A stretch of 64,000 nt of DNA from Thalia democratica (Eukaryota). Below the pieces are notes generated by a model that searched no databases, was not told where the DNA came from, and saw nothing but the letters and a program-made list of their open reading frames with translations. The translations under genes and the position numbers were made by a program. Positions 1 through 64,000 of this stretch are shown here, piece after piece. The number at the start of each line of letters is the position of its first letter. Position 1 is the stretch's first letter. Location of the stretch: positions 15,314,001 to 15,378,000 of the forward strand of contig OZ241829.1 of the NCBI GenBank assembly GCA_965202585.1. The letters run 5' to 3'.

Positions 1-3000
1 TCGACAACTTTGGTCAAACTGGTCATGATGTGAAGCCAAGTTACCATCAGTGTCAAAAATCTCTGAACCAAAAGAGCACTCAAGTTCAACCTCATTGTGG
101 CTACTATCAACAAAACAGCTCTGATTATGTTGTTTCAAACCAACATGCACCAAAGAACTATGCCTGCCAAGACCACGACAAGTTGTTGAAAACCTGTCAG
201 GTTGTTGGTCATCAACAACCGAATTTGTATGATCAAAATGCTCAAAACCAGTACCAATTGCAAGACTACTACGGAGCACAACATCAGAAGATAGGTCAAC
301 ATCAGTATAACTGCTACAATCAGCAATTGAATGATGGTAATTCTGTACAACAGAATTATAATGGTTTGTTTTGATGTTTATAAATAGCGAGTGTACAAAT
401 TATTAAAAAACGATATTTAATCAACATTATAGTAGTAAAAAAGATACACTAACAGATGTTGCTTTTGCGAAACAAGATTTGGAAGCTACAACAGTCAGCA
501 ATTACGATAAAGTAACAGTTTAAAATATATAGTTAATTGTTAATTTTATACTTATTATATCATTAATCAATTTCAGTCAGGTGGTGCTTATTTTTCAGCT
601 GACCAAAAAGAAAGCGCTTGTTGTGACTTTGCATCAAAAAACAATAGAAAACTTGCTTATAGGTGAGATATGTGTTTATCATAATAATACCACAAAAAAT
701 ACTGTTTAAGCTTGATTTGTTATAATTTAATTTTGTTCAGGTCTCGCACTGTTTTCTCAAGTTACCAGGTTGAAGTTTTAGAGCAATATTTCAGGCTACA
801 AAATTACCTTAATGATGAAATTAAAACGAAAATTTGTAAAGAGACTGGGCTCAGTAATGCTGTAGTGTATGTAAGTGAAAACTTAAAGCTAAAAGTTCAA
901 AAATATATCTTTATTTTTTTTTTTAATAAAGTTATATATATTGTTTATTGAACGATAAAAAAGCGCTCAAAAAGTTTGGTTTAAAGACCTGGAGTTCAAA
1001 GGAACTTTTCGGTTATCGAGTCGTACACGACATGCTTATAAAGTCTCTTACGAGTTATTACACATAGTTTTTATCACTTAAATATTTAAATCTTCAGTAA
1101 TAAAACAATCAGTTAAACGAAAATAAAAATGAAAGAAAATAAAACTAAACGAAAATTAACTGAAATTTGTGTTTGATAATGTACTATGAATTTTGTTTAG
1201 TAACATAAGAACTAAACTTTTGTGCTAAAAAGGTAATTTTTATTTTATTTATTAATTTAACTTGAACAGTAAAAATAACTTTACATTTGAATAATTAGAT
1301 AAACTACTTTTTAAAATTTTGAAGAATTTTGAAGAAGTGATTTTTACAATAACTGAATTTATCTTTTAGAAATAAAAATATGAAGATAAGTACTGTGTAA
1401 CTTATGCTCTTAATAAGAAAAAACAATAATAATTCTAACAATAATAATATTAACAACAGCAAATTTCCTTCTATTTTAAAATATAGTTTTATTTTTTTAA
1501 ACTTGTCCAAGTCTAAAACTGTAATATTAGAAAGCAAGAAACATTTGCAAACATAAAAAAAAGATTTTTTCTTTGATTTCCTCAAAAAAAAAGAGGTTTT
1601 TTAACTTAAGTTTGCTTGAAACAGTTATCTTAGCTTACTATTTAAATTATTATAGTTTAAGTAAATATACAACTTTTAGAATTGGTTCAAAAATAGACGA
1701 GCAAAGTTAAAGATAGCTCAAAATGGCTTAAAACCGAAAAAATATTTGAAACGTAAAAAAGGTTTGTTACATTAAGTTGTTTACTTAAGTATGATTGGTT
1801 ATGTGTTAAGTTTTATAAAATTGTTATCATTTTTCAACTTTAATCAAATCGGTTTTAATTTATTTCAACTTTAAAAAGTATCCAAAAAATCAAGTGTTTC
1901 ATAATAAAGCGCACAAAGTAAAATAAAATTAACTATTTTTACAGAAGCTACCACTGTAAGCAACGTGTGCCAAGTAGAATTTGTAAGAGTAAGTTTTTAA
2001 GCTGTATTAAAAGATTATATAGATTAAGTACTTGAGTATATAATTATTGATAAAAATAAATAATCTTAAGTTTAAATTTAACTAGCTCATTTTTATGGTT
2101 TTTTTTTTGGGATTTGTAAAATAAATACTCATAAAAAATAGTATGCTTATATTTAATTAAATTTTAAGTTTAATTTGAGCAAAGTTTTATTACAAGTAGA
2201 AGTTTTTGTTTACAAAACTTTTTAAGTTACTACTTCGAAAGTTTTTGTTGAAGCGTTATATAATCTATACACAAAATTTTTCAATACTTATTAACTAATG
2301 AACTGATTGAAAGTGAACTAATATTAAACATTTTATTCATTCTTAAAGCAGACCGCTATGGACTCGTTGATAAGCGTTGAAAAACAAGCATTTGGTGAAA
2401 ACTCGGCGAAAACAAGAAAGTTAGTTGTTGTAAATTACAATTTGTAATTTGGCATTAACTTTTAAAAATGTCTTACTAATTACATTTGCATACTAGTTTA
2501 GTATTTAAATGGACACAGAAAAAAATATAAGGAAAACATTGAGTTTTGAACTATAGATTAAAACTAAATAGTTGTTTTTTGAAAGTAATTACAATTAAAG
2601 CTTGTTTACATTTCAAACAACAAAATCCATTTGTATCATATACATTAAAGTAACATAACTTTCTTTTCTTAATATTAAACGAACATAATTACAGGAAAAG
2701 GATCACATTGAGCGGTCACCAGACTGACGTGTTACTGAACTTCTACCTGAATTCAACCTGGTACCCTCACAGTGACGAATTTGCTCGACTCATGCAAATC
2801 ACTGGTCTCTCTGTGAAGGAAATAAAGGTGATCAAATTAACTCTTTTGTAACTAATTTTTAGTAAACATTACCTGTAAATATGTTTTTGCAAATATTTAC
2901 AGGTTGTGTAAAATTTTGAAAGTTACAAAAATACTTTGAAAGCATAAAAACTTTTAATACTTGTTTGACTGTTGTTATTTACTTTTGTAAAAACGAAGCA

Positions 3001-3251
3001 GAAAATTTTTTAAAATGTTGAAAGATGCAAAAATATTAATCGAGTTACACTATATTTATGTAAAAGTTTTTAAAAAATGTACATACTCTAAAACAAAACT
3101 AGCTATATTTTACACATTTAACAAAACCATCTATTTTCAGACGTGGTTTCAGAACCGTCGCTGCAAGGACAAAAGTCATGGTTTCAAAATCACCAAGACT
3201 TTAGATAGGCAAAACAGGAGAATGAGAGCTAACCAACAGTACTTTAAGTAA
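1..3251 (+). CDS. Double-homeodomain transcription factor (divergent PRD-class-like), 5' end outside window
   Basis: Phase-consistent GT-AG exons: <1-363, 581-662, 741-870, 1680-1761, 1945-1988, 2352-2419, 2695-2827, 3141-3251(stop). HD1 = RSRTVFSSYQVEVLEQYFRLQNYLNDEIKTKICKETGLSNAVVY|NWFKNRRAKLK; HD2 = KKRITLSGHQTDVLLNFYLNSTWYPHSDEFARLMQITGLSVKEIK|TWFQNRRCKDK. Both homeoboxes are split between codons 46 and 47, the typical PRD-class intron position. The first visible exon is Q/N/Y-rich. The two linker exons are the least certain. Confidence 0.88.
940..1067 (-). mobile_element. tRNA-like SINE family, copy 1 (homeobox intron)
   Basis: Shares GTTTATTGAACGATAAAA...AAGCGCTCAAAAAGTTTGGT...GGAAC(C/T)TTTCGG(C/T)TATCGAGTCGTACAC with copies at 22410, 23896 and 37268. 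The minus strand reads GACTCGATAACCGAAA(A/G)GTTCC, resembling a tRNA anticodon/variable-arm segment, and ends in AATAAACAA. Confidence 0.6.
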
Positions 3252-3474
3252 TTTTTCTAAAGCTTTGTCATGCTAAGCTTTTGTTGTAATATGACAAGTA
3301 TAAATAGGTAATTTTAGTAGGTAAATTTTTTTCTAAAATGTATTATATAGCTTTTATTAGTTTTGTACTGTTGTAACTGAATTGTGTAACTATCTTGTTG
3401 TATTTGTTGCTTAAAGATTGTTAATGCATGTTCGAAGTAAAATGTTATTTTTGGTAGAGCTTTCGTAGTTTGAT

Positions 3475-3480
3475 AATAAA
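3475..3480 (+). terminator. Candidate polyadenylation signal of the homeobox gene
   Basis: AATAAA about 225 nt downstream of the stop codon in a T-rich 3' UTR-like stretch; the hexamer is common in AT-rich DNA. Confidence 0.4.
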
Positions 3481-6400
3481 CTAGTAATTACTATTGTTGC
3501 TATATTTGTACTTGTAAGCCTATCTGTTTAAAAATAACTATAGGCATTTTTTAAAAATTTAGAGTGTTTCTTAATTAAATATTTTATTGTAGTTTTCTAC
3601 TTGATTCAATGAGTTTATTAGATTAATGTTTCAACTATGTGTAAAATGCTATAAAATATAATCAGTAGGAACTTGTTAATAACATTTTACCACTGTAAAA
3701 TGTTATTTAAAGTAAAATGTTAAAGTTTAATATATTATATAACATAAGGCATAAATATATTTTAAAAGAGTAGCATTTTTTATCAGTTGAAATTGAAAAA
3801 CAATCACAATACATAAAACGATTAGTTTAAGTTTATCTATTTAGTTGAAAACGATTTGTAAAATGTGAAAAATTTTATTTTTTCAATATAAAGCACTAAA
3901 ACTTTCAAGGGATAAAATTGAACTAGGTCATAATTAAGATTAAACTACTACAATGATTCACTAGTTTTGATTTAGACTTATAAAAAGAAGCAAATTATTA
4001 ATGTAGTAAATTTTAATTATAAGCTTAATTAAATTGTATTCATAAGTAGACTTCATTTTCTCTTGTTTAGGGAGCTTTGAAACCTTTTGCTTACTGTGTT
4101 AAGTTCCTTTAACAACTTAAACTACATAAGAGCCGTGTTCTTTACGATAATTTAAATATGTTTACACTAACCTAATTCTGTGCACCCCAAGCTTAAAACT
4201 CCTGAAAATTTAAGTAACCTTGTAAAAAATTTAACCGTAAATTCTAGTGTAAGCTTTCCTTTATATGTCTGAAATTTTTTCTATGTTATTATAAATTCCA
4301 GGAAATTTACTGTAAGTTTCAATAAAAATTTAGTGCATCCCAAAATAAACTTCTTCCACACTGGACCACTGCATTAGAACAGAAGGATTTACGAGGAATA
4401 GATTTTTTGCGGGCCATATCAAAAACAAGTAAATCGTCATAAGCCTTAGTAATTATAAACCTTGGTTTTGGATTTATAGTCAGTGAATATGGGTGATTAA
4501 ACAAACATATAACATACAGCAGTGATTCACATGACTGAAGTGATCAAAGTCTTAAACTTTTAACATAAAACATGTCGAATTTGCTTCTATTAAAATAATG
4601 AGGCTACACGAGTTATATTTTCATAAAGAAACTCATAACTTGATAAACTACTTAAAATTAAACGATTCTCAAGTTCTTATATAGAGTACATAGTGGAAAT
4701 GGGATACGACAAAGTATGTATATGTAGAACTATGTCTAATAAGGAATTAACTAACGAAAATTTAATAATTCTAAGGACTTGAAATTTTGCCAAAAATGTC
4801 AAAAACCTTATTTAGCATGAGTCTTGTACAATGCGCGTTCTAATCAAAGCTGTATTCAGTTTAAATTTTTATGTTTGAGTATAACATTTTTTACCAATTG
4901 TCCTCTACACCTGGTTAGCATTAGTTCTCAACTTATTTATGGACTGTCCACAAGACTTTTATTTCTATAAACTATATCATTGCAACATACCACACAAAAA
5001 AGTTTGAACTTGCAATTTAAGTAAACTCAGACTACTACGTTAGGATTCGAAAATTTCAAAACTTACACAAAATAATATACAGGGGTGGTAACCAAAGTTA
5101 CGCGACGAGAATATTAACCACCGTATTCAAATAATGTTAAACTGGGTGTTCTTAACTTTACGGTAGTAAAAAATTCATTATAATTTTAGTTTACGATCCG
5201 CGAGGACTTAATCTGGCCAACCGACTACAAAAGTTGTCATAGGATAGATGATTTATCCATCCAAAATTTATTAAACAACCTACATCTATACTAAATATTC
5301 GAAGATAATGACAAAGCTGACTTTTTTCATGAAGCCCTCGTTGAAGATACAAAACAATATAATATATTAAAAAACTAACCTTAAAATAAACCTAAAATAT
5401 TTTATTTTTCTTCATTATTAACCCTAGAATATGTAGACGAATTTTAAATTATGACCCCTTTACTAGTCACGCCCCTCCTTTGCAGCTTGATTTCTCAAGT
5501 GCCACCTTTGGGAAACCCTGCTTCAAAAAGTGCCTAGCTAAAGATGTGTTTTAAAAATAAACATTTTAAAAGTTTTAATAAGAGTTCGCATAAATTAAAT
5601 TATCCTAAAACTATAAATGTTAATATAGTTAGAAAATATTTAAAGCCCAAAGTTTAATTAAGATTAATGAAACGAAAAATACAGTTCTAAAATATATGCT
5701 AAAATATACGCACATCGAAAAATTAAATACAAAAAAAACGAAAGAAAAGGCGTAAACTGAAAACTTCAATCTTCTTTTCTTCTATAGAATTTACTCCAGT
5801 TAATTTCTGGTTCACAAGCTGTCTTTGATGGAATTCTACAACAGTTGCAGTTAGAGAAAATCTAAAAGTAATATAATTTGGATAAAATATTATTCCTTAC
5901 CTTCATTTAATTAAACAATAGTAGTTTTGATATGGTAAAAAAACACTGTTTTACATAAAGTATTGGAATGATGTTTATGTTTTTTTTTTACTTTTTATTT
6001 AATCTTTAGACTTTTATAGCTAGGTAGGTAATTTAATTTTCTACTGATGTTATACAACAAACAATATTAACTTTTACAGTAACCTCTGATATATGTTTCC
6101 AAAATTAACTTTCAAGAACTTTGTTTAATTTATTTTTTAACATTTAATAACTTTTGTACTTGAATAATTAAGTTTTTATCATTGGACCACAAGCCCTGTA
6201 ATACTGACTTTGGAAATAGTCATACACTTCTTCATGTTTTTATTCTTTAAATTAATTTTCTGAATTTAAGTTAATATAAAGTTTTTTGTTGTAATAAAAA
6301 GGTAATTTCAGCCTTTAATGTTGTTATCTAAATTTGATAGAAAGAATTAATTTTCAGCTACTTATTTCAAGACATATAACATAAACAATGAAAGATTTAT

Positions 6401-6736
6401 ACACTTATAAATTTTGAAATTTAAAAATTGAATAAACAACTTAAAAGAGGTTTATAAAGTTGAAATAATGTTTTAGCTTTTAAAGATAGACAAAGTTGTG
6501 GTATAATAGTTTTAATTTAGATTTCTTGATTATTGATTTTTATATTCAAGTATGTAAATATAGTTGTAATTTTACACATAAGCTATAGGCGGAATTATAA
6601 CGACAAAAAAATTTGACAATTTTTTATTTTGGCAAATTTAACCTGGTTATTAACAAATCAAAATAATAGTTTTAAAGTTTTTATTTAGAAGTTAAGTGTA
6701 ACTTTTTTTTGAAACTCAACATGAAAGTAGGGTGTT

Positions 6737-6810
6737 GTTGCCATAGTTACTTTTACTCTCCACCTTGATATTGTTGCTAAGCAATCACCGGTGGGTTGTT
6801 GCTACGAAGT
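6737..6810. promoter_or_regulatory. Cluster of RFX X-box-like motifs
   Basis: GTTGCCATAGTTAC (6737-6750), GTTGCTAAGCAAT (6773-6785) and half-site GTTGCTACG (6798) within about 70 bp; motif match only. Confidence 0.4.
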
Positions 6811-7306
6811 TCTGCTTTTCAAATCTCTGTAGTCCATATTAGGGGCTTTGTGATTCCCCCTTGTTTTTCTGGAAGGCGTCATTGCGATCTTTGAAAATAT
6901 GCTCAAAGTTTTATAAGTTATAATTTATTCACTTTGATTAGTAATAAAAAGAAAAAACAACAGTAAATTTTTGTAGTCTCTATCAATTATAAGCCAGTAA
7001 TCAAAAAAAATAATTTAATCTAGTACATTGTACTCGGCAGGCATCTGGTCAAGATTGAACTAAGATTTTATATAAATCATAAATAAGGCCAAAAAAATTA
7101 TAAATAAGTTATGTACTTCCAACGAATTTAACTTAATGTTCTTTAATTTAGAAATTCTTAAAGTGTTATAAAGAATATAGACTTGGCAAATTAAGCTTTA
7201 ATTTAGTAAGTAGCTTGTAGAGTGCTACTTATAACGTTTGATGTGCTTATAATTGTCTCACTTTATAATTCATCTTTCAAACTTATTTAAGCAAAATGTT
7301 AGTAAA

Positions 7307-7593
7307 CAGGGTTGCCAAATGTTTTTGGAAAATTTCTTCCAGATTTATAAAACTATACGTTTTAGGATCTATTTTTAGTTTAAAATTAAGTTTAAGGTAT
7401 AACATTGAAAAGATATCTTTAAAGCTTCTTAAAATGTGCTTTTTACTCCAAAAAATTTTTTAATGAATTTTCTTTTTTTATAAGATTTGTGTCAAACCAA
7501 AATTTTACTACTTAACATTTAAAAAATTGTTGAAAATTCTAGTTAAATTTTGTTCAAAACTTTTCTCAAATCCCAGGTTTTTTGGCAACCCCC
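7307..7593. mobile_element. hAT-like MITE (CAGGGTTGCCAA...TTGGCAACCC termini)
   Basis: Inverted termini CAGGGTTGCCAAA / TTTGGCAACCCC, internal CCAGGTTTTTTGG; related copies at 8584-8943, 13397-13741 and a lone left end at 14274. Confidence 0.6.
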
Positions 7594-8583
7594 AGGATAG
7601 CTTTTCTAACTTTTATCAAAACAAAACTACGTAAATATCTGCTAGTTTAGAGCAGCCAGTTGAAGACAATAACATTCTGACAATTCTCCACTAAGCTTAA
7701 ACCACATCTTAATTAAAGCTGGGTCACACTACTGCAGCTGTCATGACTACTAGTTGTTCATAACTTGGACTGGTCGCTTCCAGCTTTGAAATATACTGGA
7801 TTGTCCTGAGGTTTCCCAAATATGAATACTTGCTCGTCGATGATGACTCACGTGCAAAATCAAACCACATTGTACTATAAAAACATACTCGTGTAAGTGA
7901 AAAAAGTTTCAAGTCTTTTGAAATATTTTGTTGAAACAAACTTTAAGATTTTTTTTAAAACTGATTAAACAATTCAGGGGCTTGAAATTAAAAATTTTTA
8001 GTTATTTTTTATGCTTAGAAACAAATAATCTGCCAAACAGTATTCTATCAAGGGTTTTATTGTTCTACAAGCTATGTAAACAAAACATACAATTGAATAA
8101 AAAGTAAAATTCTCCTAATATAATCCACTTTTAATAATAGCAGCTATTCACAAAGGCTTTTATACTTTTTTACGACATTATCAAAAACTTATAAATTTTT
8201 ATTGTTATCATTCATATTGGTATATATTTAGGCATATACATTTCTCGCTAAATTATGTTTGTACATGTGGCAGCAGTACTTATAAGCCAATAAAAATTCA
8301 AACATCCTCTTGAAAAATTAACTGGTTTATGAGTAACAATAACTTATTTTGTAAATAAGGTATAGAAGTCTTTGAAGTAATTACTAATAGTTTTTTCAGT
8401 TAAAACATTAAGTTTTGCTAAATAATTTTTAAATATAGATAGGGACCTCTAGGTTTTACTCTTACTTTGATGTAGATAATTTACCGTAATACTAAATTCT
8501 TTTCTAATTTAGTTGCAGTATCATATATAATACTAGTTTTGCAATATTATGTCAAGCCCAAGTTGTACTATTCTAACTTAAAA

Positions 8584-8943
8584 TAGGCTTGCCAAAGGCT
8601 TTTTGTAATTTTCTTACAGCTTTTCAAAATTAAGTTTTTTGATCCATTTTTAGTTTTTAGTTAAAATTGTTTTTAATGTAATAAATGTTATAATAGCATG
8701 GATAATATACTGTAAAGCTATTTATGTTTTAAAATTAAAAAAAAGATTCATGATAGAACAAAAAATGTTTTTATGCTAGATATTTGGTGTCTTATCGAAA
8801 TTTCGTTATTTAATATGTAAAAATAGCTAAAAATTCCAGGTTTTTTAGTGGTTATGATTGAAATTCTGATTTACTTATTTTTCTTAAATTCAGGATCTTT
8901 TTTTTCTTAAACTAACAAATTACAGATTTATCGAGCAACCCTG
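8584..8943. mobile_element. hAT-like MITE, copy 2
   Basis: TAGGCTTGCCAAAGGCTTTTTGTAATTTTCTTACAG left end, AATTCCAGGTTTTTT internally, GAGCAACCCTG right end. Confidence 0.5.
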
Positions 8944-9675
8944 TTAATATGATAAAATTAACCGAATTGCATTTAGGTTAAAAAGACTCACAATTAATCT
9001 GATATTTTTTATAATAATACTGTAATAATTAATTGTACTTCTGTCTTTTAAAATTAATACTAAGACTTACTTGTTAAAACTTGGATATTTTTTAAAAACT
9101 CAATAAATTAAAATATACTTGCAGTGAAATGTTGACTTTAAGAAAATATATGAAAATTTCATTTCATTTTATATGTAAACAATTTAACAAGACAACTTTA
9201 TTGTAAAAAAACACCTGAAAGTAAAACAAACCGTGTGTAATGAAAAATTATTTATTCAAAGTGATTACCTCTAGTGTAATGTCAGTCATGATAAATCACA
9301 AAATGAAACTAATTTAAAGTTAAAAACTAAGTTAAGTTTGAAAAAAAATCAAATACTGGTAAGTAACACCCAAGCTTAAGTGAATATATCAAAAAAAATG
9401 AATATTGAAATAAATTAACTTTTGTATTGAATAAGAGTACTGCAATTTTAATCAGGTAAATTTTTAAAAGGTGTTTAATTAATGAAGATTAGGTTTTAAA
9501 TACTAAAACAACTATTAACTAAAGTGAAAAAAAAAGTCCAGTTTAACCAGTTCCAATTTTGGTGAATGTATCGACAGGAAAAGACAGTGGAAAAACAAGG
9601 GAAGAATCTGGGCTTTTGACAAGTTAAAGCTAAAAGACGCCCAGTTTGAAAATACTCCCCTTCTCAGTAGGTCAA

Positions 9676-10275
9676 TTAATTCGCCTTGCTAAAGTAGGTC
9701 TGGCTTCCCTTGGGGTCCGGCTTCATGGTGTCATCACCAGGGTTCCATCCGGCAGGGCAAACCTCTCCGTGCTCATCTGTGAACTGGAACGCTTTGACCA
9801 ACCTCAATGTCTCATCAACGCTCCTTCCCACCGGCATGTCGTTGATGGTGATCTGCCTCAACACCCCCTTGTTGTCAATAATAAACAGTCCTCTGAAGGA
9901 GACGCCTTCATCTTCTTTCAAGACCCCATACTTCCTCGAGATCTCCATGGTCTTGTCGGCAATGATGGGAATCTGCATGTTGCCAAGACCTCCCTTCTTC
10001 CTCGGCACGTTGGTCCAGGCCAAGTGGCTGAAGTGGGAGTCGGTGGAGCACGCCAGAACCTTGCAGCCCATCTCCTCAAACTCGTGCGCCCTGTCGTTGA
10101 AGGCAATGATCTCTGTGGGGCAGACGAAGGTGAAGTCCAGTGGGTAGAAGAACAGGATGACGTAGTGGCCCTTGTAGCTGGACAGGGTGAGGTCCTCGAA
10201 GTCCCCGTTGACCACGGCCTTGGCGGTGAAGTCTGGGGCCTGATGCTGGATCTTTGCCTCGCCTGAAGTTGCCAT
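9676..10275 (-). CDS. prdx1: Typical 2-Cys peroxiredoxin (Prx1/AhpC family; PRDX1/2-like), 199 aa, intronless CDS
   Basis: [13 protein letters not shown] (peroxidatic Cys52), [12 protein letters not shown] (resolving Cys173) and C-terminal YF motif. The real ATG is at 10275 (MATSGEAKI); the ORF track starts 6 nt upstream at a TTG. A splice-acceptor-like TGTGCAG lies 20 nt upstream of the ATG; minus-strand AATAAA at 9251-9256 and 9197-9202. The symbol denotes the PRDX1/2 group, not a resolved orthologue. Confidence 0.97.
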
Positions 10276-11950
10276 TTTCAAACTATTTTAAATATCTGCA
10301 CATAAATATATATATTGATAAGAATTTTATGATTATAATTTGATAGGTAAAAGTTATCTGGACAAGAATTTGATGAATAGTGTTTGAAAGCACATATTAT
10401 GTTGTTTTCTGACACATACATTTCAAAGGTAAACACTAGTTCTGACTAAGTTTAAATGATTAAATAAGCTAAATAAAATTAAATTAATTATAGGACGAAA
10501 AATATGTTTGTTTTCTGTTGCAAAACTTAAACTCAAAAATATAGATTCATGTTTTATATAGTGATGTACAATCGCTTAGTTATGTGTTCTTAAATATAAT
10601 ATAGTAGATAAAGTAAAAACTAATTTTATAAATTATTGTATACTAAAGCGTATAACAAATGTTGGCTTTTTCAAGTGTTTAGTTAAAATAAACACAAATT
10701 AAAAAAATGTTTTATATATTTTAATTACTGTAAGATTTTTATAAATACTGTTGTAAAGATAACCCTACTAATTTCACTATAATACAATAAATTTTACAAA
10801 TTGTTTAATTAATACATTTAAAATTTCAATTAAAACAATAATGCAACATTTGGTTTATAATATTTATTCTATCAAATCAATTACTGATGTCCACTTCCTA
10901 GTGAAAGTAAAACAAATGAGCAGTCGTTCAAACTTATCTTTATGTCAACTCCTTGTTAAGCTATAGGCTGTCTCAACTAGTTATACAAAATAATTTTATT
11001 TGAACGTTCTTATGAAAACTACCATTTAATTTTTAAAAATTCTTAAATTATTAGTATTTATGGCTGATTAACATGGGGAGTTGAATAGGTTACTCTTGGT
11101 AAAAAAAAATTAATTAAATTTTTTAGTTTCTTTGTTTTAACCAGTTTTCATTAAGCTTTCTTTTGTTTAATAAAAAATGTTTACATATAAAATAGTATGA
11201 GAATTTGAAAAAAATATCTTAAAGGACATTTTTTGAGAGTTTGGGCAAAAAAGTTATTATTTCTAAAATTCAAGGCATAATTGTTTTAAAACTGATAACA
11301 GAAATTTTCTTAAAACTGTAAGTATCTAACCAAAAAATGACTTAGTTATCGTGGTAAATTCTTTATCCTAAATCAAATATTTAAATTTATTAATTGTTTG
11401 TTTGTCCTCATAACCTTAAATATTTTGTGTATGCAGTTTTCTGTTATACTTATTTTATCTGGTAACTTAATTTTTAAATTTAATTGTAAAATCTTGAAAA
11501 AATTAACTGACTGATATGTTTAACATACTACCTTGGTAAAAATTAGTCACAAAAAATTCATTATTTGTATGTTGTTTTATAATTTAGTTTTGTGCTACCT
11601 GATTCACTTTTATTTTACCATAACAACCAAAGTATAGGAAAAAATAACTTTTAGCAAGAATAAAATTGTTAGTATTACAACTTAACAAGTTTTTGAAAAA
11701 TTAGGCCTTTATTTAAGCTTTTACAAAAATACATTGTGTACTACTTGAAGCTTCAGTGAAATTTAAGAGCACAGTATTTCCTAATTGTCAAAACTATTCA
11801 TTTCTAGTTACTGCTAAATATGTTCAGCTTAAGAAGTTGATTAGGAATGTTTTAACATCAATTTAATATTATTATGTAACAGGATAACAAACTGCTTTTG
11901 ATAACTGTTTAAATTTAATGGAAAGTTTTGAGTTTAAGTTCTTGTTTATC

Positions 11951-12552
11951 CAATTGTAAATCACCTTTTTCACAATTTATTCTTATTATTGACTTTCAAT
12001 AAAGCTATAAGTTGCTTTTTACAGATTTTATAAATTCAAAGTAGTTTTTGAGATCTAGCAGGTCTAAGTCAGAGACTACTATAAGCTCTTCACGGGAGGC
12101 GCAAACTAAAACAGCAAATAACTAGAAATCACTAAATATCTATCTTCTACAATTTTTAAGATAACTGTCTCAAAATTTCAGGATATGCTCCTTGCAATAT
12201 TTAAAAATTCTGTTGGAAGAAAAAAAATTATAAAATATATTTTTATGCGAACTAACAAAAAAAAAATTCTTTTTTTTAACTAACAGAATTTGTTAAATAT
12301 TGCAAGAAACAATTACTGAAAGTTAAAGGTAGTTATCTCAAAAAAATTAGGACAAGATAGATTTCTATTGAAATAGTCTTTTCTTGCCGTTTTAGTTTGC
12401 ACCCGCCATAAGTAACCCATTGTTGCCTCCAACTTTAACTTGCTATATCTCAAAAACTATTTTGAATTTTTTAAATCAGTAAAGCATCTTGTAGCGAAGT
12501 TACAACTCTATAAAATAAAATCAAACTGTGAAAAGGTGATTACCCCCCTAAA
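11951..12552. mobile_element. Long-TIR (near fully palindromic) non-autonomous DNA transposon, Kolobok-like, copy A
   Basis: Arms of roughly 250-290 bp are reverse complements (e.g. GGGAGGCGCAAACTAAAAC at about 12095 vs GTTTTAGTTTGCACCCGCC at about 12389; AAAGCTATAAGTTGCTTTTT vs AAAGCATCTTGTAGCG); homologous to 14316-14839. Confidence 0.65.
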
Positions 12553-13396
12553 AAATGGCTTCTAAATGAAAACTTGAAGTATAAGCTATATATCAGTTTT
12601 CATATGACATTAAAATTTTATTTTTAGAATATTTATTTTAGTAAAAAAATTCACATACAAACATATAAACCACTATTTTTTCATTGCAAATTTTCCTATA
12701 AACTTTAAAACTCACTCAAAATCTAACTTGTTTATTATTTTCTGATCTTAAGTCTCAAAATTTCAGGAACTTTTAGAAAAGTATGTTAAAATAAATGTTA
12801 AAAAACAAATTTCCAGTAAAATGATTAAAAAAAAACACCATTTAAAAAAATTTAAAAATTAATTGCCTAAAAGTTGTAAAGGATAATTTTTCAGTTAAAT
12901 AGTCCTTTTACCCTGAGATTTCAAAAAAAATTGAAACTAGCTTAAGCAGTCTGTGTATATGAATCTGCTGCTAAAAATAAAGGTTGAGAAAATATCTAAG
13001 AGCATAAATGATTTAAATTAGAAAAAATATATATAAAAATAAACATAATGATGATGCTATAACTTTACTAATTTTGTTTTTTAGTCAAAACTGGTCATGT
13101 TATCACTTATAAATTTTTATCTTTTTCAGTGAAAAAACATTAAAAATCACTCTCCCCTCTTCAATTGATAAACATTATTAATAGCTCAAATAAATTTGAA
13201 AACTTTACATAATATATTAAAGCAGTCTTAGCTGCTAGGCAAAACTGTTTACCTAATAAAAGAAATCAACAAAATTTTAATTTATTATGGTATATCATAG
13301 TTTGTTTTATCCACACATTCAAAAAGACTTCTTATTGAATGCTAGCTAGAATGCAGTTTTTATTATCATCTATAATTTTGGCAAATCTACTACATG

Positions 13397-13741
13397 AAGG
13401 GTTACAACTGGTTTTTGAGAAAATTCTTCCAGGTTTTAAAAAAACAAGTTTTTTTGGTCTCTTTTAGGAAAAAGTTAACTTAAAGTTAAAAAAAAACTGT
13501 CTAAAGTAGTACAACAACACTATAATGATACTTTATAGCTACTTCTTTAGGTTTGTTTTTTAATGAAAAGAAAAATATCTTGATAGATTTTTTTTTTTGT
13601 CTAAATAATTTTTTTTTTTTTTAATTTAAAAATATTTGAAAACTAAAAAATTTATAGTGATTTTTGTTCAAAACTCTATACATTTTCAAAGTTATTCAAA
13701 TTCTAGGTTTTACCAGAATTCCAGGTTTTTTGGCAACCTTG
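13397..13741. mobile_element. hAT-like MITE, copy 3
   Basis: AAGGGTTACAACTGGTTTTTGAGAAAATTCTTCCAGG left end, CCAGGTTTTTTGGCAACCTTG right end. Confidence 0.5.
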
Positions 13742-14315
13742 ATAACACCTACTCAGGAAATAAGATAGTTTAGATTTTTTAAGTACACATTTTATAAATA
13801 TTAAAAATATTATTTTATAACCAGTATATAAAATTAATGTTTTGTTAATCAACAATCATAAATTCAAAAGGGAGTGATACAAAAGAGAGCTTAGTGTAAA
13901 CAAATATTGCAAAACACACTACAAACTATTTGAAAAAACTTAATTTAAAACATTATCATACATTTTTTTAATCTATAACAGAAATTAAATTAAATATTTT
14001 ATCACTTTTAAAGAAATTTTTGGACATTAGACCGAAACTTTTAACCAATAAATCCTGAAATAGTCTGGACCAATTCTTTTACTAGGTCTTCCAGTTATAG
14101 ATTTTTTTTAACTTGTAAGGTGTGAAAAAATTTACACAAAATAAGAATTTAAGTACATTTAGTGTGTCAATATTAAGTCCAGTCGAAGTACTCAGTATCA
14201 ACTTGAAACTTTTAAATTTAAATACATTATTTTATTTTAGAAGACCATTATTTGTTTAAATTGGTTTATTGTACAGGGTTGCCAATGGTTTTTAAGAATT
14301 TTTTTCTAGGTTTTG

Positions 14316-14839
14316 GAGACTATAGTAGGTTTCTTATGGGAGGCGCAAACTAAAAGGAGAAAGATAGACTATTTAACTAAAAGTTTATCTCCTACATTTT
14401 TAGAGATAATTACCTCAAATTTTCAGAAAGTGTTCCTTGCAAAATTTGGGAAATTCTATCAGAACAAAATTTAAAAAAATTAAAAATTAAAATTATTTGA
14501 ACAAAAAATGAAGTTTTTCTTCATTATTTCTTTTATAAAAATTTTAATTTTTTCAAAATTTGATCAGACAAAATTTTAGAAATATAGCAAGGAACAGTTC
14601 CTGAAAATTTGAGGTCATTATCTCTAAAAATGTAGGAGGAGATAAATTTTTAATTAAATAGTCTATCTTTCCTCTTTTAGTTTGCGCTTCCCATAAGGAA
14701 CGTATTGTAGTCTCAGACTTTGACAAGCTATATCTAAAAAATTATTTTTAATTTTAACATATGTAAAAAGCAACTTGTAGCTTTGTTCAAACTCAAGAAA
14801 ATAAAATCAAATTGTAAAAAAAAATGATTAACCTCTTAA
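14316..14839. mobile_element. Long-TIR Kolobok-like element, copy B (left arm truncated)
   Basis: GAGACTATAGTAGGTTTCTTATGGGAGGCGCAAACTAAAAGGAGAAAGATAGACTATTT and its reverse complement ending at 14714; right end ...TAACCTCTTAA; fused to a hAT-like left end at 14274. Confidence 0.7.
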
Positions 14840-14844
14840 TTTTA

Positions 14845-15290
14845 ACAAGTTAATTTTTTTTTATAGAACTTTATCTTGAGCTATCAGGAATTTTTAACAG
14901 CTTGAAAAAATTCAAAGAAACTTTTTGAGATAAAAGCAATCAAAGTTGGTGACCTCAATAGATTCCTATAGGAAGGCGCAAAACAAAAACGCAAAAAAAA
15001 GACTTCTTCATTTTTTAACAAATCTTCTTTAAACTTTCATAGAAAGTCTATAATTAAATTTTAAAAAGATTGAATGCAGGATTTATTTTAATTTCCAAAA
15101 ATAAAATGTTTATTAAAAAACAATAATAACCTACTTTTCTGTTTTTTTTTTTAATCTTAAGTTTTTATTTTTTAATATTTTTTAAAATTGCAACATTCAA
15201 AATCTTTTAAACTATAGATGGAAGTTTCCTGAAAGTTTGAGGTCTTTAGCTCAAAAAATGAAGAAGATATATTTAAAGTGATTTTAAAAT
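14845..15290. mobile_element. Partial copy C of the same long-TIR family
   Basis: CAAAGTTGGTGACCTCAATAGATTCCTATAGGAAGGCGCAAAAC and CCTGAAAGTTTGAGGTCTTTAGCTCAAAAAATG match copies A and B. Confidence 0.5.
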
Positions 15291-15390
15291 TTCCAAGAAA
15301 ATTGACCCCAAAAATTTACAGTATATATGTTTATATTAGAAATCTTTTACAAAAATTACAATATCTCAAAAGTTAAATAAGATTTATTAA

Positions 15391-16132
15391 GGCCATAGGG
15401 GGGTCCAAAACTTTTTTTAGGAAAATTAACTTCGACTTTTTTATGAAAGCTTTAAGTATAAACTACAAGCCGGTTTTTATAGAGTTCAAAAATATCATTT
15501 AACTTTTGAGATATTGTATTTTTTGTAAAAATTTTCCAACACAAACATACGGACAGCAAATTTTTCATAGTCAATTTTCTCATAAATTTTAAAAACCACT
15601 AAAAATCTATCTCCTTCATTTTTCAAGCAATCTTCTTCAGATTTTTGGCAAATATTCTTTATATTAAAAGAAATATACATTTGTTTTGAATTTTATTAAT
15701 TTAAAAAAATAAAAATTTTTACTTAAAATTTTTTGAAGTCTTAAGTAACATTTTTTTGTTATTTTATAAAGGTTTTACTTTTAAAGTTTGAAGAAGATTG
15801 CTTGAATAAGGTAGGAAGATATAGATTTTAAATAAAATAATCTTTTTCAGCTGTTTTAGTTTTCCCTTTTCATAGGGATTACCTATTATGAGGCCCAACT
15901 TTGACTGGTCATATTTCAATAAATAATTTGCATATTTTTAAAATGATAAAAAGCATCTTGACGCTTGGGAAAAACTCTATAAAAGAAGATCAACTTGTAA
16001 AAAATAAGGCTTTCCCCATGGCCTTAATTCTATAAAAAACTGGCTTGTAGTTTGTACTTAAAGTTTTCAAATATTATAAGAGCCAATGTTATTTTTAGTA
16101 AAAAAAAAATAAATGTTGGACTCTCTATGCCC
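15391..16132. mobile_element. Kolobok-like non-autonomous element with TTAA target-site duplication
   Basis: TTAA|GGCCATAGGGGGGTCC... and ...GGACTCTCTATGCCC|TTAA, with about 100-bp TIRs (ACTACAAGCCGGTTTTTATAGAG vs CTATAAAAAACTGGCTTGTAGT). An internal second end TTCCCCATGGCCTTAA sits at 16012-16026. TTAA TSD with GG...CC termini is the established Kolobok pattern. Confidence 0.65.
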
Positions 16133-19100
16133 TTAAATAAATAACTAATTAAACTAAGTTATATTAAATGGAAGAGCTATTCTAGTTTAACTGAAATTTC
16201 AAACAAGAAAACTTAATATACCTTAATTAATGAACAAAATAAAAACTGGCCTTAATTTGCCAAAATTTAAATTTAGCCTGAAATTTTGCAGTAACTTTAC
16301 ACTGGTCTGACAGGCCACAAAGTGTGTGGAAACTCTTTGAAGCAAAAAATCCAGCTAAGGTGATCAAAAACAAACAAGAGTAACATCAAACTATCCTTTT
16401 TTTTCTTTTCAGAATTAGTTATCTCCCTCTTGAGCATGCACTTTGAACACAGTCCATATGTGCATTACTTAATGAAAATAACAACTGTTAATCAAGCATG
16501 AACATTTATAAATACCATAACAATAACAACCAGGGAACTTTCAAAGGTTTCAAGGTTCTAAAAACCATTCTCAGATTTTAGATAAACAATCTATCTAGTT
16601 TTTTATTATATTTATGTGTGGGCTATGGGTTTCAATTTTGTAGTGTTAAATTGAAGTTTATAAAGGGCCATCAGTCCACTTTTAAAAGTGGTCACAAGTT
16701 GTACTAAAAGTTTAACAAGCCTAAGTTTTTGAAAATAATTTTGAAATTTTTCAAAAGTTAAGTGTTAAATTCAATAATTATATTAAATAACCATTAGGAG
16801 TTGCTTGAATTAGTTTAAAACTTTAATCAAACTTGTCACAATAGGTTTAAGAGTACAAGATTATTCTTTTGCTTTTTTTTCTATTCCTGCAAAAATTAAA
16901 AACCATGGGTAATAACTACTGTATATAATAAATGAAATGCAGATTTAATTTTTTTATCATATCTTCATCTATATCATCTGTTATTTAGCATTTATAACCC
17001 AAAGAAAGTACAAGAGCCTACAATAGTTTTATGCATCTAACATAGCTTTTTGAGCAACATAAAAGTTGCAGCCAACTTTTGAAATTTGGTCAGATTCCTA
17101 AATGTTTCAATTCAAATACAAATTAAGTAGGGCGAATTCTCTTAAGTTTTTTGTTCTAGAAACATCTATTTCATAAATGATGTTTGTAAAGTATTTGTTG
17201 AATATTATTTTTATTAAAAATAAATTTATATACATATATAAAACAAAATCTCTTATTTTTACTAAAGATTTCTAAAAGTTCAGACGATTATTTGTTTATT
17301 TATTTGCTCTTGCCATCTCCTCAAGTTGTACGTATATGCAATATATAATTATTAAAAAAAAAAAAATTCACGAATAAATTCAAGCAAGTTATTATTACCT
17401 TCTAAAAAACAGAAAATGCGTGTATTGCGTGCAATAAGAAACAAGTATCTAAATAGTTTTGTACGGTTGTGAAGTTTTATAGATAAATACAGATAAATAA
17501 CACTGTTATTGTATATTAAAAAAGATATAAATATAAAACGCAGAACTTAAAAATACTATTTTAGTAAAAATTTGGTCTGGGTAGTTTATCAATTGTTATC
17601 ATAAAACATTTTTAATGAAAAAAAAAACATATTAGTTTTATTTGTCTCGTATTTTAGTGAGTGCAAACTGCAAACTATTTAGTATTGTACTCTGCAATAA
17701 TTTAACCTATAAAAAAGAATATTTCAACTATCTTTGATGCTATAACGGACAATGAGCAGAAAATTTTATATTTGTATCTGCATACACAAAATGTATATAA
17801 AATGTTTTAAAATTTCAAAAAAAATATTACTATTTGACTTTTAAGTTTTTATACATCTTTAAATTTATACACACAGTAAAACACTTTTTTTTATTAAAAA
17901 AGTAGTATCAATAGAATAATCAAGGTTTCTTAACTTAATGCATATAACTTACTATTAAACCGTAGGGTTTTTCTCAGTTATTAGGAATAAACTTTCAAAA
18001 ACTCAAAACTAAACTTATTGAAAAATGTTTGTACAATTTACTAAATCCGAAAAAACATAACTAAATACCGTTTTTTGTAATATATAAAACCATTAAAACA
18101 TACGTGAAATTTTTATTTTTATTTTTTGAAACGTTCTTAAGTACTTGAAAAATCTTCGCCACTCAAAAACTAATATTTTGAAAGAGGACCATGAATTTTA
18201 ATAATTATTATTATTAAATATTTTGATATTAATAATAACCAGTTTTAATGTTTTGACTGGGTTTTTAGAGTTTCTAGTATAAAAATCAACTTTACTTTGT
18301 TAGTTAAGTTAGGCAGCTTGTTTATGCACCACTGATTCAAATATAGAACTAAGTTTATGTTTATTAAATCTATTAATTAACCCTAAAGTGTTATTCAGTA
18401 TTAATATGTTACCTTAGATAAAAATACTTGTAAAATGACCTTATTAAACATTGTTTACGCCTAAATAAAGTTTTACGTACAAATCAAAAGTTATTTAAAT
18501 CTTTAAGTATAGTTTAAGTAGTGGCAAAAAATATATTAGTTTAAATGCTTTACTTAACATCTATTACAATAAATATAACAAAGCTCTTTTTTTTAATGAC
18601 ACTTAATAGTTATAACAGAATTTTAAAAAATTAAGCTTATGCAGTTGTGTAAAAAGTCTTATTATTTTAAACTATTTTATTTGATGTATTAGATTTCAAC
18701 ATATCTTAAAAAAAATTTTTGAGTATAAGCTTTTAATTTGATATATATTTGTATAAATAGAAAAAAAATAGGAGATTAATTGACCGGTAGTTTATAAGAT
18801 AAAACTTGTATTTTTTGTTTTAACTTTGATTTGTTTACATTGTTGCTAAATAAAACATACACGTTAAAATTCTGTATTTTATTTTTGCTCGAGGTTAAAT
18901 GATTATACTATGTATGCTGCAAAGCAACAAAAATATCACATAAGAATTAAATAATTTAAAAACAAAATTAGAACATAAACAAAATAGAAAATATTTATAC
19001 AAAAGGAGTAATAAAACTAAATGATAAGCTTGGTTATTAATTATTAGTTGTAAAACAAAAAGAAAGTATATATAACGATATTAAAAAAAAAAGTCAAAAA

Positions 19101-19178
19101 TATAAATAAAAATTTTCACTTTGTATTTTATGCTCTAATATAAGTCAAAAGTGTTTAGATAACTTACAACAAGAAATT

Positions 19179-22100
19179 TCAGAGACATATTTCCTTGCAC
19201 TTTTCTTCAACTTCATATCTGCCGAGACACTTATTCAGCCCATCCCGAGGACTTAAAAATAATATCAGCATTTTAAGTAAATAACTATTTATTAAAACAG
19301 TAGCTAAAAATGTTTGTGTTCGAAAAAAATATTGCTAAAGTATACAGAGTTTACTTTTACTGCTATCAACAGCTTTACTTAAAAAGTTTCAAAACATATA
19401 AAATAAGTTAACATTTTTTTGTAGACTAATCAACTTTTACTTTTTCTAACAAAACGGCCTGTTTCTAATTGAATCTGTAATTACTAAAAAAACTGTTTTA
19501 AATATTTCATAATACTAATCAATAACGACGATTAATTTGAAAAAACTTGAGTAAGCATTGCTACCAGCTTTAATGACATTTAAAGTTATTAGTTTTTACC
19601 TGAACATTGAAATACTGAACAATTAAACTGTTTACTTTTCCCTGCAGGCGTGCACGTAAGTCTGGTATGTCAGCACGCATTTGAACTGGCACGGGTAGTC
19701 CCTTGTGACGTCAAAATCGAAATACTCGCTCCACGGGGGCTGTTTAATTTCCTTTTCGGTCGTCTCGTCGGTGCATACGTTGTCGATACAAATCTTCAAA
19801 ACAAATTAGACTAATTTATAAAAGTAAGTACTATAATGTTTAACTTAGTATTAAAATTTTGAACGCGAAATATTCTTTAATATCAAGTTAAATAAGCTCT
19901 TTACAAATTCAGTAAATCGAATAGCCTTTTTTAGTTAAGACAAATAACTATACTAAAATATTCAAAACAAAATAAATATTCAAAAAATAATTCATACGGT
20001 ACTTGAATCGCTTAAAAAGTTGTGATTTTTAATATTAAACTTAATTTATTATCATCATTATTATTTTTGTAATGTAAAAATATATTTTCAAACAACTTAC
20101 GCCGTTTTGGGCGCACTTGGTCCCTTGTAACGGGTCGAACACGTAGTGGTCGTCCGTAATTTCCTTCCGATGACGCCTTCGCAACGCTCGTCGTGACGGT
20201 GTTTTCCGGAAAGAAAAAGGGTACCGGTACAGTTCCACGCCCCTCTTGTAAAATTCAAACTCACTCGACTTTGGAATGCACACCGCTTGCTCGCATGTTA
20301 TTTTCTGTTGTGAGCTTGTAAATTGTGTTTTGTAGAACAAATATTTATTTTTAGTCTAATTGTTGAGTTTAACAAGTAATCAGTTGCTAAAAGTGAAAGC
20401 TTTACAATTTAGTTAATAACATTTGTTAAGGTTCTTTTTTATACCAAAATTTTAGAGGTCTTTTCGTTTGTAGTTTGATTAACAGTATTACTTTTTTTTG
20501 TACAATAAACGTGGTTTTTCAATATAAAACAACATAAAAGTTTTATCAGGCAAGCTAATACGTGCATCGAAAATACAGCTTAAAAGCAGTTGGAATCAGC
20601 TTGAGTCAATAGTTTCATTTCATTAAAAAAAAATACTTGTCACCTTTTTGTAATACACGTAGTCCGGAGACACTAGCTTGCACTGGGCGTCCAGGCTGAT
20701 TCTCGACCCGGGGTACTTGTAGGGCGGAACTGGGGTTAGAAATGCGATCCTGTCTCTCGCCAACAACCGGCCGTTGGTGAAGTACTTGCTGTGGAAAAAT
20801 AACGGCTGTAAGTTATAAGCGATGTGGAAAACGGTTTAAAGTTTTTTATGTGTTGGCAAATAATTTTCATAGTGTAATAACTTTGTCGAAAGTATAAAAA
20901 CTAAAAGTTTTAAGGGCTTGATTAAAATTGAAAGTATTTTTTGTCTGTTGTCAAAAAATCTATAATGTTTAAATAGTTTGGTCAAAAAAATTAAAATTGT
21001 TAGTTGTAAGGGCTGTAATAAATATTAAATCAAAATAATTTTCTTTCAGGTACAAAATTATAATCAGTACTGGTGAAGTATTTCCTATCAAAAAATTATG
21101 AGAAATGAAATATCAAAAATACAAAGTTTTATTTAAATTTGAAATAGCGAACTTAAATAGATGGACTGTTTGCTTTGTTAATTAAAAAAATGTTTAGATT
21201 TCTGTTCATCAGAAAGCATTTTGTTAATTTTTATAAACCACAGTCGCTTATTTTTTGGAATTCACTGGTTTAGTTGATTGTAAGCAAAATTTTTTGTATG
21301 TTGTACAATAAGTGAATATCTAAAATACAAACCATGAAAGCTATTAAAAAGTGTAGAACATTTTTTGATTAATTTATTCAATTCATTATTGTACTTGTCA
21401 CCATAATCATATAAGGTGATAAATTATAATGCTACTAAGCATACTAGCTTCTATTTGTACAAATTTTATTCTTACAGTAGCCTGACATAAACATTCCATG
21501 TCAAAAAAATCTGTTACAACTAGATTTTTTGTTTAATTACCTAGTTATATTCTAAAACATAACTCACAGAAGAAAGTAGTCAAATATGACTCGCTTGCAG
21601 TTTTACCTTAGTACTTTTAAGATGTTACGAAACAGATTAGTTTAATATATCTTATTATTTTATTATCAAGAGCTTATGTTAAAACAAAACTGAACTTACT
21701 AAATAAAATAGTTAAACTTGAATAAAAAACTTGTAAAATAAATCGTTATAAAAGCAAACGAACTGTAAATAAACAAATTACAAATACACTATTTTTTTAT
21801 AAAATTGTAAAAGTAATAAACAAATTATAAAATTTAAAATTTAATAATAAAAACTAAACTCACTGAAGAAAGTAGTCGAACATGAGTCTGTTGCAATCTG
21901 ACCAGCCTGTAATTTACTTTATATGTTAATACAAAAATATATATATATATATATATGCAAGGATTATTCCTTAAGGCACAACAGGTCTCGACAATTTTGG
22001 TTTTGGAGACAAAGTTAATTTTTAAATTTATTTATTTACAAAGGCAACAATGTTTCTCCCCTAAGGGATCTTCAGGCCTGCAAATTTATTTTATTTTATT

Positions 22101-25100
22101 TTTATTTATTTTTTTGCAGGCCTGAAGACCCCTTATAGGAGAAACATTGTTACCTTTGTAAATAAATATAAAAATTAACAGAAATATATATTTAAAAACA
22201 CATCAATGTAAACCAACCGATGTTTTTCAGGATTCCCTCCTTGGGAATGTAGTCCATGATGTAGTGGGTGGTCGCGTTGGTTTGCTTGGGTATCCTGCAC
22301 TCTTCGAAAGTGTGTCTCAGCCCGATCCTGTTGAAAAGAGTGTACGTTGAAAAACAGAAGTTATCGATTCTCATAAATGTATACATCTCTTACAAGTATA
22401 TTTTCGTTATTGTTTATTGAACGATAAAAGAAGCGCTCAAAAAGTTTGGTCTAAGGACCTGTGGTGTACAAAGGAACCTTTCGGCTATCGAGTCGTACAC
22501 CAAATTGCACAATCATAGATGTAGTGCAGTTATTACAAACTGTGAGTATCAGTTGAAAGTTTTATTTTAAAGTGTTAATGATTTTCAAACACTATCAATT
22601 TCTTTTTCAATTCGCTGTTTTAAAAAACCCAAAAGGGAGAAATATTTTTGTTGTCAAAATAAATGTTCAGTACAGTTTATCTTGAGTACTATTGCGTCTT
22701 AATAAAGAAGGACGTACCTTCAAACAAAAGATTTATGTAATTAAGAATCTAATGCTGTCATTTCAAACTATAAGCTTTAGTTGGAAACTTTATATTCAGA
22801 GGTTTTTCTAATTTTATGTCATTCAAGTTTAAGGTCTTGTAGTCACTTGTAGTCAAAAACAAAAAAACACTTATGACAAATAGCTTTTTTGTCTAGCTAG
22901 CTGTCTAATTTGCAAGAGCGTACGAAATTGCACGAGGGGACAAAATTTCACGGCTGCACAAAATTGCACGAATATACTTTGCATGAAGCGTAACTTTTGC
23001 ACAAAGACACTTTTGCACGGAGACATTTTTGCACGATTTTATTTTTTTTTTTCAGTACTCTTTAAACTTTTTTTTTTAATCAATTTTACCCCTAACCCTT
23101 ACCCTCGGTCGGTAAGTTATTATAATTTGTTTCTAATTTTTTTTAATATCACTGTTACCCCTAACCCTTACCCTCGGTGGGTAGCTTAATTGTTTTTTTC
23201 TACTTATATTATTTATCAGTTATTCTTTTGTTTTTGTTTTTTCTATCACTGTTACCCCTAACCCTTACCCTCGGTTAGAAACTTTTTTTTTATTAGATTT
23301 TTATAGTTTTTTTTCTGCTTTTTTTTTTGTATTTTTTTACTCTTGTAGAAAAATGTTACTCGTGCAAAATTGACCTTTGGTGCAAAACTGTCTTCGTGCA
23401 ATTTGGGAGCTTTGTGCCCTTGTGCAAATTTGGCTTCGTGCAATTTTGTTCTCGTGCAATTTAGTAACCTCGTGCAATTTAGACCCGTTCCCATTGTATC
23501 CTGCTGCAACATTGAAAGCAAAACCCTACATGTTTTGAAATTTACATGTAGCAAATAAAAATGTAGTCTCATTAAATATGATAACAATATGTTCGTTTCA
23601 TTTACCGAAGTTCAAGCGACTTCAACTATTACGTATTAAAACTGTTTGTTGAACTTACAAGTGCCCTATTTCGTGAGCTGTGATATCGGCGGTTATGGCG
23701 TACTTGCTCCAATTCTCGCCAACCCCGACCACAGCACTGGCTTTCGTGTTGCCTATTGACTCGATCATGTCCACCCGTCCTGTTTTATTTTATTTCAAGT
23801 TCAAAAAAACTTTTAATACAAGTACACAGTTGATTATTCAGATTGACACAATATTTATTGTATAAAGTCATCATCATTAAATTTTGAATTATTGTTGTTT
23901 ATTGAATGGTATAAGAAAAACAGTCTAAACACGTGGCCTAAGAATCTGGTGAGGAACCTTTCGGCTATCGAGTTGTGCATTACACGCTTTTACAGTCTTT
24001 TACGAGCTCGTGAAAATTATTTTCTATATTTTGAAGTTTTAAAGCTCAACGAACAAAACAAACGATAATAAGAAAAATAGAAAATAAAATAAATGAGTAC
24101 CTCCCCCGAGGACGGCGTCAGAAAAGTAGATAACCGCGTCCGCTTTCCTGTAATCACCGAACAGATTGTTTCGGGACAGGAAGTTAGGCAAACCGATTTC
24201 CGACTGATGGTTCAAAAGAAGCTCCTGGTAGCCCATGCTGCTCACTTCATAAGGTGAAAAATAACCTTGCAAGTTCAGATCCTTCCTCATTGTACTGCTA
24301 CCGGGCACAAGTGAATCAGACTGTTGTTTTTTTTTTAATTCAAAAAACGTACGACTTTTTATAAAAACAAAGTAAACTTATGCTGGTTGATATACAATTT
24401 TTTGTTAAAAATTTTAAATAGAACAATCTCCAGGGCAAAAGTTTAACACACTGTTTTTTTTTCTAAGTTTCACTAGTTCAAGTACATTTAATACTTGTAT
24501 TTATTAATTTACGCATTACCAGCAATAATTATACAATACTTTTTTAGGTTTCTTGATAATTATAACTGAGTGATAAAAGCCTCAACATAGCTTATCGATT
24601 TTAAATTTTTCATTTACTATATAAACGTTTAACCTCAGACTTGGTTAGATATTTGATACTTTGCAACTCTATTTCAAAAGGCCGGTTGAACTTGGTGTAG
24701 TAGTGGGCAACCTGTAATGCAATAGTTGTTAGTTTCGCAAACAAAATAATGTGAAATCTAGTGAACTGTTATTACTAATTACTAACGAATAGTATCTCTT
24801 TTTATCATTAGAAATTAAAAAAACTTTGCAAAGCTTTTGTTTAAAGCTACAGTAGATTTGTTTTGCCTCTTAATTAAAAAGTTATTGTATTTATAAAATT
24901 CCAGTTGTCTGTGAAGTTTTGAAGATAATTTTATTGTTATATGTTTGTATGTATTTGAATAGAATAAAATGAAACACTAACTTAACAAGTTTTTAATTTG
25001 TACGCTGAGCCAACTTAGAAAACTTTAAAAAGTTACATGTAAAAACCATCAACTAAAACTGTATTTTATTTATTTAATATTTTGATGCTTCTACTTTGCA

Positions 25101-28100
25101 TTCTTCGAGTATAAAATTTTATTTTAAACAGCTTAGAATGCTTAAGGTGAAAAATTCAAAATATTGTTTTTTAAACTTTTCTTTATACATTTTAAGTTGT
25201 ATATATGTTATAAGAAACTTTTTTAAAAATATTAAAGCTTAGCTCGACTCAATCAATAATACATTAGGTTAGACTTAAGAAAAATTATACTTACTGTAGG
25301 TCTCATCAGGTATTTGAACTGAAATATTTAAAAACATGTAGTTTTATACCCAATATTAAACAGGACTAACTGAAAACAGGACTAACTGAAAAGCTTACAA
25401 GAAATCTAAAAGAAAAATATTTGTTTAGGACAAAATTAAACCCTTTCTATTTGTCTTTACAAAGTAATTTTCGTTTTACCTGCCCATGTATAGCCCATAC
25501 CCACTTTTCTTGGTTTACTGACCTCGATCTCAGCTTCTGCCCAGTCTCATAATCCACGATGTACATAACGTTTAGCCTTTTTGTTTTCAGATTTTTTTGT
25601 TTGAAGTAAAGGTCGGCATTGCTCAGCTGATTGTACGATTTGCCAAGTCTGAGCGCTGTTTCAGTGTTTTACTTTCATATAATTTTTATTTACATTTCTT
25701 AGAATATGAGAGAATCAACAGTTACTGTTATTTATAATATGTTTATCATTAAATATCAAACAAGTTTCGATTTATCACCTGCCAATTAATTTTAACGTCA
25801 GTATTTGTACTTAAAGTTACAAACATATTAAAAAAATCCAGCATAACTCTAGTAAATGCCGCTGAGTTTAAGGCTACAAAAAAAGCAATGCCTACATCCG
25901 GGTTGCAGCAACCCAGTGTGCATACAAATGTACCACTGTTGCATGCATGAGTCAATGGATGAAACTGCCATGAAAAAGAAATGAGTGATCACATATGAAA
26001 TATCATTACTGAGGTTCAAATAATATTGTTTTATTTTTTTTAAAGAGTTTACATTAACACCTTCTGTGCGAATTATAAACTATGTCTTAAAAATTAAAGG
26101 TTCTCTTTGTATAACTTTTTAAGCTCTGATGTGAATTTTAACTATACATCGAAACTAAGTTTACTTAGAAGGACATACTCGAGTCCAATTGTTTTTTTAT
26201 TTTTGTACTTTACACGCACCTTTAACTTTTGTTACAATGCGTTCCATCATAGAAAAACGTGTTAATAAATTGTGTACTTTAAAAATTTTAGTCGTATATG
26301 AGTAATTTATAGACACAAGTATGATGATATGATATTTTGTTTGAAACTTGTTAAAGTGCTAAATACTTTATAAGTAAAGCAATATTTATTTGGTACAAAA
26401 CTAGTTTATTTTTACATATATTTTAAATTTTATTTGTTTGCTTCAGATTTACTGTTTGTTTTTTAATAAATATATTTAAATGTATGTAAAAAAATCTCTA
26501 ACGTATATTTCAAGTTTAATACTTTACAATCAAACAAAGCATATTATCAGAAACTTTCAGAAAAACTAAAAAATTATTGCAAGTAGGAAATATAAATATA
26601 ATCAAAGTATAAAAATTTAAATTTTAAAATTAATTAATTAGAATTAAATAAAGTTTGATAACAATTGCTAAAACGCTGTGCATTGTGTAGATTATGAAGC
26701 TTTTATTTAGGACTTTAAATTAATAGTTAAAATTGTTTAAAATTTATTAATTTTTAAATTAGTCTAAAACTCCAGAGTTTGCCCGGGCAGGAATATCATA
26801 AACAATTATTAAAGATTAATGCAAATTAATTAGATGAATTATTTATATTTACTGCTATTAATTAAAAAATTTAAAATATTTAATTAAACTTGGTTTGTAA
26901 CTAACTTTAGTGCGGGTTATTCTAGATTATAATGAAAAAAAGTCTTGGTGATGAAATTTTATACGGTTTTTTCAGTTTTTCTGTATTGCTTTCTTTGAAA
27001 TACGATCGCACATAATTTGAGTCAATTTATGAGTGTTGTACTTCAACAAAAATAGAAGTGTTTTAAATTAGTTAAAGAATATACTAAAATCAAAATATTG
27101 TAGATATTTAATAACAAAACAGTAATTAAAACTCAAAGTACTAATTTTGATAAAAACCTTTAGCTGTAAAGCACAAGTCGTAAACATTCTTAACAGGCTC
27201 GAAAAACATGTGCACTAACTACCCACCCTAAACAATTTCAGGGTCTACTTAATTATTAAGAGTTCACAACAAAAAATAAGTGAAATAAAAAAGTGATAGC
27301 CCGTATATAAAAGTTGTTTTCACCTGTGTTATGTATGAACCGTCTAGTCCATCTTTTAGACCGTTTTAATGTTTTGGGAGGTAGCTTGTAAGTATTTCCA
27401 TCACTCATGCTTAATGTCTGTAAAATTTTTTATTTGGTGTTTTAATTAAATGATAAAATTTAAATATTATATGAATGTATTTCATGACCGTAAATCTAGT
27501 TATATTGCTTTTAAGAACACCTTAAACGTTATAAAAAATATCAATTAGTTAGTAGTTTCAAATGAATAACGACAAGCCAGTACTTAAATTTTATGAATAT
27601 AGTTTAATTAATTTTTTTTTGTTTAGATATAGGGACAAAGAAATCTCAAAGTTTTTAACTAAAAGTAGTTTAAATAAAACTAAGAATGGTTTTAAATATT
27701 AGAAAATAAACTTTAAACCTGAAATAACTAGTTGTGAACTAAAACACAACTATACTTTAAAAAAGAAATTACTAAGTTTTGTTTTAAACCTAAATTTCGA
27801 ACAAAAAGTTTTGAAACAAATAGTCAATAAATGCTGCTTATTAAACTCTTTTTAGCAATGTATTACCACTTCAGGGCAAAGTTGTATGTCAGCGGTGACT
27901 GATGTGTCATAATTGTCGGTTCCTTGATAAGCACATGTGTCATTTGTGTCATTAGGAACGTCAACTCGCAGTATGAACGGCATATTGTCCTCTATTCGCA
28001 CAAACAGGTGAAACCGGTTAATCTAGACATTAAGACGAATTGCTTAGCAAAGTTTAAAGTTACAGTTTGAATATTTCATCGATTAAACTTAGCTCATTGT

Positions 28101-28785
28101 ATTTTTTAATATTAAAAAGTTAGTATGAGATCTAATACGTGTTCACCAAAATTTTACTGTCTTTACAATTTTGCTGGCGTGCTTTTGTGCTGCAAAATTA
28201 TCAAAAAGGAACAAATGATACTTAAAGTACTTATATTTATTTTATATAGATATAAATTAGTAAAGTTGCTGTTGTAATATAATGTTTCGGAGAGACTAAA
28301 ATAATGTGTTAAATTTTTCAATTGAAAAAAGTTTCATAATTTTATAACATATTACTTACTATCATTGTTGTGTTAAACTTTTCTGCAATGAAATCTTGTG
28401 TTAACTTCAATGCGTTTTGTAGATCTTCTCCGATTTTGTAGCCATTGTGTTGAGAAACATATATTTCTGTGATTTCTTTGAATTCCACAGGTGCACAGTT
28501 CGATTGCTGTAAATATTAACTAATTAAAAACTTTTATTTTTTACTTTTTAGTTTTATTTGTCTGTTTTATTTATTTGTTTAATTACTTACTGTTACAAAT
28601 GACGGTAACTATTTATTAAAATTAAATAAACTTTTTGCCTTATAGTAGTTAGCGTGGACTTAATATTGAATTTTTCAAAACAATTTTTTGAATAAATTTA
28701 TTTTAGTCTTATAACTATAAAGTAACTTGAAACTTACCAAAAAGCTAAACCCAAAAATTAAACCAAACACTAATAAAAACTTCAT
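19179..28785 (-). CDS. Secreted ADAMTS-like zinc metalloprotease (metzincin), about 598 aa: signal peptide, prodomain, catalytic domain, disintegrin-like domain, one TSP1-like repeat
   Basis: 15 phase-consistent GT-AG exons (minus): 28738-28785, 28379-28506, 28147-28189, 27867-28022, 27324-27417, 25480-25655, 24634-24711, 24101-24320, 23659-23779, 22218-22327, 21864-21906, 20644-20788, 20101-20304, 19636-19793, 19179-19251 (1797 nt). Signal MKFLLVFGLIFGFSFLQSNCA; prodomain TCAYQG...LCPEV; furin RSKR; HEIGHLIGLRH zinc motif; Met-turn HYIMD; WSDC; YPGSRISLDAQC; GTKCAQNGICIDNVC; PWSEY...CQFKC...CRENP...KCLG...KCKEIC. An extra exon near 25.9 kb cannot be excluded. A 63-nt 5' UTR intron is likely at 28794-28856. 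Confidence 0.88.
21568..21610 (-). pseudogene. Degenerate tandem duplicate (pseudo-exon) of ADAMTS-like exon 11
   Basis: Aligns with 21864-21906 including the GTGAGTT donor (TGC AAG CGA GTC ATA TTT GAC TAC TTT CTT vs TGC AAC AGA CTC ATG TTC GAC TAC TTT CTT). The acceptor AG is lost and TCA has become TAA. Confidence 0.75.
22016..22178. repeat. Near-perfect inverted repeat (about 55-70 bp arms, about 28 nt AT loop)
   Basis: ATTTATTTACAAAGGCAACAATGTTTCTCCCCTAAGGGATCTTCAGGCCTGCAAA ... TTTGCAGGCCTGAAGACCCCTTATAGGAGAAACATTGTTACCTTTGTAAATAAAT. Confidence 0.85.
22410..22530 (-). mobile_element. tRNA-like SINE family, copy 2 (ADAMTS-like intron)
   Basis: Near-identical over about 90 bp to the copy at 940-1027. 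Confidence 0.65.
22912..23492. mobile_element. Foldback-type non-autonomous element with TGCACGA subterminal arrays and telomere-like core, copy 1
   Basis: Left arm has tandem (T)TGCACGA, right arm tandem TCGTGCAA ending GACCCGTTCCC; core carries three CCCTAACCCTTACCCTCGGT units; homologous to 28902-29470. Confidence 0.75.
23896..24010 (-). mobile_element. tRNA-like SINE family, copy 3
   Basis: Contains core GGAACCTTTCGGCTATCGAG plus flanks similar to copy 1 (TTTACAGTCTTTTACGAG). Confidence 0.55.
25359..25390. repeat. 16-bp tandem duplication
   Basis: AACAGGACTAACTGAA repeated twice in an ADAMTS-like intron. Confidence 0.8.
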
Positions 28786-28901
28786 TCTAAAACCTGTTAA
28801 CATACTAAGGTTAGAATATTATTTTTAAATTAAGCATATTAAATGATCAAACTTACCTTTAAGAACTACAAAAACTTAAGAATTTAGATAATATATTTTT
28901 T

Positions 28902-29470
28902 GGGGAGGTGTCAAATTTCCACGAGCGGAAAAAATTGCACGAGGGGACTAAACTGCACGAAGACACTTTTGCACGAGGGAACTAAATTGCACGAAGAAAT
29001 TTTTGCACGAGCAAACAGATTAGATTTTTTATACATTTTTATACTTTTACTAATTTAATTTTTTTTATAATTAATTTAGTTTTTAAATTAATTTTATTTT
29101 ACTATCACTGTTATCCCTAAGCCTTACCCTCGGTCGATAGTTTTTTTTTCAGTTTTTAGTTAGTTAATTTCTATTTATTAATTTTTCTGTTTTTTTAAAT
29201 AATAGTTTTATTAGTCATTTTTTTACTTTTATTTTTACTATCACTGCTACCCCCAACCCTTACCCTCTCAGTAACTTTTTTTTCTTTTTGTTTTTTTATT
29301 GGTTTATACTTTTTTATGTACATTTTTTTCTATTTTTTTTACTCTCGTGCAAAAATTACCCTCCTTGCTAGATTGTAACTCGTGCAATTTTGTCTTCGAG
29401 CAAAATTGACCCTTCGTGCAATTTAGTACCCTCGTGCAATTTTTTTTTCGTGCAATTTTGACCCGTTCCC
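28902..29470. mobile_element. Foldback-type element, copy 2 (immediately upstream of ADAMTS-like 5' UTR)
   Basis: TGCACGA at 28936, 28954, 28970, 28988, 29004 (alternating 18/16 bp spacing); two CCCTAA(G/C)CCTTACCCT-like core units; right arm ends GACCCGTTCCC; left end GGGGAGGTGTCAAATTT approximates its reverse complement. Confidence 0.75.
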
Positions 29471-30608
29471 ATAGTTTTCATTTCAAACTTTTATTAACCT
29501 CATCATTTATTTTCTAACTTAAGATCATTTATAAGTTTAAAGGTAATTTACAATAAAAAGTATTTTTATTTAACATACCCAGCTAAGATTCTAGAACATA
29601 GTTAACAAAATTAAAATTTGCTTTGATTAGAAAATAATTTTATAAAAACAAATCAAAACTCTCCTTTCAAAATTGTTAATTATAATTTAGTTTTTTAACC
29701 TAAATTAGTTGTTATCTCTTAAGTAAAAACACTGATGTCTTTATTAAATTTTGATAAATAATTTTGCTTTAAGCTAAATATGTAAGCAGTTTAGTTTTAT
29801 ATAAAAAATTAGAATTTAACTGCCTATTTATAGTTAAAAATACTTAAGTGTTTTAGCATTTAGAAACTTTTTATGTAACCGATTTATTGTTAATATAGTT
29901 TAACAAATAATGATCTTTTTCTGATTAGCTTTAATTTGTAGATTACAGTTAGTGTAACTTGGTATGTAGACGTTTAAAATTAGTAAAAACCAGCTTTAAA
30001 TGGTGAACACAACCATTTTATAAATGATTAACTTTACAATGGTTAGATTTAAAGTAATTTGTAGAACTAAAAAAAATAATAAAATAGGCTTTAAAAAACG
30101 TTTTCTAAGTAAAGTAATAGGTAAAGTTAATTCTTATTAACTAATTAAAACAATATTGTCATTTATTTGTGTTAAAAAAATCAAATAAAAGTATTTTGAA
30201 CTGTACTAGTGCATTTTTTAAACCATAAAGTTTTTAAACGAAAACTGTTTTAAGAACTCGTCATTATAAAACAATAATATAAACAATAAAAAACACTTTA
30301 AATTTGTGAAAATATTCCTTAAATGCCTTTTAAATTGTATTTTTAGTTTTTATTGTCGATCCTGTAAAATTACTAAGGTTAGATATAAAACCATGTAAGT
30401 TATCACTAAAGTACAAAACGTTGTGGTAATTTTTATTAGTTTCGAAATAAATATAGTTAATTTAGTTTGAATTTTGTTTTACTAATGTTTTTTATACTAC
30501 ATACTTTTATGTTACTTTAAGACTATAAAATAGTAAACATAAATTTAAACTAATAAGTACTAGTAGTTTATGAAAATCAACAATTCACAATGATTTTAGA
30601 TTCCAAAT

Positions 30609-30933
30609 GAGGGATCGGCAAACTGCAGCCCACGAAAACATTTTATATTTTTAATAGGATGCAGCCAATGAAAGGTAAAACTGCGATTCGCGAACATGCA
30701 AATTTGGCCCATCGATTAAAATCTTAAAATTTGCACTAGATATTGTGATGTTTAAAGTGAAGAGCAAAACAAAAAAAAAACTGTTTTAGGTAAAAGTTTA
30801 AAAGAAATTTAAAACTTACGCTAGATATTTAGGGTCTTTAAGAAGAGTTAAAAACAAAACTACCACTGCGGCTCGCCAATTTTTTTAATTTTGAAAAATT
30901 GACCGGCGACCACCAAGTCCCGGCCGACCCCTG
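30609..30933. mobile_element. hAT-like MITE (CAGGGGTCGGC-type termini)
   Basis: GAGGGATCGGCAAACTGCAGCCC left end and GGCCGACCCCTG right end; no clear 8-bp TSD remains. Confidence 0.55.
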
Positions 30934-32384
30934 CTTTAAGTCAAAAATAATTTATTAATACTTAATTTAATTTGAAGCTTATTGAAAATTATTTTGATTA
31001 ATTTACCTAGTGATGGTAGATAACAAAATTATAAAATAAAAAAAATTAAAGCTACAAAAAAATTTTCATTAGAAACTTAGCTAAATGCTATATTTTGACC
31101 TTTATTAATCTGAAAGTGTACATTTTAACATGTATGCTTGAATTTTAACAGCTGTTTCATGACATTTAAATACATAAACGTTTAGACTTAGTAAATTGTG
31201 ATTTTAAAAAAATAACTTAATAGTATAATTTTAAAAGTTAACTTGAAAATTAACGATTAGATAAATTACTATAGTTGTGTTCATTTTCAGCTAAACATCA
31301 TAAAAAAAACATAAAAATTTAAAATAGCATTTGTTTACATACTACTTTAACATTTAATTGTCAAACTTAGAGTTGTTATCAAAACATTATTAAACTTTAA
31401 CGTGTAACTTTGTTTCTCTACTAAATCTTAAATTCTATCTGTTATCTAAGGTTTTATTAGATCTTCTTTAATATTTTTGTTAACTTATTGTTAATACAAA
31501 CTTAGTCAAGTCTCTAATGAAATTTATTAACTTTTATAAATTTAATTAAGTGTGATAACTTATTCAAACGAAAGAAAAGTTTTCAAGTAGTAAACTAGAT
31601 CTAGGTACTAACATTTTGCAATTAGTTAATGGAATCAGTTTTATCAGCTAAACAGTTGTGTGATTTTTTAAATTGAGTAAAAAGGTTAACGGATTTGTTT
31701 GTTTGATATTTTTGAGAAAACTATTTTGATAGATAGACACTACTTTAATAAATAAATGTCATTAAATTTGTAATTTTATTAATGTAGTGTTAAACTTTAA
31801 CTTTAAAATTTTGCTACACTTCTAAATCTAACCTTAATGTTAATTTTTATCTCTTATCTACGACTTTATGTTATCTTCTCAAAATAAAACTTTTTTGAAG
31901 GCACTTTATTGACTTATTGATAGTATAAAGTTTAAACGTAAATCTAATTAAAACTTTGAAAGTTTATTAACTTTTGTAAAAAAAAATCAAGGTTTTAAAT
32001 TTGCTTCAAAACTACGTAGAAGACCCCAAGTAGTCAACTAGATTTAATTATTAAGAATAGCAATTAGTTACTATAACCAATTTTGTCACCTTGATAGTTG
32101 TTTGAGATTTTAAATTTTAATAAAAAGCTTAACGGGTTTGTTTGTCTAGCATTTTAAGAAGACAATATAGGTATCAAGTACTAGTTACTTCAAAAAAAAT
32201 CAGTAATTTAAAAACTTAACATAAACTATACAGAAAAAAAAATATCTTTTTAAGTTTATTGTTTCAAAGGCACGTTGAAAATAGAAATAAACTGTAAAAG
32301 CAAATGTATACAATTTTTAATAAAATGACCTTTCTTTAAATGTATGTGTGATTCGAAAGTCAAAAAAAAAAGATTAATCTACAT

Positions 32385-34082
32385 TTTATTTTATTTTTTA
32401 AACAAAAACAAGTAATAAATTCAAAAGTCCTATAAACGATAAAAACAATTCTTTCCGGGGCAGCTAGAAAGAACAAAACAATTAAAATAAACGAAAAAAA
32501 AGAGCAGAGAAAAAATGTTATTTCTTATATTAAAAAGAACCCGAACGCGAAAGGAACCTCAAAAAAGTCTGAAAAGACACGATAGAAAACTTGTAAAAAG
32601 ATTCCGTGCTCTCGGAAGAGCTTTAATCTTTTTTCTCCTCTCTTACTGGTGTACTTTTTTCTGGGGTCCCTTTCGCGCCGGTTTGCAACATGCAGCAAAA
32701 CTTTCAACTTCCCCGACAAAAAACAAAAACCCGCGAAAATGGTCAAAAGCGATTCCGACCACTTTCGGTGCTTTAATTTCAGATCGAGGGAAGAACAAAA
32801 GCAACAAAAAATAATTTGAAAATGAGGATTTACCGGGAGGAATAGAGACAATTTCGAGATGAAAAAAAAAGTTAAATGAAAGTTGTGAATTTTTCCTCCC
32901 TGTAGATAGAACTGATGTTGATGCTGATTACGTGATAGCTGAACAGAGCCAAAAAAAAAACAAAAAATACTTTTATCAGTAATGACGACAAAAAAAAGAG
33001 AGGTGATACTTGACAATTGGTTGTTTCTTACAAAGTTACAAAAAGTTTTTCGAAAAAGGTAGCTTTCAATCAATACTGAGATGCTGGGAGCTTTTTTCAA
33101 TTGAAAAACTCGTCAAGAAGCAGAAGTTAAACATTCATATTAAACGAAAAACAAAACATTTAATTTTTCCGGCACTTTGGCTGCTACTAAGGCTGCTGCT
33201 GTATTTTGACTACCGAGAAGGCAAATGAATTTTCCAACAAGGACAAACAAGGCGTCGTGTTGGTAACACAGAAAAAAACAACGATTAAACTTATCTACAA
33301 AAACGTACAAAACAATAAATAAAAGTGCAACTTTGAAGCACCTCATGTTTTCATAAAAACTTAGTTCTAATTTCTGTACTTATGTTTTTTTTTTTGCTGT
33401 TAGATAGTGCTGTCATTAGCAAAACTTATTACATACACTCTCATTTTTTAACTAAAAAAAGCTTTTGTCAGTGCTGTACTGGAGTATTTTTTATAGTTTT
33501 TAGTTTAATTAGTTTTTAATAACATCACGGACAAGTAAGACACTTTTTTGTGGTGAAAAATTCGGTGAGGTAGAGCCTTTCAGCTAGCTTTTCATACTTG
33601 GGGAAAAAATCATTTTAGGGTGTTTTTATTTACTAGAAATGTTTTTTGTCTGGTCAATAAGAAAGTGTTTACGTGTGAGAGTTTATGTACAAAATATGGA
33701 GAGAGAGCTAAAGCTGAATTACTTTGGATCGGTTTTGAAACACTTCGGGTTTATTTTAACAAGCTGCTATTTAAGTATTCAAGGTTTAATGTGTAAGGCG
33801 TCCAAAATCACTTATTAACTTCTCCTGCAGAAACTTTTAAAGGCAAATGGTACAAAGTGCTCGTTCTCAGGTAAACGCCAAAAAACAAAACTCCAAGTTC
33901 GGACGATCAACGTGTCTCAAGTTTTTCTTCACAGAAAGAAAAACTCCAGGGTCAACCCTTTTAAGCAAGAAACAGGCTTTCGAAAAAAAAAACGGGGTGA
34001 TAAAAAAAAATGGGGGGACGTAAAACACTCGAGGCGCGCGTGAATAAACCAACTAAAATAAATCAACAGTAAAAAAAGTTCT
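32385..34082 (-). other. Probable long 3' UTR of lamc1
   Basis: Follows the lamc1 stop codon, is T-rich on the minus strand, and has tandem AATAAA at 32385-32395. The extent is inferred. Confidence 0.45.
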
Positions 34083-37000
34083 CTATTCGGACTCGACTTC
34101 CTGGGTGGCCGAGCAGGTCTCGGGTATGGTGTCCCCGATGTGCTCCAGGTTTGCCACCTGCGCTTCCAGCGCCTTGATCTCCGCCTCGTACCCGGCTATC
34201 TGCGCCTTCTGCTCCTCCGTCTCCGCCCTCAGCGTGGCGATCCTCGAGGCCAGCCCCTGCTCGGCGTACTCGCCTTCCAGCCGGGTGAGCTCGTCTCCCA
34301 GCCTGCTCATCTCCTCGTTGTCTCCCGGCACCAGCTTGTCTGCGAGGATCGAGATTTTGTATCGTTTTTTTTAAAGATTTTGCAAAATTGTTTAAAGCAA
34401 AAATGGCAAAAATATTTAAAAAGATTTAAATTTTTCTCCCACTTTAATACTTATAGTTCTAGTAATTTATGTATTGCATTAATAATTGCATCAAAAAAAA
34501 AAAGTACTATAAGTTTTTTGAAACCAACGTGCCGTCTAGGAGATTTAATAACTTTTTTGTTGTTTAAAGTGAAGCTAGATTTTTTTTTATTTTTACGCTT
34601 GCGAATTGTTTATGTCATTATAAAACAAAGTTTTAAAATGTACCTGCTATTAAAGGTTAAGTTCTTTTTTATACTTTGTTAATAAAAGTTTGACAGTATA
34701 GAAATACTGTTGTTGCTTTGAAAAAAAACATTTAAGTTAATTTATTTTAAGTTACTAATCGTATGTATCAGACTAAACTCACTTAGATCTGCTAACAAGT
34801 CTTCAAGTCTCGCCAACACATTGTTGACTTTTGTTTTAGTATTTTTTGCCATTCCTTCTGCTGTGCTAGATTCTGCTATCGCCTAAGAATTAAAAACAAA
34901 ATTAATAAATGTCAAATTACATAAAAATTTGTCCATATAAGTTGATATTTTTTCAAAATTTAAGCTACACTCTTAATAAATTAACTTTTTAGATATGTGT
35001 TAAACATAAATACTAAACATCAAAACCTAAAAGCAAATTAATTGAGTGTTAACTTCTTATATAGTGTAAACTGAGGGCAGTGATCTATCTTGTTTTCAAT
35101 ATGTACATACACTAAAATTTTTGATACTTTAGTTATAGTGTTTAAATGTCATTTTGAAATACTTTCTGGATTTTTTTTAAACCAACCATTTTGAGCTCAT
35201 CGGTGTCTTGCTCAACTTTGCTCTCTGCTCCTTTGAGGATGTCGTCGATCCTCAAAAGTTCTTGTTTGAGGAAAGTTGCTGAGTTTTCAACTTCAGCTGC
35301 TTTCTTTCTGCCTTCTTCCGAAGTTGTTAGGATCCTCTCAGCTTCCTGTTTGTTGTCAAAAAGAATTTAAAATGTGTTGTTTAAATTTTTAAATGTCAAA
35401 AAAAAAGTTTGGTATCAGTAATGGTTTTAAGCTTTTAGTTAAGAGCAAAGACTACAATAAAGCTTTATATCTGTTTCATTTAGTTTCTGTAAAATTTTTA
35501 TCATAACCAAATTAACTTACCAATCATTTTATTTGAACTTGTATAATTCATAGGTAAAAAAAAACAATAAAAATAAAGATAGTCTAAACTACACTAAAAT
35601 AAATAGGTTAAAAATTATGATTTTATTTTCAAACTAAAACTAAATTGCAGATAGTAATGATTTGCAAAGCAAACCAAGTAACAAAGTAAAGTTTTTCAAA
35701 AAAAAAGTTGCAATCAAATTTAATGGCTGCATTTTAAAGCTTATCTAGTAAGTATAGCATTGCACTCCAGCGATAAACAACACGCCAGTTATTTGCCAAG
35801 TAAATACAACAAGAGAGCGCAAATAGTTAACACTGACATTTTCAACACTAGTGGCGATGTCGAGAGCCTGCAACGCCTTGTTCTTCGCCGAAACCGCCAC
35901 CGTTTTGGAAGCTCCCAGCTTCTCCTTGGCCTGCTCCGTCACGTTCTTCGCTTCCGCGATCGTCGCTTCGATGGCATCCTTCTTTGCCAGCTCCGCTTCG
36001 GCCTTGGCTCGGTTCTGCTCGATCTCAAAGTCGAAACCTGAAGTTTAGAACTCAACTCACATGCATTGAAAGAGAATATTGAAACTGATTTGGAAATAAT
36101 CGGAATGCTTTTGAGTTAGAGCTCAAGAACTTTTCAAAACAAAAATAAAAAAAAGTTTGAAAATTGTGAAAAACTTTATATTCACAACATCATTTCTAAA
36201 CAAATGTATAAAACAAAGTTTTAAACAATAACAGTGTAAAAACAAACTTTTGAGGGTATCAACTCGCAGTTTGAGCGAAGTGAGCGTTTGGTTTCCTTTT
36301 TCAACGGCCATCTTGGCTGCCTTTTCAACTGCATCTGCCTTAGCCAGCAGTTGATCAACTGACTGTTGAAGTTAAGAAAAGTTAGCAAGATTTCAATGCA
36401 GTAAAAAGTATTTGGTATAGAACTTTCAATTTTTTTTGTATTGAAAAAAAATACTTAAATTTTTTAAGGACAATTAAAATGAATTTTTTTCTTTAAATTG
36501 TTCCTTACCAATCCGAATTTAGATTTTGGAAGTTACATTTTAATACGTCTTCACAACTTTGAATTAATTAAATTCAAACCTGTTGATTAGCATGCATTGT
36601 TTGGTACATTGTCTCTGCACTGTAAATATTTGATTCCAACTTAAAGTATTTTTCATCAAACTTCTTCTTCAACTTTTCAACCTGTTATCAAATAAAAAGA
36701 TAAACTTTGAATTTTTGTTTTAAGTTTATACTTTGTGTCTGTCTAACTTTGTTTTACTTTAACTTTGTTTATTTTTGTTATTGCTTCTTTATTAAATCAT
36801 TAAGTTTATTACAAAATAAGTTAAGCCATGTTGCTAAACCGTATGTTTGAATATTAAATATATGCCAGGGAATTTTCAGCTATTAGTTTAGGTTTTTCAA
36901 CCGTTTTAGACACAAACAAAAACAGTTACTTTTTTTCTACAAATTTTAACAAACTACATACCTCTGGTACTTGGTCTTCCACTTGCTTGATGAGCTCAGT

Positions 37001-40000
37001 GGCGTGCTGGTCTTTGGTGTCCGTGTCCACCGACGGAACCTTCAGCTTCTCGGCTGCCGAGAACAAGTTGGTCGACTCCGTCTTCTGCTTCTCCGCTTCT
37101 TCCTTGATCATCACAGCCTGCTCTTCCAGCTCGCCTTTCAGTTTTCTTGCGACTGGAATCTTGCTTCTGTGGGTGAAAATGTACATGTATTAGTAAAAGA
37201 TATAAAAAAAGATATTCTAGTGCTTTGTTTAATTAAATTTTGCTATATTAATGCACTCTTAAGTATAGTTTATTAAGCGAAATATATTTGGTCCTAGGAC
37301 CTGTGGTACAAAAAAACCTTTTGGTTGTATTACAAAGGCATAGTTATAAACAACTATCTTTAACTATTAGTATCTTGTAAATTTCTATAAGTTTGCAATG
37401 AATAACATTAAAAAACTAAATAAATGTTCAAAGTAATTTTTACGTGTGAATTGATTGCCAGTGTTAAGTATTTAAATTTATAAAAATATGGAATTAATGA
37501 CAATATCTTTAACATGCAAGTAAACTGTTTTAAAGTTTCAATTATCAGTTAAAAGAAAAATATAAGTTGTATAGCAAAAACTTTTTTGTTTACCATTTTA
37601 AAATAGAATGTTATAAAAAAAATTGTAAGATAGTATTGATACTCAGTAAAACTCGTTAAAATATTTATTAAGAAATTAAAATGAATTGAAAACTTTTAAA
37701 AGAGAACAAAATTGCACCGTATGAATAAAGTTTCAATACACCTACAGAGGAACACATAAAGAATATTAATAAAAAAAAAGAGTAATATGGAACAACGCCA
37801 TCTAGCAGAGAGTTTGTAAGTCGGACGCAATCATGAAGTTCATGATGACGTTATAAAGACAAAAGTTCGGACCGCCCCCCACCAACAAAGTTGTGGCCCG
37901 CATAACAGAGGTTCGTCCGCGTCACGTGCTACCATAGCAACAAGAAAACGGGGCCCTGACAACGTACCTGTGGTCGAACCACGTTGAAATGTTTTGGGGA
38001 ATTTTGTACGGATAGTGGGGGTAGTGACACGCTTCGCTTGCGTTGTACGGCAGGATAGACCCGTTGCTATAACAACAGCTAAATAGTATCCGAACTCTTT
38101 TAAACTTGTTAAAACTTTAAGTCAAAATTTAAGAACAAAAAATTGAAAAATACCGATTGAAATTGAAAAAAAAGCTTATCTGCTATGGCTGTTTGTCTTA
38201 TTAATATGTAAAACTTAGTTTTAAAAATCATCTGCAGCTCTTAAACCATTACTTATTGTGGTTAAAATTATACAAAAAAAATTACATTACTAGCTTTTGC
38301 CTAATAAAAACAGCAAGCTTTTATAAAATAAACAAACTATAAACTGGAAATTAAAGCAAACACAATTTTTTTTTTTGCAAAACTAACTCGGCATCTTCAG
38401 ACTCGCTCAGCTTCAGCAGCAGGTTGTTCAGGACGTCCAACGCCTCCTCGATCGAGTCCTTCGCCTTCTGGGAGTTGTCGAGGGCCTGCTGCGCCGTCTG
38501 GCTGGCCAGCTCCGACTCGTTGACGACCCTGACGGCCAGCTCTTCCGCCAACTCCGCCAGCTCCGTCATGTTCTCGTGCTTGTGCTTCTGCTGGTCGGCG
38601 ATCTCCTTCGCCACGCCCAGGTCGAACCTGGCCTGCTCCAGCTTCTTGTTGGCCCGCTCCAGGGCGCTGCTGATCTCAGCGGCGGCGTTCGCGTTCTGCA
38701 CCGTCTTGTCGTCGGCGTCGGCCACCTTCTCCGCGCACTCCTCCACGTCCTTCTCGATCAGCGACAGCTTCTTGAACACCTTGTGCAGCTCGTCCGACAC
38801 CCGGTCGATCGAGTCGCGCAGCTCGGCCTGCCTCTCTGTGTGACGTCACAACAATAAAGTTTTTGCGTGGAAGTTTTCGACACGCTCTGGTGGGTGCGTG
38901 AGTTAGAATTAGAAAAAAATGTTGCGTTTCGTTGTAAAGTCTGCGATTTAGTTGGCACAGAATGAAAAAGTAATATAAGCTCGTTTAGAATGGAATGAAA
39001 GGAATTTTGAAAGGCTGAAGTATTTTAATTGTACGTCTTCGTTAAAATAAAGGGTTACGTTACAGTTTTTGCGTAGGAATACTTAAAAAAAGTATTTGTG
39101 CAAACAAGCATTACTTGGGTGATATAAAAAGAACTAGTTTTAAAAACGTACCACTGGATTAATTAATTTCTAAAATTTTACTTAACTATTAAGTTAGTAA
39201 TAAACTTCAATACTTCTAAAATCAAAAATTAAATTATAAAATTTCTATAAAAAGTTAAAAAAAATTGAAACATGTGCTTAGACAAAAATGTTTGAGGGTA
39301 ATTCAAAGTTTGTTGTTATATTCTTTCAAAATGACAATTAAGTTTATATTAACTGCTGTTATGTTATTTAGAAATGACAATTAAATCTCACCAGAGTTCT
39401 CGTTGGCGCTCAGCAGCAGATCGGCGACGGTGGAGTTGAGAGCTCGGAGCTGATCCTCGAACTCCTTGTTGGACCCGTCCTCGCCGACGGCCACCGTCTG
39501 GTTGCCCACGTCGCTGACTATCTGCTCCAGCTTGGCCAGGGCGGTCCTGTGCTCGTCCACGGAGTTCTGGACCAGTCCGTAGCACGCCGGGCACTCTGCG
39601 ATTAATGTGGTTTGATAAATAATGATTGTGTCATTTTGTCAACTTGTGTATTTTAGAGTGTTTTTCAGGTTAAGTATTTATTGCTAAAATTCTGTGAAAA
39701 AAAATAGTTATACTAGCTTTTTTTTTATGTTATCTGAAACTTTAAATTTTCGTTGTGTTTGTTTTATTGTTTTAAAAGTGTCTTAAAAACTTGTATATTG
39801 AGAGCACATATGAAAAGATTTTGTTTGATATTTGAAGTATATAAATCTGTCAGTAAATTTATACACCATAATAAATATTTACACTATTAAACCAAGTTCC
39901 AAACGCTGCATTAAATGCCTTCAATAACGAATGATCTAATTTATTAATGAAAAATACTTCATAAAATTAATTTAGATTAAGTAACAAGTTTCCGCTTGAG

Positions 40001-43000
40001 TATTTACTGACAAAGTCGTATAAATCCCTTTCACTTATGCTCAGTTTATTGCTTTTTGTTCGAAACCACGACCTTTTCGTGAATTTCCCAATGGACCTCA
40101 GTCACGCAATTGTGAGCGCGATATTAGTTTTTACTTTTTACCACTTCCTTAAGTTTGTTTACACATTTTTAATAAACACTAAGTGACGTAGCAATTATAA
40201 TCAGTATTGTTATTAAGTATTAAATAGTTGTCAGTTATTTTTATTATAATATGTTTTACTTATAAAAGTATCTGATGAATAAATGATATTAGATATCTTG
40301 CAGTGTTATTTTGATAGAAAAATAAGGCTGCAAGAATCTTTTAAAGTTTATCTTAGTTGTTTAATTTTGCTTTAAATAACTTCTAGCCAGGGGTTTAAGC
40401 TTTTATACTATATTATAACTATAAATTTAATTTAACTGAAACATTTATATTATTAAGCAGTAATTCCAAATTTGACGTGACACTTTGTACAATAGGAATA
40501 TTTTTTTTGTCCAGGAATATCATGTCATAAAAAGGTCAGCCAAACTCGTTTTTTATCCTTAATCTAATTCCAATTTACACCTATTGAAAGTTTTTGTACA
40601 AAGAAAGTATCTTATCTGAAAAAAAAACTGTAAATACTTCATTATACTAGTATTATTTTCAGCTTTCTTTATATCCATTGTAATCTTTTTTATTCTCTGT
40701 GTATTAAAAGATTGGCAAATTGTTCCTGTAACCTTTTGGAATTTCTACATGATTAGCAATTGAAAAATTAAAAGATCTTTTTTGTAATACATAATTGGAA
40801 ACAGCTTTTAGACTTTAGTTTGATACTAAAGTATTTGTAATGTTTTGTTACATTTATTGAAAAAAAAGTATATTTAAAAGTAATGCGTTTATCGGATATA
40901 ACTTATAAGGAAAAAAAACAGTTTGTTTTATGTTTTCGTTTATTCTTAAAAAATATATACTAATAAATATAAAAGTTGATATAAAGCACTGCTTTTTGCT
41001 TCAATTTTTTAAACATTCTTAATAGCTAAACTTTTCTTCATACTGATGAATTTTTGTTTTCTGATTTTTTTTATTAATTCAACTTACCAACGCATCCAGC
41101 CTTGATGTTGTGGTAGTTTTCTTGGCACATGTCGCACTTTAGTCCGAGGACGCCTTCCTTGCACATGCACTTGCCGTTTTCGCCGCATTGCAGGGACACG
41201 CTGCCGTCAGGATCACAATCACATGCTGCGTTTTTATTATCAAGTTAGAAAATTACAATTAAAACAAATTTTTAATTACATATGCAATAACTAAAGTAAC
41301 GAAATGTATAAATTGAAAAGATGTGTTTTATGCTTTAAAATAGCGACTTAAAATTTTTATGTGAACTTTGGTTTCGAAAACTAAAAGTTATTTCATCACT
41401 AATAAAAAAAAAGATTTTTAAACAAACATTTGCATCCGTTGCCGTCCATTCCGTAGTGGTTGTCAAGGCAACTGTCGCACTTGTCGCCCCCCACACCCGG
41501 CAGGCACGTGCACACCCCCGTGTCCTCGTCACACTTGCCCTCGTCGTCCGACCCCAACGGGTGGCACTGGCACGGCTGGCATCCGTCGCCCGACACCAGG
41601 TTCCAGTACCCGGGCTGGCACTGGTCGCACTTCTGACCTGTGACGTCATAACGCGTTACTTCGAAACGGTCGGCGCTTCCAGCTTTGTTGCGGTCGCCGT
41701 GGGAGCGAAAACAGTCCGGTCGCCTTTGAAGTTGGTGCGCAGCGGAGCGTGAGAAATTTGTTTGTCGTTTTAAGAAATTACTCCGTAAGAGCATTAGATT
41801 TAATTTTATATAATAATAAGTTAAGCACACTGGTATAATTCAATGCCTTTTTTTTTGAAAGCTTTGATGATAGCATTTGTAAAGTTAAAAAATAAGTTGA
41901 CATAAAGTATTAGTAATTCTTATTCTAAGGGAGTAAATAAGTCTCATATATATAAAAGTTGTTTACTCTGTTAAACAGATATATTCATTAAATGTTTTCA
42001 ACAGCTGTCAATTTAAACAAAAAAAAAAGTTATAACGTTAAACTTTTATAAAAAGTTTTAAGTTTTGTAGCTATTGTTGATTGAATTAAAAAAGCTTAAA
42101 AGCTAATTTGTAGAGATTTAGGTATTAAGTTTATTGCCTATTGCATACTGCAAGAAATATATAAAAAAAGCTTCAAATAATAAATAAAAATGCTTAGCTA
42201 ACAATTCTAATAATAAATTGTTTTATTTCAATGGTAGACATGAAAGCCTTGGCAAGAGACGAACGGAAAGATAAATTAGATTATCTTTAATTGATTAAGT
42301 AAATATGGGTTTGCTAATTTAATCTTTATTAGAATATACTGCTCATGACATAACGCGACACTAAGAAATTCACTAACTAATCCGGATTAAATTCAATATC
42401 ATCAAGTTTAATCAAGTTTTCTATTTATAGTAATGCACAACTAGATTTAAGCGATATTACAGCTTTGATAAAATTGATTTAAAGCTAAATTTATTTAAAG
42501 ATAAAGTTTCTTTCAAAACGTAAACACGTTTAAGCTACTAATATATATGCTAAATTGTATGAAATTTATATAGAGTATACAAAAGTGATTTGCCACTTAA
42601 TAAAAATTTTTTCAACTAAATAAATTGAATTATTTTTTCCTTTTTTCAACTAACCAATGACGAAAGGCTTGCAGTCGCAGTTTCCTGTCATTGGTTCGCA
42701 CAAGTCGGTTTCACGGCTTCCGATGGCATCACATTCGCAAGCTGTGAGTAAAAAATTAAATTTAATAAAAAAAACTATGAAGAAAGAAGATACATTTAAC
42801 AATTAACCGTTCCACCGATTACAACTGACAAACAGCAATCAATACTGCGCAAAGTTGCTTTCTAATTCTCTTTAATTCTGTTGACTGCAAACTGAACTTC
42901 AAAATAAGCTTTATGAAATCAGCTTAACCTTCAGGCTGTCAGCAAACTCTTTAATCAGCCAATCAACAGCAAACAAAAAACATTTAATGAGCTTTCAAGG

Positions 43001-46000
43001 TCACGGAACGACGTAATCCCGTAAATATCACCTGCAACAACGCGTGTTTACGAGCCGAAGAGCATTAAAAAGGTCGCATAGAAGCTGTATGGGATGATCC
43101 AAGTTGTGACTCATTTTCTCTTCTAATCTCAATCGGCGACTTCCTACGAGAGGACAGACGTAAACATTGTGTGAATGAAAACTTTGCGAGCTTCTTACTC
43201 ACAATCTCACGAGATTGTTCGTCGCTGCTGAGTCGCGCCTTTTGGACTTTCCATGGCAGTTGTCTCTTTTCTTCTCCAAGCCGGCCGTTAGTCCCATTCG
43301 AGCACTCGAGTTTGTTTTAGTTTCGCCGGCCGATTTTGTTGTTACAGCGGAAAATATGGAATTTTATTATACTTGATAAGAGCAACTTGAAGCCATAAGT
43401 GCTTTGTTTAAGCCGTCTTTGTAGCTTTTAAAGCCATAAGTAAACTTAAAGCGATCATATAGTTTTTTATATATTATCTTTCTTGACTAATTTTATTTAA
43501 GGCTGAAATTTTAAATTAAGTTAAGCACAAACTAATACTACATTTACACTTTAATATAAGGGGAATATTTCATCAAAAAACTAATTCAACTTTTATCTAA
43601 ACTTATTTAACTATTTAATTTTTAAGTAACTCACGCTGGCACCTCTCGTCTGGGTTATTGGTGACGGGTTTTCCCCAGTATCCCTCCAAGCAGCTGTCGC
43701 AGTGGAAGCCCGTGGTGTTGTGGACGCACTTGAGGCACTCCCCGGTGGTCGTGTTGCAGTTCATCACGTTGTTGTCGTCCACATTTCCGTTGCACATGCA
43801 CCTCTGGCACGGACCCCTGCCCCTCGGCTCCCCGAACCATCCGTCCTGGCAAATCTCGCACTGGCGTCCTGAGAAATGAGTAGATTAAGAATTATTTTAT
43901 AATCTACAGTACATTTACATAGTTTTGCTACATTAAAACTTTATGTATAAATTTTTACAGTTTTTCCCCCAAAATCTAACCATTTGTAGTTTGAACTCAT
44001 ATTCATACTATGTTTCTAAAGTTTTCAAGTACTTTGGTGAATCATATAGTATAAAAATTTTGACATTTTGTTATTTTGTCTTTGTTTACTTATATATATA
44101 TCAAAACTAAAGAAATGTACAAAAATCTCTTTAAACGTTATTCTCATTTATGTAAACTTGTTTTTAATCAAACAATAAATTGATTTTGTAGCTTTACTTA
44201 GTTATCTTGTATGTATAAAAACAAGTATTTTAGTTTTTTCGTTGATTTCAACAATAAAAATATTTGTTAAATATTGCAAATGTTTGACAACTAAGTATGA
44301 TCTAACACTAATTAGGTCATTCATGTTTAAGCTAACGTGTCAATGATTAGCACCACAGTAATCTCCAACTAATTATACTAGCTAATTTTACATATTCTTA
44401 ACCTACAGTTCGTTCAAAGCCTGTATTAACTAATTACCTTAATAAAACGTTTAAATTTGTTTTTTTTAACGCTTATGGTGTTTGAAAACTCCAGTGACAA
44501 CCGATGCTAATTAAGTTATTAATTTATTAAAACACAAGACCAAAGCCAATTCAAAGCTTGCATTAACTTGTATTAACACTTCATAACTGTTCAAACATTT
44601 TTGGCCATTAAAAGTGCCGGCACACCAGATACTTTCGCTGAATTCAAAAAGTAATTACAAAAGCTCGTCTTGTTTTACTCTGGCGGCTTGTATTGTCCGG
44701 CAGGGCGTGCTCTCCGTTTTAAATTAGCAGTCGCTTTCTCACTGAGAGGTGTCGTGTTTTACACCAAAGTTAAATTGGCAATTACGCCCGCTTCTGTTGC
44801 GTAAACACAAAAGTGTCATAAACTTTCATTGCTACAATTATTGGTTCTGATCGTTATCTGGATGTTCAATAAAAGCTTAATTTAGTTAATAAAGAAAATT
44901 AACCAAAAGTTTAAATGCTTAAGTAAGTCTTCTTATATGAACAACATCAGTTGGTTTAAAATAATAGTTGTTGTAACAAATTTTTACTTAACTATCACTT
45001 AATTTATTAAAAACATGTTTTTTGAACATAACAATTTTTTCAAAATATCAAGTTGTTTTTATTCTTCTTTAACTCCTTATACACAGACTGCAACGTGAAA
45101 AAAAAATAGCTAAATAAAAAAAAGAAGCCGAACGAATCATTTACTTTTCGCACTTTGAGTCGTCGCAATGAAATCACTCAAACGCGTCTTAACCTGTCAT
45201 CGTTGCCAGCCAGTTTCCATGACAACGCAAATGTGAGGCGCCAACCCTGCCAGGTATTATTGCGTCACACTGGTGAGAATTGCGCTTTTCTCACGTCTGT
45301 GAGTTCGAATTATTATTTATTAATTTTTCACCATGCTCTCATGTGGGTCACAACAATAACTCTGGAGCTGTTTATTTTGCAATGTAAACAATTGTGTCTG
45401 GAGAGATTTTCCTTCCACTTGTGTTCACCTGGCACTTATAGTTTTGTTTTATGAAGAGCCTTTGTTGTTCTAGTCTAATCTGTGCTTCGGTGAAGATTAA
45501 GGCAAATTGAAGAACAGCTTTTGTTTTTCTCAGTAAAGATTTTTAAAATTTGCTACCGTTTTCTTTTTCTTCTGGTTTACAAAAGCAAACTCGTGAAGAT
45601 ATTTGTTTTAGATAAATTAAAATAACAAAGTAGTATATACTTTTCCTGCATCGACAAAGTATAGAAAGCCTAGCTAATAGTACATCAAGACTTGTAGCAA
45701 CAACTTTAACTATTTTTTAAACAGTAATTAAAATAAATCATCATCCGGTTTTTGCACTTCAATCGTGTGTATTCAACCCTTAGACGTTTGAGGAAACGTT
45801 TTGAAAACTTTTTTATATTTTGAAAACAGACGTCTGCCACAACCTACCTCCATGCGCAAACAATAGACAAAAGAAAGTGAAAAAAAGAGAATTTGTTTAT
45901 TTAAAGTTCAAATTCTTGTTTGCCTGTGGAAACCGACGTATTTTACGACTGGCAAGGTTTAAATGGTTGATATTTGTTTGCAATTATATGTGTGGTAAAA

Positions 46001-49000
46001 TAGAGAAAAGTTTTTTTTGTAATGTTCAAAATTTAATTAAAATCTTTGATATTTACAACTAGTACTTAGTAAATAGCTATGTGAATAAATGTTCATGAAA
46101 GGAATAAAATCTAATAAAGTTCAGAGAAAAAAGAACAACTAATTCATAACTGTTTTTTTTCTTTGACCTTTTTTAGTTTTTACGAGCAGCATATAACAAA
46201 AATGTTATTTATTTTTATCTATGAAACATATTTTTGTGCCAGAAAAATGGTTGTAAAAAATACTTCAGTAAACATTTTATTTTAAGCTACACCTTATAAA
46301 CTTTTTCTAAGAAAGTTAATATACTCTTTTTTTTAATTGGCTACTTATATATATATATATAAGTATATGTTTAGTTTGGTAATTATTTTTCAGTTACAAG
46401 AAAAAAAAAAGGAAAAACTAGCATATTATACTCGACTGTAGCTGCAAATTCAACAGAAAAACAGTATGTAAAATTTAGCTTTCAGCGGTATAATTCAATA
46501 TTTTCAAGGCTTGGTAAGCACATAGCGTTCGGTTACTTTTGACAAGGATGTGCTTGCGGGAAAATATTCAAAGTATGCAGCAGCATCTATGCCCACGCAT
46601 AAGCCTTTGTCTTGTAATAATGTCTGCTTTGAATTTATTTCATGTGAACTTAAATTAAACAAATTAACCTTAACTATCACTTTAAAACAAGTTGCGAAAG
46701 GATTATTTTCTTTTTTTAGAAGCAAAAATTTTTAAAATACACGAGTCACCTAAAGTTTAATTTAATCAAGTTTTCTTATATAATGATTTTAAGTTTTTTA
46801 TTTTTATTTTAAACCTTTTGTAAACTTCGTACTTACAGTGAAAATTAGAAGATTTTTTCACCGCAACAAAGAGAACTTTCAAATTGAAAATTCAAGCTAC
46901 AGTGGTATTGAATGTGGAAGAGGCGAACGATTTGCATAAATCACTTTTATTAGGTTTGATTTTGTAAGAATGGGAAAAGTTACGACCGCACAAAGACAAC
47001 GAGGCTTAATCTGAATTGTGCAGAAACACAAAGGGGAAGGCAGTCGGGTGTGACTGCAAACGAAAACTTTCTTACCTTAGTTATTTAGTTCGCCTATACC
47101 GTAATACTAATAAGTGACTGAGAAATTAAATGATGATAAAGTTGTTTTTAAATTCAGTTATTTTTTTAACCAAAGTAAACTTTAACTTTTATTCTTACCA
47201 AAAATTTACTTTAAAGCTTAAACTTAAAAGTTTAAGTTTTGATATTAAAAAACTAGCACTTAAAAACCGAATATAAAAAGATAAACTTATCATTCATTAC
47301 TAAATAAAACAAACGACTTTAAATAAATGCTCTAAACATTTTACACTGACCAGCATATCCTTCCGGACAGTTGACACAAACGACCTCGTCCGAGCCCTCT
47401 ATCATCGCGCACCCCGACTTTTCTGGGCACGGGCACGGCTGGCACTGCTGGGGGGTTCCCCTTCTCTTCTCGTCCCCGTTGAAGTAGAACCCCTCGGCGC
47501 ACATGTCGCAGTGGTCGCCCACCGTGTTGTGCATGCACTCACACACTCCTGTGTGAAAAAAATATTGTTATTTTTAACACAAGGTAGTTTTATACCAGGG
47601 TGAAAAATTTTAAAATTGATTTTAAACAAATAATTCTTAGTACTTGAGAAGAAAGTAGTTGATTTTTCTATATTTGTTTAAATTCTTTATTTAGTTCTTA
47701 TCTTAATAATTTTCAATTCTAAGTCGTAAATTTTTGTTTGTTTATTTAAGCTATTTTTCGTTAACAATAAAGGGTGAATCAGTACCAGCATTTGAAAAAA
47801 ACTAATTCATCTAAAGTGTGACGAACCAGTGACGGGGTCGCACATGTCCCCGTGGCCGTTGCAACTGCACGGGACGCACTTATCGAACAAGCTGCCGTTG
47901 GGCGGGTCCCTCGTGAACCCCTCCTGGCACGAGTTCATCGAACCCTTGTACCCGTTAGCTTCGCAAACCTCGACCCAATCGGCAACCTCGCCTTCGTCGC
48001 CTTCGACCGCCGTCTCCAACCTGACGTTGTCCAAGTGAACCCGTGCTGAAATATTATTTTATTTACCAAAAGAATAATGTGCTGCAATTCTTAATTTAAA
48101 ATGTAACTTCTGTTTTACTTTTAGGTAAAGGTCTAACTTTAAGTAAAGCTGAGAAGTACGTATTATGACTGAAAAATATCAAAACAGTCCTCTAATGATT
48201 AAAAATGACTTAAAATAAATTTAATAACCATACAGTAAACCAAGATAACACAAACTAATTCAAGAGGAAATCTGAACTTATCTCAACCATAAACGTCTTT
48301 ATCACGATGGTAATAAATTAGGCTTACAAAGTGCAAGCATGTAAAACGATATACTTTTGAAAATTCCCACGGTCGGCAGTACAAACTGTGGCGCATGCTA
48401 ATTAGGCTGAACGCACTCGAGATTTCACTTGACATGACGTGCCTTCACACTACATTACACAATGAACCGGCTGGATTGTTAAATAAACACTGCACCGGTG
48501 TGTATTAAACGTCAAAGAGGTCAACAGTTTGTTTGTGTTTTGATTGTTGTAAGTCAAAACGCATATGTGTTGAGTACTTATTTGGTTTTGGAAGTATTAA
48601 CAGTCCAAAAATAACAACAAATGTGTTTTCTTTTAGTTTTTTAAGAACATTTCAAAGCTAAATACACTTTGCAAGATTATGTGCGTTAACGTGTTAATAT
48701 GATTATACTGTTACTATACATCTTATTATGTGACACTAAATGGTGATTAATTAGTTGAAAAACTCATACTAATTCTACACACTTACTTCCTTGCGCGTAG
48801 CTGGACCTTATCTTGAGGGCGGTGAGCTGGAACAGCATCTTCTGGAACTCGAACGCGGATATCTGGGGCGTGAACTCGTTGGCTTCGTGCAGCATGAACC
48901 TGAACGTCTGCCACCTGTAGTTCGGCTCGGGATTTCCCTACATTGAAATTTCAGTTTTGAAATAAATAATGCTAAACTTCGTCTATACTGGTCTTACTTA

Positions 49001-52000
49001 TTTTTAAATGATTAACTAGTTTTGAACGAACTTTTAAAAGTTTGTTAAAGTAAAGCTTTAATCGAAATATTTTGAAATAGTCCGGTAAAATACTTTAAGT
49101 TTTTTCAGCTTAAAAATGATAATTAGGATAGAAAGATTGTATGTATGATAAAACAAAGCTTATAAATTTATAAAAAACTTAGATTGAGATCTTTCTTCGA
49201 AGATTTTATAATGATATAAATTATTTTATTAAAAATCTAAACAAGCAGTCCTATAAACTTGAGTTGCGCTTACCTGAGCGTTGATGGTGATGCCGACGGT
49301 GTGGTCCTTGCTCTGCAGCACGACGTCCTGCCTGCTGAGGCGGGGCCTCGGTCTCGAGTAGTCCTCCCCGCTCGATCCGGACGCCACCGAGGGTTCGTCC
49401 TCTCGCATCTTCAGGTCGAAGCTGAGCACCTGACCGTAGCTCTTCTGCTGGTCTCCCAAAAACTTTTCTGCAAGTTTTCATTAGTCAAAAATTAGTCAGG
49501 TAAAAGGTTATAAAAGGTTTGATAACTGTTTAAAAGTTCAAACTAAAAGTTGTACAATAAAAGGACAAGTTGAAACAGATATATTAGTAATAGTACTTTT
49601 TTATTTTCTGTAATAAATATAATATAATGCAAAAGGTCGAATTACTGTCTAAAAATTTCCTTTGAAACTGACTAATGCATTTATCTTATTTGATCAGCTT
49701 GTGTTACTATAAAAAGGTTAATGGCAATTACTAACGAGATGTTTACAGTGTAACAGTTTAAAACACTTGAGAAGAAAATAACTGCTACTTAACTCATCTC
49801 TTAACGAGAGGTAGCAACTCTAATTGCTCGAAAAAATGCATCGATAATTTAAACGCGCTTAATTATGAGATTTGTAAATTAACCTGCGCTACTTAATCTC
49901 TTAAAATGCTAACGATAATGAGTTGCAACATTTATAGTTTAAAAATTTGAAGTAAAACTAAAAAGAAACAAAGAAAAACTGAAACCGGCAGCTGAGTCAA
50001 CTAAATGAGCTCAAAAGTTCTGCGTTGAAAGGCATTTTGTAAATTAAACAAAATATTTCAGTCTCCCAGACTAATACGTCTGATAACGAGGCATAAATCA
50101 TAAAAAAGCATCTTTCTTTGGCCAGCTGAAAACCAGGTAATTAGCTAAATGGTCGATAAATCACTCAACTAAATTGACTGCGGACTTAATAAACTTTTGT
50201 AAATCGCCACTAAGATCAAAGGGCACCGATGACCTACTTACTTGTAGCGTTCGCTTGTTACAATTTTTAGTTTTGGTTATGATTGATTAATCTACGTACA
50301 TAAAGCTTAAAATGGTCTAAGATTCTTTGAAGGTTTCCTCAAAAGTTTATACCTCTTTTTCTTTTTTGAAAAAAAGTTATGTTAGATGACCTATGTTACT
50401 ACATTTATTAAAAAGCATGCTTTCAAGTCAAACTCTATCATTTCTGAAAGCATGATGATAAAACTTTAACATAAAAATTTATCAGACATGAAAAAGCTCA
50501 ATATGATTAAGTTGTTTAATCATATGTAAAATTAAAATGATTTTTAAAGTAATGATAAAAAAAGCTATGTATATAAACATATTTTGTATAAATTTATATG
50601 GATATATATATATATACTTATAATTTTTATACCTGGAGCGACGAAATACGTCATCAAGTATCTGTCGGGAGACATGCTGACGTCACCCCTCTTGTACTCC
50701 ATGTCCATGTCGTCATCACCGTACGCACTTCCGCTCCATCCGTCCCGGTCTGTGTGACGTCATAATAGGTTATCATATGAGAAATCAAATAATAGTTTAT
50801 TTTTATTCGATAAGTTTTAAAAGATGCGTGATGTTGATAGTTTCGCAATCTAAACAGTGAAGACAACTTAAAGTAGCGCAAAAATCGTTTAGATTAAATT
50901 GAAAACAAAAAAAAAGTTTTCGAAAATGAAAAATAAAACGCATTAGACTTTTTTTTATTAAAACATAAACACGCGACCTTAAACAAAATGTTTAATTTAT
51001 CTATTTTACTGCCGATTCAAAGATTTAATCAATAAACAAGGCGGGCAGCATTTTAGGTGCAAAGTTACAGCCATTTCCCTTTAACAACACAATCATTTTG
51101 TCTCGTATAAACACAATAATTTTTCTTCAGATAAGCATTGTTTCAAATGAAGCTTGAAACTTTGTAGAGATTTCGTTGCTGATAAACGCGTTGATGGTCG
51201 TGGCGATTACGTAGAAATTCACGCTCGAATGGTTTTGAGTTTCGATATTTAAAATCGTCGGTAGACTCGGGTGAAATTGGCGTGAAAAAAAGTGTCAAAA
51301 TATTTAGTGAGGGCAATCACACGGTATTAGGCATAAATGCTACTTGGCTTAGGACGCCGTGATAATTAAAAATTGTGAGAACTCTACCTTGAATTTATTT
51401 TCGTTGCTCATTTTGAGAATAATAAAGTTTTGTAGAAATTAGAAGCTTTGTTTAATTAGTTTGTTTTTTAAACTTCTAGTTATTAACTATTTTTTTTAAT
51501 TTAAACTAAACTAAATGCTTTTCTTATATACCACTAACTATAAATTTGTAACATGAGTCACAGTTTTATAGCTAAATATTTATTTTCGGTCATAAACATT
51601 GTTAGCAGAACTAATTAAAATTCTTAAGATTCGCGTAGTCAGCCAGCGTAAATAATTTTTGTTTATATTTGTCCCACTGTCAAGTTAATATGAATTTAAG
51701 CTGTTAAAATTAAAAGTCTGAAAGTCTTAAAATATTTCAAGGTCAGTACAACAGAAACCGAATTAGATGAAACTAATCCACTGAAAACTAAAAACAAAAA
51801 TCTTATAACACATTGAAATGCGCAAATTTTTTATAAAGTTTTAATTTTTTTTTTGACTATATCCACCCTAAAAAACCAATCGTCAAGGTAATAGATTTAG
51901 TACTAGAGAAAATTTAAATATTTTAAAATTATTAGTTCAAACCTGTGAAGAAGTCGCTGGAAATGGTGGATTTCACGTAACCGTCTGTAACCTCGCAGAC

Positions 52001-55000
52001 GTTGGAGTGTCCGAAGCAGAAGCAGGAGATGCACCCGTAAGGGTTGCTCCCCCTCAGTTCCATGCTGCCCAGCTTGCATCTGTTTGGAAGTACTGTTGTT
52101 TACAAAACGATTTAGTAGTCAGAGTGTTTACCTTAGATATATATCCCATGATTTTGTTATTACTTTGCAAAAGAAGCCTGTATTATTATTATTATTTTTA
52201 TTTTCTAAAATATAGTTTATTTGAAATAAAGTTTATATCTAAAATAAAAATAAGAAGTTATCATTTTCAAACACTACTATGAACAAAATCAAACCTGTCG
52301 CACTGGAGACCTTCCACGTTCAACTTGCATTCGCATTGTCCGGTTTCAATGTTGCACGTGGTGCCGTTGACTGTTCCGTCTTCGAAGCAAGTGCATTTTC
52401 TGCGAAAGACAACAAAATTTCAAGATCAACTGCATTAAAAACTAAGGCGCTGTCAACTACATTTGCAGATAACCTTCAAGAGTAGCCGAATTAACGTTAT
52501 CCCCATAGCTTTATTAAATTTGCACAAACAACTTGAGCGCCTTTTTGAAACGAAAACAACTTAACAGTAAACAAAGCTTCAATGATCGGCTTTGATAAGA
52601 CGACAGCGAAACTCGTTACAAAGCTTCTGCTGATCCCTAAATTTGTTGTTGCCCGCTAAAGCAGCTTATTGTCTGACAAACAACGTGTTAATAAAACATA
52701 AAAATGCAAATAACTTAAATTCGCTTGATAAATTAATGCGTTTTTGCTTTACTTTTTTTAATAAATAATCAACTTTGTAATTGTTTTTGCTGTCCTATAC
52801 TTATTCGTCTACTGAAATTTATTTTACTTTTAAGAATTAATAAAATGCCTTGTATAAAATTAAACGCTGTAACATTGCATAAGCACTGCTCAAAAAACGA
52901 GCTCTATCCGAGAGCTCACTCTTATCATGTGTTTATGCACACAACAAACGATAATCGCAATACACTTCAAACGCGGCAGTAGCATTTAAGGATGGTCACT
53001 TCCTTCCTTATTATGACGTGTTTATTGTTATACCGTGACGTAACAACTCACGTGCATCCAGCCTCGTTCAGGCCGTAGTAGCCTTCCAAGCACTGGTCGC
53101 AGTTCTTTCCCCCGACTCCCGGCTTGCACATGCACTGTCCCTGGTCGTCGCACTCTTGACTCTTTGAACCTGAAGTGAATACAAGATTAGTGTGTGCGAA
53201 TTCATAATAAAACAAAATGTTTGCCATTGTAAAAAGAACGCAGTTTGTCTTGTGCAAGTATGATAGATTAGGTATGTGTCAAAGGACAGTGTCTGCTATT
53301 TTGACTTTATTTTGTTTATACATAAAACTTTTTTTATTTCATAAAACTGTCTGTAATATTTGTATCACTTCGGTGTTTGTGTGCAAATATATTAGGCAGT
53401 TTGTTACTTTTTGCTTTTATTGTTTGTGTTTCTGTTTTTAGTTTGAAACTATTTTGACAGCTTAAGTAAATTTTGAACTTTCAGTTAACTCTAGTATTTG
53501 TGTTTAAATGCTGTACGCGGCTTCACTCTTTTATTATATGAAAAGATTAAAACTTGATGGATAAAGTTAATCAAAAATTAAAAAAAACCACTGTATGCAA
53601 ACTAGTTATACATTCCCATTTAATTAAAACAAAAATTAAAGTTGTTGTGTCGTCATTATTGGTTTTATCATTTTGTAACAGTTTATTCAAGGTTAAAGTT
53701 CACTTTTGTATAGTTGCAAATAAAAAAAAAAAACTAAAGTTTAAGGTCAGTGTAAAAGTATATAATATTTTACAGTACAAGATGACACTTTTATATCACA
53801 CATAAATGCCAGCAGAGATAGCAATAAAAAGATAACGGATAGTGGTGGGAGTAACCAACCGATCTGGTCGCAGTTGCACGCCGTGCAGTAGTTGTCCTGG
53901 TCCCTGTAGTGGTACGGAAGGCACTGCTGGCAGTTGGGTCCGTCCGTGTTGTCGGCGCACTCCAGGCACCTGCCTCCCCTCCCGGTCGCCACGAACAGGT
54001 CGTGGTCGTACTCGCATTTGTCCGACTTTCCGTTGCACTCGCATTCTGAAAAAATAAAAATAAACATTTAAACTTAAAAAAATTATGTAGTTAAGCATTA
54101 TTTTACTTTGTTTTCTGTTTCAGGATAAATAAGTTTAAAATTTAAGAAACAATTTTTATTGAAGTTATTGTAAATAATGAATATATAGATGTTTTATTTT
54201 ATTAACTTATATTTAAAGCCCATGTTTTGGCAAAACATTATTGTAAAAAACATCAGGACTTAAGTATTTTGTAAAAAGTGGTTAAAATAACTTTAAAGCT
54301 AAAGTTTCAAACGATTACAAAATTTTCTTCTGAAACATAAGTTCATCGTTAGCAGCTATGTGTTACAAATTTGAAGTATTTATTTTCCAAGAAGTATGTG
54401 AAAATACATTTACAATAGGTAATTCTCTAATGTCTACAGCTGTGGCAAAGAACATCAAAGAAACTTTTATTATGTTTGAATATTTTTACAAGTATGTTCG
54501 AACATGGTCTGATCAAACGTTTAACATAAGAACTGATAAAACCTACATTGAAAAATGTTGAAGAAACAAAAAGAACTAGTTTCAATGCATTGTTACATAA
54601 TTACACAATTGTCACAGGAAAATAATCTAGTAAAATTGTGTACTGTAATTTACACACAATCTCGAGTAATTTCACAACAGAACATCCCTTTATTGCGTCA
54701 CAAGGGCAATTACAAGCAACAAACGTTTCTTGCCCCGCATCACACCAAAACTGCCTGCCCTCATTGCGAGAAAATCGCCCGAGCTGCGTCGCAATTTCGC
54801 GACTATTTACACAATAAACACGCGAAATTGCTGGCAATTATGCCCGAGATAAACAAGAGATCTTCATGTGCGTTTCATGTTTGGTTTCGACCGCAATCTC
54901 CAGCATCAAGCAATTCCCGCTAAATCGTTTATTGAGCGCATGTGTGTAGCGACACTGCTTTGTTTTCTTCTTAGCACACATATGCTGTGTGTGCCATCCC

Positions 55001-58000
55001 CACTGAAATGCCGTCTAGACTTTTGTGTTCTTTCTTCTAATTGGCTCACGTTAATACGGTAATTGTTGCTTGCAGGGGCTGCTCTTCAATGTACTGATGA
55101 TTGATTGTTTTAAACAGAATAAATGTGTATCTTTTTGCTGCTTTGGGTGGCAAGGAAGAAGGCAGATAAGTTGGTTGTATCAGCCAGTTTTCAAAAAGTA
55201 ATTTTGTTCTTAATATTTTGAGTTTGGTAACTTTAAATAAAAAATAGTCGGCTGTTTTTAAACAATAAAAGCTTCAGGTATATGTTTTACATGTTATAAA
55301 TTTAAAATAAGTTGATTGAAAAACAAACTGAAATATTTTAACATAAGTTTGTATTTACTAGTTCTTTAAGAAGGTTGATATTTGAAAACAATTCAAAAAT
55401 AATTTGCTGTGGTTTGATTTATTAACTTGTCTCCTAAATCAATTACCAACAATTTTACTGATGTTAAGTAGTAAATAAAGCAAAGTTTTAGATAAAAATT
55501 AATCTGTCTACCACAGGATAACGAAAAATAACTTTACTTGATAGAAATGTCTAGCTCTCTTGTGTTTATTCAATAGCATTAACTTGCAAAGTTTTCTTAA
55601 ATACCATTCGCTGTAACCTTAAACAACAGCAAATGTTAAAGAAGTTACAAAGCTAACAGTTAAATAACAATTGAGTAAAATCAGCTACACTCGTGTTATT
55701 TAAATAAAAAAGTATTGAAGTTACCACTTCAAATACAATTTTTTTTATAAAGACACCTTTGATTGTTACTTTATTCTTCTTTTTTTTTGTCACACTTTTT
55801 TCTTAAAGCTAAATATTCTGTTATTGTTTAGAACCCCAAGATAATGAACACGGTCAAATTTCTTCAAAACTGTCCTAACACGCTGTGCATATAACACACT
55901 CACTTATTTCAGCACAAAACCACTTCATCACCCACCTCACTTCTTTGTTCAAGCAATTCGGATTACGGTTTTTCGTATTACTTCATTTATTTTCGTGCGG
56001 CTTTCCCGGAAGCCGTGTTTCCGGTTTTGCGTCCGCAACGAAAAATGTCTCCATCTCTCACATAGAAAAACCTCGCTCGCTGATTAGGTTTAATTGTCAA
56101 ATCATCGCAAGTTTTGTGTGTTTGCCGGCGAATGGCGACGCCAGTCACAGCCAATTTCTCATCGAATTTTATTAGTCAGACGAACACAGATTATTATCGG
56201 GAATAAAAAACTTTGTTTGTCGGTGTTTGCTTTAGAAGAACGACGTTTTTTGATGTTTAATTGAGTTAAATCGTGTCAAGTCTTCTGAATTGTAATTAGA
56301 CGGTTCTTAAAGCCTTTATAGGAAAAATGTACAATGCGTTGATTGAATAAATACAATGTTGATTTTTCAGCTTATTTTTTATTTTTTCAATCATTTTCTA
56401 AACGTCGCAGATAAAGTTTTACGGTCGAATTAAGTCTGAAAAAATTTTTATCTCAAAAAAATATTCTGATTATTAATCAAGGTATCTCAAAGATGATATC
56501 TTCGTTCAAATAGCCCGAAACGCACCGCCACCCCTCACAAACAATTGTGACGTCATTCGTCAAGGCAACGGTTCTTCATTGCTTCCGCTCCATCGTGTTT
56601 GTGACGTCACAAGGCTTGAAATAAAAAAAACCTTCAGTGGAAGTTTTTTGTTAAACTTTTGGCCGCAATAACTTTAGTTAAAAATTGTTCAGTGATTTAA
56701 AAGTTGGTTTTGAACTGATTTATGATTTAAAACAATATGTATAGTTTTAAGAAAATATTTTTTTAGTGGTCTAACTGATGTCTGTTGCTGAAAGTAAGAT
56801 TTACAACTTTTACTATGATAAACAGCTGTTTTGTATATGACGATCAATTCAATTTACATATATGTTTGCTTTTAATCATAGAAAAGTATTATAATTATTT
56901 GAGAAAAAAAAGTATAATCTATAGTCAGTACATTAAACAAATAGGGCATCTATCTTAATATCTATAGTCATTTTTTACGATGTTTGTTGCAGAAGTTTAT
57001 TGCCTTTCAACAAAAATACAAATTACCTTTATTGAAAAGAATATAACAAGATTAAAATTGACAAATTGCTTTACGTAAGCATTTGGAAATTGACCCAAGC
57101 TTCAACTTCAAAAACGCGTATAAGGTCATTTAGCCATTAAAAGTGTTTGAAGCGAAAAAGCAGCGAAAATACAGCAACATTAAATGTGAGCGCTTGGCGT
57201 TTATTTTTGCGACGCTCAAGTGTTTCCCGGTGATCAAATTGGAAACATTTTACTTGAAAAACAAGTAAAAAATTTCAACGAGAAACAAAACAATTTTTAG
57301 ACGTCTGAACTAGAGGCTGGAAGTTTAAGGTAGAAAAGTAGACGGGATTGAAATTAGGCATGTAAACGGTCTTGTGACCTGTCTAGCAATAACTACAAAC
57401 GCGCCCTTACATGCATACGAGCACTGAAGGTTTGTTTACAGCAAGCTTAAATATATTTTGTAATTTAAACGACATCTGCAGCTCAAATAAAGTTATAAAT
57501 AAGTTTTTTGCGACAAACGTCTGCAAAGTGAGCTCTCGCAAACTTTAGGCTTGACTTTGAGTATGCAGTTGACTTTAACTGAAATTATAAATTATAAAAC
57601 TGTTCTGTATGTAAGACTTTTATACATAGGCTTGAGTTAACATAATTAAACGAAGCTTTTAATGTAAATACATAAAGTTTTAGCCTTACTACGTTTTAGT
57701 TTATTAAGCTCAACCAATTTTACTGGTTTGTAAAACAAATATCCACTAATACAACGTTATCTAAACATTAGTGCTTGGTAAGTACAAGATCTCTGCTAAC
57801 ACTTTGCTTTTAAAGTTAAAAAAAAATAAAGACTACATTTTAATCTTAGTACCAAACAACAGATTATCGCTAATACACATTTTTCATTGTCTAAACAGCA
57901 CAAAAAATCCAAGATAAATTTTTCACTGCTATACAAACAACACTTATAAAGCGAATATAATACTCAAGTCTTGAAAAAATTGTACATTTTTTCTAAGAAC

Positions 58001-61000
58001 TATTCGATTATTTTATCCACTGGTATACAGAGAAAACGCAATTTTTTTCAACTTGCATTTCTTAGAAAATAGACAAACTAACTCTGGCACACGGCGGGAT
58101 CGTCACGGGTGGCCGCTCGCCACTGGAGGTCGTTGTACCCGTCGGCGCACCTGTCGCAGTCCGGACCGGCGGTGTTGTGCTGGCATCGGCACACCAGGAC
58201 TTCGGTGGCGCTCAGGTAGCAGTGGTTCGCGTGACCGTTGCAGGAGCACCTGTTGAAAAACAAGAAATTTAAAAAGTTGTTTATATGTAAGTTGGTAAAA
58301 TCTTTGATTTTGATTTTCAATGTTAAAGACAAATGCGGTTTTAAATTTGTAGAACCATAAATTGTTTTAAATAACTATAACCATTATATGCTCAGTATTC
58401 AGCTAGGCAATTGTATAAGTTTTAAAATTTTACAAACAAGTTAAAAATATAAAATTAAAGTAAATGTTATAGGAATAGTTACATGAAATAAAAAATTTGA
58501 TATGTAATTTATTTTTTTTAAATTCAATAATTTTTAAAGTTCTTGAATTTTCGGACCAGTTTTCAAATAAATTTGTTAAAGGATTTTTTTTTGTTTTGGT
58601 AAGCAACTATTAGTTTCGAAACTTTTTAATTACTTAGGGCAGTTTTTAGTTACTTAAACAAGATACATGTAAACAAGTTTTAACATGTTACTTTCTGTGA
58701 GAAAATATTTACTTAGTTTTTTAATACTTGTTCAAGATTATTTGTAAATAATGTTACAAGTATGAAAATGTAAACGTTGTGTAAAGATGTCGTTATAAAC
58801 AAAAAATTGTATTTTATTAACGATTCTAAAATTAAAACTTAAGATTGACATGCCTTAAATAAAGTTAACGAGTTTTAAAATAAAACACATTTTTCAACTT
58901 ATGAAAAAAGCTCAAAATCTTATAAGCTTTGAGAAATTTTATTTACAGAACCTATTTGCTTCAAACATGAAAAACACAATGCCTTTGTTCATTGTTGAGA
59001 GAAAAAAATTGCTGTAAAATCTTTCTAGTCAATAAAAATAAGTTGAAAACAAAACAACTTTAACCGTGAAAATAAACCACGTGAAATAAAAAGTTAATAC
59101 GATAAAAATTTTAAATGAGTTAAACAAAATCGACTTATATAGAAATTATTCAATAGCTATGATTAGTTGCCGTCAATCATATTTATAAAATGCTTATTTC
59201 TAAACACAAATACCATACAAATATAGCATAAAGTTGTTTGAAACGTACAAACTTGTATGTTTTTAAATAGGTGATAGTGATATTTGAGAAACTTGAATGA
59301 CTTAAAACTATCATTGAAATTTTAAACTTTCACAGATGTCTATCAATTGAAAAAAAACATGTGTAAAAAAATCAAAAAACCAATAAAAGCTAATTTATTT
59401 TGTTTACAAAAAATTCTCACAGAGAAAATTAGAAAATTATGATGCATTTTTATGCTATAAAAAACCGTTTCAATTGATGCACAGTCTTATCTTAAAAACC
59501 TTGTTTAAGATTATTTGTAAATATTAGTACAAGTTTAAAAATGTAAAAAATTGTGTAAATTTAAGTAGCACTTAAAGTTAAAAAAGTGCTCCCAGTTTTT
59601 GAAACCGCTCAAAAAGCAAACAAATCGGTTTTGAACCGAAAACCGCCGAAATGCAAACAAGCAAGAGTTTGTTTACAATTTGTTTACATGCGACCGCTCA
59701 CAAGTAGCAACATTGTAGTAGCGATACATGCCCTTGAATATACATTGTCGCTGTAATTTGCATTGTAGCATTGCGGTTTCGCATTGTTGACGCGCTGCAG
59801 TCATTTCTTATTTTACACTTCTCTTCGGTGCGACTTCAAACGACACACTGTCGCACGCACACTTGTTTGAATATCAAGTAAAACATCAGGTTGTATAATT
59901 TGATATGTTTTTTTAAGAAAAAAAGTTTTAAAAGGTGTAGTTAGGCAAGGAAAACAACTCGCTATCCGCTTTATAAAAGTTAGCATATAAGCATAAGTAA
60001 AAATCACAGCCAGGTTTTACATCAGTTCTGTATAAAAACTTGAACGCTAGACCAACCACACCAAAGGAATACCTTGCCGAAAAACGACTTAAAATAAATT
60101 TCAGCTTTATAAAATTTCACAGCCCAACTGCTCTGAATTCCTTGACAAATCAAACACCTCCTAAAAACTGTGTTTTAGGTCAAAACCATCAGAAAAAATG
60201 CTCAATTCAAACCGATGTCGTGTTGAAATCAAACGCGGCGCTTGTCTGTGCCTTGCATTGCGCAAAAGTTGCATCACGCGCTAAATAAAGGCTCATTAAT
60301 CACCACTGTGAGCTTTTCAGTTTTTTCGAGATTGCATGTACACTGCAATCACAGGAATTCGCTGCGTGTATTGCAGCTTCTTGCACCAGCTCGTGTGAAC
60401 CTCTGGAACTCTGGAATGCCCTTTCCTTGCACGATTTGAAAAACCTTTTATGACGTCACAATGACTGCGTAAGCTCTATGTATTGCGTCATTCGTTCCAT
60501 CAAGGATTGCAGTAATCGAGGAATACTGAGGAAAAATAAGAAAAATGAGCGCTGCACTTACAACTGACCGAAGCGACCGTTTAAGCAATAATTTAAATTT
60601 TTCAGCATCCTTAAAACCGTAATTACGGGGTTAACGAGAAATTTTAAAAGGGAAATTGCCATTTCGTTTCCGCTTTTATTTCAAGGTTCTTGTGTGTGAT
60701 TACAATAAGGTATTCAGACCTTTGTGCAAGTGTTTGTAAAACTAAACAAAAGTATTTTCTTTTAATAAGAGAAGAAAACGTACATACTTACTGTAGCATC
60801 TAAAAATACATAAGCAATCAAAACCAGACTGTTTTGATTATCATAATTTTGCATAACATCCAACAACGAGTTTCTTTGATATTGTAGATGCAAAAAATTT
60901 TTATGACACAACTCAATATGAAACTGATACCTTTGTTGCGGATAAAGCAAACACCGATAAAACTTTTGCTTTGAACACGCTGGCGTTATCCAGGCCGCCT

Positions 61001-62074
61001 ACAAACACGGTTTCAACATCGTAAAAATGTTTGCTATCAAACGCAGACACACTTGAGAGTTTGTTTGTTTTAGCTCTTGTCTGTTTAATCCTCGAGAGAG
61101 ACCATCAAAGCCGTGTATAAAGCGAGCAACTTGTGCTGAAAACAGTATTGTTGCTGAAAATAGTTGTGTTGCAAACAGTAAGTGTGTGCAAGTTGCAGTT
61201 TTACAGTCATTCTTTTGCAATTTTTTAAGTTTTTACTACTTCTCGATTTAATTTGTTTTCACACAATGTTATACTTTGAATAAGCTTATATATAATGTTC
61301 TCAGAAACCACTATATTTCAACTATAAGCTTTTAATTTATTAATAAGCTTGTAAAACTGTTAAAAGTTAGATACGCTTTTTTTCAACTTATACTTTTCAA
61401 AGAAATTTCTCGTCTCACACATAATCTCATATTTCAACCATTCTTCAGCAATCCCAGCTATTTTGGGTGGCAATCGAGCACTGCGTTACCCAGCAACTAG
61501 CTCGTTGTCATGGTAACACCTGGTGATCGTCACGCGTGATTTGTTTCAGCTTTTTAATGAAGACTTCGCATCTTCGCATTAAGAAGCCTTGAACGTTCGT
61601 AACTGACATTCGTGTAGCTGCCACTTGGTATTTGAGACGCAATGCAAAGCAGCATTCAATATTTTAGTTGATGATAATTACGTTGCGCCATGTAATAAAA
61701 TTGTTTTTGTTTTAGAAACTATATTCTTAACTTGTTGTATTTGCATTTATCAGCTTATTTTGCTTTAAGTAATTCACTTAATCTAAATATTATAACTTAT
61801 AACATTATATTTACTTAGTTTTGATTTCAAAGCAAGCAAACAATCTCTGGTGTTGTCGGCGTGCAAACAATCTCAGTAATGGCAATTTGTTACTTAAGTT
61901 TATGCTAAAAGACAATAGCTATTGAGAAAACAAATTATCTTACCTTCCTCCTACGGACAAATCAGAGATGGCGTAAAAGTACGACTTGAGGACTTCAGGA
62001 TCTTTGAAGACTTCATCTCCAAAAGTGTTCAGACGATCCAAAGATATTCTGATTGCAACAGCTTTTACCCAGTT
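34083..62074 (-). CDS. lamc1: Laminin subunit gamma-1 (5' exons lie beyond the window end)
   Basis: 24 phase-consistent GT-AG exons (minus): 61944-62074, 58083-58249, 53860-54045, 53052-53169, 52295-52399, 51943-52079, 50633-50749, 49274-49467, 48787-48937, 47827-48045, 47351-47548, 43635-43868, 42655-42741, 41428-41637, 41088-41225, 39392-39595, 38388-38835, 36962-37166, 36580-36681, 36248-36362, 35838-36037, 35187-35345, 34783-34882, 34083-34339 (4182 nt, 1393 aa). End of LN domain ([32 protein letters not shown]), 11 LE modules with an L4 domain inside LE5, nidogen-site motif [10 protein letters not shown], coiled coil, and gamma-type tail [10 protein letters not shown]. Confidence 0.97.
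37268..37330 (-). mobile_element. tRNA-like SINE family, degenerate copy 4 (lamc1 intron)
   Basis: TTTGGTCCTAGGACCTGTGGTACAAAAAAACCTTTTGGTT aligns with copy 2 (TTTGGTCTAAGGACCTGTGGTGTACAAAGGAACCTTTCGGCT). Confidence 0.45.
37790..38085. promoter_or_regulatory. GC-rich intronic island with CTCF-like, GC-box, E-box and two X-box-like motifs (possibly Helitron-derived)
   Basis: CGCCATCTAGCAG (37796), CCGCCC, CACGTG (37923), GCTACCATAGCAAC (37928), GTTGCTATAACAAC (38063); motif matches only. Confidence 0.4.
61504..61517. promoter_or_regulatory. RFX X-box in lamc1 intron
   Basis: GTTGTCATGGTAAC fits GTNRCC/Y-AT-RGYAAC closely and lies in a locally GC-richer patch. Confidence 0.4.
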
Positions 62075-62152
62075 CTAAAGGTAAAATTAAAATAAAAAGA
62101 TATTCTGATTGCAACAGCTTTTACCCAGTTCTAAAGGTAAAATTAAAATAAA
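62041..62152. repeat. 56-bp perfect tandem duplication spanning a lamc1 splice acceptor
   Basis: AAGATATTCTGATTGCAACAGCTTTTACCCAGTTCTAAAGGTAAAATTAAAATAAA at 62041 and again at 62097. Confidence 0.92.
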
Positions 62153-64000
62153 AGTAAAGAAAAAACCATTTAAAATTGATTTCTTATATGTAGAAATTAC
62201 ATAACAAATAAAGAGTCAAGTTTTGACACTTTAGTTTGTTTTCTGTACTAATTAATTAATTGGTATAAAAACATTGTTAATTTTATATACTATTAAAAAT
62301 TGGTTATTTTATTGTGTGTAAATAAAAAAGTCAGTTTTTATTTAATGAAACTTACAGACTACCTCAATCTGTAAAACTTGCATGTTTAACATCAAATACA
62401 AGTTTGCCAACAACATTTTGCTGCAACAAAATATTTGACCGACTTCTTTTTAATTTGCTTTAAAATGTACAGCGAATCTCTAATTTCACGATGCAGATCA
62501 CCCAAAACATTGTAAATCAGTCTATTGGTGTTCACAACAAATGTAACCCACTTCGCTCGACGTACCTCTCTACACACACATAACCGGTTTTCAACAGAGA
62601 AGTAACTACAGCTTGAATTGAAGGCTGATCGGCTTTTTCGAAAGACGGCTTTTGTTCGGCTCCGACTTTAAACAACTCTCGAATGACTCACCAAACAGAG
62701 AATGAGCGTCATTGTCCTCAAAAAAAGTTTGGCTTTTCATCACAATCGAAAAGGTGAATGCTCGAAGGCCTTAATTACGAAGGCAAATACTCGAAAGAGT
62801 CACCTCGATTAGCCGGCTTTCATCTCTCGTGTCTGTGAGCGGACCAAGCACTCGAGAGCTAATCGGGTCTTTGGAGCAAACACACAGAAAAATCGCAACA
62901 AGGAAAAAGTTGAAAAACATCAAGAATTAAACAAAGGAACTTTCAAGTTCGCCTGTGCAAAGCCACCGAAGACGAGAACAGAGCGGAGACCACACCCAGG
63001 TAGGTGCGCGCGCGAGAAAGAGCGCCGAAGGGGCAGAAGAAAGAGAGAGTGAACCGCGAGCAGGAAAAAAGATTGGCGACCGCGGCAGCGAATTAAATTC
63101 TTTTTAGATATATTTGTTGATGATATTTTCCGCGACAAAGGAAATAATAAAGCATGCACCCTGTCAAAGCGACGGCCCTCGCATTAACGCCACAATAAGA
63201 AGGTCTCGCGTAAATGTCAGAGGCAACATTTATTGATGGTGTCAAAGTATTTATAGTGTCGCTAACGTGAGCTTTCCGGTAAGTTTTATGTTGGAGAGCG
63301 AATAGCTCGAGGTGCCAAAGTCGGATGTTTTTCAAGAACGAGATGTGCTACGGCTTTCTTTTGCGCCATTACATAAGTTGCCAGCACTTGCCAATTATTC
63401 AACTGCAGCGAAAACCACATCAGTCGAGCCGATACATTGTAACGCCTTAATTTAGCGCCGTGGATGTTTGCACACTTTGCACAAACTGATTATCTTGTTT
63501 TATTTAAAGTTCTAAGGAGTGTTCAAAAAGTCTAATTGAAAAACTCAAATAGGTTTTCTGTAATAATTAATAGTTCTGGTGCTCTTTATGCAAATACCTG
63601 GTGAAAAAGTAGGTCAGGTACAGTCGCTTTCGCACAACTTTTTATTTCTCCGTAAAACAAATATCTGGTAATTTATAAAAATCGCAAAAATCCAACAAAG
63701 CAGTATTACAAAGAGCGCGACAAAAACTAAAATTACACGAAGCCATTATCCAACACTTTCCCTACTTACACATCTCTCTCCGTGTTGCGCGAAACCCTGC
63801 CTTTGATGTCGGTTGCCGCTTTCAAAGCGACCTCAGGTATTTTTGCACTAAGAGAAGAGATAAGATGCGCCTGTGCATATACACTTCGTAGGAGACGAAA
63901 TGTTGTTTTTGTGCTTCGTTCGGCTGGCCCGAGCGCCTGTCAAAACACAAGCGCCGTTTTCCAAACTTTTCGTTTTTGTTGGAAAAGGAAACTAGTCGTT

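Follow-up and report, generated by a model that had tools for sequence, protein, structure and literature searches.

Gene structure at the locus

The window, a stretch of 64,000 nucleotides from the genome of Thalia democratica, carries at its start a gene for a protein with two homeodomains, HD1 and HD2, whose first exon lies upstream of the window (Table 1). The stretch at positions 741–3251 probably represents the 3' two-thirds of an intact gene of nine exons and 419 codons, one of 14 paralogs, in which the lysine at residue 50 (K50) of HD1 is a derived state. The eight introns are all of the GT-AG type, with 16 of 16 splice-site dinucleotides intact on direct reading, and the 419 codons are open across the spliced model, for which the chance expectation from local base composition is approximately 5e-18. 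The host genome has a GC content of 27%, at which approximately 9% of random codons are stops.

Table 1. Exons and other features of the double-homeodomain gene, in positions of the window.
Feature	Position	Strand	Description
Exon 1	704–477 nt upstream of the window	+	Holds the ATG; donor read in the upstream sequence
Exon 2	From 15 nt before the window to 363	+	Q/N/Y-rich low-complexity N-terminal region; frame open over the window start; acceptor read in the upstream sequence
Exon 3	581–662	+	Ends 2 bases into HD1 codon 3 (phase 2); canonical AG/GT; frame continuous with exon 4
Exon 4	741–870	+	HD1 residues 3–46 (helices 1 and 2); donor GTAAGT after codon 46
HD1 46/47 intron	871–1679	+	Contains a very high-copy interspersed repeat
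Exon 5	1680–1761	+	HD1 residues 47–60 (NWFKNRRAK), then basic KPKKYLKRKK; phase 1 end
HD1 codon 50	1689–1691	+	AAA (Lys)
Exon 6	1945–1988	+	Linker exon of 44 nt; phase 1 to phase 0, restores the frame; strong acceptor, GTAAGT donor
Exon 7	2349–2419	+	Linker; ends 2 bases into HD2 codon 3 (phase 2); GTTAGT donor; in-frame ATG inside
Exon 8	2695–2827	+	HD2 residues 3–46, with one extra loop residue
Exon 9	3141–3251	+	HD2 helix 3 (TWFQNRRCK), family-typical tail G.K..K..DR, stop TAA at 3249–3251
HD2 codon 50	3150–3152	+	CAG (Gln), direct reading
Candidate polyadenylation signal	3475–3480	+	AATAAA, 224 nt past the stop; motif match only

The N-terminal region is rich in three residues, with 36 Q, 24 N, and 17 Y among residues 1–227, and comparable Q-rich N-termini are found in the paralogs and in P0001, an open reading frame (ORF) from a related species. 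The intron that splits HD1 is marked by a contig depth of 1e4 to 4e5 over approximately 841–1680, vs. approximately 50–200 on the flanks. The linker between the two homeodomains of this transcription-factor-like protein is basic and NLS-like and, in the spliced model, which needs both exons 6 and 7, comprises 49 residues. Alternative HD1–HD2 splice chains were enumerated, and a direct splice from exon 5 to exon 7 was rejected as it breaks the frame. The model with two linker exons was retained because the paralog on contig 7 (C7:13.97M) shows the same exons and phases: its counterpart of exon 6 has an identical end, SNV..R followed by gtaagt, while the counterparts of exon 7 in this paralog and in P0001 share the phase, a basic K/R run, and an end lying 2 bases into the Lys codon before KRIT. 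The tail motif after helix 3 of HD2 is also conserved among the paralogs.

Much of this anatomy had been anticipated by a sequence-only reading. Its statement that each homeobox is split between codons 46 and 47 agrees with the two phase 0, GT-AG introns read directly, and its helix 3 sequences, with K50 in HD1 and Q50 in HD2, are borne out by the codons at both positions. It had further placed the homeodomains about 48 residues apart in one frame; the spacing stands, at 49 residues, but the single frame exists in the spliced message only, as the frames of the genomic exons differ.

Exon 4 alone meets the gathering score of the Pfam Homeodomain family (PF00046) with 36.6 bits and an E-value of 4e-9 (cut-off 22.9), and the helix 3 piece of HD1 adds 15 bits (E 0.022). 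The two exon pieces of HD2, when scanned separately, score 16.9 and 17.3 bits, each below 22.9, with E-values of 0.0057 for the N-terminal piece and 0.0042 for helix 3; the homologous domain of the family member P0001 reaches 39.8 bits. HD2 has 61 residues owing to one additional residue in the loop between helix 1 and helix 2, and 44 residues of exon 8 align to 43 profile positions. The three-residue insertion of TALE homeodomains between helices 1 and 2 is absent (one extra residue in HD2 and none in HD1), and matches to Homeobox_KN are weak. The residues important for fold and contact, namely, R5, L16, F/Y20, W48, F49, N51, and R53, are all present in both domains of the spliced translation.

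The double-homeobox family of Thalia democratica

A search of the genome with the HD1 profile recovered 14 loci scoring at least 63 bits, followed by a gap down to 38 bits for other homeoboxes, and exon 4 of the window gene reaches 75 bits with this profile. At 14 of 14 loci, an HD2-type exon pair lies 1–3.5 kb downstream of HD1 on the same strand. The window gene shares its four intron positions and their phases with the 12 intact paralogs that were compared, the exception being C2:81.05M, in which the HD2 codon 3 acceptor is shifted. Exon 8 shows 34–55% identity to 12 paralogous exons, and exon 5 is 70% identical to its counterpart in the contig 7 paralog. Overall, the paralogs share 40–57% protein identity, their synonymous sites are saturated, and the loci are dispersed through the genome with introns retained.

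On the HD1 score, the HD2 identity, and the shared intron positions, the window gene is assigned to a double-homeobox family of 14 loci that is private to this lineage. So far the family has been found only in the genome of T. democratica and in close relatives, the latter through their DNA or RNA, and a literature search found no description of double-homeobox genes in tunicates or salps. The sequence-only reading had recognised no named family, in keeping with the present result that the nearest relatives of the gene are its 13 paralogs and that special similarity to DUX is lacking. Separately, HD2-type single-homeobox genes with K50 are present at C2:14.0–14.1 Mb.

The sister of the window gene in the family tree is C7:13.97M (support 87/85). 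HD1 and HD2 are only approximately 28% identical to each other, and at E ≤ 1 the HD1 profile retrieved a single HD2-like exon, which has an E-value of 0.078 and does not belong to any of the 14 family loci. Both units are interrupted by a phase 2 intron within codon 3 and by a phase 0 intron that separates codon 46 from codon 47, and an internal duplication of the homeobox exon pair is therefore probable. With so low an identity and a profile cross-match near nil, it is the intron positions, and these only, that point to a common origin of the two domains. The two-domain layout is ancestral to the 14-member family and probably arose by such a duplication. The independent tandem homeobox duplication proposed earlier fits these shared positions and phases, but it was not an event of this gene, since it predates the family.

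Transcripts of the family

The ORF P0001 encodes 435 residues and fills an intron-free contig of 1,354 nt. Both of its homeodomains pass Pfam, HD1 at 55.6 bits and HD2 at the score given above, and at the nucleotide level it is 71–86% identical to the exons of two paralogs, whose predicted splice sites coincide exactly with the joints of the alignment. Two further ORFs, P0135 and P0136, are 87–89% identical to P0001 and also carry both homeodomains. On account of the intron-free contig, JGI sample 3300018893 is taken here to be a marine metatranscriptome. As P0001 and its two near copies each hold both homeodomains in one intron-free ORF, the two-domain transcript is real for the family.

For the window copy, transcription, DNA specificity, and nuclear function are predicted from its structure and its relatives. 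The sequencing runs that cover the stretch are DNA contigs of one sample, with no RNA run among them. Protein searches with the ORFs bearing the HD1 and HD2 exons gave no ortholog of the window gene, a weak negative given proteins of only 48–152 and 36–114 aa, and a search of the metagenome contigs for related loci found no relative. A degenerate DNA pattern search for the spliced YNWFKNRRAK junction likewise gave no match. Four other paralogs do have orthologous fragments from a related species in the same libraries.

Residue 50 of the first homeodomain

Across the 14 paralogs, residue 50 of HD1 is Q in seven, N in six, and K in the window gene only. Its nearest paralog, C7:13.97M, has Q50, and the three transcripts of the family have Q50 or N50 and no K50. 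The suggestion that K50 reflects a switch of specificity class is upheld in this respect: with Q50 or N50 in 13 of 13 other paralogs and in the three transcripts, K50 is the derived state. A kinship of HD1 with domains of the Otx/Pitx/Gsc type does not hold by descent, given that its closest relatives are the 13 Q50/N50 paralogs and that Pitx2 is a mid-ranking match. The second haplotype, seen in DNA contigs, keeps AAA at this codon, and no variant is listed there in the contigs of either run.

K50 homeodomains prefer TAATCC, and K50 together with A54 directs recognition of this site in Otx, Pitx, Gsc, and Bicoid. A single C-to-A change would have converted Gln50 of HD1 to Lys50 in the window paralog alone. 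The behaviour of engrailed Q50K, Bicoid, Otx, and Pitx suggests by analogy that HD1 with K50 would prefer TAATCC-like sites and HD2 with Q50 would prefer TAAT(T/G)(A/G)-like sites, in which case the protein could recognise a bipartite site beyond the reach of the 13 paralogs. HD1 has N47, vs. V47 in the K50 paired-class domains, so the TAATCC preference is not assured. It is a tentative and rather doubtful proposal that Q50K marks a neofunctionalised paralog whose K50 and Q50 pair reads a bipartite TAATCC/TAATTA-type site that no sibling can read. If true, a specificity switch of the zen-to-bicoid type would have recurred naturally and recently, in a family of the chordate lineage with an independently built DUX-like layout.

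Alternative explanations

The window gene may instead be a redundant paralog under relaxed constraint, with its frame open but the gene silent or dispensable, and with K50 neutral and conferring no new function; this is considered unlikely. Its end branch of 1.23 is the second-longest in the family tree (median 0.13) and is approximately 3.5 times longer than that of its sister (0.35), on a lineage that evolved two to three times faster than the sister. Sixteen family-conserved columns are changed in the window gene only, vs. five in the sister only (p=0.027), and HD1 has lost eight family-conserved positions; the long branch and these eight losses could equally mean relaxed constraint. Neither RNA nor an ortholog was found for the gene in the searches described above, copies are lost within the family, as in C6:23.47M with its already broken HD2 exon, and residue 50 is widely variable (Q, N, D, and K) in the family and in related single-homeobox families. 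Against this stand a frame open over all 419 codons despite the frequency of random stops, splice-site dinucleotides that are all intact, and the retention of every fold-critical residue in both domains. Furthermore, the haplotype variants listed in homeodomain codons are four synonymous and no non-synonymous, vs. a haplotype difference of approximately 6% in the neighbouring intron, and this synonymous excess among the variants listed is only suggestive of constraint. A different possibility is a split of the locus into two transcription units, the first of which would stop after HD1 while the second, a short gene, would start from the ATG in exon 7 and encode only HD2. That ATG is in frame, a frame continued past the exon 5 donor runs for four further codons before a stop, and the locus is without cDNA, but such an arrangement is quite improbable, as 14 dispersed loci have the order HD1–linker–HD2 and the exon phases in common, P0001, P0135, and P0136 each have the two homeodomains in one ORF, and exons 6 and 7 keep the frame and are bounded by consensus splice sites.

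That the gene is a diverged ortholog, or a fragment, of an established multi-homeodomain family such as DUX, ZFHX, or ZHX/Homez is more improbable still. Among solved structures, the 17 matches to the HD2 profile are headed by the homeodomain of ZFHX3 (E 5.8e-6) and include HESX1, ALX4, Paired, ZHX1-3, and Homez, and in BLAST searches both domains and their spacing match neighbouring homeodomains in long proteins with several such domains (24–28% identity). These identities, however, are at the general background level of homeodomains, and Pfam found homeodomain families only, with no zinc-finger domain, in the window exons and in P0001. The best 60 matches to the HD1 profile are led by engrailed, HoxA13, and Dlx3, followed by Pitx2 and ALX4, and include the engrailed Q50K structure 2hdd, with ZFHX not among the best. 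DUX4 chains are absent from these 60 and from all 17 HD2 matches, and the 419 residues of the product contrast with the thousands of the ZFHX-like proteins. An intact double-homeodomain gene of the 14-member family, with a derived K50 in HD1, is the preferred reading of the locus.

Comparison with known systems

The product of the window gene belongs to a kind of molecule already known, and parts of it recall several known systems. ZFHX3/ATBF1 and ZHX/Homez likewise have several homeodomains with similar spacing, and the helix 1–2 region of HD2, DFY..N..YP..D/E...L, is nearest to HD2 of ZFHX3 and to ZHX. The E-values of this likeness are modest, and it is treated as resemblance only. The window gene differs from the ZFHX-like proteins in lacking zinc fingers, in being approximately 5–9 times shorter (vs. 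2121–3746 aa), and in having its homeoboxes split at codons 46/47.

With WFKNRRAK in helix 3, and thus K50 and A54, HD1 resembles the domains of Otx, Pitx, Gsc, and Bicoid and the engrailed Q50K variant. Unlike K50 in the paired-class domains, that of the window gene is a recent single-codon change in a Q50/N50 family, and residue 47 is N rather than V or I. The ranking of Pitx2 below engrailed, HoxA13, and Dlx3 among the HD1 matches speaks against orthology. Within the family, this single-nucleotide Q50K in one of two domains makes the window gene the sharpest natural experiment, and with its Q50 sister for comparison, how residue 50 affects a bipartite reader can be tested directly.

Introns at the 46/47 boundary of the homeobox are a typical PRD-class feature, and both homeoboxes of the window gene have one. 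Two-homeodomain proteins are rare, and the best-studied case is mammalian DUX, which regulates genome activation in the early embryo and is specific to its lineage. The DUX genes (DUXA, DUXB, and DUX4; PRD class) are similar to the present family in encoding two closely linked homeodomains per protein and in being lineage-restricted and multi-copy, and their intron-bearing members have an intron in each homeobox (PMC2211742), as does the window gene. The window gene differs in its lack of DUX4 sequence affinity, its HD2 of 61 residues, and its long Q/N/Y-rich N-terminus, and the 14 copies of T. democratica are dispersed and keep their introns, rather than being retrocopies in tandem arrays. 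The origin of the family is independent of that of DUX. A family of 14 intron-bearing genes, one of which is represented by transcripts in environmental RNA, offers beside DUX a second system for studying how two-homeodomain factors arise and diversify.

Structure of the double-homeodomain gene

The window is AT-rich (approximately 27% GC) and corresponds to positions 15,314,001–15,378,000 of contig 5 in an assembly of 802 Mb. The three forward frames were read, and nine exons joined at GT-AG sites gave a single uninterrupted reading frame of 419 codons. Such a frame is not expected by chance, because at the local base composition approximately 9% of random codons are stops.

Exons of the window gene and the codons for homeodomain residue 50 (window positions unless stated)
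Feature	Position	Strand	Content
Exon 1	704–477 nt upstream of window	+	holds ATG (from L001, DNA upstream of the window)
Exon 2	-15 to 363	+	N-terminal region rich in Q/N/Y
Exon 3	581–662	+	3' end inside HD1 codon 3
Exon 4	741–870	+	HD1 residues 3–46
Exon 5	1680–1761	+	HD1 residues 47–60, then basic stretch
HD1 K50 codon	1689–1691		AAA
Exon 6	1945–1988	+	linker
Exon 7	2349–2419	+	linker
Exon 8	2695–2827	+	HD2 residues 3–46
Exon 9	3141–3251	+	helix 3 of HD2, tail, stop TAA
HD2 Q50 codon	3150–3152		CAG

HD1 spans residues 228–287 of the protein, with NWFKNRRAK in helix 3, and HD2 spans residues 337–397, with TWFQNRRCK; the latter is lengthened to 61 aa by one additional residue in its helix 1–helix 2 loop. 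Each homeobox is split by a phase 0 intron between codons 46 and 47, and each unit starts with a phase 2 intron inside codon 3. In Pfam, the N-terminal exon of HD1 was the only one above the gathering score (E 4e-9), followed by the helix-3 exon of HD2 (E 0.0042), the N-terminal exon of HD2 (E 0.0057), and the helix-3 exon of HD1 (E 0.022). The exon reading, Pfam, and the open frame thus confirm the two split homeodomains, K50 and Q50, described by the sequence-only reading, and their spacing, put there at approximately 48 aa, is 49 residues in the spliced model. Exons 6 and 7 are probably real, the main support being the closest paralog, which has both linker exons with identical phases and exon ends.

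The intron inside HD1 (871–1679, peak at approximately 841–1680) carries a very high-copy repeat with a summed contig depth of 1e4 to 4.5e5, against approximately 50–200 in the flanks, and its copies show many internal deletions and variants. Within window positions 1–3600, the two haplotypes are approximately 6% apart in intron 2420–2613 and 1.7% apart in exon 2, which points to high heterozygosity of the sequenced individual. Upstream of the window, an uninterrupted Kelch-repeat-like ORF of 324 codons lies on the plus strand at 16.8–15.8 kb (L002). Two similar minus-strand ORFs of approximately 105–120 aa are located in L002/L003 at approximately 14.2–13.9 and 8.2–7.9 kb upstream, approximately 6 kb apart; they are adjoined by a second pair of similar ORFs, and the arrangement looks like a tandemly duplicated unit.

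A 14-locus family and its transcripts

Searching the genome with both N-terminal homeobox exons revealed several other HD1-like/HD2-like pairs, 1–1.4 kb apart and in the same order. An HD1 profile built from ten aligned HD1 exons was then used to re-search the genome and recovered 14 loci at 63–87 bits, cleanly separated from the next homeobox at 38 bits; each of the 14 is followed on its own strand by an HD2-type exon pair. The 12 intact paralogs that were examined share the four homeobox splice positions and phases with the window gene, the sole exception being C2:81.05M, with a shifted acceptor at HD2 codon 3. The member at C6:23.47M, in which the HD2 N-terminal exon lies 3.2 kb from HD1 and is broken by a stop or frameshift, is probably a dead pseudogene. 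Homeoboxes of the 61-aa HD2 type are far commoner than the HD1 type, with 72 matches in the genome. A large cluster of single-homeobox genes with this 61-aa domain occupies C2:13.0–14.5 Mb; some of them are K50 (TWFKNRRSK) with a Q-rich N-terminus, and P0029, a 489-aa protein from a public library, resembles the cluster proteins.

A search for sequencing runs that cover the window gene listed none of RNA. An HD2-exon profile searched against 1.84 billion proteins recovered P0001, a 435-aa protein laid out like the window gene product: its N-terminus is rich in Q/N, and HD1 is joined by a linker to an HD2 of 61 aa, both homeodomains passing Pfam (55.6 and 39.8 bits). Its uninterrupted ORF occupies a 1354-nt JGI contig end to end. 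Piecewise, this contig aligns at 71–86% identity with exons of the C2:56.84M and C1:92.44M paralogs, and its joints coincide exactly with predicted splice sites, the two 46/47 junctions among them; P0001 therefore represents the spliced mRNA of a member of this family in a related species. Two more ORFs, P0135 and P0136, carried by JGI contigs of 1460 and 1544 nt, share 87–89% identity with P0001. A message encoding two homeodomains thus exists in the family, and the window gene itself presumably yields one. Within P0003–P0028, the same protein search also returned many unnamed proteins of 200–1000 aa with 3–8 weak homeodomain-like stretches each; these have a loop of the form (N)PYP or YP and unusual helix-3 sequences, for example WFSNRRRRDG and WYTNKR.

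Derivation of K50 and functional status

HD1 residue 50 is Q in seven paralogs and all three mRNAs, N in six paralogs, and K in the window gene only. A maximum-likelihood tree computed from the two domains, minus the residue-50 column, pairs the window gene with C7:13.97M, a Q50 gene (support 87/85). The terminal branch of the window gene measures 1.23 changes per site; that of the sister measures 0.35, and the family median is 0.13. Private changes relative to outgroup paralogs number 14–22 in the window gene and 6–10 in the sister. Strongly conserved family columns were lost 16 times in the window gene only and five times in the sister only (p = 0.027); for HD1 alone, the counts are eight and one. 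K50 thus arose from Q50 by one C-to-A change in a fast-evolving lineage. Q50K is a derived change that distinguishes the window gene from its paralogs.

The long branch would also suit a copy that is drifting, as would the failure to find a transcript or an ortholog of the window gene. The ortholog searches used a restricted query form and are weak negatives; the same libraries contain orthologous exon ORFs of four other paralogs from a related species (P0002, P0005, P0006, and P0009), among them the ortholog of the sister gene, 83% identical to it in nucleotides across 1 kb that takes in the introns. Against drift, the frame and splice sites are intact and all fold-critical residues are kept. 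The second haplotype, seen in DNA contigs, retains AAA at HD1 codon 50. Among the variants listed, those in homeodomain codons comprise four synonymous changes (1694, 1709, 3191, and 3215) and no replacements. On a single contig, 55 bases from the 3' part of exon 7 are free of differences, next to 11 substitutions and a 4-bp indel in 194 bases of the downstream intron. The listed variants are only suggestive of constraint on the coding sequence. A drifting copy is rather unlikely, and the window gene is likely to be functioning.

Predicted DNA binding

In established homeodomain biochemistry, the CC of TAATCC is read by K50 together with A54, and Q50 reads TAAT, then T/G, then A/G. By analogy, the protein may contact DNA with two three-helix domains that act independently and are connected by the basic linker, and the Q/N/Y-rich N-terminus could serve as an activation or self-association region. 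N47 in HD1 and T47/C54 in HD2 are unusual, which makes the exact predicted sites uncertain.

Origin and relation to known multi-homeobox families

HD1 and HD2 are approximately 28% identical, in the window gene and family-wide. At E ≤ 1, the HD1 profile matched a single HD2-like exon in the genome (E 0.078) and no such exon at the 14 family loci; neither the identity nor this search gives sequence evidence that the two domains are sisters. The single feature in favour of the tandem homeobox duplication proposed earlier, which would be an old internal one, is the pair of intron positions, with their phases, that both units have in common. Overall, what the sequence-only reading observed holds, and its interpretation does so in part; added here are a defined 14-locus family, transcript evidence for that family, and the polarity of the K50 change.

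Compared with solved structures, the HD1 profile comes closest to engrailed, HoxA13, Dlx3, and Pitx2. For the HD2 profile, the best match is a ZFHX3 homeodomain (E 5.8e-6), ahead of HESX1, ALX4, Paired, and ZHX/Homez; DUX4 is absent from the best matches of both. Pfam detected no zinc finger in the window exons or P0001. By intron position the gene would be PRD-like, and its HD2 loop is reminiscent of ZF-class domains. The literature searched yielded no description of tunicate double-homeobox genes. In humans, several homeoboxes occur together in the Dux, Zfhx, and Zhx/Homez families, and each homeobox of DUXA contains an intron (PMC2211742). The window gene belongs to none of these three families, in line with the earlier reading, which recognised no named family, and it represents a lineage-private variant of the double-homeobox theme, set apart by the derived Q50K switch.

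Follow-up and report, generated by a model that had tools for sequence, protein, structure and literature searches.

A family of about 60 putative secreted zinc endopeptidase genes in the salp Thalia democratica, probably of reprolysin/ADAMTS descent

The window analysed here is a stretch of 64,000 nucleotides from Thalia democratica (GCA_965202585.1 OZ241829.1:15314001-15378000), in which positions are counted from the first letter. A gene of 14 exons occupies positions 28785..19179 on the minus strand (Table 1). In the rebuilt model every intron is bounded by GT and AG, and the spliced exons amount to 1773 nt, or 590 codons and a stop, with no internal stop codon. Both ends of the gene coincide with those given in a first-pass annotation of this DNA, which had described a complete model of 598 residues; the reading frame is indeed complete, and it is eight residues shorter. 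The first AATAAA is found about 300 nt 3' of the stop, at 18883. An in-frame ATG at 28803, 18 nt upstream of 28785, represents an alternative start for the gene.

Table 1. Exons of the gene and the additional intron, with the protein features that they encode
Feature	Position	Strand	Content
Exon 1	28738..28785	-	Start codon and hydrophobic signal peptide (MKFLLVFGLIFGFSFL)
Exon 2	28360..28506	-	Propeptide, first half
Exon 3	27867..28022	-	Most conserved exon of the family; propeptide motif C95-x-Y-x-G ... C114 (QLCPxV)
Exon 4	27324..27417	-	End of propeptide and furin-type site K-R-S-K-R139 / W140
Exon 5	25480..25655	-	Start of catalytic domain, first strand ...LNVMYIVDYETG...
Exon 6	24634..24711	-	Catalytic domain, VAHYYTKFNRPFEIEL...
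Exon 7	24101..24320	-	Most divergent catalytic exon; C-terminal strand ...R/K-x-A-D-A-V-I-Y-F-S-D conserved
Exon 8	23659..23779	-	Upper-rim strand and active-site helix ...AHEIGHL (H342, E343, H346)
Exon 9	22218..22327	-	IGLRH352-T353-F, Cys357, Met-turn Y-I-M371-D-Y373, ...KNI
Extra intron	21907..22217	-	Foldback/MITE-like dispersed repeat, flanks GGTTGG and GGCTGG
Exon 10	21864..21906	-	G-W385-S-D-C388-N-R-L-M-F-D-Y-F-L, 'WSxC' C-terminal helix
Exon 11	20644..20788	-	Linker and start of disintegrin-like module (YPGSRISLDAQC434)
Exon 12	20101..20304	-	Cysteine module (C450, C455 ... QGTKC510)
Exon 13	19636..19793	-	I-C516-I-D-N-V-C521, W-x2-Y-x2-F ladder, C549, C553, C564
Exon 14	19179..19251	-	C575, C585, C589, L590, stop codon 19181-19179

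The exon boundaries recur within the same genome: in 10 paralogous loci, tblastx and tblastn find splice acceptors and donors where the model places them, in the same phases. The counterpart of exon 1 in the paralogue at C1:21.52 Mb begins MKFLAVVV and has its donor equally placed, and exon 2 shows 52-63% identity to six paralogues, with equal phase and splice sites no more than 3 nt from the prediction. Exon 5 was detected solely through tblastx conservation with paralogues, which share its acceptor and phase. Exon 7 is single-copy in a protein-level search; seven paralogues have an equivalent exon at the same position and phase, and it is also matched by two marine fragments (P0001 and P0002). 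An Arg-rich insert of 13-15 residues within R484-K493 of exon 12 is present in this copy only (alignment A4).

The gene does not stand alone but is one of about 60 paralogues. In the 802 Mb genome, a profile of the propeptide exon (exon 3) matches 61 loci and a profile of the Met-turn exon (A1) matches 67; nearly all of these loci are free of stops, and they are arranged in tandem clusters. Full open reading frames were assembled for the paralogues at C1:21.52 Mb, C6:20.63 Mb and C6:16.07 Mb. The family is under purifying selection, with dN/dS of 0.34 and 0.36 between pairs of paralogues. Contigs from Tara Oceans carry orthologues from a related species, in which exon 3 is 86-87% identical against 70-75% in the flanks, and the marine fragments P0024 and P0025 retain HTF, MDY and WSRCNRL. 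These observations suggest a fast-evolving family of about 60 copies that appears, as far as has been seen, to be limited to a planktonic tunicate lineage. The proposal of a lineage-specific secreted protease, made in the first-pass annotation, is supported, and every catalytic residue is intact.

The 311-nt intron at 22217..21907 is a repeat-derived insert within an exon that runs uninterrupted at approximately 65 other loci. Elsewhere, matches to profile A1 span positions 1-50 (2-50, 1-49) in one exon, with a few partial or stop-containing exceptions, whereas the match in this gene halts at position 38. A first look found 562 candidate copies of the repeat genome-wide, at 79-98% identity and in both orientations, with palindromic arms visible. 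The junction of exons 9 and 10 in the gene model depends on splicing of this insert. If the insert were instead read through, the product would end in KNIGWFTLMCF and a stop, losing the C-terminal helix and both cysteine modules, and the copy would be a recently disabled pseudogene. The unbroken state of the exon elsewhere, the abundance and youthful look of the repeat, whose copies are up to 98% identical, and the weak donor G/GTTGGT are all in keeping with such a loss. However, if splicing cuts the GGTTGG on the left at G/GT and, on the right, after the AG that precedes GCTGG, exactly the insert and one copy of the flanking hexamer are removed and the family consensus K-N-I-G-W-S-D-C is restored in frame, and the chance of a random insertion being so spliceable is estimated at about 3%. 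GTT donors (gttagt, gttaaa) are common among the accepted introns of the family, all 14 exons are open and every catalytic residue is intact. Transposon-derived introns that use target-site duplications have been documented, including in the tunicate Fritillaria (PMC11282704). Recent disablement of the copy is unlikely, although it has to be taken seriously.

The best conserved exon of the family, exon 3, belongs to the propeptide. Its mean column identity is 76% (alignment A3), and the motif C-x-Y-x-G...C, with a spacing of 19 residues between its cysteines, is invariant. In an hhalign comparison this motif falls on the matching motif in the propeptide of a true ADAMTS that this genome also encodes (L031/P0023, at C2:27.48 Mb), with P=0.017. 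The furin-type site occurs at an equal position in the paralogues as RRTKR, KRSKR, KRTKR or SRKKR. A Pfam scan of the propeptide exons taken singly gave no match.

The zinc motif HEIGHLIGLRH (H342, E343, H346, G349 and H352), with its catalytic Glu and with T353 and Phe following, reads exactly as first reported, except that an intron splits it into HEIGHL and IGLRH; the codons of AHEIGHL lie at 23675-23659 in exon 8, and exon 9 encodes IGLRHTFEEC. The metzincin pattern HExxHxxGxxH and its Glu are kept in 7/7 intact paralogues assembled over the region, and the zinc helix of a degraded copy at C1:21.79 Mb reads AHKIGH. The Met of the metzincin Met-turn, M371, is situated 18 residues past H352, and neither alignment A1 nor the marine fragments show any other residue in its place. 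In the same alignment 18-20 residues separate the third His from the Met in all family members, the sequence Y-x-M-[D/N]-Y is invariant, and the residue after the third His, Thr353 in this gene, is T, P or V among paralogues. The Asp that follows the third zinc His in M12B enzymes is absent here, and some Pfam-positive reprolysin exons of the same genome also lack it and read HN. The HT once read as an active-site signature is not fixed, and the position looks like a relaxed one rather than a hallmark of M43. In the hybrid active site that had been proposed, the more telling trait, the invariant tyrosine of M-D/N-Y, had been missed. A tyrosine-switch role of M-D-Y has been described for pappalysins, astacins and serralysins (PMC6949598). 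The C-terminal helix motif [WF]-S-x-C-S is present as W385-S-D-C388-N-R, of which the family form in the alignment is W-[SA]-x-C-[NS]-R, and W-S-D-C-N-R of exon 10 aligns to PWSACSR of a true ADAMTS from the same genome.

No Pfam model scores above threshold on any part of the gene when its exons are scanned singly, and in whole-genome scans PF01421, PF17771 and PF19030 matched no exon of the gene or its paralogues. Since no Pfam protease model passes its threshold, the earlier suggestion of an undescribed subfamily is a fair reading. Below threshold, exon 8 of this gene matches Reprolysin_4 (E=0.013), and among eight zinc exons scanned Reprolysin_3, _5 and _2 appear in five, four and one members, respectively, with a best E of 7.8e-4. 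The reprolysin-type models tested were PF01421, PF13574, PF13582, PF13583 and PF13688. All sub-threshold matches of the zinc exons are to reprolysin-type models and Peptidase_M78, never to M43, astacin or MMP. Among 1884 ORFs, an HMM of the family matches 12/12 Pfam-positive reprolysin exons of the genome with E values from 1e-7 to 0.06, the best decoy having E of about 0.5. This HMM scores 12.3 bits against the true ADAMTS, a value reached by 0 of 3000 shuffles; once the zinc motif is masked, 44 of 3000 shuffles are as good, and beyond the zinc-site region the resemblance to ADAMTS is only marginally above chance (P ~0.015). In hhalign the Met-turn/WSxC region also matches the true ADAMTS (P=0.003), collinear with the match of the propeptide. 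When the zinc-exon profile is searched against the PDB, the best-ranked entries are a putative metalloprotease II (4on1), ADAMTS-5 and reprolysins of snake venoms, none of them significant. These comparisons weakly favour descent from reprolysin/ADAMTS (M12B) enzymes, with very strong divergence, over descent from M43.

It might be argued that the genes form a separate metzincin family with no specific kinship to M12B or M43, in which the ADAMTS look comes from generic features of secreted proteases, such as a furin site and cysteine modules. Such a family would account for the failure of every curated model to exceed threshold, for the blank PDB searches with exon profiles, for a catalytic domain with two cysteines against eight in ADAMTS, and for family-specific residues unlike those of every described family. 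It fits less well with the finding that the propeptide motif, the zinc helix, the Met-turn/WSxC region and PG..QC each match a single true ADAMTS, weakly and independently but in collinear order, and with the restriction of the sub-threshold Pfam matches to reprolysin-type models and Peptidase_M78. Furthermore, at three reprolysin loci the ORF immediately 5' of the zinc exon weakly matches the region of exon 7 of the family. A separate origin is rather improbable.

The first-pass annotation had drawn a link with M43 from the HT motif and proposed to check it against M12B in Pfam. In the genome scan PF05572 (Peptidase_M43) matches neither the gene nor its paralogues, yet it matches other zinc exons of the genome; among exons scanned singly it matches 0/8 zinc exons and 0/8 Met-turn exons. 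M43 enzymes have a calcium-binding gap segment between zinc motif and Met-turn (PMC11925022), and in mirolysin about 50 residues separate His234 from Met284 (PMC6949598); this segment is absent from the family, all members of which have 18-20 residues there. With the PF05572 null and a gap of 18 residues in this gene, the M43 link fails in the tests that were run. The two M43 traits that are present, T353 after the third His and Tyr373 two residues past M371, do not alone define membership. They could nevertheless reflect ancestry rather than convergence, if a shortened pappalysin-type catalytic domain had been joined to ADAMTS-like flanks: GLxH[T/V]F and x-M-D-Y match pappalysins, including Met284-Asp285-Tyr286 in the Met-turn of mirolysin (PMC6949598). 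Of the named clusters in the ESM Atlas, those of Peptidase_M43 come nearest to the Met-turn exon, at 0.85 and 0.81; in these language-model features reprolysin clusters reach 0.80, and the scores of both families are below the trust level. Besides the missing Pfam match and the short gap, such a chimera is opposed by the W-S-x-C-[NS]-R segment past the Met-turn, which is ADAMTS-like and aligns to ADAMTS, by the propeptide with its M12B motif C-x-Y-x-G...C and furin site, and by the tolerance of Pro after the third His. It is quite improbable.

The middle module has six cysteines and the collinear motifs PG..S.D.QC and GT.C...C...C, the first of which is aligned to ADAMTS by the family HMM (i-Evalue 0.034). 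PF17771 (ADAMTS_CR_2) has no match in the window or the paralogues, the profiles of the disintegrin-like exon and of exon 7 retrieved nothing relevant from the PDB, and the cysteine module of exon 12 matched neither PDB nor Pfam entries. In the final module six cysteines are spaced C-x3-C-x10-C-x10-C-x9-C-x3-C, or 3/10/10/9/3 against 3/10/11/9/4 in the L031 repeat, a TSR; the module also has a ladder W535-x2-Y538-x2-F541. The label 'TSP1-like' refers to this spacing and ladder only. The module is without the CSxxCG and the Arg layer of TSRs, and its family profile, compared with a true TSR, yields 0.2 bits, with 776 of 3000 shuffles as good; the TSP1 homology implied by calling it a degenerate TSP1-like repeat is without statistical support. 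PF19030 (TSP1_ADAMTS) has no match in the window; an intron splits the module, which is hence never presented whole to Pfam.

The stop comes two residues after the sixth cysteine (C589-L590-stop), and its position is conserved at nine loci, these being all paralogues with the last exon located. In eight of them, otherwise 35-60% identical, it is 0-4 residues past the last Cys, and the ninth, a degraded copy, has a tail of 16 residues. The paralogues end in ACE, VCQ, ACLKS, ACLKN or MNC. ADAMTS_spacer1 (PF05986) has no match in the window, although PF05986 and PF19030 do find canonical ADAMTS genes elsewhere in the genome, and tblastx against paralogues found no conserved coding block 3' of 19185. 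The conserved stop and the lack of a PF05986 match in the window bear out the earlier description of a protein that ends after its last cysteine module: the Cys-rich and spacer domains that follow the central TSR in ADAMTS are absent. That the model is truncated, and that 3' exons for the Cys-rich and spacer domains of a normal ADAMTS hide in the AT-rich stretch of roughly 16 kb that separates the stop from the next gene, is very improbable in view of the conserved stop and of the empty tblastx, PF05986 and PF19030 searches.

The reading that best explains these observations, with a probability of about 0.62, is that the gene product is the zymogen of a secreted zinc endopeptidase and belongs to a family of about 60 loci, apparently confined to a planktonic tunicate lineage, most likely derived from reprolysin/ADAMTS (M12B) stock and diverged past the reach of Pfam. 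Judged from its sequence, such an enzyme would be directed to secretion by the signal peptide and kept latent by the M12B-type propeptide (C95-x-Y-x-G...QLC114P) until a furin-type convertase cleaves past KRSKR139. H342, H346 and H352 would bind the zinc, E343 would activate the water, and M371 would form the base of the Met-turn. Y373, whose place two residues past the Met is shared with astacins, serralysins and pappalysins, is probably a swinging fifth ligand or stabilises the transition state. The sole disulfide of the catalytic domain probably links C357 with C388, as the counterpart of that between 'HDxxxC' and 'WSxC' in ADAMTS. The residue after the third His, Thr in this gene, would be unconstrained in the family. 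Because the family ends without a Cys-rich or spacer exosite, substrate targeting would fall to the cleft and the two small cysteine modules.

It is also conceivable, if doubtful, that the approximately 60 genes constitute a new metzincin family, in which an adamalysin-type scaffold is combined with ADAMTS-type flanks, the tyrosine-switch Met-turn of astacins, serralysins and pappalysins and a free post-His position, and which would supply most of the proteases that salps secrete. Such a family might serve in digestion or in the turnover of the tunic or of the mucous feeding net, and at least one member would have gained an intron through a precisely spliceable MITE insertion.

Among known proteases, the ADAMTS enzymes (M12B; ADAMTS-4, ADAMTS-5 and the true ADAMTS of the same genome) have an equal order of modules, which supports the initial description of the gene as ADAMTS-like: signal peptide, propeptide with C-x-Y-x-G...C and furin site, catalytic domain, a module with PG..QC...GT.C..C..C, and a module of six cysteines spaced much as in a TSR. 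ADAMTS-5 has a zinc motif, HEIGHLLGLSH, almost identical to that of the gene, the gap from third His to Met is likewise about 18 residues, and W-S-x-C likewise follows the Met by 13-14 residues. The family differs in ending at the first 6-Cys module, without Cys-rich and spacer domains, in having Thr, Pro or Val rather than Asp after the third His, and in a Met-turn of M-D/N-Y rather than M-x-P. ADAMTS have eight cysteines in the catalytic domain and eight in the middle module, whereas the family has two and six. PF01421, PF17771 and PF19030 do not detect the family, and its copies number about 60, against roughly a dozen canonical ADAMTS loci.

Secreted M12B enzymes without the usual ancillary domains are known in MIG-17 of C. 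elegans and mammalian ADAMDEC1, the zinc motif of the latter being altered, with Asp for the third His. MIG-17 lacks a TSR, and its last domain is PLAC. Both are single genes, unlike the 60-member family of the salp, and neither is known to have M-D-Y.

The pappalysins (M43: PAPP-A, ulilysin and mirolysin) resemble the family in the Thr/Val-Phe after the third His and in the Tyr two residues past the Met (PMC6949598). They differ in the long calcium-binding segment between zinc motif and Met-turn (PMC11925022), about 50 residues in mirolysin (PMC6949598), and in having no M12B-type propeptide, WSxC or downstream cysteine modules; the Pfam M43 model misses the family. Among tunicates, the Oik24 family of the Oikopleura house has eight paralogues with a ZnMc domain (PMC3390340), and the Tast proteins of ascidian sperm combine an astacin domain with TSRs (PMC6353882). 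Compared by description only, both differ from the salp family in their ZnMc/astacin-type catalytic domains and in their partners, which are LDLa, EGF and multiple true TSRs. Like it, they are secreted metzincins that are specific to tunicates, have several paralogues and are associated with extracellular matrices, and Tast also joins a metzincin to TSRs.

The ADAMTS-like protease gene on the minus strand of the window (28785-19179) consists of 14 exons, every intron is of the GT-AG type, and the frame stays open for 590 codons followed by a stop. The window spans C5:15314001-15378000 of a genome that measures 802 Mb and has a G+C content of about 27%. Three of the exons (25655-25480, 24711-24634 and 21906-21864) were revealed by tblastx conservation against paralogous loci. 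The same comparison shows that a candidate exon at 25891-25779, part of a 530-aa model, is false, and it was dropped. The rebuilt model recovers the start, the end, the zinc motif and the terminal stop reported in the first-pass annotation; the protease described there as complete does have a frame open to its stop, although its length is 590 aa, 8 residues off the earlier figure.

Features of the protease gene product (protein residues) and of the candidate repeat-derived intron (window positions)
Feature	Location	Strand	Details
Signal peptide	residues 1-16		hydrophobic
Propeptide	residues ~17-139		C95-x-Y-x-G...Q-L-C114-P; K-R-S-K-R139 at end
Catalytic domain	residues ~140-397		H342-E-I-G-H-L / I-G-L-R-H352-T-F, intron between; then C357, Y-I-M371-D-Y373, G-W-S-D-C388-N-R-L-M-F-D-Y
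Six-cysteine module 1	residues ~418-521		starts Y-P-G-S-R-I-S-L-D-A-Q-C; ends Q-G-T-K-C...I-C-I-D-N-V-C
Six-cysteine module 2 (last)	residues 530-590		Cys spacing 3/10/10/9/3; W-x2-Y-x2-F ahead of it
MITE/foldback-like element	21907-22217	minus	311 nt, mostly element; inside an exon that is continuous elsewhere in the family

The gene is confirmed, and the exon profiles show it to be one of about 60 family copies and no lone oddity. The profile of the propeptide exon (exon 3) matches 61 loci in the genome, and that of the Met-turn exon (exon 9-10 region) matches 67, nearly all of them free of stops; the family count is approximate, as some unplaced contigs are possibly duplicates. The matches form tandem clusters on contigs C1, C2, C5, C6, C7 and C8, and a genome search with exon 12 detects weak paralogues. 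At the 10 paralogous loci that were fetched, the set and order of exons are those of the focal gene. Their splice acceptors and donors agree with the predicted sites, in phase as well as position, in nearly all cases, and several paralogues, when spliced in silico, yield complete or near-complete open reading frames. The pairwise dN/dS ratio is 0.34 in a young pair (dS 0.05) and 0.36 in an old pair (dS 0.79); the family is under purifying selection. The best-conserved part of the protein is the second exon of the propeptide (exon 3; 76% column identity in the family alignment). An Arg-rich loop of 13-15 residues in the first cysteine module is peculiar to the focal copy within the family alignment, and could serve in polyanion binding or as a second processing site.

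Several features of the clusters can be recorded here. At C5:69.31-69.45 Mb, at least 8 family copies follow one another at a spacing of about 15 kb, and 6 of them share an identical profile score (72.2 bits); the identical scores and the even spacing indicate very recent tandem amplification. The paralogues at C1:88.70 Mb (L027:4283) and C6:27.02 Mb (L028) have a GC donor (gcaagt) at exon 6, where the other copies have GT; this is apparently a GC-AG variant of an intron whose position is conserved. By tblastx, a dispersed repeat with a translation like ...NCTKTKLHEGTKLHE... lies upstream of the focal gene (28900-29480) and in its intron 8 (22900-23520), and is found again in or near paralogue genes at the loci L028/L029 and L020/L021.

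Curated protease models scarcely register the family. In six-frame scans of the whole genome, PF01421 (Reprolysin), PF05572 (M43) and PF17771 (ADAMTS_CR_2) have no match on the focal gene or its paralogues, and scans with PF05986 and PF19030 leave the focal gene untouched. When single exons are compared with Pfam, the zinc exon alone scores, always below threshold: Reprolysin_4 on the focal gene and, among the zinc exons of eight members scanned, Reprolysin_3 in five, Reprolysin_5 in four and Reprolysin_2 in one, plus Peptidase_M78. The M43, astacin and MMP models are never among these matches; hits to DUF families and to one anti-CRISPR family are set aside as chance. The exon-level check of M12B against M43 gives matches that are all reprolysin-type apart from Peptidase_M78, with the M43 model blank, but none of them rises above threshold.

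More can be learned from a local HMM built from the spliced family sequences. Among 1884 ORFs it picks out all 12 of the fetched Pfam-positive reprolysin exons and no decoys. Against L031/P0023 (C2:27.48 Mb), a canonical ADAMTS encoded in the same genome that carries PF01421 and PF17771, it scores 12.3 bits, a value reached by none of 3000 shuffles; masking the zinc motif leaves a score that only 44 of 3000 exceed. The aligned region begins at the zinc helix, crosses the Met-turn and extends to W-S-x-C-S-R, and a second collinear piece lies at L-P-G...Q-C. In hhalign, the propeptide exon aligns with C-F-Y-K-G...C in the propeptide of ADAMTS at P=0.017. The Met-turn exon aligns with the part of ADAMTS that holds the Met-turn and WSxC, at P=0.003. 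Each of these tests is weak alone, and it is the occurrence of several independent, collinear matches to one ADAMTS that favours descent from M12B stock. The focal gene is best placed, on this comparison of sequences, in a large reprolysin/ADAMTS-like family that is very divergent and apparently lineage-specific, with M12B favoured over M43. Profile searches of the PDB with four exon alignments gave nothing significant; matches to YdhK, thymidylate synthase and a small GTPase are put down to chance. In the ESM Atlas the Met-turn exon scores 0.85 to M43 and 0.80 to reprolysin clusters, both below the trustworthy level; all scores for the two exons tried are under 0.9 and are leads only. Elsewhere in the genome, at C7:29153234-29153443, an intron-free open frame of 753 aa shows a weak match to the Reprolysin model in its C-terminal portion.

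Metzincin families are distinguished by the residue that follows the third zinc His and by the residues around the Met-turn. In the family alignment the first of these is Thr in the focal gene and three C6 paralogues, Pro in the C1:21.5-21.85 Mb cluster, and Val at C1:88.7 Mb and C6:27.0 Mb. The HT reported in place of HD is therefore real in the focal gene, but it is no signature, as the position varies among paralogues. The Pfam-positive reprolysin genes L034 (C4:36.02 Mb), L038 (C202) and L040-L042 (C5:23.05-23.09 Mb, C286) read HEIGHLLGM[KR]HN or HELGHLLGLHHN, with Asn and not the canonical Asp, so that loss of the Asp is not confined to the studied family. The second signature, Y-x-M-[D/N]-Y, is invariant across the alignment and was overlooked in the first-pass annotation. 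A Tyr two residues after the Met-turn Met is found in mirolysin (Met284-Asp285-Tyr286), astacins and serralysins; in these enzymes it serves as a ligand of the zinc or helps the transition state, and swings out upon substrate binding (PMC6949598). Affinity to M43 is nevertheless unlikely for the family. The third His and the Met are about 50 residues apart in the M43 enzyme mirolysin (PMC6949598) and 18-20 in the family; M43 enzymes have a calcium-binding gap sequence between the zinc motif and the Met-turn (PMC11925022), and the segment after the Met-turn resembles that of ADAMTS.

The protein ends at its last cysteine module, as had been proposed. The stop lies 2 residues past the final Cys, and the last exons of nine paralogues end likewise (...ACE*, ...VCQ*, ...ACLKS*, ...ACLKN*, ...MNC*), with a short tail in one degraded copy, in proteins that are otherwise only 35-60% identical. 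Conserved coding sequence downstream of 19185 is absent in tblastx against the paralogues, and ADAMTS_spacer1 (PF05986) and TSP1_ADAMTS (PF19030) have no match in the window, while the same models do recover the genome's canonical ADAMTS genes at other loci. The last repeat had been called TSP1-like; its Cys spacing resembles that of a thrombospondin type 1 repeat (TSR), but profile similarity to a real TSR is undetectable, and this module is the weakest link of the ADAMTS resemblance. Elsewhere, a single 4649-aa open frame at C9:13182796-13196945 contains dozens of consecutive TSP1_ADAMTS matches at 336-nt spacing and is a giant single-exon TSR-repeat protein. About 50 such matches in both orientations within 0.5 Mb at C2:57.67-58.16 Mb suggest that many genes with TSRs are arrayed there in tandem.

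At about 60-65 other loci, save a few partial or stop-containing matches, a single exon encodes both the Met-turn and the WSxC helix. In the focal gene alone the match to the Met-turn-exon profile breaks off, at profile position 38, where a MITE-like element is found that has hundreds of genomic copies: a first look gives 562 candidates in both orientations, at 79-98% identity. GGTTGG and GGCTGG stand on either side of the element, and splicing as G|GT... and ...AG|G would excise it together with one copy of the hexamer, restoring K-N-I-G-W-S-D-C exactly. This pattern is known from introns born from transposons, with splice sites derived from target-site duplications, the tunicate Fritillaria included (PMC11282704). 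The element is a candidate case of such intron birth; that the insertion has instead recently inactivated the focal copy is the less likely reading. Whether intron gain or inactivation, the conclusions on the family are independent of the answer.

Outside the genome, family-matching short ORF fragments occur in ENA marine metagenomes, Tara Oceans assemblies among them. Two marine contigs align to the focal gene itself with 74-80% nucleotide identity, and exon 3 (86-87%) exceeds its flanks (70-75%). They probably stem from a related species that has an orthologue whose exon is constrained. A protein search with exon 7, the most divergent exon, finds two short marine fragments, plus three long proteins that are probably spurious, and nothing else. 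In a separate, length-filtered search the protein-level relatives are ORF fragments, with no full-length relatives among them. A literature search for a known tunicate protease family of such design found none described, and the suggestion that the family is undescribed agrees with blank curated models and literature, a comparison that is not exhaustive.

The original observation is thus upheld and its interpretation supported in part. The family keeps an ADAMTS-like body plan while its first signature drifts (T/P/V) and its second is fixed in the astacin/pappalysin form M-D/N-Y. Such mixed signatures are a natural experiment on their roles, and assignment to families by motif can mislead. The family also indicates that an ADAMTS-like protease can dispense with the Cys-rich and spacer exosites. 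Exon by exon, present Pfam protease models do not see it, so automatic pipelines that annotate such genomes are likely to overlook it.

With its secreted-type leader, conserved convertase site and full set of catalytic residues, the focal protein may be a furin-activated, zinc-dependent extracellular endopeptidase, in which exosites outside the cleft would be limited to two small cysteine modules. That some 60 copies exist, arranged in tandem clusters, suggests that this planktonic tunicate makes heavy use of whatever function they have once secreted; little is known about its extracellular materials. Tunicates offer two precedents for multi-paralogue secreted metalloproteases tied to extracellular structures: Oik24, a family of the house of Oikopleura (PMC3390340), and the Tast proteins, which sit on the sperm of ascidians (PMC6353882).

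Follow-up and report, generated by a model that had tools for sequence, protein, structure and literature searches.

The palindromic eight-letter word TGACGTCA lies on the intron side of exon borders in the salp Thalia democratica, beside donors as well as acceptors, and looks like an exon-border mark rather than a special kind of splice acceptor. It came to attention in a window of 64,000 nucleotides (contig OZ241829.1), where it stands immediately before three acceptors of a laminin-gamma-like gene. Our best guess, which is tentative and drawn from the sequence, is that a dimeric bZIP-type protein may read the word on DNA and thereby mark exon borders. A literature search found no description of this arrangement.

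Results

In the laminin-gamma-like gene the word is located 5, 3 and 5 nt before three minus-strand acceptors (Table 1), a placement read directly from the sequence that agrees with the sequence-only reading of this DNA. Two of the three word-bearing acceptors are proven in use, since the joints 38835->39392 and 41637->42655, both with GT..AG ends, were found in RNA contigs from two metatranscriptomes and in transcript-type contigs of the organism itself. The third acceptor, before exon 50633-50749, is predicted from the reading frame, a homologue gap matching in size and order, and a frame-consistent exon chain. At these sites the word covers positions from about -4 to -13, on the AG side of a UAAC-like stretch at -17 to -22 that is plausible as the branch region, and all three are best explained as ordinary, working GT-AG acceptors, the third one by prediction. 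The placement is far from chance, as had been claimed: about 0.005 such cases are expected at the actual genomic frequency of the word, when the few offsets allowed at each of about 24 acceptors are counted, about 72 positions in all. The earlier estimate of 5e-6 per position neglected how common the word is in this genome, about one copy per 14 kb.

Table 1. Copies of the word and of its variant in the window, with the introns that end in word-bearing acceptors
Position	Strand	Feature	Evidence
38841..38848		TGACGTCA followed by cacag, then acceptor (minus) of exon 38388-38835	junction 38835|39392 in RNA contigs
38836..39391	-	intron GT..AG, donor GTGAGA, first word-bearing acceptor at its end	joint in RNA contigs
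41641..41648		TGACGTCA followed by cag, then acceptor (minus) of exon 41428-41637	junction 41637|42655 in RNA contigs
41638..42654	-	intron GT..AG, donor GTTAGT, second word-bearing acceptor at its end	joint in RNA contigs
50755..50762		TGACGTCA followed by cacag, then predicted acceptor (minus) of exon 50633-50749	exon-chain prediction
50750..51942	-	predicted intron, donor GTTTGA, third word-bearing acceptor at its end	frame-consistent exon chain
53036..53043	-	variant TTACGTCA, preceded by GTGAGTTG, at intron +9 after exon 53052-53159	exon chain
50678..50685		TGACGTCA within exon 50633-50749, coding G-D-V-S, 70 nt downstream of the acceptor copy	
19706..19713		TGACGTCA within an exon of the neighbouring ADAMTS-like gene, coding F-D-V-T	
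56548..56609	-	TGACGTCA twice, 54 nt apart, within a GC island of a 4-kb intron	

The window holds eight exact copies against 0.32 expected from shuffles, and 11 one-mismatch neighbours against 12 expected. The census made by eye, which listed three other intronic copies (56548, 56602 and 60451), overlooked the exon copies at 50678 and 19706. A one-mismatch copy at 50708 lies between the 50678 exon copy and the 50755 acceptor copy. The 19706 copy was considered as a fourth acceptor and rejected, since the open frame continues through it and places it in the exon interior. The variant TTACGTCA seen just inside a donor was confirmed at 8 nt into the intron. The same 13-mer follows the 50755 copy and one of the 56548/56602 copies and occurs only three times in the 802-Mb genome, and the stretch 56548..56609 is thus a partial duplicate of the 50755 junction. 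An internal promoter at 56548/56602 was rejected on the same grounds, since the shared 13-mer is a duplicated piece of the 50749 junction, rare in the genome, and not a common motif.

Genome-wide, TGACGTCA occurs in 56,755 copies, whereas the reversed word has 9,487 and the control AGTCGACT, which was matched in composition, palindromy and CpG, has 3,067. One-mismatch neighbours pooled over the whole genome showed no enrichment (174,827 vs 214,176 for the control). The sole neighbour clearly raised was TGACGTAA/TTACGTCA (51,616 vs 33,178), a classic functional variant of the CRE. The flanks of 56 sampled copies were symmetrical, giving T-R-TGACGTCA-Y-A, the similarity among sampled border copies ended beyond 12 nt, and the same string, TG-TGACGTCA-TAAT, was read inward from either intron end. 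The exact core in approximately 18-fold excess over the matched control, the interchangeable TGAC and TTAC halves and the symmetrical R/Y flanks are those of a CRE core.

Copies often form short arrays with a spacing of 25-35 nt. Among the sampled regions, tandem arrays carrying the word were found past one donor (34-nt units, four times, region L033) and in region L032 (units of about 60 nt), and region L018 is an exon with three in-frame copies. About 40% of the sampled copies lie away from predicted exons, in non-coding, AT-rich or repeat contexts, and some are held by dispersed repeat families. No known RNA families were detected in the window or in the repeats of regions L018-L022.

The position of the word relative to exons was determined for the first 48 copies on another chromosome, which had not been picked by the reader of the window. 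Seven of the 48 were intronic and no more than 30 nt away from a predicted junction, five at donors and two at acceptors, compared to 27 of 978 composition-matched CpG words (odds ratio 6.0, p = 6e-4). Exon interiors held one of the 48 copies and 66 of the 978 matched words. The variants TTACGTCA/TGACGTAA were found at borders in 4 of 29 cases, against 1 of 46 for the remaining neighbours. This comparison covers 264 kb of sequence and rests on predicted exons, called by a home-made predictor that confuses strands and shifts some borders; the key borders were re-examined by hand and with Pfam, and the exons flanking the hand-checked borders encode TSP1, Sushi and claudin-like domains. The 200-kb sample covers few genes in six regions, some perhaps from one gene, and several of the sampled borders fall in one 80-kb region. 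In the sampled regions about 12-15% of junctions carry the word, a figure biased upward by the selection of regions for its presence.

A model-free test based on steps in GC content gave an enrichment of only about twofold. In the whole genome the extensions TGACGTCACAG (2,329 occurrences), TGACGTCACACAG (202) and GTNWGTGACGTCA (1,330) showed little or no pull to AG or GT, and at most one of 20 sampled TGACGTCACAG sites resembled an acceptor. This weak pull indicates that most copies are found away from splice sites, in repeat families and in non-coding DNA rich in AT. Near junctions of the sample the word was in excess over matched words, but it is not restricted to 3' splice sites. Among the unselected copies those right after donors were no rarer than those before acceptors, and the word occurs in exons as well, which does not agree with the special class of acceptors that had been proposed.

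Related salps retain the word while its flanks change. The eight letters of the 38841 copy were unchanged in relatives, although 12 of 22 neighbouring columns differed; the word was present in three related-salp contigs with a spacer of 3, 5 or 7 nt. At a sampled acceptor (L030:6436) the final 58 nt of the intron, two words included, were identical at 57 of 58 positions compared to 74% deeper in the intron, so that these 58 nt match exon in conservation. A distant relative has the 41637 intron at the same place and phase with an orthologous acceptor that lacks the word, indicating that the intron predates the word. No orthologues of the 50749 exon were found in the metagenome scan. In the sample, then, the word gathers within introns next to donors and acceptors more than matched words do, and it is conserved.

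Splice signals are weak in this genome: GTTAGT and GTTTGT are examples among the donors, and pyrimidines are only slightly in excess at acceptors. In 42 predicted acceptors pyrimidines made up 56% of positions -20 to -5, compared to 50% deep in introns, with a median longest pyrimidine run of 4 and an A-rich peak at -17 to -21. Neighbouring acceptors proven by RNA read ...ataaaaacgcag and ...cattaatcgcag. The statement that the word replaces the pyrimidine tract was consequently too strong, tracts being weak at acceptors generally in this genome. A distinct tract-less class of acceptors was rejected, since the other acceptors also have no clear pyrimidine tract. U12-type introns (donor /RTATCCTT, branch TCCTTAAC) were also rejected, as the donors GTGAGA, GTTAGT and GTTTGA do not fit and TCCTTAAC was absent.

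Discussion

In the mechanism that we favour, the salp lineage places the word at exon borders generally, at donors and acceptors, up to about 12 nt into the intron. Introns of this genome have about 25% GC and weak splice signals, and at the three acceptors a single palindromic copy takes up the stretch of some ten bases from the probable branch region to the AG. The word, T-R-TGACGTCA-Y-A with the CRE-type variants TTACGTCA/TGACGTAA, also lies in exons where the protein permits and, in this view, is maintained by purifying selection. Its reader on DNA may be a bZIP dimer of the ATF/CREB type, which may flag the border during transcription through polymerase pausing or chromatin marking. A palindrome is meaningful only on double-stranded nucleic acid and a lone copy has no partner in the RNA, from which we infer a DNA-reading dimer; it is the symmetry of the word alone that points to this putative reader. 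The genome encodes bZIP_1 domains (11 matches). Of the ideas put forward in the sequence-only reading, that of a DNA-bound bZIP factor aiding exon definition is the one favoured here, unproven as it is.

Placement within 12 nt of junctions would also be expected of an RNA splicing element and was counted against reading on DNA. A single-stranded RNA splicing enhancer, a protein bound to UGACGUCA or UUACGUCA in the pre-mRNA beside weak splice sites, is an unlikely explanation. At acceptors such a protein would take over from tract-bound U2AF in recruiting U2, and at donors it would recruit U1; TIA-1 acts in much this way on U-rich runs. Conserved copies close to the junctions at both intron ends would be consistent with it, as would the weakness of acceptors and of donors such as GTTAGT and GTTTGT and the occupation by the word of the slot from branch region to AG. 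On the other hand, a single-strand reader does not explain an exact reverse-complement palindrome with symmetrical flanks, nor the approximately 40% of sampled copies that lie away from predicted exons, and we know of no RNA-binding protein motif that fits the word. Reading on DNA would leave the variants without strand preference at junctions, whereas reading on RNA would give them a strand bias; on the sense strand TTACGTCA and TGACGTAA were found at junctions three times and once, respectively, too few cases to tell.

Somewhat less probable is that the word has no role in splicing and represents ordinary intragenic CRE enhancers sheltered next to exons, biased repair or duplication, or a short selfish palindrome, tolerated by acceptors that do not depend on a tract. 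The sharp peak of the exact word over neighbours at background level would suit this explanation, and so would the tandem arrays (L033 and L032), the word-carrying piece of junction duplicated 5.8 kb away and the copies in dispersed repeat families. It does not account for the gathering at junctions, which matched CpG words do not show, for the retention of the word while its flanks were reshuffled, or for the exon-like conservation of the 58 nt ahead of the L030:6436 acceptor, and the border copies have no common sequence past 12 nt. Were the word such a passenger, it would still be striking that one exact 8-mer shapes introns and proteins alike.

At acceptors the UGAC or UUAC that opens the word fits yUnAy and might instead be a branch point, at an unusually short distance (8-14 nt) from the AG. 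TGAC and TTAC both match UnAy, the variable letter being the free position, and the interval from word to AG is without a pyrimidine tract. This is nevertheless improbable, since the word is at least as frequent past donors, where a branch point is meaningless, better-placed candidates of UAAC type occur at -17 to -22 in all three acceptors, the predicted acceptors have an A-rich peak at -17 to -21, and the need for the entire 8-mer is left unexplained.

Base pairing among copies, or between a copy and the opposite intron end, that would join the splice sites independently of U2AF is very improbable, although the word is self-complementary and adjacent pairs could form 10-bp stems (z -2.1 to -2.3). 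Each of the three introns here carries a single copy, and the hairpin at the acceptor that had been suggested was not supported, folds of the last 130 nt or so of the intron being no better than shuffles (z +0.2 to +1.05). Pairing between ends of the same intron equalled that between ends of different introns in 13 introns (-5.9 vs -5.9 kcal/mol, permutation p = 0.5), and the stem in region L028 would bury the donor GU. With neither paired ends nor an acceptor hairpin, a structure-dependent, U2AF-independent intron was rejected. The word can hardly be a transposon relic, that is, the inverted ends or target-site duplication of an intron-creating introner or MITE: introns derived from transposons are known from other tunicates and TG-TGACGTCA-TAAT is identical inward from both intron ends, but the word is confined to one end per intron, the copies are alike over 12 nt at most, and for the 41637 intron such an origin is contradicted by the word-less distant relative.

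The preferred reading, a border mark read on DNA, has partial parallels in known systems. The CRE, the site of ATF/CREB bZIP dimers, has the identical core TGACGTCA and its R...Y flanks match those of ATF-type sites; the salp word, known here from sequence, differs in lying within 12 nt of splice junctions and in exons, not chiefly in promoters, and in its roughly 57,000 copies. CTCF at CD45 exon 5 and MAZ elements, which affect splicing through Pol II pausing, likewise offer a sequence-specific DNA-binding site beside an exon that could aid exon recognition during transcription; CTCF and MAZ are scattered regulatory cases, whereas in the salp a single palindrome is repeated over many constitutive junctions and reaches into the splice-site region itself. 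Intronic enhancers (G triplets, U-rich TIA-1 sites) and the (GU)n/(AC)n introns of teleosts occupy the same first or last tens of intron bases, likewise with weak neighbouring signals and with CA-rich acceptor spacers; these elements are not palindromes, and pairing of the teleost type was tested in the salp and not found. Rickettsia palindromic elements and mitochondrial GC clusters are also over-represented palindromes of AT-rich genomes, tolerated in or near coding sequence; they are mobile units on the 100-bp scale with extended similarity, whereas the salp word shares 8-12 bp and is conserved at orthologous sites.

More doubtful than the mark itself is a wider proposal, that a chordate lineage may have added a layer of exon definition in which an exact palindrome at exon borders, and in exons as far as the protein permits, is read by a dimeric DNA-binding factor of bZIP type and would partly replace classical auxiliary splice signals such as the pyrimidine tract. 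If the word is a working mark, it would provide, at thousands of junctions in one animal genome, a sequence-specific tie between a DNA site of transcription-factor type and constitutive splicing, and would show how splice-site recognition can be rebuilt once introns reach about 25% GC and pyrimidine tracts are lost.

The word in the laminin-gamma-like gene

The CRE-type palindrome TGACGTCA (hereafter the word) occurs eight times in the window, compared with 0.32 copies in dinucleotide-preserving shuffles. As the sequence-only reading had stated, it stands directly before three minus-strand acceptors, those at 38841 and 41641 proven by RNA and that at 50755 predicted; two exonic copies, at 50678 and, in the neighbouring ADAMTS-like gene, at 19706, had been overlooked. 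The variant TTACGTCA was likewise found after the donor of exon 53052-53159. The weak GC island that precedes the first LE exon holds a further copy (tgTGACGTCAta, 60451-60458).

The gene is laminin-gamma-like: the best reference protein (P0033, 1,609 aa) aligns with it colinearly, starting near 62,070 and ending near 34,800. Public contigs, of transcript type from the same organism (X4) and from two metatranscriptomes (X7 and X8), were aligned over 38000-43950. The introns 38836-39391, 39596-41087, 41226-41427, 41638-42654 and 42742-43634, all GT..AG, were skipped exactly; since the first and fourth of these end at word-bearing acceptors, two of the three such acceptors are proven to be in use. 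The third was predicted from an open frame, a frame-consistent exon chain and a 36-residue homologue gap matching in size and order.

The non-coding last 85-145 nt of two introns (38849-38960 and 41649-41782) are GC-rich (0.5-0.6), so that these GC islands reach past the exons, and the former is well conserved in related salps. The intron end 41638-41645 reads CGTCACAG, the same eight bases that close the upstream exon in the transcript of a related species (X8), whereas the window's own upstream exon closes in TGTCATTG; this match may be a coincidence or may be linked to junction copying.

Word-bearing exon borders and exonic copies. Bare numbers are window positions; L028-L033 are 10-kb stretches of chromosome-scale contig 1 of the same genome.
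Feature	Position	Strand
TGACGTCA-cacag before GC-rich open reading frame	38841	minus
TGACGTCA-cag before GC-rich open reading frame	41641	minus
TGACGTCA-cacag before GC-rich open reading frame	50755	minus
Word inside exon	50678	
Word inside exon	19706	
Donor: exon, GTTTG(TG), word, TAAT	L029 (two cases)	
Donor: GTTAG(T)(T)(G), word	L031, L032, L033	
Donor: GTATTA, word	L030:4491	
Donor: GTGACGTCA, donor GT within extended palindrome	L028	
Acceptors with exact word or CRE-type variants	L030:6445, 7820, 2715; L033:2272, 2885	

Abundance and placement genome-wide

Over the whole 802-Mb assembly the word has 56,755 copies, its reversal ACTGCAGT 9,487 and the composition-matched palindrome with central CpG AGTCGACT 3,067. 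Its one-mismatch neighbours, pooled, are no commoner (174,827) than those of the reversed word (214,176), and the peak is therefore sharply on the exact word; within the window these neighbours number 11 against 12 expected. The only clearly raised neighbour is the classic CRE variant TGACGTAA/TTACGTCA (51,616 copies against 33,178 for the reversed control).

The first 48 copies on chromosome-scale contig 1, with their surroundings in 20 stretches of 10 kb, served as an unselected sample. Placement was tested on predicted exons, from a predictor that displaces some borders and at times takes the wrong strand, with all same-composition 8-mers containing CpG as controls and with junction-proximal meaning within 30 nt of a junction on the intron side. 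Seven of the 48 copies, none picked by the sequence-only reading, were junction-proximal (five at donors, two at acceptors) against 27 of 978 for the matched words (odds ratio 6.0, p = 6e-4), in a sample of six regions and few genes, some regions possibly being one gene and several borders falling in one 80-kb region. With the window included, the values were 9/56 and 40/1,412 (p = 6e-5). The word lay inside exons in 1/48 contig-1 cases, the matched words in 66/978. For TTACGTCA/TGACGTAA, 4 of 29 copies were at junctions, compared with 1 of 46 for the other neighbours, junction windows making up 1.1% of the sequence. The share of sampled junctions with the word (about 12-15%) is biased upward because the regions were picked for containing it, and a cruder test, on GC steps, put the enrichment at only about two-fold.

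Many sampled copies lie exactly at a boundary between AT-rich and GC-rich DNA, and the adjoining frames are real exons according to Pfam (TSP1, Sushi and claudin-like). Read on the coding strand, most of these borders are donors, and genome-wide extensions also speak against the word as a feature of acceptors: TGACGTCAC makes up 27% of its flanks and TGACGTCACAG has 2,329 copies, yet at most 1 of 20 sampled TGACGTCACAG sites resembled an acceptor, the others lying in AT-rich DNA, repeats or exons that hold the word several times. TGACGTCACACAG has only 202 copies, two of them in the laminin-gamma-like gene. These results show an exact, strongly over-represented palindrome that prefers the first or last dozen intron bases at both junction types. 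In many donors position +3 is T (GTTAGT, GTTTGT) rather than the usual purine, for example at 42654, 41427, 38387 and in L029-L033.

Tests of splicing and RNA mechanisms

The word was said to replace a polypyrimidine tract. It does fill the interval from the probable branch region to the AG, but in this genome that interval is not usually U-rich: pyrimidines make up 56% of acceptors at -20..-5 and 50% of deep intron sequence, an A-rich peak lies at -17..-21, and RNA-proven neighbouring acceptors end in ...ataaaaacgcag and ...cattaatcgcag. A strong pyrimidine tract is thus generally missing. U12-type introns were ruled out by the donors GTGAGA, GTTAGT and GTTTGA.

Local folding of the RNA around each of the three acceptors gave no stability beyond that of shuffled sequence (z +0.2 to +1.05), and in 13 introns of the laminin-gamma-like gene the 30 nt at one end paired no better with the 30 nt at the other than with non-cognate ends (p = 0.5). 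A 10-bp stem can form only between two copies spaced 25-35 nt apart (z about -2.2), and the one in L028 would bury the donor GU.

Conservation and duplication

Three Tara Oceans contigs of related salps, with protein identities of 97% and 91%, keep the word at the 38841 acceptor. The distance from word to AG takes values of 3, 5 and 7 nt, and the sequence immediately upstream has a 6-nt indel; in the 91% relative all eight letters are identical while 12 of 22 neighbouring columns have changed. Before the L030:6436 acceptor, the final 58 intronic nt carry two exact words and match a relative at 57 positions; the distal intron reaches 74% identity and the exon 95%. The word has been kept by selection in related salps. 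A more distant relative (Tara contig L044; 69% identity) shares the intron of the 41637 acceptor, position and phase included. There the intron ends in ...aaaaaag, and the word is absent from the whole 4.9-kb contig, indicating that the intron predates the word. The exons of this relative are AT-rich, and the word and GC-rich exons may have a joint origin in the lineage of the window.

The word often occurs in short arrays. In L033:2005-2135 (minus), a claudin-like exon is followed at once by four tandem 34-nt units, each made up of the donor region and the word (in order GTAGTG, either TGACGTCA or TGATGTCA, and TAAT...), and L032:480-700 holds a similar array of about 60-nt units. In contig-1 stretches L018-L022 (G000 C1:4.714-4.724 Mb) a GC-rich exon recurs five times, 1.5-3.5 kb apart, with three in-frame copies 28-32 nt apart encoding NDVI, CDVT and SVTS.

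Candidate readers of the word

In the 56 copies from contig 1 and the window the flanks make a longer palindrome, T-R-TGACGTCA-Y-A. Such a reverse-complement palindrome with symmetrical flanks would need a double-stranded nucleic acid to have meaning, and a single copy would lack an RNA partner, which would make a dimeric DNA-binding protein the most economical reader. We infer that this protein may be an ATF/CREB-type bZIP factor; the genome encodes bZIP genes, and the hierarchy of variants agrees with that family. The main rival, a single-stranded RNA enhancer substituting for weak splice signals, accounts for the position of the word but leaves the palindrome unexplained. Several features hint that the word is a passenger or selfish element, namely the sharpness of its peak, its carriage in tandem arrays and a duplicated junction piece in the laminin-gamma-like gene. 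In this last case the 13-mer GATGGAGCGGAAG has three copies genome-wide, two of them in the window on the same strand, 5.8 kb apart and each a few bases after TGACGTCAC (56480-56640 and 50728-50762), so that the GC island at 565xx, within an intron, resembles an incomplete duplicate of the exon junction at 50749. Conservation, on the other hand, argues against pure neutrality.

A literature search found no paper on this word placed at splice junctions in this way; the present analysis contributes its quantified placement at donors and acceptors, together with the variants, evidence of conservation and negative tests of mechanism. Bound to the word, a putative bZIP factor could flag exon borders during transcription.
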